38,128 bases of DNA from Aciduliprofundum sp. Lineage in GTDB: Archaea > Thermoplasmatota > Thermoplasmata > Thermoplasmatales > ARK-15. This document shows, piece after piece, positions 1-38,128 of this stretch. Position 1 is the stretch's first letter. Each line of letters opens with the position of its first letter. A program made the translations under genes and the position numbers. The stretch covers positions 1 through 38,128 of the forward strand of contig PNIT01000050.1 of NCBI GenBank assembly GCA_002878135.1, given 5' to 3'. The notes below the pieces were generated by a model. The model was not told the origin of the DNA and ran no database searches. It worked only from the letters and a program-made list of their open reading frames with translations.

Positions 1-20
1 CATTTTCAGGTTATAAAGTA

Positions 21-95
21 TGGGACCGCCGGAATTTGAATCCGGGTCGCCAGCGCCCCAGGCTGGTAGGATGGACCAAGCTACCCCACGGTCCC
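21..95 (-). tRNA. tRNA-Pro (anticodon GGG)
   Basis: The reverse complement folds as a cloverleaf. Acceptor stem is GGGACCG/CGGTCCC. Anticodon stem is CCAGC/GCTGG with loop CTGGGGC (GGG). T-arm is CCGGA-TTCAAAT-TCCGG. No intron and no encoded CCA. The D-arm junction is slightly non-canonical in my hand fold. Confidence 0.85.
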
Positions 96-96
96 T

Positions 97-327
97 TTAA
101 TCAAAATTAATTACCTCATCTATGAGGTCAATATGTGAAACTATCATCCTCCTGCAGCAATATCTCCTCACACCGAGATCATCGAATATCTTGTTTATTT
201 CCTCCGGCGTTGGATTTCTCTTTTCAGAGTTCTTTATCTTCTCCACCTCCTCCCTGAATTTAAGATAGTCCGTTGCTATCACCCTGCCGCAGGAAAAACA
301 CCTCACTGGTATTATCATAATATTCAC
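97..327 (-). CDS. rpoN: DNA-directed RNA polymerase subunit N (Rpo10)
   Basis: 76 aa. Starts MIIPVRCFSCGRVI and contains RRYCCRRM, the Zn-binding signature of Rpo10/RpoN. Sits downstream of rps9 as in the conserved archaeal operon, with a 4-nt overlap. Confidence 0.93.
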   Translation of the reverse strand: MNIMIIPVRCFSCGRVIATDYLKFREEVEKIKNSEKRNPTPEEINKIFDDLGVRRYCCRRMIVSHIDLIDEVINFD

Positions 328-722
328 CTGTATGATTTCTGCCTCTTTGCTCTAGCTCCCCTTCCCATGGGCAGCTTTGGAAGCTTTCTTCTAACATCGT
401 TAACGATGAGCGTCCTGTCATATTCCTTGAATATCTTCTCTATAGATGAATCACCAAAGAATTGGTTTATTGCTCTTGCAATGGCTGTCCTGCTCGCCTC
501 TGCCTGACCCACTATACCCCCACCCTTGACATTAACATCTATGTCCAGCTGCTTTGCCTTCTCACCTATCAGGAGTAAAGGTTCCATTATCATGGTCCTA
601 AGGAGTTCAGGCTTATATATCTCGAGGGGCACCTTATTTATCCTTACCCTCCCACTTCCTTCCCTTGCAACAGCCCTTGCCACAGCGGTTTTCCTTTTTC
701 CACTTGCTACTACTACCTTCAT
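324..722 (-). CDS. rps9: 30S ribosomal protein S9 (uS9)
   Basis: 132 aa. Contains GKRKTAVARA near the N-terminus and ends GRGARAKRQKSYR, typical of uS9. Operon context rpl13-rps9-rpoN. Confidence 0.93.
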   Translation of the reverse strand: MKVVVASGKRKTAVARAVAREGSGRVRINKVPLEIYKPELLRTMIMEPLLLIGEKAKQLDIDVNVKGGGIVGQAEASRTAIARAINQFFGDSSIEKIFKEYDRTLIVNDVRRKLPKLPMGRGARAKRQKSYR

Positions 723-731
723 TCAATCACC

Positions 732-1154
732 TCAAAACTTTGCACCAAGGTATCTGGATACCTCACCTAGGGTTACCTTATTCCTTACCCTCCTATAGAT
801 GGCATCCTCAATCTTTTCTGCACTTTTAATGTCAATATTATCTGGTACACCTATGAATACCCTCAGCCTCTTATAGGCCTCGCGACCATGAGATGTTTTA
901 AAGGGAAGCATGCCACGGACTGTTCTTCTCAATATCCTGTCTGGCATCCTGGGGTAATGGGGACCCTTCCTAACTGACCCCCTCTGCCACTTTTCAAGAT
1001 AATCCTTGAAAATAAATTCCTTGTTACCAGTTATTACGGATTTCTCCGCATTGATAATTATTACCTCTTCTCCTTCAAGTAGCATTTTTGCAACCTTCGA
1101 TGAGAGTCTTCCAACAATATGATCAGTAGCATCAATGATTTTCATATCCTTCAC
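732..1154 (-). CDS. rpl13: 50S ribosomal protein L13 (uL13)
   Basis: 140 aa. Segment IIDATDHIVGRLSSKVAKMLLEGEEVIIINAEK matches the uL13 N-terminal pattern. Conserved position between rpl18e and rps9. Confidence 0.92.
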   Translation of the reverse strand: MKDMKIIDATDHIVGRLSSKVAKMLLEGEEVIIINAEKSVITGNKEFIFKDYLEKWQRGSVRKGPHYPRMPDRILRRTVRGMLPFKTSHGREAYKRLRVFIGVPDNIDIKSAEKIEDAIYRRVRNKVTLGEVSRYLGAKF

Positions 1155-1513
1155 CCTATTATTTTAACACCTTTACCCTTCGGATTTATTGCCATCAATT
1201 CCTCTATGGTGAGTGTTTTACCGCCTGCATTTTCTATCTTTTCCTTTGCCTCACGTGAAAACCTGTAGGCAGATACTGTTACCTTTTTCTTTAACATACC
1301 TGATCCAAGCACCTTTCCAGGTACTATTATTACATCATTCTCATTAGCATATCTCTCTATCCTACTAACATTTACCTCTGGCCAGACACGTAGCGGTTTT
1401 TCTAACCTCTCAGCAATGTCTCGCCAGATGTTCACGTTCTCCTCCTTTGATTTCTGTTTAAGACTCCTTATCAAGGAGATAAGTTCAGGATTTGTTTTAT
1501 CCATCTGACTCAC
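1151..1513 (-). CDS. rpl18e: 50S ribosomal protein L18e (eL18)
   Basis: 120 aa. Segment NPELISLIRSLKQKSKEENVNIWRDIAERL is typical of archaeal L18e. Overlaps rpl13 by 4 nt. Confidence 0.88.
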   Translation of the reverse strand: MSQMDKTNPELISLIRSLKQKSKEENVNIWRDIAERLEKPLRVWPEVNVSRIERYANENDVIIVPGKVLGSGMLKKKVTVSAYRFSREAKEKIENAGGKTLTIEELMAINPKGKGVKIIG

Positions 1514-1611
1514 CCGACATTTTGTGCTAGGAATAAAAAGATTGTATTAATAAATGTTTTCCCCTAAAGGTATAAGAAAAGTGTAAAATATTGAATTACA
1601 ATCATTGTAAT

Positions 1612-2982
1612 ATGGATTTCTTCTTTAATCCTTCAACAGTTGCAGTGATAGGTGCCTCCGGAAAAAAGGGGAAGATTGGCTATGAGATAATGAACTCTCT
1701 TATGGGAACAGGTGTGAAAATATTTCCGGTTAACCCAAATGAGAATGAGATCATGGGCCTAAAATGCTACAAAAGTATATTGGATATAGATGAGCCTATA
1801 GATCTGATGATTATAAGCCTGAACGCCACACAGATACCGGATACAATCTCTGATGGTTGCAAGAAAGGTGTAAAGGGTGCCATCATTATATCCGGAGGAT
1901 TTGGTGAGCTTGGAGAGGAGGGAAAGATGCTTGAAGATAAGGTTTTGAAAATTGCAAGGAGTTGTGGAATGAGAATAATAGGACCAAATTGCATTGGCGT
2001 CTATTCATCAAAGGATAGGTTTGATACATTCTTCCAGTCGAAGGAGGCCATGAGAAGACCATCACAGGGTCCTGTTTCATTCATGACGCAATCAGGGACA
2101 TATGGTGTAACACTCCTCGAACTTCTTGATGAATCTCATGTTGGTGTGAGCAAATTCGTATCATTCGGGAACAAGATTGATGTGGATGAGAATGATATGC
2201 TAGAATACTTTTTTAAAGATGGTGAAACAAAGTTGATAGCCGCATATATTGAGGGTTTTTCAAACGGCAGGAAATTCTTTGAAAAATCCAGGGAGATATC
2301 GAAAAGGAAACCAATCGTTATACTGAAGGCGGGCAGGAGCAGTGAGGGATCAAGAGCAGCCAGATCACATACAGGTGCAATGGCCGAAAACTACCTTATT
2401 TTTGAGGGTGCTTCCAGGCAAAGCGGTTTGATCAATGTTGATGACATAGAGGATATGGTTGATATAATTAAAATTCTTGCACTACAGCCGTTACCCAGAG
2501 AGGGGCGCATTCTATTGATTACGAATGGTGCAGGGCCATGCGTAGTCACAGCCGATGCCATAGGGATTTCAAAAAATTTGAAAATGGCTGAACTTACGGA
2601 GGATCAGATAATGGAACTGAAAAAGATCCTCCCTGACTTTAGCATAATTTCTAATCCACTCGATTTAACAGGATCCGCCACCCCTGAATGGTATGAAAAA
2701 GCCCTGAACATACTAAAGGATGGTGAAAATATTGATATCTTTATACTCTATTTTGTTGTGCCAAATGCTCCCATTTACAGGAATATTGAAAGACTTTACG
2801 ATCTATTTTCAAGAAATTGGAATAAAACGTTAGTTGTAGTAATTGCGGGAGGAGAATATAGTAAAAATGTATCCAGGAGAATTGAGGAGATGGGTGTGCC
2901 CGTCATAACAACGGCAAGGAGGGTAATAAATGCTCTTGACAAGATTGTTGAGTACTCAAGATGGAAGAATGGTAGAGATTAG
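1612..2982 (+). CDS. acdA: ADP-forming acetyl-CoA synthetase, alpha subunit (CoA-binding plus CoA-ligase domains)
   Basis: Contains FFNPSTVAVIGASGKKGKIG (CoA-binding Rossmann), GPNCIGV and MTQSGT. The phosphohistidine motif RSHTGAM has its His codon at 2368-2370. The track ORF starts at TTG 1591. I prefer ATG 1612 (MDFFFNPSTVAVIGAS) because family N-termini start there. Confidence 0.85.
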   Translation: MDFFFNPSTVAVIGASGKKGKIGYEIMNSLMGTGVKIFPVNPNENEIMGLKCYKSILDIDEPIDLMIISLNATQIPDTISDGCKKGVKGAIIISGGFGELGEEGKMLEDKVLKIARSCGMRIIGPNCIGVYSSKDRFDTFFQSKEAMRRPSQGPVSFMTQSGTYGVTLLELLDESHVGVSKFVSFGNKIDVDENDMLEYFFKDGETKLIAAYIEGFSNGRKFFEKSREISKRKPIVILKAGRSSEGSRAARSHTGAMAENYLIFEGASRQSGLINVDDIEDMVDIIKILALQPLPREGRILLITNGAGPCVVTADAIGISKNLKMAELTEDQIMELKKILPDFSIISNPLDLTGSATPEWYEKALNILKDGENIDIFILYFVVPNAPIYRNIERLYDLFSRNWNKTLVVVIAGGEYSKNVSRRIEEMGVPVITTARRVINALDKIVEYSRWKNGRD

Positions 2983-3454
2983 AAGGGCAGAAACGGATGA
3001 TGCACCTGGAATAATAGATTGTTTTAATGATGTAATGAGTGAGGGTATCTACCTGCTCGGTGAAAGATATCTGGGGGATGAGGCTTTCCTTGAGATGAGG
3101 ATCAGGGACGAATTCAATGAACTTTTTCTTGTGGCCATCCATAATAATAAAGTTATAGGAGTTCTAACATTAACAAGGGAATCATTTCAAAAAAATAGGC
3201 ATGTGGCATTCCTGGGCATTGCCATCAGGAGGGGATTCAGACACCAGGGTATTGGTAGGGCAATGATGGAGATGTCCTTCGAATGGGCTAGGGAGATGGG
3301 TATAGAGAAGATATGCCTTGAGGTTTTCTCAACCAATGTGAATGCAATAGAACTCTATAAAAAGTTGGGTTTTGAGATAGAGGGAATAAGGAAAAAACAG
3401 TTCAAGATTGAGGGTAATTATGTGGATGATGTGTTAATGGCTAAATTTTTATAG
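2969..3454 (+). CDS. GNAT-family N-acetyltransferase
   Basis: Acetyl-CoA binding motif RHQGIGRAM (R/Q-x-x-G-x-G/A). Typical GNAT length of 161 aa when started at ATG 2969 (MVEIRRAETDDAPGI). That start overlaps the acdA stop by 14 nt. The track ORF begins at 2930. Confidence 0.85.
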   Translation: MVEIRRAETDDAPGIIDCFNDVMSEGIYLLGERYLGDEAFLEMRIRDEFNELFLVAIHNNKVIGVLTLTRESFQKNRHVAFLGIAIRRGFRHQGIGRAMMEMSFEWAREMGIEKICLEVFSTNVNAIELYKKLGFEIEGIRKKQFKIEGNYVDDVLMAKFL

Positions 3455-3473
3455 TGAAAATTATTAATTTTTT

Positions 3474-5006
3474 ATGATGATTTTAACCATAAGGGAGGTT
3501 GACATTAAAACAGGAAAAAGGGAGATAATCCTAAACGAGGATGATTCGAAGAAGTTAGGAGTACAACCGGGTTTCAGGGTGGTTTTATCTAAAAAGAATT
3601 TTAAAAGGATCTTCTTTGCTTCAGTATCCTCCACAATTATAAAGAGTGGTGAGGCCATAGTTTCTCCTGATTCTGGATTGAAGAAGGGTGATGTTGTTGA
3701 TGTATCAAATGCTCCACCATTGAAATCCACTGAGGCCATAAAGAAAAAGGTCTATGGCAACAAGCTCAACGCCGATGAAATAAGGGCTATTGTTGAGGAT
3801 ATTGTTGATGAAAATCTCTCACATATAGAATTGGCAAGTTATGTGACGGCCATACAGACAGTGGATCTTGATGATGATGAAATTACATATATGATAGATT
3901 CAATGGTTTCCACTGGAGAATCAATTAAGTTTGATTACGATGTATACGATGTTCACAGCATAGGTGGTGTTCCAGGAAATAAATACGCTTTAATCACTGT
4001 CCCTATCCTTGCCGCTGCAGGTTTAAGGGTACCAAAGACTTCCTCAAGGGCGATAAGCAGTGCTGCAGGAACGGCAGACGTAATGGAGGTGCTTGCTAGG
4101 GTAGATCTATCGATGGAAGAGATAAAGAAGGTGGTGGATGGTACGGGTGCTGCTCTTGTCTGGGGAGGAGCGCTGAATCTGGCCCCAGCTGATGATAAGA
4201 TCATAAGGGTGGAACAGCCGCTTGGACTGGATCCACAGGCGCAGGTAATATCATCAGTGCTTGCAAAGAAGAGATCCACAGGTATAGGTACCCTGCTTAT
4301 AGATATTCCAATGGGGGAGGATGCAAAGGTAAAGAATGAGGGCGAGGCTAGGAGACTTGCTGAGAGGTTCATAAGGATTGGTACGAGGATTGGGATTGAG
4401 ACGAGCTGTGCCATCACATACGGTGGTCAACCATTGGGCAGGGCCGTCGGTCCAGCCATAGAGGCACAGGAGGCACTCAGGGCCCTGGAGGGTAAGCAGA
4501 CCTCAAACAGCCTTATAGTAAAATCAATTGAGCTCGCATCAATACTCCTGGAAACAAGTGGCGTTGTAGAAAAGGGTAAAGGAAAGGATATCTCCAGATC
4601 CATACTTTCAAGCGGTAAGGCAAGGGAAAAGATGCTTGAGATCATAAATGCACAGGGAAGCAGGGGTATAGAAAAAAGTGATGATATAGAACTGGGGAAA
4701 TATGTTGAGGAGATTGCATCACCCACCGATGGTTACATCTCCTACGTATCAAATAAAGCCATAGTTGAAATAGCAAGGACCCTGGGTGCCCCATTCTCAA
4801 AAAAGGCAGGTGTCTGGGTCTCAAAGAAGATTGGTGATAAGGTTGAGAAGAATGAGGGCATATTCATTCTTTACTCTGAAAATAGGGACAGGCTGGAGAA
4901 TGCACTGAGGCTTTCCAGGAAGCTTAGGTTATATGAGATTGAGGGCATGGTTTTGGAGAGTATACACGGTGATCTCTATAAAACACTAAGGGGTGTTAAA
5001 AAATGA
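3474..5006 (+). CDS. deoA: AMP phosphorylase (archaeal thymidine-phosphorylase family with N-terminal extension)
   Basis: 510 aa. Has the N-terminal about 90-aa domain (LTIREVDIKTGKREIILNEDD) typical of archaeal AMP phosphorylases. This is followed by a glycosyl-transferase family 3 core (HSIGGVPGNK, TSSRAISSAAGTAD, GLDPQ). Confidence 0.8.
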   Translation: MMILTIREVDIKTGKREIILNEDDSKKLGVQPGFRVVLSKKNFKRIFFASVSSTIIKSGEAIVSPDSGLKKGDVVDVSNAPPLKSTEAIKKKVYGNKLNADEIRAIVEDIVDENLSHIELASYVTAIQTVDLDDDEITYMIDSMVSTGESIKFDYDVYDVHSIGGVPGNKYALITVPILAAAGLRVPKTSSRAISSAAGTADVMEVLARVDLSMEEIKKVVDGTGAALVWGGALNLAPADDKIIRVEQPLGLDPQAQVISSVLAKKRSTGIGTLLIDIPMGEDAKVKNEGEARRLAERFIRIGTRIGIETSCAITYGGQPLGRAVGPAIEAQEALRALEGKQTSNSLIVKSIELASILLETSGVVEKGKGKDISRSILSSGKAREKMLEIINAQGSRGIEKSDDIELGKYVEEIASPTDGYISYVSNKAIVEIARTLGAPFSKKAGVWVSKKIGDKVEKNEGIFILYSENRDRLENALRLSRKLRLYEIEGMVLESIHGDLYKTLRGVKK

Positions 5007-5239
5007 AAATAAGGGTAAGATATTTTGGACTTTACAGGGATATAGCTGGGAAGATGGAGGAGAATTTAGAGGGAGATTTCAGATATCTAAGCCAGCTTAT
5101 ATCCTACCTTGAGAAAAAGTACAGGGATTTCAGGACCGACCATCTTGTGGTCTCAATAAACTATAGATATGTTGAAGGTGATCAAGAGCTTAAGGAGGGT
5201 GATGAGGTAGCCATAATGTCACCTGTTAGTGGTGGATAA
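5003..5239 (+). CDS. MoaD/ThiS-family beta-grasp protein ending in Gly-Gly (SAMP-like small modifier or sulfur carrier)
   Basis: 78 aa. Begins MKIRVRYFG and ends EGDEVAIMSPVSGG-stop, the classical MoaD/SAMP C-terminus. ATGA start/stop overlap with the preceding gene, with GGGGTG upstream. Confidence 0.8.
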   Translation: MKIRVRYFGLYRDIAGKMEENLEGDFRYLSQLISYLEKKYRDFRTDHLVVSINYRYVEGDQELKEGDEVAIMSPVSGG

Positions 5240-5284
5240 ATTAATATGTGAATATCCATTTACAGTTTTTGAGGCTCGATCCCT

Positions 5285-6757
5285 ATGCCGGAAACCTTGA
5301 TTTATAGGCTGAATTTTAAAAGAGTTCCAATTAAAAGCGCTCCACCGGACCAGAGGAAAAAGGACTTTAAGATGCAGGTGACCCTTGGTTATTCCAAGGC
5401 TGAGGCAATGAGGGAGGCATCAAGATGCATGGGTTGCGGTCTTTGCATACAGGGATGCCCGGCAAGATTGGATATACCAGGTTATGTACAGGCAATTGCC
5501 AGGGGTGAATTTGAGAAAAGCCTAAGGATCATAATGAGGGATCTACCATTCCCAGAGATATGCGGAAACATATGCACACACAACTGCGAGGATAATTGTG
5601 TGTACAAAGAACCAGTTGCCATAAGGCATCTGAAGAGATTTGTTGCAGAACAATTCCCCGATTATTCTAAGGTACTTGAACACAAGAGGAGGGAAAAAAC
5701 AGGAAGAAAGGTGGCGATTATAGGGGCAGGGCCTGCAGGTCTTACAGTGGCCTACTATCTGACAATGTTTGGTGTTGAATGCACCGTTTATGATGCACTC
5801 CCAGTTCCACTGGGTATGCTTAACGTTGGTATTCCAAAGTATAGATTACCAATGAAGGTGCTTGAGAAAGAATATAACTTTATAAAGAATGCAGGTGTGA
5901 GATTTTTCTTCAACACAAGGGTGGGGAAGGATATTCCTTTTCAGGATATCATGAAAGGCTATGATGCCATATTTTTGGGCATAGGGAATATGAAGGGAAA
6001 TATGACAGGTACACCTGGCAGCGATGGTAAATATGTTTACCACGCTCTGGATTTCCTGAGAAAGGCGAATCTTGGTGAGGAAATACCCATGGGAAAAAAG
6101 GTGGCAATAATAGGGGGAGGATTCACAGCTATGGATTCAGCAAGAACTGCACTCAGACTTGGGGCTGAAAAGGTTTACGTCCTTTACAGAAGGAGAGCTG
6201 AGGACAGGCCGGGTTATCCAAGCGGAAATGCTGAGGAGGAGATGGAGGAGACTGTGGAAGAGGGTGTAGAATTCCTATGGAAGATAACACCCATTGAATA
6301 TGTAAAGGATTCAAACGGCATGATAAGGGGTATAAGATACTGGAAGAATGAAATGGTGAGCGATGGTTCTGGGGGTAGGTTAAAGCCTGTACCAATCAAG
6401 GATGTTGAATTTTTCATTGAGGTGGATACCATTATAGAGGCAACTGGTCAGAGCACGGATATTTCATTCCTTCCACCTGAGATATCAAAATCCCTGAAGA
6501 TGAAGGGTAATGAGATACTTGTTGATGAAAATGGCATGACCTCTGTACCAGGAATTTTTGCCGGAGGAGACTCAACAAATTCAACGAAGAATTTTATAAG
6601 CGCTGTTGCGGACGGGAACAGGGCTGTAAAGGGAATACTAAGATATCTTAAGATTGATTTTACTACACTAGAAAAGGTTGAGTGCAACAAGATGTCGCAG
6701 GTAGTGAAGGAATCTACCGGTAAAGATGTGAAATGCAACGACTACATAGAGATCTAG
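5285..6757 (+). CDS. GltD-like NAD(P)H-dependent FAD/Fe-S oxidoreductase (glutamate synthase small-chain / SudA family)
   Basis: Has an N-terminal Cys cluster (RCMGCGLCIQGCP, CGNICTHNCEDNC). Contains two Rossmann motifs (VAIIGAGPAGL, VAIIGGGFTAMD) and GIFAGGD near the C-terminus. Confidence 0.8.
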   Translation: MPETLIYRLNFKRVPIKSAPPDQRKKDFKMQVTLGYSKAEAMREASRCMGCGLCIQGCPARLDIPGYVQAIARGEFEKSLRIIMRDLPFPEICGNICTHNCEDNCVYKEPVAIRHLKRFVAEQFPDYSKVLEHKRREKTGRKVAIIGAGPAGLTVAYYLTMFGVECTVYDALPVPLGMLNVGIPKYRLPMKVLEKEYNFIKNAGVRFFFNTRVGKDIPFQDIMKGYDAIFLGIGNMKGNMTGTPGSDGKYVYHALDFLRKANLGEEIPMGKKVAIIGGGFTAMDSARTALRLGAEKVYVLYRRRAEDRPGYPSGNAEEEMEETVEEGVEFLWKITPIEYVKDSNGMIRGIRYWKNEMVSDGSGGRLKPVPIKDVEFFIEVDTIIEATGQSTDISFLPPEISKSLKMKGNEILVDENGMTSVPGIFAGGDSTNSTKNFISAVADGNRAVKGILRYLKIDFTTLEKVECNKMSQVVKESTGKDVKCNDYIEI

Positions 6758-6792
6758 AAAAGATAATATCTCTGGAATCATTTACCTAAGCA

Positions 6793-7167
6793 ATGGAAGA
6801 TCCAGCAAAGAAATATTTCAACTGCAATGATAGGGAAAGGGCAGTGTTTGAGGCGGGAATAAAGCTTGGTACAATATATCATCAGTTTGTTGGAACTCCC
6901 ATAAGCAAGGATAATGTTGAGCCACTTGAGAGGTCCATAGAAGAAAGTATTAAGGTACAGCCCTTCGTAAAGGATGTGAAAGTAAGGATTAGGAGGGACA
7001 GGATAAGGAAGAAGAAGGGTCTTTACAAATACCTTACCTTAACAGGTGATATGCTGGATGTTGAACTGGTTGTTCAATACAACAATGTGGAGGCTGTATG
7101 CTACTTGAGGTATATTGAGGAGATGAACTACCCACTCATGTATATAGGTGAAATAAAAGTGATTTAG
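6793..7167 (+). CDS. mptD: Archaeal-type dihydroneopterin aldolase (MptD-like, COG2098)
   Basis: 124 aa. Segment RERAVFEAGIKLGTIYHQFVGTPIS resembles my memory of the conserved core of the archaeal DHNA/MptD family. Assigned from recall only. Confidence 0.55.
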   Translation: MEDPAKKYFNCNDRERAVFEAGIKLGTIYHQFVGTPISKDNVEPLERSIEESIKVQPFVKDVKVRIRRDRIRKKKGLYKYLTLTGDMLDVELVVQYNNVEAVCYLRYIEEMNYPLMYIGEIKVI

Positions 7168-7168
7168 G

Positions 7169-7702
7169 ATGTATGTGAAGATTGGTATTAGTGGCCTGCC
7201 TGGCGTAGGTAAAACAACAACACTTTTAAAAACAATTGAACTCCTTGAAAAGGAATACACGGTTGGTGGAATAATAACAGAGGAGATCCTTGAAAACAAG
7301 GTGAGGGTAGGTTTCACCATCATGGACTGGTCAACAAAGGAGAAGAAGGTTTTTGCCTCAAAATATATACAGTCAAGGAATAAAGTAGGGAAGTATGGCA
7401 TAGATACAGGCGTACTTGATGATTTGGGTGTAAGGGCTCTGGAAAATGCAAAGCAGAAGGATATAATAATCATAGATGAGATTGGAAAGATGGAGCTAGA
7501 ATCAAGAAAATTGACCGAGAAGATAAAAGAGATCCTTGAGATGGAAAAGAATATAATAATGACACTGAACAAAAAATCAAGAAATCCACTACTCCAGGAC
7601 ATAAGGAGGATGGATGATGTCAGGATTCTGGAGGTAACACCTGTCAACAGAACGATCCTACCCTATAAAATAGTTGGAATAATAAAAGGCGAACAGATTT
7701 AG
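7169..7702 (+). CDS. Nucleoside-triphosphatase THEP1 family (MJ1559-like)
   Basis: 177 aa. Walker A motif is GISGLPGVGKTT. Walker B-like motif is IIIIDEIGKMEL. Size and motif spacing are typical of THEP1 NTPases. Confidence 0.8.
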   Translation: MYVKIGISGLPGVGKTTTLLKTIELLEKEYTVGGIITEEILENKVRVGFTIMDWSTKEKKVFASKYIQSRNKVGKYGIDTGVLDDLGVRALENAKQKDIIIIDEIGKMELESRKLTEKIKEILEMEKNIIMTLNKKSRNPLLQDIRRMDDVRILEVTPVNRTILPYKIVGIIKGEQI

Positions 7703-7709
7703 AAATGGG

Positions 7710-8747
7710 GTGAGGCCCTTGAATGTAAGGGAGGGACTTGTTGAGATAGAGGTACCTGAGGTTTTCTCAAAGGGACCAGGTAAAAGGTCCATCGCATATT
7801 ATTCAAGATCAATGGTTATATCAAGGGACCTCACCATATTCATTATAAGGAATTATTTAAAGGAGGGGGGGAGAGCACTCGACCTCCTTGGAGGTTCAGG
7901 TGTGAGGGGTTTAAGGATTGAGAAGGAATGCAACATGGATGTAACAATAAATGAAAAAAATAGGGAGGCCTTAAAATTCATACACAGGAATAAAGAATTA
8001 AATGGATCAAATGCCAGGATAACTGAGTGCAATGCGGAAAGATGTTTCCCCGATGGTTTTTATGATTATATAGATATAGATCCCTACGGTACGCCGGTAC
8101 CATTTCTTGATGGTGCATTTAAATCAATTAGAAACAAAGGTATAATTGGTATTACCTCAACGGATGTTTCTAACCTGGCGGGCACCAACCCGGATAAAAC
8201 ATTCTATCTATATCATTCAATACCAGAAAGAAATTATCTTAAGCATGAGGTGGGTATGAGAATTCTTATTGCATATGTTTCAAAGCGGGCTGCAGAATAT
8301 GGTTTTGGGATTGAACCATTACTTTCATATTTTGGAGGATACTACTACAGAATATTTTTGAGGGTAAGGAGGGGTAAAAAATGGGCGGTTGGATCACTTT
8401 CATACGTGCAGGAGATCTTCGGTAGGGGATACTTTAGAAAGATTGGACCCCTCTGGATAGGTAATCTGCACTCTAATGCTGAATATACAATACCTTCAAA
8501 TCTTGAGAGTGAGAAGGAGATTTTGAACCTATTGAGGATATCCAATGATGAAAACCTTCTTTTCTTTTACTCCACTGAAGAGCTTGGTAGGTTCAGCGGT
8601 GGTATAATGCCCAGAATAGATAATCTTATCAATAGGCTGAGGGAACAGGGTTATAGAGCCTCAAGAACACAGTTCTCTCCTGTTGGACTAAAAACAAATT
8701 GTACCTTACCATGTATCTTGAAAATTTTAAAAATGAAAGATTTATAA
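7710..8747 (+). CDS. trm1: tRNA (guanine26-N2)-dimethyltransferase
   Basis: 345 aa. Segments ALDLLGGSGVRGLR (SAM motif I) and IDIDPYGTPVPFLDGA are characteristic of Trm1. Starts at GTG 7710. Confidence 0.85.
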   Translation: MRPLNVREGLVEIEVPEVFSKGPGKRSIAYYSRSMVISRDLTIFIIRNYLKEGGRALDLLGGSGVRGLRIEKECNMDVTINEKNREALKFIHRNKELNGSNARITECNAERCFPDGFYDYIDIDPYGTPVPFLDGAFKSIRNKGIIGITSTDVSNLAGTNPDKTFYLYHSIPERNYLKHEVGMRILIAYVSKRAAEYGFGIEPLLSYFGGYYYRIFLRVRRGKKWAVGSLSYVQEIFGRGYFRKIGPLWIGNLHSNAEYTIPSNLESEKEILNLLRISNDENLLFFYSTEELGRFSGGIMPRIDNLINRLREQGYRASRTQFSPVGLKTNCTLPCILKILKMKDL

Positions 8748-8788
8748 AGTAAAAAATGTTTATGAAAAAGAGTTGAGGTGATTAGAAT

Positions 8789-9502
8789 ATGCAACCGGCA
8801 CAAATGGCATATGATCGTGCAATTACTGTATTCTCCCCTGAGGGTAGGCTTTATCAGGTGGAGTATGCAAGGGAAGCAGTTAAGATGGGGTCCACCACAA
8901 TAGGTATAAAGTTCAAGGATGGTGTCGCACTAATAATAGACAAGAAGGTGAGGAGTAGGCTGATTGAACCAAGAAGCATAGAAAAGATATACATAATAGA
9001 CGAACACATAGGTGCTGCATCTTCTGGACTTATGGCTGATGCAAGAGTACTCGTGGATTATGCAAGGGTAACAGCCCAGGTGGAGAAGGTAACATATGGT
9101 GAGAAGATAGGTGTTGAACCTCTTGTTAAGAAGATTAGTGACTACGTTCAGCAGTATACACAGTATGGTGGTGTAAGACCTTTTGGAACATCACTTCTGA
9201 TAGCTGGTATAGATGATACGGATGTCTATCTATTTGAAACAGAACCCAGTGGAGCATTCACAGGTTACAAGGCCTCATGCATAGGAAGGGGTAGGGAGGC
9301 AGTAATGGCAATATTTGAAAAGGAGTATCAGGAGAATATGCAGAAGGATGATGCAATAATGCTGGCTCTCAAGGCAATGAAACAGGTGAGCGAGGATCCA
9401 AATCAGCCAATGGTTGTTGAGATAGGTCTTATAACAAGGGGTACAAACTTCAGGATTCTTCCTCAGGAAGAGACAGAGGCCTATATTAAAAAACTGGCTT
9501 AA
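8789..9502 (+). CDS. psmA: Proteasome alpha subunit
   Basis: Begins MAYDRAITVFSPEGRLYQVEYAREAVK. High overall similarity to the Thermoplasma acidophilum alpha subunit as I recall it. GAGGTGA lies 7 nt upstream of the ATG. Confidence 0.95.
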   Translation: MQPAQMAYDRAITVFSPEGRLYQVEYAREAVKMGSTTIGIKFKDGVALIIDKKVRSRLIEPRSIEKIYIIDEHIGAASSGLMADARVLVDYARVTAQVEKVTYGEKIGVEPLVKKISDYVQQYTQYGGVRPFGTSLLIAGIDDTDVYLFETEPSGAFTGYKASCIGRGREAVMAIFEKEYQENMQKDDAIMLALKAMKQVSEDPNQPMVVEIGLITRGTNFRILPQEETEAYIKKLA

Positions 9503-9512
9503 GTGATCCCAC

Positions 9513-10211
9513 ATGGTAAGGATTGAGGATTCCGTTGTTGCCAGGTATGAGGCAAAGGGTCACAGACTGGAGATACTAATAGATCCAAAGCTGATAGATC
9601 TACTAAAATCCGGTAAGCAGGTAAACATAGTTGATTATATGGTTATAGACGAGGTATTCAAGGATGCAAGGAAGGGTGACAAGGTAGGTGAAGAGGTACT
9701 CAAGGAGGTATTTGGAACAACGGATATCAATGAGGTGGCAAGGCAGATAGTCTTAAAGGGTCAGGTACAGCTCACCACAGATCAGAGAAGGAAAATGCTG
9801 GAGGAAAAGAAGAGGCAGATCGTTAACGAGATTGCAAAGAATGCCATAAATCCACAGACAAATGCACCACACCCTCCTCAGAGGATTGAAAAGGCGATAG
9901 AGGAGGCAAAGGTACACATAGATCCAATGAAGAGCGTTGAAGAACAGATACCCATTGTATTGAAGGCTATTAAGGCAATAATCCCCATAAGGATAGAGAA
10001 GATTAAAATGGAGATAAAGGTGGGTGCAGACGGTTACGGTAAAATATATCAGGACCTCGTTAGGATGGGAACACTTGTGAAGGAGGAATGGGGAAATGAT
10101 GGCTCCTGGAAGGCCATCGTTGAAATACCTGCAGGTATGCAGGCGGAATTTCTAGACATGCTGAATAAAAAAACGCACGGAAATATTGAAACAAAGATTG
10201 TGAAAGGGTGA
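9513..10211 (+). CDS. SBDS/Sdo1-family ribosome maturation protein
   Basis: 232 aa. Begins [18 protein letters not shown]. Occupies the conserved position between psmA and rrp4 in the archaeal exosome superoperon. Confidence 0.88.
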
Positions 10212-10218
10212 AAATTTT

Positions 10219-10890
10219 ATGGATAAGATTAGGGAGATAGTTCTACCAGGTGATGAGATAGATCTAATGGGTAATAAACCCGGAAATGGTATATATATTG
10301 ATAATGGAAAGGCTTATGTTGAATATCTTGGCATAAAGACAATCAAGTCAGGATATGTTAATATAATTCCCCTTTCCGGTAGGTATCAGCCACAGAAGGG
10401 AGATAAGGTGATAGGCAAGGTGGTTGACATAATGCCATCCAACTGGGCCGTGGATATAAATGCCCCTTACCTGGCGCCTCTGCACGTTAATGATACCCCT
10501 TGGAAGGTGGACTTCGGTGATACAGGCAAATACCTTAATGTTGGGGATACAATAATAGCGAAGATAATGAGTGTAAATGAGGTAAAACAGGTATGGCTGA
10601 CAATGAAGGAGCCAGGTCTCAGGAAGCTTGAAGGTGGACATATCATAACTGTTTCACCTACTAAGGTACCGAGGATTATAGGGAAAGACGGATCAATGAT
10701 CAAGATGCTAAAGGAGATGACGGACTCCAGGATCTATGTTGGCCAGAATGGTGTTATATGGATAGATGGATCAATAGATGCAATATTGAAGGTTGTAGGT
10801 GCCATAAGGATAATAGAAAAGGAGGCACACATAATAGGTCTTACGGATAGGGTAAAGGATTACCTTTCAAAAAATAAAAAGGGAGATTGA
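10219..10890 (+). CDS. rrp4: Exosome complex RNA-binding protein Rrp4 (S1 plus KH)
   Basis: 223 aa. Contains an S1-like segment ([23 protein letters not shown]) and a KH segment ([17 protein letters not shown]). Operon position fits. Confidence 0.9.
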
Positions 10891-11642
10891 TTAAAATGGG
10901 TGGAATGGCAACAGATATAAAATTGATTGATGAGAATGGAAAAAGGATTGATGGCAGATCCTTCGATGAACTCAGGCCAATTAAGATTGAGGCAGGTATA
11001 CTTGAGAGGGCGGACGGATCTGCATACATAGAATGGGGGAATAACAAGATAATAGCGGCAGTTTATGGCCCCAGGGAGGTATATCCAAAGCATATGCAGG
11101 ATCCAAGCAAGGCCATACTCAGGGCAAGGTATAATATGGCTGCCTTTTCTGTGGATGAAAGGAAAAAGCCAGGACCAGACAGGAGGTCCATAGAGCTTTC
11201 CCTTGTGATATCCAATGCACTCAGCTCAGTGGTATTGCTTGAGCAGTTCCCCAGGACCGCCATAGATGTATTCATTGAGGTTCTTCAGGCCGACGCAGGC
11301 ACAAGGATTGCAGGGCTAACTGCAGCATCTGTGGCACTGGCAGATGCGGGCATACCGATGAAGGATCTTATAGTTGGATGTGCTGCAGGAAAGGTGGATG
11401 ATATAGTTGTACTTGACCTGAACAAGGAGGAGGATAACTATGGCCAGGCCGATCTTCCTGTGGCAATAATACCCAGGACAAAGGAGCTCGTACTATTCCA
11501 GATGGATGGTGACATGACGTTTGAGGAGATTGAGAGGGGTTTAAAGATGGCCATTGATGCCTCCATGAAGGTGTATGAACTACAGAAGGAGGCTCTGAAG
11601 AGAAAATACATAAATCTTGCTCAGGAGGATGAACAGCAATGA
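10887..11642 (+). CDS. rrp41: Exosome complex exonuclease Rrp41 (RNase PH domain)
   Basis: 251 aa. Contains [43 protein letters not shown] and DAGTR. ATGA overlap with rrp4. Confidence 0.92.
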
Positions 11643-12439
11643 GTAAATTTACAGATAATGTAATCTCAGAGATAAAGAGGGATTACATACAGAAGCTCCT
11701 TTCTCAGGGATCCAGGATAGATGGAAGGGGTCAGTATGAATTCAGGAAGATTGAGATCATAAAGAACTTTATACCGAGGGCAGATGGTTCTGCCCTTGTG
11801 AGGCTTGGAAATACCCAGGTACTTGTGGGTGTAAAGATTGAGACAGGGGAACCATTCCCGGATACACCAAACACAGGTGTTCTGAGTACAAACGCTGAGC
11901 TTGTTCCACTTGCATCACCTACATTCGAGGCCGGTCCACCTGGTGAGGAGGCAATAGAACTTGCAAGGGTAGTTGATCGTGGAATAAGGGAGAGTAAGGC
12001 AATAGACCTTGAGAAGCTGGTGATAAAGGAGGGCGAATTGGTCTGGATAGTATTCGTTGATATTCATGTTCTTGATTACGATGGAAATCTGTTCGATGCA
12101 TCAGCCCTAGGATCCATAGTTGCACTTAAGAACTCCATAGTGCCCGCACAGAGATTCGGTCAGGGTGAGAATTTTCCTTTACCCGTTAGGCATTATCCAG
12201 CAACAACCACCTTCGTTAAAATAGGGGATAGGATAGTACTTGACCCGAACCTGGATGAGGAGAACATTGCACATTCCAGGATTACCATAACTACAAATGA
12301 GGAGGGAAAAATAAATGCAATACAGAAGGGACTTGAAGGTACATTCACAAGGGAGGAGGTACTTGAAACCATAAAGATGTCCATAGAATCCGGGAAATAT
12401 TTAAGAAATACATTCATATTAGGGGATGATCAGAAATGA
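11639..12439 (+). CDS. rrp42: Exosome complex component Rrp42 (RNase PH-like)
   Basis: 266 aa. Contains [41 protein letters not shown]. 4-nt overlaps on both sides. Confidence 0.92.
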
Positions 12440-12696
12440 GCAAAAGAACAAAGAAACTCGGGATAGCTGCACGTTTCGGCCCAAGGTATGGTGTAGCTCC
12501 AAAGAAACAGTGGAAGGAGATCATGGAACAGAGGATTGATTCATACATATGCCCAAGATGCGGGCATAAAACCTTGAAAAGGGTAGGTACAGGGATATGG
12601 AGCTGCAGGAGATGCGGTTATACTATGGCAGGAGGAGCATATGTACCATTCGTAAGGAAGGAGATTGTAAGGGAGGGTGAAAATGTCCAGGTTTAG
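12436..12696 (+). CDS. rpl37ae: 50S ribosomal protein L37Ae (eL43)
   Basis: 86 aa. Contains GIAARFGPRYG and the zinc ribbon CPRCGHKTLKR...WSCRRCG. Confidence 0.92.
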   Translation: MSKRTKKLGIAARFGPRYGVAPKKQWKEIMEQRIDSYICPRCGHKTLKRVGTGIWSCRRCGYTMAGGAYVPFVRKEIVREGENVQV

Positions 12697-12820
12697 ATGC
12701 GCCGTATGCGGAAAGATATACGAGGGTGAGATTAATACACCAAACCTTTCCTGCGAATGCGGATCCACCATATTTTACAAGGAAAGACCCAATGTTAAGA
12801 GGGTATTCACCTCAGATTAA
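12683..12820 (+). CDS. rpoP: DNA-directed RNA polymerase subunit P (Rpo12)
   Basis: Not in the ORF track because it is below 60 aa. ATG at 12683 to TAA at 12818-12820 gives 45 aa: MSRFRCAVCGKIYEGEINTPNLSCECGSTIFYKERPNVKRVFTSD. It has a C-x2-C...C-x-C zinc ribbon and the YKER tail typical of RpoP. Overlaps the rpl37ae end by 14 nt, its conserved position. Confidence 0.8.
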   Translation: MSRFRCAVCGKIYEGEINTPNLSCECGSTIFYKERPNVKRVFTSD

Positions 12821-12825
12821 GAAAA

Positions 12826-12855
12826 CTTTTTATTAAGATTGCCTTAATCTTTTTA
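12826..12855 (+). terminator. Putative terminator of the exosome/rpl37ae/rpoP operon
   Basis: Two T5 runs (12827-12831 and 12850-12854) bracket a 6-bp hairpin AAGATT-gcctt-AATCTT (12835-12851) just after the rpoP stop. Archaeal termination uses oligo-T. Confidence 0.4.
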
Positions 12856-12907
12856 GACCTGACAACAGTTTGCAGGAATTGTACCATAAATTACAAATAT
12901 AGAAAGG

Positions 12908-15900
12908 ATGGTGAAAATAAATATGGGCTTTAGGCCGGGATTGACTCAGGAAACAAAAAGGGACATTGTAGTATTAATCATAATGATATCCATAGTTCTT
13001 CTTGGTTTATTCCTAAGGACATACTATGCGATCGGCCCATCAGTAGAAAATAATTTTGCTGTTTCTGGTGGTGCCGACACATTTTACCATGAGAGGGTAA
13101 TTGATTACATAGTTGCCACGGGACACCAGCTACTCTGGGATCCTATGCTGAATTATCCAGTGGGCTTCCCGGACCCAAGGCCACCATTCTTTGAGTGGGC
13201 CGTTATTGGGATGGCCTACCTCTATCTTCCTTTCGTGGGAAGCATGCATAATGCCTTGGGTTATTCACTTGTTATGATAACCGCAGTTTTCGGCGCTTTA
13301 ATAGCCATACCCATGTATCTCCTTGGCAAAGAGGCATTCAACAGAAGGGTGGGTATAATATCCGCATTCCTTATAGCCACAAGCGCCTCAAATATGATGA
13401 GGAGTGTGGCCTCCTGGGGAGGCTATGATGACGTAATATTATTCTTTGCAATATGGGTTTTCTATTTCTTCCTCAAGGCATTAAAGAGTGTAAAAAAATC
13501 CGTATGGATAGAGAATTATTTTAGTTTGAAGGGTTGGTCAAACGGAACAAAGAAATTTTTCCTGGAAAATAAGATATCCACAGTCTATGCAGCCCTTGCG
13601 GGTATAAGCTTCGGCACAATAGGTGCAATGTGGCAGGGTTTTGTGTATGTAGAGGTGATAATATTAATTTATCTCGTAATACAGATATTCTATAACAGGT
13701 TCAGGAATCAAAGCTCATTCCACATATTCTGGATCACATTAATATTCATATTATTCTCATTCCCAGTAGCATTTCCCTTCTATCTACTTGACAACACAAT
13801 TACGCCCTGGTTTAATACTCCTCTCTATCTGGCCCTGTTCGTTGTATTCCTCATAATATTCATAGAGATGACATCTAGATGGCCCTGGGTACTTATATAT
13901 TCAATCACTGCAGCAGTCATAGGAGCATTGGTTGTACTAGGCCAGATTTTCTTCCCCTCCATAATGAGGTACATATATACAGGTGAGGGTTATTTCGTTA
14001 AGAGTGCCCTTTATTCAACCATAGCGGAGGCTCAGGCACCAACACTTGGCCAGATAATAATGAACGTTGGTGTGGGTGTATTCTTCGTCTTCGTTGCTGG
14101 CCTTATATTCATGCTATATGAAATAAGGAAGAACAGAAATGAGTACTATCTCTTCTTTGTAATCTTCTCCATAGTTTCAGTCTATATGGCCTTTTCAGCA
14201 GCCAGGTTCATATTCAACGCATCACCTGGTTTCGTTATACCCGCAGCCTATATGCTTGACATTATAATAGAAAAAATTAATATCAAGGAGATAGGAAATC
14301 TAATAAGATCCATATCCTGGAAGAATGCCTTCAAGAAGAGGGGTCCATGGGTTAGGATTGCTGCAATCGCTGTTGTTGCATTTCTTATAGTTTTTCCAAA
14401 CATGTGGGGTGCTGTGGACGCTGCAATACCATATAATAATAAAACAACTTATGACAGGCAGATCTACAATGTGATGCCATCATACTTCAGACCCCAGAAC
14501 TATACACCCCCCTGGTATCTAGGTGCATACGGTATACAGCTTGATACAAACACCACCGACCCCTGGCAGGGTGCATTTGCATGGCTTGCAAAACAGGATT
14601 CAAATCAGGCACCGGAGTACAGGCCAGGATTCCTCAGCTGGTGGGACTATGGATTTCAGGATGTACAGCAGGGTTTACATCCAGCTGTTGCAGACAACTT
14701 CCAGAATGGATACCAGGTGGCGGGTCAATTTATTACTGCACAGAATGAAAGCGAGGGAATTGCACTGCTAATATCAAGGATACTGGATGCATCCATAAAC
14801 AACGCCACATATGGTAATGAGGTAAAAAATATCCTCATACAGTATCTTGGAGAGCAGGAGGAACAGAAGATAGTTGATTACTACACGAACCTCTCCAAGA
14901 ATCCCTCAGCGTACATAAATCAAATACTCAAAAACCCAGACTATTATGGGCTCTATTCAAAGAATATTACTCCACAGAACGCAAAATATGTTATGATCAA
15001 GGCTGATCTTGCAAACAAATATAGTGAGAACACACTTGTTAACCTTTACCTCATGCTTGAAAGGGTAACAGGTTATTCCATTGATTATTTTGCAACGGAT
15101 TACAGGCTATTCCCATTCTCCGGCATGAACACGGGTATATTCTATGCACCTGCCTACCTGGCGGACAGGAGAGCTTACATAGTGAGTGGCCAGATAATAC
15201 CATATGATTTCTATAACATTACAGCAGTAGGTTCAAATGGTCTCACATATCCACTCAATAAAATACCTGCAAATGTACAGATCGTAAGCTATAATATCAC
15301 ATACAATCCAATGTTCTTCAATACAATGCTTTACAGGGCATTTGTAGGTTATTCTGGCCTCAACATTGGTATGGGACCATACATACCCGGGATCTCATCC
15401 CAGATGAGCTACTATCCTGTAATGTTCGCATGGAACCTTACACATTTTGAGGTTGTTTATTCAATTTCATTCTGGAACCCCTACAAGGATTACCAGAACC
15501 ATACAAATGCCTGGAAACCAGTTCCACTCCAGGAGGCCTATTATCTCCAAAAAAAGAATAATGGTACGGTTGTACTTATACCTCCTGCAAGGCAGATCCT
15601 GCCTCAGGACGTGGTTATATTGAAATTTTATCCTGGGGCAATAGTTGAAGGAAGGGTAACATTACCTGATGGTCAGCCACTTTCAAATGTTCTTGTGACA
15701 CTCTATGATCAGTATGGAATACCCCATACATACACCAGAACAAACTCATCAGGATATTATAAACTATATGCTGTGGCAGGTAACGATACGATACAGATCT
15801 CCACCGGTGGAAATTTCAATGAACTTTTCCTGAATGAAAAAACAATACTTTCATCTGAGAATATATATGTATCAGATGCACAGGCATCAAGGATCGTAAC

Positions 15901-18900
15901 AGGCATAAACCCAGACGGACTACCAAATTATTACATAGAAAAAAATTTTGTAATAAATTCCTCATCCCTTGATGGCATTGTATATTTTGAGAATTCTGGC
16001 AATAGAACATTGTTGAATTCTGGCACAATATACCTTGTTAACAGTACGTATGGTCTGAATTACTCTGCTGCAATTCAAAGTAACGGTTATTACTCATTCA
16101 ATAACATAGCACCGCAAGAGTACAATGTATATCTTTACTCAAATGGCACTTTTACATATCTAAGGAGCATAACGATCAACCAGAATCAGAACCTAACTCA
16201 GGATCTCCAGCTTTATGGAGATGTCATAAAGGGTATAGTTATTTACAACAATGGTACGCCAGCAATAGGTATGTCCGTATTCATAAATGGGCCTATGAGT
16301 TATATTTTAAAGACAGATAAAAATGGATCCTATTTTGCATACGTAATTCCTGGTAAATATTCAATCAGTGTTGAAAAGACCGGATATTATACGCCCATAA
16401 AGTACGTGACATTCTCCTCCTGGAATTCAACATCAACAAACAACATTGAACTACTTCCTTCCTATTCAACACTTGTTAATGTTTACCTGGATGGTAAGCC
16501 TGTTGAGGGTGCCTTGGTAAGGTTTATGGATGAATTCACATTCTCAAATACACAGATAGGAATAACAGATAAAAATGGACAATATAAATTCAACCTGCCC
16601 GAGGATTATTATTCAGTATATGTGGACTATTTCTACGATAACAAGCACTATGTTTACATAGGAAATTATACGCCATATTACAACAGCACCTTTAATATAT
16701 CACTTAGCCAGGGCGTTATTTTTTCAGGGTACGTTTATTATGGAAATGTACCCCTGGCAGGGGCAGGTGTTATGCTCTTCCAGGGTAAGAACTTCCTCAG
16801 GGTTTACACAAATGGTAGTGGATACTTCAGTGCCTATGTACCAAGGGGATCCTATTCCGTTGGTGTTGTGGGATACAATGCAACCACCTCACAGCCATAC
16901 GCCTACTATACCTCAATAGTAATAACTGGTACCTTTAATATGAACATATACCTACAGAATACAAACAAGCTTAGTGGTCAGGTGATCTGGAATGGTACCA
17001 TTCTTAAAAATGCTGTTGTTTTCCTAAAATCTGGAGACACATACTATTATGAGACAAACATAGCCTCAGACGGGAGTTTCCATTTTTATACAACTGGTGG
17101 CACCTATTCCCTTGATGCATTTGCTTATAGTTTCAAATTTAATGGATATACAATTAAAAATAATAATGCAACAATATATATGAATGAGAAAGAATGCAGG
17201 GTAACTGGAAAGGTGGTATATCCCCGGGAATATAATGGGGAAATTTACCTTATCTTCTCCTCTAGCGCAGGTAACTTCATGGTGAGGGTAGTGAATGGAA
17301 GCTACAGTGCATTATTGCCATTCGGTTACTATAATGTGAGCGTTTCAGCATCAAACGTTCAGGTAACCCTATCACCTTCAAGCTTTGCCATTAATGCAGG
17401 ACAGTTAAGATTGAATATGGATTTCAAGGTAAATATGAATGCAAAGGTTACATTGATTCCTGGATCTGGATATATATACTGGTTTGATAAAAATGGAAAC
17501 CTGGTGAATTCAGGAAACAATGTGTCACTGCCGCTAGGTATCTATACATATTACGAATTCAATGGAAACCTTTCATCTATAGGGTCCATCAATTTGACTC
17601 AGAATACTGTACAGAATGTACCTTTGGTACAGGGCTATTATGTAAAGATTGAAATTATGAACAGCACACAGACATTTAATCTACTGATTAATTATGGCGG
17701 TTTGAAGATTATAAAGCCGGTGAAGCTTGGAACTACATTGCTCCTCCCGCCTGGATTTTATAAATTCAGCATTTCACTTGTCTCCGGTAATACAATATAT
17801 TTAGCGAATGAGGATTCTTACATTGATTCAGATTCAACTGTTTACCTTAATGTAACTGAAAAACCATACATGGCCACACTCAAGGGTTTTGTTTCATACG
17901 GTAAAACATATCTAAGTTTCTCTACGCTCTATCTATACGGGAATGGATTTTCAATTACAATACCCTCCAATTCAGATGGGTATTACTCCTCCGCTATACC
18001 ACTTGGAAAATATACAGTTTATTCATATTATGGTAATTTCTTATCATTCCTTGGGAACATATCCGTATCAAACAACTCCACATACTGGTACAATGTTTCA
18101 ATGGAAAAGGGATTTTCCCTGAATTTCCTTTTCCTTTGCGCCAATTCAACCTACAATTCAAGATTAAACTTGATTTCATCCTTTGGAAATATAACATTTG
18201 ATGTTAACGATGGATTGCTCCATGCGGTCCTACCATCAGGGAGGTATACATTGAGTGCCTCATATGAGAATATTGAATATGGTCAAAAGGTAAAGTACAA
18301 TTTAAATTACACAATAAACGTGAATGAAAGCAGAGATTATACCATTTATTTCAGCAGGTTAAACCTCGATGACATAAAGATATCAACACTTACACCTGTA
18401 CTCAACGGTAGTGTGGGAAGTAAGCTCCATTACACCATATCAATAACAAATACAGGTAACAGACCTGAGAATATCACCCTGGAGGCGCTTGGTGCATGGA
18501 ATATTACATTCAAGAATAAGAATATATATGTAATCCCGGGCCAGACCGTTCTGGATACCATAACACTTGTTGTTTCTGATAAGGCTAACTATGGTATGAA
18601 CACAATTACCATAAGGGGTGTTTACCAGGGTTCACTTTACAGGGAGACTACCATATACGTTAATGTGTCAGAATACCATAACACAACATTTTCATGGGGG
18701 GTAATGTATGCCTCTGGGAATTCACTTTACATTAATTTGACCATCCTTAATAATGGTAATGTTGTTGAGAATTATACACTCTCGGTTATTAATTCACTTG
18801 AACTAAAATCAATAGGCTGGTCCTCTTCAGTACCCAATTATGAGAGAATAGACCCATGGTCATCAAAAACAATAACCATTGTACTCACGGCGAATAAAGA

Positions 18901-19138
18901 AAGACCGGCACCAGTATTCCAGATCATCGTATCCGCAACATCCTCCAATAATGAATATCTAGCAGAGAAATCAATAGGTATAGGAAATATAAATGCAGTT
19001 TCCACAGTTATTTCAACAACAAATGTTACTTACAAGATACCATCCTATAATACATTCTTCCTTGAATTCACCATTGTATCATCAATAATAATATTTGCTC
19101 TCCTGTTCTACATAATTTGGAGGAGGCTGAAGAAATGA
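12908..19138 (+). CDS. aglB: Giant oligosaccharyltransferase AglB/STT3 fused to about 10-11 beta-sandwich repeats, CARDB-like domains and a C-terminal membrane anchor
   Basis: Single 2076-aa ORF with about 13 N-terminal hydrophobic segments. Catalytic-core motifs present: GGADTFYHER (13070-13096), GYDD, TIAE (the TIXE motif, 14018-14029) and WWDYG (14639-14653). About 80-aa CarboxypepD_reg-like repeats run from about 15620 to 18352. CARDB/NEW3-like modules span about 18365-18937. A terminal TM helix plus WRRLKK lies at about 19055-19135. Confidence 0.85.
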   Translation: MVKINMGFRPGLTQETKRDIVVLIIMISIVLLGLFLRTYYAIGPSVENNFAVSGGADTFYHERVIDYIVATGHQLLWDPMLNYPVGFPDPRPPFFEWAVIGMAYLYLPFVGSMHNALGYSLVMITAVFGALIAIPMYLLGKEAFNRRVGIISAFLIATSASNMMRSVASWGGYDDVILFFAIWVFYFFLKALKSVKKSVWIENYFSLKGWSNGTKKFFLENKISTVYAALAGISFGTIGAMWQGFVYVEVIILIYLVIQIFYNRFRNQSSFHIFWITLIFILFSFPVAFPFYLLDNTITPWFNTPLYLALFVVFLIIFIEMTSRWPWVLIYSITAAVIGALVVLGQIFFPSIMRYIYTGEGYFVKSALYSTIAEAQAPTLGQIIMNVGVGVFFVFVAGLIFMLYEIRKNRNEYYLFFVIFSIVSVYMAFSAARFIFNASPGFVIPAAYMLDIIIEKINIKEIGNLIRSISWKNAFKKRGPWVRIAAIAVVAFLIVFPNMWGAVDAAIPYNNKTTYDRQIYNVMPSYFRPQNYTPPWYLGAYGIQLDTNTTDPWQGAFAWLAKQDSNQAPEYRPGFLSWWDYGFQDVQQGLHPAVADNFQNGYQVAGQFITAQNESEGIALLISRILDASINNATYGNEVKNILIQYLGEQEEQKIVDYYTNLSKNPSAYINQILKNPDYYGLYSKNITPQNAKYVMIKADLANKYSENTLVNLYLMLERVTGYSIDYFATDYRLFPFSGMNTGIFYAPAYLADRRAYIVSGQIIPYDFYNITAVGSNGLTYPLNKIPANVQIVSYNITYNPMFFNTMLYRAFVGYSGLNIGMGPYIPGISSQMSYYPVMFAWNLTHFEVVYSISFWNPYKDYQNHTNAWKPVPLQEAYYLQKKNNGTVVLIPPARQILPQDVVILKFYPGAIVEGRVTLPDGQPLSNVLVTLYDQYGIPHTYTRTNSSGYYKLYAVAGNDTIQISTGGNFNELFLNEKTILSSENIYVSDAQASRIVTGINPDGLPNYYIEKNFVINSSSLDGIVYFENSGNRTLLNSGTIYLVNSTYGLNYSAAIQSNGYYSFNNIAPQEYNVYLYSNGTFTYLRSITINQNQNLTQDLQLYGDVIKGIVIYNNGTPAIGMSVFINGPMSYILKTDKNGSYFAYVIPGKYSISVEKTGYYTPIKYVTFSSWNSTSTNNIELLPSYSTLVNVYLDGKPVEGALVRFMDEFTFSNTQIGITDKNGQYKFNLPEDYYSVYVDYFYDNKHYVYIGNYTPYYNSTFNISLSQGVIFSGYVYYGNVPLAGAGVMLFQGKNFLRVYTNGSGYFSAYVPRGSYSVGVVGYNATTSQPYAYYTSIVITGTFNMNIYLQNTNKLSGQVIWNGTILKNAVVFLKSGDTYYYETNIASDGSFHFYTTGGTYSLDAFAYSFKFNGYTIKNNNATIYMNEKECRVTGKVVYPREYNGEIYLIFSSSAGNFMVRVVNGSYSALLPFGYYNVSVSASNVQVTLSPSSFAINAGQLRLNMDFKVNMNAKVTLIPGSGYIYWFDKNGNLVNSGNNVSLPLGIYTYYEFNGNLSSIGSINLTQNTVQNVPLVQGYYVKIEIMNSTQTFNLLINYGGLKIIKPVKLGTTLLLPPGFYKFSISLVSGNTIYLANEDSYIDSDSTVYLNVTEKPYMATLKGFVSYGKTYLSFSTLYLYGNGFSITIPSNSDGYYSSAIPLGKYTVYSYYGNFLSFLGNISVSNNSTYWYNVSMEKGFSLNFLFLCANSTYNSRLNLISSFGNITFDVNDGLLHAVLPSGRYTLSASYENIEYGQKVKYNLNYTINVNESRDYTIYFSRLNLDDIKISTLTPVLNGSVGSKLHYTISITNTGNRPENITLEALGAWNITFKNKNIYVIPGQTVLDTITLVVSDKANYGMNTITIRGVYQGSLYRETTIYVNVSEYHNTTFSWGVMYASGNSLYINLTILNNGNVVENYTLSVINSLELKSIGWSSSVPNYERIDPWSSKTITIVLTANKERPAPVFQIIVSATSSNNEYLAEKSIGIGNINAVSTVISTTNVTYKIPSYNTFFLEFTIVSSIIIFALLFYIIWRRLKK

Positions 19139-19893
19139 AAAGGATTGCAATTTTTCTTGCCATGATCATAATCATTTTCTCACTCTTCCCATTTAGCCAG
19201 GCAAGGGGCCTCACTGTGGACATCTATGGACCGGCCACCGTTGGTACAAACGGTACCTATGAATATACAATTGTGATAAACGGCAATTTTGATGGATACG
19301 GCTACAACCTTTTCCTCACGGGTAGTAATATGAGCGGTGGTACTACAGAGGAATTGACAGGTCTTTCTTACACAACGAATACCTTCAAGGTAAACATTAC
19401 ATTTCCTTCAAGGCCCGAGACAGTATACATCTATGTCATGGGTATAGGTATTGTTAATGGAAGTCCTGAAAAGACCACATCCATAAATTATATCCAGGTC
19501 AATGTTGTAAAATCTGTGCCAATTACACTTACACTCAAAAACACTGAACCCTATGAAATAAAGAATATAAGCATTTCATTTTTCCTCAACGGTAGATTCA
19601 TTGGTACCTCCAATGTTTCCTCAATGGGACCAAATTCAACTGTGAACGTCACCTACAATTATATAGGAACATTTGAGAATGGCGTCAATGTATTGAGCGC
19701 AAGGTTAAACACAAATCTTGTTAAATTCTCATCAGGCTCAAACTACACAACACTTTATTTCTACTATGGTACACCGCCTAACTATGACTGGCTATGGTAT
19801 CTCCTTGCAGGGATTACGCTCTTCACCCTGGCAATCATCTACTTCTATTCATCGGGTAAAAAAAGGCCTGGAGCTCCCAAGTGGAAAAAATAG
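19135..19893 (+). CDS. Type-I membrane glycoprotein (signal peptide, CARDB-like beta-sandwich, C-terminal TM anchor), translationally coupled to aglB
   Basis: Preferred start is ATG 19135 (MKRIAIFLAMIIIIFSLFPFSQA), which forms an ATGA overlap with the aglB stop. GGAGGAGG lies at 19119-19126 upstream. About 9-10 N-x-S/T sequons. C-terminal helix LWYLLAGITLFTLAIIYFY is followed by a KKRPGAPKWKK tail. The track ORF begins at 19117. Confidence 0.7.
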   Translation: MKRIAIFLAMIIIIFSLFPFSQARGLTVDIYGPATVGTNGTYEYTIVINGNFDGYGYNLFLTGSNMSGGTTEELTGLSYTTNTFKVNITFPSRPETVYIYVMGIGIVNGSPEKTTSINYIQVNVVKSVPITLTLKNTEPYEIKNISISFFLNGRFIGTSNVSSMGPNSTVNVTYNYIGTFENGVNVLSARLNTNLVKFSSGSNYTTLYFYYGTPPNYDWLWYLLAGITLFTLAIIYFYSSGKKRPGAPKWKK

Positions 19894-20667
19894 TCAATTC
19901 TTCTTTTGCATCTCTATTGCCTCTTCCAAATCTATTTCTCCCTTTACTACCCTTCTTGCAAGTTCCCTGGAGATTGTAACAAGATTGTTACTGGCTATCC
20001 TGCTTTTCCTCTGAACCTCAGATATCTCACCCCTCCTTGCCCTTATTTCCATCCTTCCCTTTACGGGTTTTCCCCTCTTCATCGCTATTTTCTTTGCTGC
20101 CTCTGTGTTCCTATTTTTTATGGATGTGGTCCCATACTCATCAACAATCTCAATGGGATAAAGCCCAAAAAGAATGTTGATTATTCTATTCCTATTAGGT
20201 TCATCACCCTTCCCTATCCTTAAAACCACATTCCTTGAACCATAACCCCTGACTATCTCCTCAATTTTTCTCCTTAGATCGTATGTATCCGTTAGCTCAA
20301 GCTCCTCCAGAAATATACCATCCCCATAAACAGCAACACCTACCCTCATTCCGGGATCAATTCCTATGTGGATCTCATGGAATTTTTCCTTACCATAAAG
20401 ACGAGGTATTACAGACCTCACCGCCGATTGTGCTTCCACAACAATTACATATCTTTTGAAAATTCCTGGGGAATCCGTAAGGACTATCAGGTCCTTATCA
20501 TCTTCCCCTGGAAAAATCTCAATATAATCCAGCTTTCTTCTCTTTATTTCCTCTATTACCTGGTGGTATAGCCTTATATCTTTTATGTAAACTCCCACCA
20601 TCATTAAATATTTGTTATTTTCTAATATATTTAAATCTTTCTTTGACATATGCTGTAAAGAGGACAT
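19894..20667 (-). CDS. Predicted RNase-H-fold nuclease (RuvC/YqgF-like, COG2433/DUF460-like)
   Basis: Core segment HIGIDPGMRVGVAVYGDG...IVDEYGTTS resembles the RuvC/YqgF-type acidic motifs. C-terminal region is helical. The start is uncertain: ATG 20667 overlaps the upstream gene by 37 nt, while ATG 20604 (MMVGVYIKD) avoids the overlap. Confidence 0.5.
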   Translation of the reverse strand: MSSLQHMSKKDLNILENNKYLMMVGVYIKDIRLYHQVIEEIKRRKLDYIEIFPGEDDKDLIVLTDSPGIFKRYVIVVEAQSAVRSVIPRLYGKEKFHEIHIGIDPGMRVGVAVYGDGIFLEELELTDTYDLRRKIEEIVRGYGSRNVVLRIGKGDEPNRNRIINILFGLYPIEIVDEYGTTSIKNRNTEAAKKIAMKRGKPVKGRMEIRARRGEISEVQRKSRIASNNLVTISRELARRVVKGEIDLEEAIEMQKKN

Positions 20668-21287
20668 CCTTCACAAACAGGAACCTTTTTACAGTGATCC
20701 TTTCCCAGAGCCACGAGTAGAGCATGGAACTCTTTAAGATCATTTACATTTTTACCCAGTGATTTTTCAACCATTTCCCTTATATCTTCATATTTTACCT
20801 TATTTGATTCTTCTATTATACCAATTCTCCTGAAGATTCTAAATGTGTATGCATCCACTACAAAATATGGCAGATCAAGGGCATAGAGAAGTATTGAATC
20901 TGCAGTCTCCTTACCAATGCCCTTTATTGCAAGAAGCTTCTCCCTCAGATTGGTATCAAATACCATGTTTTCAATATTTCCATAATTCTCCTTTATGAAT
21001 TTAAGCAGTTCCTTCAATCGCCCTGCTTTCTGCCTGTAATAACCTGTAGATCTTATAAAATCGTGTAAAACTTCATCATCCATGCTGATTAGGGTATCCA
21101 TATCCATGAAACCGGATGCCTTTATCCTTTCTATGCTCTTTTCAACATTCTTCCATGAAACGTTCTGTGTTAGTATGGCACCCACTATTATCTCCAATCT
21201 TGTTTCGCCAGGCCACCAACCCTGTGGTCCATAAAATCTTAAAAGGTGTTGATATATCTCCTTTATAATATTATTTCTTTCTTGCAA
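20631..21287 (-). CDS. Endonuclease III-related HhH-GPD DNA glycosylase with Fe-S cluster loop (COG2231-like)
   Basis: Contains an HhH motif (LLAIKGIGKETADSILLYAL), a catalytic-Asp region (VVDAYTFRIF) and a C-terminal Cys loop (CKKVPVCEGCPLYSIC). The longest ORF runs to ATG 21398 but would overlap the roadblock gene by 128 nt. TTG 21287, preceded by GGGAGG with a 6-nt spacer, gives a family-typical 218 aa. Confidence 0.75.
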   Translation of the reverse strand: MQERNNIIKEIYQHLLRFYGPQGWWPGETRLEIIVGAILTQNVSWKNVEKSIERIKASGFMDMDTLISMDDEVLHDFIRSTGYYRQKAGRLKELLKFIKENYGNIENMVFDTNLREKLLAIKGIGKETADSILLYALDLPYFVVDAYTFRIFRRIGIIEESNKVKYEDIREMVEKSLGKNVNDLKEFHALLVALGKDHCKKVPVCEGCPLYSICQRKI

Positions 21288-21591
21288 TGAATTCCTCCCT
21301 CGCCTTTGCGGGATCCAGGTTTGTGGGGGAAAGGAGTACCCAAAAATCCCTTGACGAGTTTGGAAATAGAACGAGGTTGAGCTCCTTTCCATATACAACT
21401 ATGTTCAGGGGCTCCTTATAATTCATCTCTGTATAAACTGTTGTGGCACCACCATATATGGTGGCACACATAATTGAAAATGTTTCCTTATCTATATTTT
21501 CAGGCAAAAGTGATTCCTCTAATGTACCATCCCTTCTAATTAATGCTGCACCTGCGAGGCCGATGTCACTGATAACCTTTAAATCTGCCAT
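21271..21591 (-). CDS. Roadblock/LC7 (MglB-like) domain protein
   Basis: 106 aa. Segment ISDIGLAGAALIRRDGTLEESLLPENIDKETFSIMCATIYGGA fits the Robl/LC7 pattern. AGGTGA lies 9 nt upstream of the ATG. Confidence 0.7.
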   Translation of the reverse strand: MADLKVISDIGLAGAALIRRDGTLEESLLPENIDKETFSIMCATIYGGATTVYTEMNYKEPLNIVVYGKELNLVLFPNSSRDFWVLLSPTNLDPAKAREEFIARKK

Positions 21592-21633
21592 ATGTTATCA
21601 TTTCACCTTTTCTTAATAGATAATGCACATACA

Positions 21634-21643
21634 TTTTATAAAG
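21634..21643 (-). promoter_or_regulatory. Putative TATA box of the roadblock-EndoIII-like-nuclease operon
   Basis: On the minus strand this reads CTTTATAAAA. It is centred about 47 nt upstream of ATG 21591. A TSS about 27 nt downstream would give a roughly 20-nt leader containing AGGTGA. Confidence 0.4.
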
Positions 21644-21676
21644 TTTTTCATTTTGGACCACGAAGGGCCGAGTACT

Positions 21677-22462
21677 TTATTGTTTATCCTGGACCCTTGT
21701 TGATGCAAGCATCATACCAAAATATCTTTCAACATAATAATATTTGAATTCTGGTTTCAATTTACCCTCATCAATTATACCGTAAAATGTTAAGATATTC
21801 CAGTAACTATCTGGCTTTGCCTCCTCTATTATATGCTCATCAAGATCCACAAGTTTGCTGAAGTTATTTTCCTTAATTGATTTTACAACGAGATCATCAT
21901 AGTATTTTGAGTAGCTGCTGTAACCGTATGGACCAGAAATGGAGTGCGTATGTGCCTGATCGGCACTTAAAATGATGGATACATTACCACCATATTCCAT
22001 TGTGGTCCTGAACAATTTCCTTCCAAAGTCTATCAACCTATCCCTTTCCCTGAGCCTGGACTGACCGATAAGGCTAATTTTTCTCTTACCAAAGAAATGT
22101 AGTGGAATTATGGAACCGAAATCGAGTGGAAAAACTGATGATTTACCCTCACCCGTAATGTAAAGGACCTCCTCAGTTTCATCAATATTTTTTAGGATAA
22201 GTGAATTAAGTTCCCTGTCCGATTTAAAGATCTGGAAAATGTTTTTCCCGGTAAGCCTGAGCCTGCCCCTTAAATATTCAGTATTAACCACACCTATCAT
22301 CTTGGATAGCCTTATGGAGTGTGGGGAAATGATTACAATTGTATCTGATGTGTCATCCCTTGCAATCTCCTTTATCTTTCTGTTCATATGCGCACTCTCT
22401 GGGTTTGGCTGTGTTATTATTTCATCACCATGCGGTATTATGTAAACATTCTTGAGAACCAT
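21677..22462 (-). CDS. Class III extradiol dioxygenase-like (LigB/MEMO superfamily) protein
   Basis: Contains VYIIPHGDEI, VIISPHS, PLDFGSIIPLHF and LSADQAHTH, which resemble LigB-superfamily metal-ligand segments. I start at ATG 22462 (MVLKNVYIIPHG). The track start at 22525 would overlap map. Confidence 0.55.
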   Translation of the reverse strand: MVLKNVYIIPHGDEIITQPNPESAHMNRKIKEIARDDTSDTIVIISPHSIRLSKMIGVVNTEYLRGRLRLTGKNIFQIFKSDRELNSLILKNIDETEEVLYITGEGKSSVFPLDFGSIIPLHFFGKRKISLIGQSRLRERDRLIDFGRKLFRTTMEYGGNVSIILSADQAHTHSISGPYGYSSYSKYYDDLVVKSIKENNFSKLVDLDEHIIEEAKPDSYWNILTFYGIIDEGKLKPEFKYYYVERYFGMMLASTRVQDKQ

Positions 22463-22487
22463 GCTTAAGATTTTAAAAAAGTAGTAA

Positions 22488-23366
22488 TTAAACTTTTCTA
22501 AGTGTGGTAATGTATATCCTTTCACCTGTTATAACAAAGGTGTGTTCGAACTGTGCTACCTTTCCCTTCTTCCTTTCCTTCAGGACTGGAAATTTATACA
22601 CCTTGTTTGTTCTCAAAAGCAGGTCGAGCACCCTTTCTGGATTGCTGAAATCCCTGTATATCCACCTTGTTGAAAATGGTAGTGTTCCATAATTCTCGTA
22701 TATTTCACCCATCTCCTCTGGATCCCTTACTATTTGCATTATGTTTCCAAAAGATCCTTCCTTTACATACCCCACACCATCGGTTGAAAAAGGTTCGATT
22801 GCAAAGGCCATACCAGCCTCAATCTCAATTATTGATCCATCATCATAATTGGGTATGCTCATTCCTGCATGCAGAACATTCCTTGATAGTTGATGACCGG
22901 TGAGATTGTATATTGGCCTAAAACCGTATGATTTTATTGTCTCCTCTATAATCTTTCCAATCTCACTTATCCTTATTCCAGGTCTTATCCTCTGAGTTAC
23001 ATTTAAGAGTGCCCTTTCAGATGACATGGAGAGCGTTGATAGAGTATCTCTACCCACCTCAACTGTTATTGCCGTATCAGCTATATAACCGTCCAGATGC
23101 GCACCAAGATCAAGCTTGACTATATCATTTCTTGAAAATTTTCTCCTGTCATTCCTTGAGGGTGTATAATGTGCTGCTTCCTCATTTATGCTTAGATTGA
23201 CAGGAAAGGCAAGTTTCGCACCATTTTTCAATATATGTGCCTCAGTCTCCTCGGCCACCTCCTCTAGTGATACACCCTCGTTTATAAGATTCTTCCCAAA
23301 CTGTATGGCGTCAGCGGCTATTGAACCCGCCTTAAGATATTTCTCCAATTCATTATCACTTATCAT
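22488..23366 (-). CDS. map: Methionine aminopeptidase, type 2 (archaeal)
   Basis: 292 aa. Contains AFPVNLSINEEAAHYTP, KLDLGAHLDGYIADTA, LTGHQL and FAIEPF, and ends with a QFEHT-type segment. These carry the canonical metal ligands. Confidence 0.9.
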   Translation of the reverse strand: MISDNELEKYLKAGSIAADAIQFGKNLINEGVSLEEVAEETEAHILKNGAKLAFPVNLSINEEAAHYTPSRNDRRKFSRNDIVKLDLGAHLDGYIADTAITVEVGRDTLSTLSMSSERALLNVTQRIRPGIRISEIGKIIEETIKSYGFRPIYNLTGHQLSRNVLHAGMSIPNYDDGSIIEIEAGMAFAIEPFSTDGVGYVKEGSFGNIMQIVRDPEEMGEIYENYGTLPFSTRWIYRDFSNPERVLDLLLRTNKVYKFPVLKERKKGKVAQFEHTFVITGERIYITTLRKV

Positions 23367-23941
23367 AGTATTGCCTCTATGCTTTTAAATGGTACTGCCC
23401 CCTCCCTGATTAAAATTGGCTTTTCTCCAGTTAGATCAACAACAGTCGAAGGTACACCTGTGCATGGGCCACAGTCAAGGTATATCTTTACATCATCACC
23501 AAGTTGAGAATACGCATCTAATACTGTAACAGGATTCTTCCCCCCATGCCTGTTGGCGCTTGTGAGTGTTATGGGCCCTACATTTTCCATAATTTTTTTA
23601 AGAACGTTCGTTTTTGGAATTCTGAATCCCACCTTCTCACCCGATATACTTCTGGGTACATTCCTATTCCATAGGACCATGGTAACAAGATAATGCCATT
23701 CATAGCTAATTATCCTTGAGACAAATGAATTTACCTCACCGTATTCCTGAAGCATTTTTTTATCTAAAACACCCACAGGTACAGGGGTATCCCTCCCTCT
23801 ACCCTTTATCTCATAAATCCTGTAAGCCTTGGGGGAGTTTATGCCTATGGAGAGTGAATAAAGTGTATCAGCTGGAAGAACTGCAAATTCTTCACCTACC
23901 AAACGCAGTATCTTGTCCAGATCCTGACATCTATATATCAC
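23363..23941 (-). CDS. tsaC: L-threonylcarbamoyladenylate synthase, short YrdC/TsaC-type (no Sua5 C-terminal domain)
   Basis: 192 aa. Contains VLPADTLYSLS, the K-x-R motif (IKGRGRD) and the S-x-N motif (LTSANRHG). GTG start at 23941, with no in-frame ATG nearby. Confidence 0.8.
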   Translation of the reverse strand: MIYRCQDLDKILRLVGEEFAVLPADTLYSLSIGINSPKAYRIYEIKGRGRDTPVPVGVLDKKMLQEYGEVNSFVSRIISYEWHYLVTMVLWNRNVPRSISGEKVGFRIPKTNVLKKIMENVGPITLTSANRHGGKNPVTVLDAYSQLGDDVKIYLDCGPCTGVPSTVVDLTGEKPILIREGAVPFKSIEAIL

Positions 23942-23944
23942 AAA

Positions 23945-24017
23945 CGCCGCCGGTCGGATTCGAACCGACGACCACTCGGTTAACAGCCGAGCGCTCCACC
24001 AGCTAAGCTACGGCGGC
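23945..24017 (-). tRNA. tRNA-Asn (anticodon GTT)
   Basis: Perfect 73-nt cloverleaf on the reverse complement. Acceptor stem is GCCGCCG/CGGCGGC. D-stem is GCTT/GAGC. Anticodon stem is CTCGG/CCGAG with loop CTGTTAA. T-arm is GTCGG-TTCGAAT-CCGAC. Discriminator is G. No CCA and no intron. Confidence 0.93.
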
Positions 24018-24040
24018 TAAATTTTGATTATTACAAAAGT

Positions 24041-24048
24041 GTATTAAA
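24041..24048 (-). promoter_or_regulatory. Putative TATA box for tRNA-Asn (and possibly tsaC)
   Basis: On the minus strand this reads TTTAATAC, starting 31 nt upstream of tRNA position +1 (24017). That is the expected archaeal TATA spacing. Confidence 0.45.
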
Positions 24049-24110
24049 ACTTTTGTTATTTTTTCTCTTAAAAAATTGTTTAAAATTTTTGAAAATGAAT
24101 GCTAGTAAGA

Positions 24111-25301
24111 TTAATTTGTTACCCTACCAGTCTTTTCAACCTTTAACCATCTCCTCTCCCTTTTCAACAACTCAAGCATAAGTGAATATAATGATATAAC
24201 AGAGGAGATAAACCAGTAAATATATGCTATAGGGAGATATGCAAGTATCCTGTAATTCTTGATTGAAATTAATATGATTGATATCAAATTCAGAACAAAT
24301 AGGAATAGACCGAAATATATTAAAAATATTAATTGTGTGCTGGTAATACTGTGCATTATTACGCCTATGGCAAGAAGAATTAAGCTTATGAACCAGAGGG
24401 ATGAGATTAGTGGTGCAGATATTACCAGTAAGGAATCTAAGTGTTTTTTATTCCTTATCTCCTTTTTACTGTGAAAAAGAACCTGATGGTATCCCCTGTA
24501 CCATCTGGTCCTCTGTTTTACAAATTCACCCATCTTTGAGGGTGTTTCCTGACCACATCTTACGCTGGTTGAATATGCGGTCTTCTTGTTCTTAATGTTC
24601 ATTCTTAGTGATATCTCAAGATCCTCAGTTAGATACCTCTCATCCCATCCATTCAGCTCTTCAAGTACCTCCCTCCTAAAGTACTGGTTGGATCCACCCA
24701 AGGGCAGGAAAAGGTCAAAAGCATTCCTGCCAAGGAGTGCAAGCTTTATCAGCCCCTGATCGATGAATCCTATCCTCGTAATGATATTTTCCTTTGAGTT
24801 CACTGAATAATTCTCACCCTGAAGTGCATCTAGATTCCTTGAATGCATCTCTATAAGGGCCCTGTATATGGTATCCTTTTCAAGGATTGAATCAGCATCG
24901 AATGTTGCTATTATATTGCCCCTTGAAATTTTAAGTGCATAATTCAAAGCAGAGGGCTTTCCATTGCTTATATCCCTGTGGTAGCATTTAATCCTTTTAT
25001 CCTTTTTCTCATATTCCTTGCATATCTCCAGTGTTCTGTCACTGGATCCATCCTCAACAACGATTACTTCAATATTCTTATAGGTTTGATTAAGGATGGA
25101 ATCAAGGCATCTCCCAATCACCTTTTCCTCATTCTTTGCTGGCACTATGACTGAGACTAGATCATTAAACTCAGGATCATCTATATCCTCTTTATTTTTT
25201 AATTTTATAACACCATAAAATATTATGGGAAGCTGATAGATGCTGTATATCATACCAATGAGCATGAGAATGATTGCCACTGTGATTATTAAATCAAACA
25301 T
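24111..25301 (-). CDS. Membrane-integrated family-2 glycosyltransferase of the processive synthase type (NodC/PgaC/HAS/cellulose-synthase-like)
   Basis: 396 aa with 1 N-terminal and about 4 C-terminal TM helices. Contains VIVPAKNEE...VVEDGSSD, DAD (24891-24899), TED (24621-24629) and QRTRW (24501-24515). Together these form the D,D,D,Q(R/Q)xRW signature. Confidence 0.8.
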   Translation of the reverse strand: MFDLIITVAIILMLIGMIYSIYQLPIIFYGVIKLKNKEDIDDPEFNDLVSVIVPAKNEEKVIGRCLDSILNQTYKNIEVIVVEDGSSDRTLEICKEYEKKDKRIKCYHRDISNGKPSALNYALKISRGNIIATFDADSILEKDTIYRALIEMHSRNLDALQGENYSVNSKENIITRIGFIDQGLIKLALLGRNAFDLFLPLGGSNQYFRREVLEELNGWDERYLTEDLEISLRMNIKNKKTAYSTSVRCGQETPSKMGEFVKQRTRWYRGYHQVLFHSKKEIRNKKHLDSLLVISAPLISSLWFISLILLAIGVIMHSITSTQLIFLIYFGLFLFVLNLISIILISIKNYRILAYLPIAYIYWFISSVISLYSLMLELLKRERRWLKVEKTGRVTN

Positions 25302-25328
25302 ATTAAATCACCCTATTTATTTGAATTA

Positions 25329-26711
25329 TTAATTTTTTTCGTAAACAAAGAGTGCATAATTTCCAATAATTTTTACTGGAACAAAACTTGATGGTAAACT
25401 TTCTATGCCATACCAGCCATTCCTGTACCACCATACGGTATAAATTGTATAATTAAGGCTATAATAATATTCACATTTATTCAGGAATAATGTATAATTT
25501 TCATCCGTGTTTATAACTTTATCTATTTTTATTCCGGCCTCGTATGCAAATGAGACCATATAAAGCATGGAGATAACGAGTGAATCATTTCCCCTTACAT
25601 ATGAGAATAATTTAACAATTATTTTTGAATCATTTAAGGGTACAGTGCTCTGAAGGAATGATGTACTAACTATCTCATTTATATTTGTGCTTTTTGTTAG
25701 GCCATTGTAAAAATATGGTGAGGGATAATAATTATCCATCATAATATATGATGATGAGATCAAAAGGATCAAAACAAGAAAGAGAGAGAAAATTTTGATG
25801 TACCTTTTTGGTTCTTTTATGAATAATATTGATATGACTGATAGTTCAATAAGATACCTTGAGAAGAATGAAAATACAGCCAGGGAAGAGAAGATGAATG
25901 TCCCCACTATTGGAATCTTAAGATCCATATCTTTTCTATAATCATAATTCCTTAAAAGTGGTATAAATATTACAAATGGAGCAAAAAGAAGTATGGATAA
26001 TGAAGTATATACAATCATATCATAAATTAAATTTCCTGAGAAAAAGAATGAGAGCGTGAAATTAATTAATTCATTTCCTCTGGCACCGGTTATCTCAGGT
26101 GTAAATGCTGCAGAGATTATTAATATGAATGTTAAAGCGATCAGTGTTAAGGGTGCTGGAAGGTATTTTCTGTTCCTTAAGGTGAGATACAAAAACCAGA
26201 AAAACTCAAGGGGTATTATGGCCGGGTCAGTGAATCCTGAGACTATCAACAATAGAAGTATGCATAAGATATTTTTTCTATCAGCATCTCTAAATACGAA
26301 TGTAAAGAGAAATATGGAGAATGCAAGTATATTCCTCTGTAAACTCCAATCAAGGATCAATGATTGAAAACTAAAGAAGGCGAATATGGATATATAGAAT
26401 GAATATCTGTTTTGAACACCATACTCTGAAAATGCAAAAAGTGATAGAATAAAAATACCAGATACAATTGAATCAAGCAATTTAATTGTTAAAAGTGGAT
26501 TATTGAGCATTGAATTTATTCCAGAGGCTATTAGATAGTAAATAAAACCAACTGAAAAATAATCCAGTGGATTTGCTTTAGTGTATAACATGGGCACATA
26601 ATAGCCCATTTGATCAAAACCAATTGCAGAATAAGGGAATAAAAGCTCAAGAAATAATCTAAATGAAAAACCAATTAAAAACAACAGTATCAGTTTTTTT
26701 ATTAATCTCAT
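25329..26711 (-). CDS. Uncharacterised polytopic membrane protein (about 10-11 TM helices plus a roughly 130-aa extracytoplasmic C-terminal domain)
   Basis: 460 aa, extremely hydrophobic and F/I/L-rich. The C-terminal Y/N-rich soluble region carries sequons (NDS twice, NYT twice). It lies 27 nt upstream of the GT2 gene on the same strand. I recognise no family motif. A GT-C or Wzy-like role is only a guess. Confidence 0.55.
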   Translation of the reverse strand: MRLIKKLILLFLIGFSFRLFLELLFPYSAIGFDQMGYYVPMLYTKANPLDYFSVGFIYYLIASGINSMLNNPLLTIKLLDSIVSGIFILSLFAFSEYGVQNRYSFYISIFAFFSFQSLILDWSLQRNILAFSIFLFTFVFRDADRKNILCILLLLIVSGFTDPAIIPLEFFWFLYLTLRNRKYLPAPLTLIALTFILIISAAFTPEITGARGNELINFTLSFFFSGNLIYDMIVYTSLSILLFAPFVIFIPLLRNYDYRKDMDLKIPIVGTFIFSSLAVFSFFSRYLIELSVISILFIKEPKRYIKIFSLFLVLILLISSSYIMMDNYYPSPYFYNGLTKSTNINEIVSTSFLQSTVPLNDSKIIVKLFSYVRGNDSLVISMLYMVSFAYEAGIKIDKVINTDENYTLFLNKCEYYYSLNYTIYTVWWYRNGWYGIESLPSSFVPVKIIGNYALFVYEKN

Positions 26712-26733
26712 TGATTTTTAAAAATAACAAGGA

Positions 26734-26741
26734 TTTATAAA
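26734..26741 (-). promoter_or_regulatory. Putative TATA box giving a leaderless transcript for the membrane-protein/GT2 pair
   Basis: TTTATAAA is centred about 27 nt upstream of ATG 26711, and no SD-like motif lies in between. This is consistent with a leaderless mRNA. Confidence 0.4.
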
Positions 26742-26766
26742 ATTTTTCTTTTAAAATGGTTAAAGA

Positions 26767-27723
26767 TCATTTTGATTTACCTATCCTGGATAATCTTGCG
26801 AGAAGGGCATCCAAACCTATCTTTTCATTCGCACCCTCTATGATTCTAAACTCAATGTCAGCCATTGATTCAAGTATGTCAGCAAGCATCTCTTCATCTA
26901 TGGAAATTCTATAGAATTCGCTATGCATCTGCTTAATTATATCCTCAGCAGCCACTCCATACTCCACAACCATCTTATCAAGAAGCTCCCTTGCCTCAAG
27001 GAATTTGCCACTCAATGCCTTCTCAATCATTTTCCTCACCGTATCCCTGCTGGCAAGACCGGACGCCTTGTATATTATATCAGAATTTATTCTTTCACCC
27101 ATGCTAGCCGCTGCCTGAAGTATGTTTATTGATTTTCTCATATCACCGCCTGCAATAAGATAGATGGCCTCTATTGCATCATCCTCAAGTTTAATGTTCT
27201 CCTTTTCTGCTATGTATTTGAGTCTCTTTCCAACGTCTTCCTTGGATAATGGCCTGAATCTGAATATGCTTGCCCTGGACTGAATAGGATCTATGATCTT
27301 AGATGAATAGTTACAGGAGAGTATAAATCTACAGGTTTTGGAGAATTTTTCCATGGTCCTCCTCAGGGCTGCCTGTGCATCTGCAGTAAGATGATCTGCC
27401 TCATCAAGGAATATTATCTTGAATCCAACATCATTGGAAGGAGCTGTTCTTGCATAATCCTTTATCTGAACCCTCACCGTATCTATACCCCTTTCATCGC
27501 TTGCATTCAACTCATGAAAACTTGATTTCCAGTCTTCACCAAAGAGACCGATTGCAAGGGCGATTGCACTTGTTGTCTTACCTGTTCCCGGGGGTCCTGC
27601 GAATATTAGATGAGGCATATTCTTTTCCTTAACGTAAGCCTTTAACCTCTCTACAATGTAATCCTGCCCAACAATATCATCAAGCTTGCTAGGCCTGTAT
27701 TTTTCCACCCACACATCTTCCAT
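26767..27723 (-). CDS. rfcS: Replication factor C small subunit
   Basis: 318 aa. Contains WVEKYRP, Walker A (GPPGTGKTT), DEAD-like (FLDEADHLT), SRC-like (ILSCNYSSKIIDPIQSR) and RFC box VIII-type segments. No intein. Confidence 0.93.
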   Translation of the reverse strand: MEDVWVEKYRPSKLDDIVGQDYIVERLKAYVKEKNMPHLIFAGPPGTGKTTSAIALAIGLFGEDWKSSFHELNASDERGIDTVRVQIKDYARTAPSNDVGFKIIFLDEADHLTADAQAALRRTMEKFSKTCRFILSCNYSSKIIDPIQSRASIFRFRPLSKEDVGKRLKYIAEKENIKLEDDAIEAIYLIAGGDMRKSINILQAAASMGERINSDIIYKASGLASRDTVRKMIEKALSGKFLEARELLDKMVVEYGVAAEDIIKQMHSEFYRISIDEEMLADILESMADIEFRIIEGANEKIGLDALLARLSRIGKSK

Positions 27724-27788
27724 GATTATCTAGATATCAATTATACAATCAAATTATATTATTTTTTCTTTAAATCTTAAATTTTTAC

Positions 27789-27810
27789 ATAAATTTTTAT
27801 AAAAATTTAT
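27789..27810. repeat. Perfect 22-bp AT-only palindrome ATAAATTTTTATAAAAATTTAT
   Basis: I verified base by base that the sequence equals its own reverse complement. It lies in the 340-bp AT-rich spacer between divergent rfcS and the surface-protein gene. Its centre contains a TATA-like TTTATAAA on both strands. Confidence 0.9.
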
Positions 27811-28011
27811 TCTAAAATATGGATAAAAACTGCTTGTGTAGTAATGCATCCCTGTCCATAATTAAACAAATTTAAATCTTGATTCATAGGTCTTTCCAGA
27901 TTTTTTATTTAAAATTCCTTGCATATAACATCAAAAAAATTATAAAAAATTGATTTTTCTAAAATTATTTCTGATGAGCCATTCATAAAAAATCTTCACG
28001 TACCAAAAATA

Positions 28012-28019
28012 TTTAATAA
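28012..28019 (+). promoter_or_regulatory. Putative TATA box of the 994-aa surface glycoprotein gene
   Basis: TTTAATAA is centred about 48 nt upstream of the TTG start at 28064. The predicted TSS near 28043 leaves a roughly 20-nt leader containing GGAGGG (28051-28056). Confidence 0.35.
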
Positions 28020-28063
28020 TGTTATGATTTCACTTTTCTATCCCTGAATTGGAGGGATGATAT

Positions 28064-31048
28064 TTGAAATCATTTAGTGCAAAAAGTGCAATGGCTTTAG
28101 TGATCGTTTCAGTGATTCTAGTGGGTACTATTTTAGTTCCACTGATTCCAGCGCAGGGTACACAAAGTGGGAATGTGAGTTTGGTGGTGATGTATAAGGA
28201 TACAGAGACCGGGGATCTTGACTTCCTTCAGGGTCTTAATGTAAATCTGATGGATTATTCTGGAAATATTATTTCCTCATCCATATCCAATCCCGTAGTA
28301 AATTTTGGGAATGTGCAGATAGGTAATTACATATTGAGCGTCTCACCCCAGAAGATTGGAACATACGTTTATGGTGGCGCATTCATACCAATTACCGTTA
28401 ATACGACTGGGGTGAATGTTACAACAATAACTGTGGCAAGGACCGCAATAAATAAGACCGTTAACCTGGTGGTAAAGAATTCTGGCCTGCCTGCCTCTGG
28501 ATACAACGTTTATGCATATGATTACTATAATCTTCTTTTCTTCTCAGGTGTGACAGGTTCCGCAGGAAATATTACATTCAATGCTACAAAGGGACCCTTC
28601 ATACTTGAACTGAGTACATCAAGTGGAGGAGGTCTAAAGAATTATTATCTTCAGTTAAACGCACCTTTCACAGGTTCCATAGACATTTCAACATTCAAGC
28701 ACATATTTGGTATTGTAAAGGATTCAGCTACAGGATCCATAATATATAACACAATCTATGTTAATATATTCCAGAATTCATCACTGTGGAATACATTAAC
28801 ATTTAACAATGGTGTTTTCAATTTCTATCTGGGCGGTTCAAATTATAGTATTGTTCTCACTGCGGATGGTTATTCCATACAGAACCTCTATTTCAATGGC
28901 TCATATCCCATCACGGTATTCCTGAATAAGGTTAAGAATTATTACAATTACAGCTACACATTCTCCACTGATTTCAAATATATCTACATGAACTGTACAT
29001 TTTTATTGAATAATAAAACAGTACTAAGGGTTCTTCCATACAGTAATACAGACATACTATACTATCAGATGAAACTCAATGGATTCAATTCCACATTCCT
29101 GAACAAATTTTTCCTGAATTCAATAAGAAACTATTCAGGTTCATACATTACACTGGGTAATTATATCTATTCACTGAAGGGATCATCTGTAACACCCTTC
29201 ACTATAGATTACAGCGGTTTCACTGTACAATTCAGCGCTGTTTATTATAATTCATCTGTAAATACCAGTTCCCTTATCTCCTCCATGGGTTACCTCCCAG
29301 TATATCTGAATGTTATGCAGAACAACCAACTTGGTGCATACAACATATACAATTACACCGTTTCCATTCCATCTAATTATGAACTTTCAAACAATGTCAT
29401 AGGTGCAACCACTTCTGGATACATAAATACAATTAGTGTAACGAATGCCACTGTGGGCCAGGTGGAGCTTGACTTTAAGGAAAGACAAAAACCACAGATT
29501 ATACTTACTCAGGGTACGTTCGGTATATACTGGAAAGGTATGACACCTGGCAACTACATAATAAACTCAAGCGCAAGCAACTTCACTGTTGTTGTAAGGG
29601 CCAATCTTAATGTTTATTTCAATGCAAGCAACGCGGTAAGGGATATGGTAAGACAGCAGTATTCATGGAAGGAGATGAAATTCCAGTGGAATATGGATGG
29701 CAATATAAAGAGTGGTACTGGACTGGCAAATGTTAGTGAGATTCTGAGCCCGGGCATACATACATTGAATCTCACTGTTACAGATGTTGGAAATAACACT
29801 AATTCTACAATAATAAAGGTTTATTCAGATGGTGCATATCCAGATGCTTCATCCTTGATTAAATATACAATAGGACCTGAAAACATAGTATCCTGGAATC
29901 TTTATTATGATAATTCAACTCTCTTCTACACATACAATGGTAATACTACAAAGTACACATTATCTGGAAAGAGCATTGAACTTGGACCGGTCACTGTACT
30001 GCAGAACAAGCAGCTTTCCCTTAATGCTTACAACCTGAAGGATACACTGAATGGAATCATACCATCGAAGGAGAATGTGAATGTTATATGGAACATATCA
30101 GGTTCAAGGTATCTTGGTAATTATGTGAACTATACATTCACATATCCAACAAGGAATGGTTATGATTGGGTGAATGTCACCTACAGTGATCTCGTTGGAA
30201 ATAATATCACTGTTGCCCTGAAGGTATTTGTAAAGGATACAGTAAAACCTGTGCCAGTGATTGTCTTCCAGGGAAAGAATAACACCACCGTAAACCAGAT
30301 TTTTGAGAATCAACCTGTTGTATTTAATGGTACAGGTTCATACGATCCACAGAACGGTACCATATCCTCATACTCCTGGACCATTGAGAACTCCACTGGG
30401 AAGGTGCAGAGTGCAAACACAACTTTTGTTATATTAAATGGCAATCTGAACGAAAGCAAGCTCACAGTTAAATTCACCACATATGGTACATTTTACATAA
30501 TACTGAATGTTACAGATGCTTCTGGAAACTACAATACTCTGAATAAGACACTCAGGGTCTCCCCCGTAGCACCTGACCTTGTACTTGTGAATTTCACATG
30601 GAAGGGAAATCTCACCGAGGGTAGCCAGACAACATTCTATGTGAATGTTTCAAATACGGGAAATGCACAGGCAAGCGTCTATTACCTTGAATTCTATGTA
30701 AATGGTAAGCTAGAAGGAAATGTTAGCTATAGTAATCTTGCAGTGAACAAGACAACAATGCTCATATACAACTGGACACCACCATCATCTGGTAATTACA
30801 CAATAAAGTTTGTGGTATACTCCCCACAGGAGCCAAAAATTTACATTGGTGACAATGCCCAATCAAAGGTGGTAAGCGTTCAGCAGGCAGCATGGAAATT
30901 ACCGGCCATAATAATAGGAACCATAGCTGTGATAGTAGTGGTAGCAATAGTGATCTGGAGACTAAGGACAAAGGGCTTCAGAAAATTCGAAAAGAAAACA
31001 AAGACTGAACAAAAAGAGGAAAAGGGTGGATTACTCCACAAAAAATAA
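28064..31048 (+). CDS. Large cell-surface glycoprotein (signal peptide, beta-sandwich and PKD domains, CARDB domain, C-terminal TM anchor)
   Basis: 994 aa with a TTG start and an SD-like motif upstream. N-terminus is MKSFSAKSAMALVIVSVILVGTILVPLIPAQG. PKD-like segments include FQWNMDG...LNLTVTDVGNNTNS and FNGTGSYDPQNGTISSYSWTI...ILNVTDASGN. A CARDB-like segment is FYVNVSNTGNAQASVYYLEFYVNG. The TM helix LPAIIIGTIAVIVVVAIVIW is followed by a K/E-rich tail. About 47 N-x-S/T sequons by eye. Confidence 0.8.
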   Translation: MKSFSAKSAMALVIVSVILVGTILVPLIPAQGTQSGNVSLVVMYKDTETGDLDFLQGLNVNLMDYSGNIISSSISNPVVNFGNVQIGNYILSVSPQKIGTYVYGGAFIPITVNTTGVNVTTITVARTAINKTVNLVVKNSGLPASGYNVYAYDYYNLLFFSGVTGSAGNITFNATKGPFILELSTSSGGGLKNYYLQLNAPFTGSIDISTFKHIFGIVKDSATGSIIYNTIYVNIFQNSSLWNTLTFNNGVFNFYLGGSNYSIVLTADGYSIQNLYFNGSYPITVFLNKVKNYYNYSYTFSTDFKYIYMNCTFLLNNKTVLRVLPYSNTDILYYQMKLNGFNSTFLNKFFLNSIRNYSGSYITLGNYIYSLKGSSVTPFTIDYSGFTVQFSAVYYNSSVNTSSLISSMGYLPVYLNVMQNNQLGAYNIYNYTVSIPSNYELSNNVIGATTSGYINTISVTNATVGQVELDFKERQKPQIILTQGTFGIYWKGMTPGNYIINSSASNFTVVVRANLNVYFNASNAVRDMVRQQYSWKEMKFQWNMDGNIKSGTGLANVSEILSPGIHTLNLTVTDVGNNTNSTIIKVYSDGAYPDASSLIKYTIGPENIVSWNLYYDNSTLFYTYNGNTTKYTLSGKSIELGPVTVLQNKQLSLNAYNLKDTLNGIIPSKENVNVIWNISGSRYLGNYVNYTFTYPTRNGYDWVNVTYSDLVGNNITVALKVFVKDTVKPVPVIVFQGKNNTTVNQIFENQPVVFNGTGSYDPQNGTISSYSWTIENSTGKVQSANTTFVILNGNLNESKLTVKFTTYGTFYIILNVTDASGNYNTLNKTLRVSPVAPDLVLVNFTWKGNLTEGSQTTFYVNVSNTGNAQASVYYLEFYVNGKLEGNVSYSNLAVNKTTMLIYNWTPPSSGNYTIKFVVYSPQEPKIYIGDNAQSKVVSVQQAAWKLPAIIIGTIAVIVVVAIVIWRLRTKGFRKFEKKTKTEQKEEKGGLLHKK

Positions 31049-31053
31049 TTTTT

Positions 31054-31785
31054 TTAATTTTTATTTTCTTCTTTCTTTTCTTCCTGTTTTTTCTCCTCAC
31101 TCTTGCCCTTGTATATCTCCACGAATCTTATTTCCTTATCGGTATAGTCCCTTATGTAACCCACAATGAAATACTTGGCAGAAACCCATTCAGATCTATA
31201 TTTGCAGCTGTCCGCCAGGATTATCTCAATGTGATCATCGTATTCCTTTACCTTGAACTCATTCAGATCCCTGTTGTAACTCGCTTCTATGAGTGCAAGT
31301 ATCTTATTCTCAATACCCTCAACTATTTCCTTTACTACAAACTTGTAATGCAATTTCTTCCCAGCTAGTGGATTGTTGAAATCAACAAGTATTCTACCAG
31401 GGGATATGCTCACCACCTTTCCATTCTGACCGTTTATTGTAACGAACTTACCCACCTCAGGGGTGATCTTATTCCTCTCAAAATCCCTTGGTGAATATAC
31501 CTTAAGGAGTGATGGGTTTCTCTCTCCGTAGGCCTGGGAAGGTTCAAGGTATATGTCGTACTCCTTTCCAAGCTCCGCATTCATGATGGCCTTTTCAAGC
31601 TCCTCAAGAACCATTTTACTCCCTATTATGACTACCTCCGGGGCGTATCTCCTGTTTGGATCGTAAATTCCATTATCCTTCGCCACCTGTTCTATGGTGG
31701 TGTCCCTAATCTCTTCCCTATCCTGTTCCACTGTCCATAACGTATAATCTATCCTTACTATGTCACCTTTGTTCATGCTTTTCAC
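31054..31785 (-). CDS. FKBP-type peptidyl-prolyl cis-trans isomerase, long archaeal type
   Basis: Contains GDIVRIDYTLW, VIIGSKMVLEELEKAIMNAELGKEY and PSQAYGERNP. Has an insert-in-flap and a C-terminal domain, then a K/E-rich tail. The true start may be ATG 31776 (MNKGD). Confidence 0.85.
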   Translation of the reverse strand: MKSMNKGDIVRIDYTLWTVEQDREEIRDTTIEQVAKDNGIYDPNRRYAPEVVIIGSKMVLEELEKAIMNAELGKEYDIYLEPSQAYGERNPSLLKVYSPRDFERNKITPEVGKFVTINGQNGKVVSISPGRILVDFNNPLAGKKLHYKFVVKEIVEGIENKILALIEASYNRDLNEFKVKEYDDHIEIILADSCKYRSEWVSAKYFIVGYIRDYTDKEIRFVEIYKGKSEEKKQEEKKEENKN

Positions 31786-31798
31786 TTCCTGTTATGTT

Positions 31799-32647
31799 TC
31801 AGAGGTTAAATAATTGAAGAATATTTAATTTTTCTATAATAATTGATATCAGTATGAGGAAGGGAATGGGTATATCAAAATAGAATATTCTGTCAACACT
31901 CCAGGAATTTATGAAACAAAGCCTTGAGAAGAGCAGAATCATTGCTGGTATGAATAATATTAATCTCAGAATATGGCCGTAGGAAAATAAAAATAGGAAG
32001 ATGGATGATATGATATAGAATGTTAGAAGGGGGATTATTATCTTGCCCCTAAAAATTACAGGTATGGATTTTATACCCACCTTTTCATCAAAGAGTCTAT
32101 CCTGATTCTGATAGATGATATCAAAACCACCTATCCAGAATGTTAGGAATATCGCCATATAATAAACATCGGGTAAATATGGTATCTTACCTGATGCACC
32201 TATATAGCCAGCTATGGCAATTACCCCTATGGTAAAACCTAGAAATAGATGGGAGATAAAAGGTATTTTCTTTGTTTTAGGGTAGATGTAAAATAGAAAT
32301 AGAAGAATTGGCGCAAGTAGCCCGGAAAGGGTATTCAGCATTATTGCTGAAAGTTCGAATATTATTGAGGATACCAGTATTATGGCATATGCCTCCCTGA
32401 AACCTATTTCCCCTGTCACAAGCTCCCTCTTCATGGTTCTTGGATTTATCCTGTCAAGATCATAATCCTCAACCCTGTTTATTACCATTCCAGCCACCCT
32501 GGCAGATACACCCGCCACCGTAATCAATATGAATGTGATAAAGGTAAATCTTCCATAGAGGATCATCCCTGTGTATGCAAAAGGAAGATCAAAAACTGTA
32601 TGCTCAATCTTTACAAAACTTAAGAATCTCTTTATATTCATATTCAT
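31799..32647 (-). CDS. ubiA: UbiA-family aromatic prenyltransferase
   Basis: 282 aa with about 8-9 TM helices. Asp-rich motifs are NRVEDYDLDRINPRT and YQNQDRLFDEKVG. ATGA overlap with the upstream ubiD-like gene. Confidence 0.8.
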   Translation of the reverse strand: MNMNIKRFLSFVKIEHTVFDLPFAYTGMILYGRFTFITFILITVAGVSARVAGMVINRVEDYDLDRINPRTMKRELVTGEIGFREAYAIILVSSIIFELSAIMLNTLSGLLAPILLFLFYIYPKTKKIPFISHLFLGFTIGVIAIAGYIGASGKIPYLPDVYYMAIFLTFWIGGFDIIYQNQDRLFDEKVGIKSIPVIFRGKIIIPLLTFYIISSIFLFLFSYGHILRLILFIPAMILLFSRLCFINSWSVDRIFYFDIPIPFLILISIIIEKLNILQLFNL

Positions 32648-34065
32648 TCAAACCCATATTTCCTCAGCATCGACTCCACAATCTTCCCAAGATCCTTCTC
32701 TATCCTCCTGGGCCAGGGGCGGTTGAATCCTTCCTGGGGCATTTTTACTGTTGCATCTATTATCATCTTTCCACCTGCGTTGTTATAGATTGATGCATGG
32801 TCAAGGGAATCAGCAACAGATAGACCTATTATCTCAACATCCCTGGCTGGATCAGTTCTAGTTGATACCGCCCAGAGAACCTCCCTCCTGTCCCTTACAT
32901 TTATATCATCATCCACAACTATTACGTATTTTGTAAACATGAGCTGGCCCGAGGAGAGTATGGACATGGCCACCTTCCTGGCCTGACCGGGGTAGGATTT
33001 CCTTATGGATACAATGCATAGATCATTGAAAACACCCTCCTCTGGAAGATAAAGGTCAACAATCTCCTGATTCTGTAATTTTATGAAGGGGAGGAAGATA
33101 CTCTGTATTGCATCTGCAATTACAGCATCTTCACTCCAGAACCTCCCCACCACTGTTGCATGGTAAATTGGATTCTTCCTGTGGAATATCCTTTTAATAT
33201 GGAAAACTGGATAATCCTCAACAGGTGTATAATAACCCGTGTGATCACCGAATGGACCCTCAGCCCTGGATTCATCTGGGTCAACATAACCCTCGAGGAC
33301 AAACTCAGCATTGGAAGGATATAAAAGATCCACGGTCTCACCCTTTACAAGATCCACCTCCTCATTCATCAAAAGTCCAGCAAAACTCATCTCATTTAGA
33401 CCCTCAGGCAGGGGTGAAATGGCGCTGAACAGTATAGATGGGTTTACACCTATTGCCACGGCAACATCAAGGGTTTTGCCCAACTTTTTTGCCTTGAGCA
33501 TGTGCATATATCCCGTCTTCTGCCTCTGCCAGTGCATCCCAGTGGTTTCATCATCGTATACCTGCATCCTGTAAACGCCAGCATTATAACTACCATTCTC
33601 TGGATCCTTTGTAATTACAACGGGTAATGTGATGTACCTACCTCCATCCCCAGGCCATGTCTTTAAGATTGGTATATCTGAAAGTTTTAAATCACCCTGC
33701 ATATCCTTTACGGGCCCACTGCCGTGGACGGTAGGATGCAACACCTTCAGGTCCCTGTAAAGGGAAATACCCTGTGAAATTGATGGCTTTGATAAAATCT
33801 GTTCTATAAATGAAGAAAAATAGTTAGATATATCTTCAATTTCCCTACCAAGGAGATATTCTAGCCTTTTTTTTGTACCGAATGCATTCATAAGAACAGG
33901 TATACCACTCCCATCAACATCATGGAATAGTAAAGCAGGACCTCCCCTCCTCTGAACCTCATCTGTGAAAATTGATACCTGAAGATCGGATGAAAATCTT
34001 TCATTTATGTCAAGGAGATCATTTATCTTTCTCAATCTTTCAATTGAGTATCTGAGATCCTTCAT
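32644..34065 (-). CDS. ubiD: UbiD-family (prenyl-FMN dependent) decarboxylase
   Basis: 473 aa. Contains GPALLFHDV, GDGGRYITLPVVITKDPENGSYNAGVYRMQV, WQRQKTG and GPFGDHTGYY, all typical UbiD segments. Confidence 0.88.
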   Translation of the reverse strand: MKDLRYSIERLRKINDLLDINERFSSDLQVSIFTDEVQRRGGPALLFHDVDGSGIPVLMNAFGTKKRLEYLLGREIEDISNYFSSFIEQILSKPSISQGISLYRDLKVLHPTVHGSGPVKDMQGDLKLSDIPILKTWPGDGGRYITLPVVITKDPENGSYNAGVYRMQVYDDETTGMHWQRQKTGYMHMLKAKKLGKTLDVAVAIGVNPSILFSAISPLPEGLNEMSFAGLLMNEEVDLVKGETVDLLYPSNAEFVLEGYVDPDESRAEGPFGDHTGYYTPVEDYPVFHIKRIFHRKNPIYHATVVGRFWSEDAVIADAIQSIFLPFIKLQNQEIVDLYLPEEGVFNDLCIVSIRKSYPGQARKVAMSILSSGQLMFTKYVIVVDDDINVRDRREVLWAVSTRTDPARDVEIIGLSVADSLDHASIYNNAGGKMIIDATVKMPQEGFNRPWPRRIEKDLGKIVESMLRKYGFE

Positions 34066-34225
34066 CTATAAAGTATAAGTTAGATTAATTTTAAAATTTT
34101 CTATGAACCTTTCACATATTAAAGAGAAAATGCCAACATTACGCTTTAACTTAAACACATTGTAGGTGGGAAATAATATATTGGCCTAAAAAGATTAATA
34201 AACAGATTACAAATATGATCAACTG

Positions 34226-35290
34226 ATGATAACTGTTGTGGGTGCTGGAAACATTGGAAGGGCCATTGTTGATTACCTATCTGATGATTTTGATGTTTCC
34301 GTCATAGACATATCTGAAAAGGCACTGAAGAATTTAAGAGGTGTGAAAAAATTCAAAGGTAAGGTAAAAGATCATGCTGATCTAGTAAAAAGATCTGAGC
34401 TTATCATTACTGCACTTCCCGGCAGTGCATCCTTTGAAACAATATCAAGCATAATAAAGATGGGAAAGAGTGTTGTTGATGTTTCATATATGGAGGAGGA
34501 TCCATTCTTACTTGATAAGGTTGCTAGAGAAAATAGGGTTTTTTTGATTCCTGATGCGGGCTTTGCACCTGGCCTAAGCAACGTACTATCAGGTTATCTT
34601 TACAAGAAGATAGATGGTATTAAAAAGATAGAGATATATGTTGGAGGGTTACCAAGGGAAAGGATACCCCCACTGGATTACGCTGTTACATGGAGTGTTG
34701 AGGGTCTAATAGATGAATACACTAGACCTGCTAGGATAATAAAGAATTATAAAATAAAAACTGTTGATCCACTTGAATCTGTTGAACCATTCTGCATTTC
34801 AAACATAGGCACCTTTGAAACATTCATTTCAGATGGACTAAGAACCATGCTCAAAACATTCAAAATAAGGGACATGTTTGAGAGGACCCTCAGGTATCCT
34901 TCACATATTGAAAAGATTAAGCTACTCAGGGATCTTGGGTTCTTCTCCAAGGATAAGATCAATGGATGTTCACCATACGGGGTTACCATATCACTCTTTG
35001 AAAGGTTGAGGATTGATGTGGAGGACATGAGCATACTCCTTGTTAGAGGTCATGGAAAAAGGGTGGAGGATCTTTTCATATATGACAGATACGATGAGAA
35101 GAGCGGTATAACATCCATGGCTAGAATGACTGGTTATACAGCAGCATCTGTGGCAACCATAGCCCTTGAAATGGATGAATATGGAGTGGTTCCACCGGAG
35201 TACTTTGGTATGGATGGTGAATATTTTTTAAAGCTAAGGGAGAAGCTCAGAAAAAAAGGTATAATAATAAATGAAACATTAAACCTATGA
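34226..35290 (+). CDS. Saccharopine dehydrogenase-like NAD(P) oxidoreductase (COG1748)
   Basis: 354 aa. N-terminal Rossmann motif is ITVVGAGNIGRAIVDYL. Contains IPDAGFAPGLSNVLSGY, typical of the saccharopine/carboxynorspermidine dehydrogenase family. Confidence 0.7.
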   Translation: MITVVGAGNIGRAIVDYLSDDFDVSVIDISEKALKNLRGVKKFKGKVKDHADLVKRSELIITALPGSASFETISSIIKMGKSVVDVSYMEEDPFLLDKVARENRVFLIPDAGFAPGLSNVLSGYLYKKIDGIKKIEIYVGGLPRERIPPLDYAVTWSVEGLIDEYTRPARIIKNYKIKTVDPLESVEPFCISNIGTFETFISDGLRTMLKTFKIRDMFERTLRYPSHIEKIKLLRDLGFFSKDKINGCSPYGVTISLFERLRIDVEDMSILLVRGHGKRVEDLFIYDRYDEKSGITSMARMTGYTAASVATIALEMDEYGVVPPEYFGMDGEYFLKLREKLRKKGIIINETLNL

Positions 35291-36367
35291 TTACTGCAGT
35301 GGTTCCCTCTCCACCTCCGTCCTGTCCCAGGTAGGATATTCCTCCACCATATATTTATTTCCATCTATCTCATTTTTTATATCATCCAATATCCAGGGTG
35401 CAATCTCTATCCTGTTCCTGTATTTATCATAGTAAACCAGATTGGATGGAATATCCAATGAATTAATAATTTTCTCATAAACATACTTCAGATCCCTACC
35501 CTCTATTATGCCCTTGATTAGTGTTCCATCCTTTGTTATTATTTCATAATCCCTGGCTACGTTCTTTGCACGTCTAAGTAGCCTTCTCCTTAGCTGAACA
35601 GCATCCTTAAAGCTTGCGGAGCAGTAGTGTACAGTAATTGAAAAATCATTTTCTAAGATTATATTCCTTGCAAGGGTTTCACTGCCCTTTACAGCGCTAC
35701 TAATGTATGATTTTGTTCTGTACCCATGTAACCTGAGTGATTCATAGTTCGTCTCTGAAAACTCAAGCTCATTTAAGTTGATGAAATCAACCCCAATATC
35801 CTCTGCAGCCCTTATCATATTGAGGAGCTCCTTCCCCTTATCTGGAAGTACGGGTACCTCTATACCCACCTTCATACCACTTTCTCTGGAATACCTTATC
35901 TTATTGGCATAATCGGATGATTTCAGACTATTCCACAACCTGACAGGTACATGGAACCTTATCTCATCAAGGCCTGCATTAGATAGGGAATATATCTCAT
36001 CCCTTTTTCCGCTGGCTGTATAAAGATGTATATGGTGCCTATCACCTAATTCTTCCTTTAATATTTTTATATATTTAATGGTCCTTTCAATCCTCTTGAG
36101 CGGATCTCCACCAGTTATACCTGTGCCCTTGGCATCTATGAGCCTTGCCTCCTCTATTATGTTTTCCTCCCTTAGGACAGGCATCTCATCGGCATATGTT
36201 ACATCCCTATTCTTCTTACCATTACTTAGAGGACAATAGAAGCATCTAAAGTTGCAAAGCCCCGTTACAAAAAGAACAAGCTTTGCACCTTCCCTGCAAA
36301 GTTTGCATCCTTCAGGCAAATCGAAATTACTCAGGGAATTTTTCTCAAGCCTGATCATTTCTATCAT
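35291..36367 (-). CDS. Radical SAM protein (PFL-activase-related, COG2108-like)
   Basis: 358 aa. Has an extra N-terminal Cys pair (CKLCREG) followed by the CxxxCxxC cluster motif in GLCNFRCFYCP. Also contains GITGGDP. Confidence 0.75.
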   Translation of the reverse strand: MIEMIRLEKNSLSNFDLPEGCKLCREGAKLVLFVTGLCNFRCFYCPLSNGKKNRDVTYADEMPVLREENIIEEARLIDAKGTGITGGDPLKRIERTIKYIKILKEELGDRHHIHLYTASGKRDEIYSLSNAGLDEIRFHVPVRLWNSLKSSDYANKIRYSRESGMKVGIEVPVLPDKGKELLNMIRAAEDIGVDFINLNELEFSETNYESLRLHGYRTKSYISSAVKGSETLARNIILENDFSITVHYCSASFKDAVQLRRRLLRRAKNVARDYEIITKDGTLIKGIIEGRDLKYVYEKIINSLDIPSNLVYYDKYRNRIEIAPWILDDIKNEIDGNKYMVEEYPTWDRTEVEREPLQ

Positions 36368-36540
36368 TTACCCTCTCTTTTTTCATGTATGCTAAATATA
36401 TCCTCTAAGCAATTTTATTCTCATAATCACCCAGAGTTTTCAATTCCTATGTGATCATTATATTTAAGATTATCGCCCCTTCAATTAAAGGGATTTTTAT
36501 GCGGCACCCTAAAAATTAATAATAACAATACAATGAAACA

Positions 36541-37701
36541 ATGGTGAACATTAAAAATAGGGTACTCCAGACCGTCGGTATAGCGAGCTTTCTAAGATCA
36601 TTTGGCTACGGAACACTATGGTCATTCATTATACTCTATCTCACAACAGTTGCTCATCTCCCCCTTGCTTTTGTTGGAGCATACCTCCTCATATCTGGAC
36701 TTACTGGTGCCCTCCTCCAAATACTTTTTGGTGCATTCTCTGATTTTCTTGGTAGGAGGTTTTTTCTTATTTTAGGTCAGGTAGGTCAGGGTGCTTCATT
36801 CCTGATAGTTGGCCTTGGTATGGTGTACAATTTTTATATCATCCTGGTAGGAATCCTGCTTCAGAGTATATTCAGTGGAATGGTTTTCACCATGTTCAAT
36901 GCCCTAATTGCGGATGTCTTTACTGAGGATGAGAGATTTAGGAGCTTTGGAGTTCAAAGGGCACTGGCAAATTTCGGCTGGGGCATAGGGCCAGCGATAG
37001 GAGGTTTTGTTTTTGAGATTCATTATTATTCATTCTCATTTATATTTATGGGTATAATGTTATCAATGGTGGCAATTTTGATGCTTGACATACCTGAAAC
37101 CTCCGTAAAATCAAGGGCCCTTAGTATTTCCGATATACCGTCTGCACTTAAGAATAGAAGATTTCTAATATACAGTATTGCTGGCTTTATAGGCTTCCTG
37201 GTATTCGGACAGTTAAACAGCACATACCCTTATTATGAGAATCAGGTGAATGGAATACCCGTCTCAATAATAGGATTAACGTGGACCATGAATGGCCTTA
37301 TGGTGGCTGCGCTCCAATACCCTTTTTCAAGATTGGCAAACAATAAAAATGCTCACCACTTCCTCATCTATGGAATAATGATATATGGTCTTGGTTACTT
37401 TATGTTGTCCATATTTCCATATATTGAATGGATGTTTTTTTCAATGATTGTAATAACCCTGGGAGAAATAATATATTCATCAAGCGCAACAACAGTTGCC
37501 ATGAATCTTGCTCCTGAAGGTGAAAGGGGAAGGTATTCGGGTACATTCGGCATATTCACGAGCATTGGGAGATCAGCTGGACCATTCTATGGTGGTCTTA
37601 TATTTTCAACCCCCTTTAACTATGAGATAAAATGGTTCCTCATACTTCTCACGGCAATAATATCCTCACTCCTTTACCTCATCATATTTCGTAAAAAATG
37701 A
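36541..37701 (+). CDS. MFS transporter
   Basis: 386 aa with about 12 TM helices. The MFS loop 2-3 motif is GAFSDFLGRRFF. Confidence 0.8.
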   Translation: MVNIKNRVLQTVGIASFLRSFGYGTLWSFIILYLTTVAHLPLAFVGAYLLISGLTGALLQILFGAFSDFLGRRFFLILGQVGQGASFLIVGLGMVYNFYIILVGILLQSIFSGMVFTMFNALIADVFTEDERFRSFGVQRALANFGWGIGPAIGGFVFEIHYYSFSFIFMGIMLSMVAILMLDIPETSVKSRALSISDIPSALKNRRFLIYSIAGFIGFLVFGQLNSTYPYYENQVNGIPVSIIGLTWTMNGLMVAALQYPFSRLANNKNAHHFLIYGIMIYGLGYFMLSIFPYIEWMFFSMIVITLGEIIYSSSATTVAMNLAPEGERGRYSGTFGIFTSIGRSAGPFYGGLIFSTPFNYEIKWFLILLTAIISSLLYLIIFRKK

Positions 37702-38088
37702 TTCTATCTTCTCTATAAGTTTTTCTGGCAATTCTATGGATTTAAATTCATTATTTATTGCAACAACAACTATTTCACAGGTTGCACATATCTTTCCATC
37801 TGATTCATTTCTTATCTCAAATGAATATTTCATATGTTTCTTACCAATCTCCTTAAGCCTCATGGATATTATTGCTACATCGTTGTACCTAAGTGGAGAT
37901 TTATAGCTGCATTCCGCCTTTACCCTGGGTAAAGATATATTTCTTGTAGAATCGAAGGGTAGACCTAGAGAGTTCATGAATTCCTCCTCAGTCCTCTCAC
38001 ATATACGGAAATAGTTGGAAAAATGCATTACACCCAGTGCATCCGTATCTACCCAGGCTACCCTGTATCTATGTATGAATTCCTTCAT
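37666..38088 (-). CDS. Hotdog-fold acyl-CoA thioesterase (4HBT/YbgC family)
   Basis: 140 aa. Segment HRYRVAWVDTDALGVMHFSNYFRICERTEEEF matches the YbgC/4HBT N-terminal catalytic Asp region. Confidence 0.8.
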   Translation of the reverse strand: MKEFIHRYRVAWVDTDALGVMHFSNYFRICERTEEEFMNSLGLPFDSTRNISLPRVKAECSYKSPLRYNDVAIISMRLKEIGKKHMKYSFEIRNESDGKICATCEIVVVAINNEFKSIELPEKLIEKIESFFTKYDEVKE

Positions 38089-38128
38089 AGATGTGAATTG
38101 ATTTGTTTATTTTAATCTTTTATTTTTT

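Follow-up and report, generated by a model that had tools for sequence, protein, structure and literature searches.

Does the 2,076-residue protein encoded in a 38,128-nt contig of Aciduliprofundum sp. (the window; PNIT01000050.1) represent a genuine fusion of the oligosaccharyltransferase AglB to a long extracellular arm, and if so, what might such an arm contribute to protein glycosylation? The single uninterrupted ORF reported in an earlier note on this DNA is confirmed (Table 1), and the gap preceding its start codon is a likely candidate site for the gene's own promoter.

Table 1. Positions of the gene, its domains and motifs, and the neighboring features in the window.
Feature	Residues	Position	Strand	Basis or remark
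Upstream gap, 87 nt, A+T-rich		12821..12907	+	sequence read directly
Long-form AglB, whole gene	1-2076	12908..19138	+	one uninterrupted ORF, 2,076 aa + stop
Polytopic membrane domain, GT-C/STT3 type	1-505	12908..14422	+	Pfam STT3, profile, Foldseek
First acidic motif GGADTFYHER	54-63	13067..13096	+	D57 invariant
Second acidic motif G172-Y-D174-D175 (GYDD), 'xxD' form	172-175	13421..13432	+	family alignment
TIAE, TIXE motif of external loop 5	371-374	14018..14029	+	E374 invariant
Extracellular catalytic globular domain	506-905	14423..15622	+	helix-rich CC-like unit + mixed beta region
WWDYG	578-582	14639..14653	+	invariant in 12- and 37-sequence alignments
N741-T-G-I744-F-Y-A-P748, candidate Ile-type (MI-like) Ser/Thr-pocket motif	741-748	15128..15151	+	conserved NTGIFYAPA block
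D1-D11, eleven homologous CarboxypepD_reg/transthyretin-like beta-sandwich domains	906-1818	15623..18361	+	Pfam, AlphaFold, hhalign
D12-D13, beta-sandwich pair of a second, CARDB-like type	1819-2028	18362..18991	+	hhalign
Linker, C-terminal transmembrane helix and basic tail WRRLKK (2071-2076)	2029-2076	18992..19135	+	hydropathy, AlphaFold
Partner gene, 252-aa bitopic CARDB protein	1-252	19135..19893	+	ATG overlaps AglB stop (ATGA)

The fusion is genuine. In 62 of 79 related genome loci the gene reads as one unbroken frame of 2,031 codons or more; these loci cover Thermoplasmatales, DHVE2/Aciduliprofundum and Methanomassiliicoccales. Fifteen of the other 17 loci are truncated by a contig end, and the two interrupted ones break at about codons 1,590 and 1,717, away from codon 900. 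The alternative arrangement that the earlier note had proposed to look for in orthologous loci, a stop near residue 900 followed by a separate repeat gene, is seen in none of the 79. With such frames in 62 independent loci, an assembly or frameshift artefact joining two genes, for which no evidence was found, is refuted and retains virtually no probability.

The long form of AglB is standard throughout the phylum Thermoplasmatota. Full-length homologues share 29-77% identity, and the long architecture (about 2,030-2,200 aa) is found in DHVE2/Aciduliprofundum, Methanomassiliicoccales, Methanomethylophilaceae and many uncultured Thermoplasmatota; by title or placement, the records behind the best 79 genome loci all belong to Thermoplasmatota. 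Public databases hold hundreds of copies, annotated as STT3 or carboxypeptidase-regulatory-like proteins. The rarity originally claimed for this architecture does not hold, as public data already contain 100 or more clusters of this kind (50% identity, 2,000-2,775 aa). No published description of a long-form AglB was found in the literature, and the form is apparently undescribed and unstudied despite these sequences.

Residues 1-905 are an AglB/STT3 oligosaccharyltransferase by profile and by fold, in agreement with the previous assignment of the N-terminal 900 residues or so. Pfam STT3 covers residues 56-445 (E 1.3e-10), a profile search matches AfAglB-L over positions 23-498 (E 8.9e-28), and the best NCBIfam model is TIGR04154 (archaeo_STT3, archaeosortase A system-associated), whose score of 206 bits over residues 24-714 is far under its 450-bit cut-off. 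The AlphaFold model of residues 1-1100 (pLDDT 86, pTM 0.78) superposes on the solved AfAglB-L structure; the best Foldseek matches are, in order, AfAglB-L, eukaryotic STT3A/B and PglB, with 7e9s (AglB-L) at the top (E 1.2e-25, target-normalised TM-score 0.68). Where about 13 hydrophobic helices had been counted, a hydropathy scan gives 11-12 segments within residues 1-505 and another at 2052-2070; AfAglB-L is described as having 13 membrane helices. The globular domain, modelled with pLDDT mostly of 80-96, matches in sequence the C-terminal domains of AfAglB-S1/S2 (3vgp and 3vu0) and is the best-conserved part of the protein. Given the chemistry established for this family, the enzyme part would move a lipid-linked glycan onto the Asn of N-x-S/T sequons at the outer face of the membrane.

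The catalytic motifs are in place. TIAE and WWDYG lie exactly where they had been read before, whereas GGADTFYHER, correctly recognized, had been given a start at 13070, a slip of 3 nt. SGG(S/A)D occurs in 37 of 37 aligned sequences, and this motif aligns with GGND(47)PWYY of AfAglB-L. GYDD in the second loop is likewise present, and its counterpart in the AfAglB-L alignment is the D161-H-H region, but the kept residue is D174, and Gly172 replaces the Asp of D-x-D relatives. D174 is retained by most of the family, with His instead in the Cuniculiplasma/Oxyplasma group. GYDD nonetheless agrees with the 'xxD' form reported for methanococcal AglBs (PMC5131992). A further block, NTGIFYAPA, is conserved after the strand IDYFATDY in the family alignment, and the strand-loop-helix order around DK/MI motifs (PMC3703281; PMC5131992) makes N741-P748 a candidate MI-like pocket motif.

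Family members differ in the second acidic motif (D-x-D, G-Y-D, L-F-D, R-M-H), as might be expected if the STT3 part were inactive in some clades and did no more there than anchor a surface protein in the membrane. Such a loss of activity is highly improbable: D57, E374 of TIxE and WWDYG are invariant, conservation is higher in the catalytic part than in the arm, and 'xxD' is normal in active methanococcal AglBs (PMC5131992), AfAglB-L itself having D-H-H.

AfAglB-L (PDB 3waj/3wak/5gmy/7e9s), the top Foldseek and profile match, shares with the window protein the membrane and catalytic globular fold, both acidic motifs, TIXE and WWDYG, and it also carries peripheral beta units after the core (CC, IS and P1 units; PMC3703281). 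However, sequence identity is about 15%, and the deposited chain of 875 residues, by its published description, stops after one peripheral unit and has no C-terminal membrane helix, whereas the window protein gains about 1,170 residues, made up of 13 beta-sandwiches and another membrane anchor. The AglBs of Methanococcus, Haloferax volcanii, Sulfolobus acidocaldarius and Pyrococcus furiosus belong to the same enzyme family, and the methanococcal ones resemble the window protein in their 'xxD' and Ile-type pocket variants; these other characterised AglBs are 754-1,054 aa long (PMC5131992) and lack a multi-domain arm returning to the membrane.

The arm (residues 906-2028) is an array of 13 beta-sandwiches. 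Pfam CarboxypepD_reg matches it in seven stretches (E 2.9e-36), and the AlphaFold model of residues 881-2076 is all-beta with a terminal helix (mean pLDDT 85). In an all-against-all hhalign comparison, most pairs among D1-D11 give probabilities of 84-99% and D12 versus D13 gives 98%, whereas D12 and D13 reach at most 30% against D1-D11. Together with the AlphaFold secondary structure, this gives 11 + 2, in line with the previous estimate of 10-11 repeats plus two modules. The CARDB/NEW3-like character ascribed to D12-D13 can be kept only tentatively: Pfam CARDB gives no match there, FixG_C and choice-of-anchor T match weakly, under their cut-offs, and hhalign against the CARDB domain of the downstream partner described below gives 65% for D12 and 50% for D13.

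The array ends, as had been proposed, in a transmembrane helix with the tail WRRLKK. The helix spans residues 2047-2075 in the AlphaFold model, and a hydrophobic stretch with an R/K-rich end is found in 12 of 12 homologues. No conserved sorting motif precedes this helix in the 12 homologues, and the absence of a PGF-type motif further separates the window protein from TIGR04154. The basic tail would lie in the cytoplasm, so that the arm would be tethered at both ends. In Foldseek, the arm matches generic Ig/MG arrays at TM-scores of about 0.1, which give no functional clue. Across the phylum, length differs by a few residues in most domains and by as many as about 25 in D6 and D9. Identity is 48% in D1, on par with the catalytic core, versus 20-30% in D2-D13.

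The whole protein contains 56 N-x-S/T sequons. Residues 901-2045 hold 41, versus 22 +/- 4 expected from shuffling, and residues 501-900 hold 12, versus 3.6 +/- 1.7; the previous count of about 50 extracellular sequons holds once the catalytic globular domain is included. Arm sequons are enriched about two-fold in 12 of 12 homologues tested, and the sequons at N613, N959, N1045, N1173 and N1302 are positionally conserved. Such enrichment and conservation would suit the earlier idea that the arm is a major glycocalyx or S-layer-like glycoprotein, tying the glycosylation machine to the coat and making the enzyme its own main substrate. The arm is also built like another surface glycoprotein of the window (28064-31048), which combines 47 sequons with PKD and CARDB domains and ends in a transmembrane helix with a basic tail, and the P. 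torridus 'STT3 subunit' PTO0786, possibly not a long form, was seen by mass spectrometry among culture-supernatant proteins (PMC8345856). Still, a coat function is rather unlikely, as the arm lacks a lattice-forming signature, the abundance of an enzyme is unlikely to suffice for a coat, and the strict number and lengths of the domains fit a defined machine part better. An S-layer has been reported in Aciduliprofundum and Picrophilus, whereas other lineages are wall-less. As the long form occurs in S-layer and wall-less lineages alike, it does not track envelope type, and the tie to wall-less Thermoplasmatales cells suggested before is not supported, because the architecture is phylum-wide.

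NOMO2 is the top non-OST match in a PDB sequence search (E 1.2e-15), the similarity lying in the repeats. NOMO (nodal modulator, a BOS complex subunit; PDB 9c7v chain B) is likewise a string of CarboxypepD_reg-type domains that ends in a single membrane helix with a short tail, and both NOMO and the window arm resemble the B. anthracis TIE protein 6fwv (Foldseek; PMC8327139). NOMO is a type I membrane protein forming a rod of Ig-like beads of about 27 nm, whose length sets membrane spacing (PMC8327139), and it offers an analogue for a spacer function of the arm. Unlike the arm, NOMO is a free-standing eukaryotic protein with a signal peptide, has NCLN and TMEM147 as partners, and bears no enzyme fusion, its distal end being free. 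The domain family behind this similarity is very widespread, so common descent of the two arrays is not shown.

A finding beyond the earlier note, which had missed it, is a conserved CARDB partner gene downstream. The protein has a signal/TM segment, two beta domains, of which the second is CARDB, a C-terminal transmembrane helix and a tail ending in the conserved PKWKK. The gene lies directly 3' of the AglB homologue in 50 loci, and CARDB is detected in 30 of 31 partner members. Partner proteins form at least 106 clusters, which are labelled just 'hypothetical' or 'CARDB' and with few exceptions span 242-259 aa; a partner profile matches only stand-alone CARDB structures in the PDB. The AglB-partner pairing is conserved across the phylum; to our knowledge, no paired CARDB gene is known for AfAglB-L.

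In eukaryotic OST, catalytic STT3 is ringed by non-cytoplasmic beta-rich domains on single membrane helices (ribophorin I, ribophorin II/Swp1, OST48/Wbp1), and a conserved sequon lies near WWDYG, as does N613-E-S in the window protein. By comparison, the accessory parts here belong to the AglB chain itself or to a single small CARDB protein. The arm and the partner might stand in for the non-catalytic luminal subunits, holding or presenting nascent secreted chains or docking at the Sec translocon and affecting site choice. The conserved, translationally coupled gene pair and the conservation of D1 at the level of the catalytic core would accord with this, and the PKWKK tail, presumably cytoplasmic, suggests a specific intracellular contact. 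Nevertheless, such a substitution is distinctly unlikely: no sequence relation of the accessory parts to ribophorins, OST48, Swp1 or Ost3/6 is detectable, and the poor sequence conservation of D2-D13 counts against many specific binding surfaces.

The arm could be a glycosylated arch or spacer of fixed length, a ruler resembling NOMO or a set of built-in accessory subunits; its arch shape and the docking of D1 are proposals, as the inter-domain geometry is uncertain (arm model pTM 0.45). As D1 is conserved like the catalytic core, it probably packs against the globular domain, in the manner of the peripheral P1 unit of AfAglB-L. D2-D13, in which number and lengths are kept but sequence is not, would form an N-glycosylated arch or spacer of fixed length. 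Gene order, the ATGA overlap and the weak domain similarity suggest that the membrane-proximal, CARDB-like end of the arm may pair with the partner protein, and the two would make up an extracellular framework standing around the site of glycosylation. Overall, long-form AglB is an oligosaccharyltransferase whose arm is probably a glycosylated structural accessory of fixed length that takes no part in catalysis and would frame the glycosylation site together with its partner.

Residues 1–905 of the 2,076-residue AglB gene product are, by sequence profile and predicted fold, an AglB-type oligosaccharyltransferase (STT3/AglB/PglB, GT66, GT-C fold), with a polytopic STT3-type membrane domain ahead of an extracytoplasmic globular domain. 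The earlier note had assigned this part to STT3, and an HMM search bears this out: Pfam STT3 matches residues 56–445 with 41.9 bits (cut-off, 24.5), and the NCBIfam archaeal STT3 model TIGR04154 matches residues 24–714 with 206 bits, a score below the 450-bit cut-off for membership of that subfamily. The profile of a 37-member family matches AglB-L of Archaeoglobus fulgidus (AfAglB-L; E = 8.9e-28), placing D57 on AfAglB-L D47 and the GYD segment on AfAglB-L D161-H-H. An AlphaFold model of residues 1–1100 (mean pLDDT 86, pTM 0.78) has AfAglB-L (7e9s) as its top Foldseek match (E = 1.2e-25; target-normalised TM-score 0.68), followed by eukaryotic STT3A/B and then bacterial PglB.

All testable AglB hallmarks are present in the protein, and activity is predicted. 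The first external loop has its acidic residue in D57 (SGGAD), which is unchanged across 37 sequences; T371, I372 and E374 of the external loop 5 TIXE motif and WWDYG of the globular domain are invariant in the family alignments. The motifs quoted in the earlier note were all recovered, with the single correction that GGADTFYHER starts three bases before the position given there. The second acidic motif, G172-Y-D174, has the xxD form. An Asp opens this acidic pair in AfAglB-L and PglB, whereas the window protein has no Asp at that place. In the family alignment the motif reads D-(W/H)-D in DHVE2 and Methanomassiliicoccales, G-Y-D in the clade of the window protein, L-F-D in another Thermoplasmatales group and R-M-H in a Cuniculiplasma/Oxyplasma group, which carries no Asp anywhere in the segment aligned with window residues 170–176. 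As active methanococcal AglBs normally carry the xxD form (PMC5131992), these differences are read as family-typical variation and not as lost function, and it is unlikely that the window protein is a pseudo-enzyme.

At the place expected for the DK/MI pocket motif, the window protein has neither DxxK nor MxxI. Published motifs of this kind were recognised only via three-dimensional structures. The conserved N-T-G-I-F-Y-A-P segment comes after the strand IDYFATDY, at the point where the helix bearing the motif should lie, and by analogy with PMC3703281 and PMC5131992 it might be a candidate Ile-type Ser/Thr pocket. A DK motif at V604/Q607, suggested by alignment with AfAglB-S2, another A. fulgidus AglB, was dropped because the motif is located on a later helix (PMC3703281).

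Features of the long-form AglB, its partner and their surroundings (nucleotide positions refer to the window, residues to the AglB protein)
Feature	Nucleotides	Strand	Residues	Remarks
Proteasome alpha, SBDS, Rrp4, Rrp41, Rrp42, L37ae, RpoP-like zinc ribbon	8789–12820	+		Directly before AglB
45-aa zinc-ribbon ORF	12683–12820	+		MSRFRCAVCGKIYEGE...CECGSTIFYKERP...; overlaps the L37ae gene end by 14 nt
Long-form AglB gene	12908–19138	+	1–2076	2,076 codons without a break
GGADTFYHER	13067–13096	+	54–63	
GYDD			172–175	
TIAE			371–374	
WWDYG			578–582	
N-T-G-I-F-Y-A-P			741–748	Candidate Ile-type Ser/Thr pocket
D1–D11			906–1818	CarboxypepD_reg type
D12–D13			1819–2028	Second type
Terminal helix (AlphaFold)			2047–2075	
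Terminal hydrophobic segment			2052–2070	Followed by WRRLKK
Partner gene	19135–19893	+		252 residues; N-terminal signal/TM segment, two beta domains, C-terminal TM helix, tail ...RPGAPKWKK
257-aa ORF	19894–20667	-		Convergent; abuts the partner stop; 'IGIDPG' RuvC/RNase-H-like motif
GT2 glycosyltransferase	24111–25301	-		5 kb from AglB; sole GT2 gene nearby
460-aa polytopic membrane protein	25329–26711	-		Adjoins GT2; about 8 hydrophobic segments
994-aa surface protein	28064–31048	+		Signal segment, PKD and CARDB domains, 47 sequons

The length of the gene is genuine. The single uninterrupted reading frame described earlier was recovered, and the possibility raised with it, that a frameshift or assembly artefact had joined an enzyme gene to a separate repeat-protein gene, is excluded by open-frame analysis of the 79 best related genome loci, which have no stop near residue 900. 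The gene is one open frame of 2,031–2,239 codons at 62 of these loci; 15 of the other 17 are truncated at a contig end, and two are broken late, at about codons 1,590 and 1,717.

The earlier note had further asked whether orthologues share the extension, and full-coverage long forms are found throughout the Thermoplasmatota relatives. A protein search yielded 370 relatives, the best 120 of which are almost all 2,020–2,200 residues long, with query coverage of 93–100% and identity down to 29%; among the sources that carry a name are Aciduliprofundum sp. MAR08-339, Oxyplasma meridianum, Methanomassiliicoccales and Thermoplasmatales MAGs. When one genome per species was scanned, 571 stretches encoding the protein came to light. 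The 79 best loci come from Thermoplasmatales (Ferroplasma, Cuniculiplasma, I-plasma), DHVE2, Methanomassiliicoccales and Methanomethylophilaceae, with some few records labelled merely 'archaeon' or otherwise misnamed. When the catalytic part was compared with 1.84 billion cluster representatives, 288 clusters matched at E <= 1e-30, and about 90 of the best 150 are 2,000–2,775 residues long. The long-form AglB is thus not rare, and annotated sequences of it have been available in public for a long time. The window comes from an uncultured Thermoplasmata archaeon. Its AglB has 72% identity to the nearest genome locus and shares about 31–33% identity with Thermoplasmatales proper and about 37–38% with DHVE2, and so is no closer to the former.

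Two further size classes appear among the cluster matches. Lower in the ranking, relatives of about 1,100–1,290 residues (P0340, P0344, P0346, P0349, P0352, P0354–P0356, P0362, P0365 and P0366) are matched only over query residues of about 15–640; they may be a sister subfamily lacking the full arm, the extracellular domains of residues 906–2028, and could date its acquisition. Relatives of 2,300–2,775 residues (P0246, P0247, P0254, P0299–P0303, P0327 and P0328) match the catalytic part in two pieces, which implies a putative insertion of about 150–250 residues in the N-terminal half besides the arm.

The arm itself conforms to the beta-sandwich array foreseen in the earlier note: an AlphaFold model of residues 881–2076 (mean pLDDT 85) is all-beta up to the terminal helix. 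Thirteen domains were cut from the strands of this model and compared by hhalign. D1–D11 form one repeat family, with most pairs at 84–99% probability, and D12–D13 form a second type, with 98% mutual probability and at most 30% to D1–D11. This split into 11 plus two domains shows that the earlier count, 10–11 repeats plus two modules, was right. Pfam CarboxypepD_reg (PF13620) matches the D1–D11 type in seven stretches (124 bits; cut-off, 32.3; E = 2.9e-36). The CARDB/NEW3 label proposed for D12–D13 is weakly favoured by hhalign (65% and 50% to the CARDB domain of the partner), whereas no Pfam cut-off was reached: FixG_C scored 21.4 bits (cut-off, 25.6), and Pfam CARDB (PF07705) was not matched by the AglB protein.

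A specific structural relative of the arm model was not returned by Foldseek, which gave only generic Ig/MG arrays with TM-scores near 0.1 (alpha-2-macroglobulins, ciliary proteins and TIE); these matches are uninformative. By sequence profile, the best PDB match other than oligosaccharyltransferases is NOMO2 (E = 1.2e-15). NOMO, a rod-shaped protein of the eukaryotic ER, is built from this domain type and carries a C-terminal membrane helix; the length of the rod sets membrane spacing (PMC8327139). It is a free-standing type I protein, with a signal peptide, about 12 Ig-like domains and a C-terminal TM helix, and a partner of NCLN/TMEM147. The window array differs in that it makes up the C-terminal region of an STT3 enzyme, and the likeness lies at the repeat level only, not at that of NOMO family membership. 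An archaeosortase sorting signal (PGF-CTERM and relatives) was considered for the C-terminus and rejected, as the residues before the C-terminal helix differ in all 12 homologues and TIGR04154 stays below its cut-off.

Conservation along the protein was analysed in 12 sequences from across the phylum. Length is constant to a few residues in most of the 13 domains and differs by as much as about 25 residues in D6 and D9. With the eight most distant sequences the window protein shares an identity of 36% in the membrane domain, 43–51% in the globular domain, 48% in D1, 20–30% in D2–D13 and 17% in the terminal helix. As domain lengths are held and D1 far exceeds D2–D13 in identity, D1 resembles the enzyme part and D2–D13 appear spacer-like; these domains behave like a region selected for geometry rather than surface.

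The window protein has 56 sequons. Compared with composition-preserving shuffles, they are in excess both in residues 901–2045 (41 observed; 22 +/- 4 expected) and in residues 501–900 (12 observed; 3.6 +/- 1.7 expected), and arm sequons are enriched about two-fold in every homologue of the 12-sequence set. Positions kept in >60% of 81 sequences are N613, N959, N1045, N1173, N1302 and two more in the globular domain; N613 (N-E-S) adjoins the WWDYG region. A less likely rival to a spacer role, suggested in the earlier note, makes the arm part of a coat; sequon enrichment speaks for this reading, and the fixed domain lengths speak for the spacer.

The gene directly downstream of AglB had gone unnoticed. 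Its ATG overlaps the AglB stop as ATGA, and it encodes a bitopic CARDB protein, here called the partner. In 50 of the 79 loci, tblastn places it immediately after the AglB homologue, and many of the other loci end before the partner position. The family is near-uniform, almost all members having 242–259 residues in at least 106 clusters; Pfam CARDB is matched by 30 of 31 members, and PKW(K/R)K is kept as the extreme C-terminus in Thermoplasmatales and DHVE2. It is annotated only as 'hypothetical' or 'CARDB domain-containing' in the sources, and an NCBI MAG holds a 99%-identical protein. A search of the PDB with the partner profile found stand-alone CARDB structures and no oligosaccharyltransferase subunit; weak antibody-fragment matches were read as noise. 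Another less likely rival bears on this pairing, namely that arm and partner are accessory subunits affecting substrate choice: conserved co-encoding speaks for it, and the result of that PDB search against it.

The surroundings of AglB are not an agl gene cluster: an exosome/proteasome superoperon lies upstream, and DNA-repair and housekeeping genes lie downstream. The superoperon–AglB linkage is common only to the six or seven closest loci, and an A+T-rich gap of 87 nt separates the superoperon from the AglB start. The 45-aa ORF at the end of the superoperon looks like RNA polymerase subunit P; it had no Pfam match at E 1e-4. The 257-aa ORF beyond the partner matched neither Pfam nor NCBIfam and is found by tblastn at the same place beside the AglB–partner pair in 30 related loci. 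The GT2 glycosyltransferase and the neighbouring 460-aa membrane protein, which has no Pfam/NCBIfam match, could be a glycan-assembly pair. The 994-aa surface protein ends in a C-terminal TM helix and a basic tail, the anchoring style of the AglB arm and the partner.

The 13-domain arm, the C-terminal membrane helix with its basic tail and the co-encoded bitopic partner are conserved across the phylum. Residues 1–905 would transfer a lipid-linked glycan to the Asn of N-x-S/T, as predicted from the family. By the positive-inside rule the basic tail would be cytoplasmic, in which case both ends of the arm are held in the membrane. D1 probably docks on the catalytic globular domain, like the peripheral units in AfAglB-L; D2–D13 would make up an arch or spacer that is glycosylated and fixed in length, and the CARDB-like end of the arm may associate with the partner. 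A stronger proposal, which we regard as rather improbable, is that all Thermoplasmatota have an obligatory hetero-complex of long AglB and the CARDB partner, in which the arm, anchored at both ends, acts as a ruler or cage, setting the spacing between the membrane and an outer glycoprotein layer or enclosing nascent chains at the glycosylation site. Were it true, prokaryotes would have a hard-wired counterpart to the accessory subunits of the eukaryotic oligosaccharyltransferase, or to the NOMO spacer, and the 'single-subunit' archaeal enzyme would not be the rule in one whole phylum.

Archaeal AglB is regarded as a single-subunit enzyme of roughly 600–1,050 residues, and, to our knowledge, structural and genetic work has all been done on forms of this size. 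The phylum Thermoplasmatota takes in the Thermoplasmatales, which are acidophilic and partly wall-less, with heavily N-glycosylated membrane proteins, and gut methanogens belonging to the Methanomassiliicoccales. Characterised AglBs have 754–1,054 residues (PMC5131992), and the deposited AfAglB-L chain has 875, compared with 2,076 in the window protein. Thermoplasmatales genome papers just list 'AglB', its size and arm undiscussed (PMC5155288, PMC3750248, PMC10354927). A description of the long form was not found in the full-text papers searched; an earlier mention would most likely stand in the phylogenomic AglB surveys of Kaminski et al. (2013) and Nikolayev et al. (2020), which lie outside that set.

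The window gene adds a further member to a large and unstudied variant of AglB. In Thermoplasmatota the enzyme is about twice the usual size; it has a 13-domain arm of fixed make-up, a second anchor and a partner gene of its own. Should the arm be no more than a stabilising appendage, this is a catalogue entry. If it has a part in shaping the envelope or in choosing substrates, it would be a tractable, genetically encoded case of accessory domains joining an oligosaccharyltransferase, and a target for cryo-EM and cryo-ET in growable Thermoplasma, Cuniculiplasma and Aciduliprofundum.
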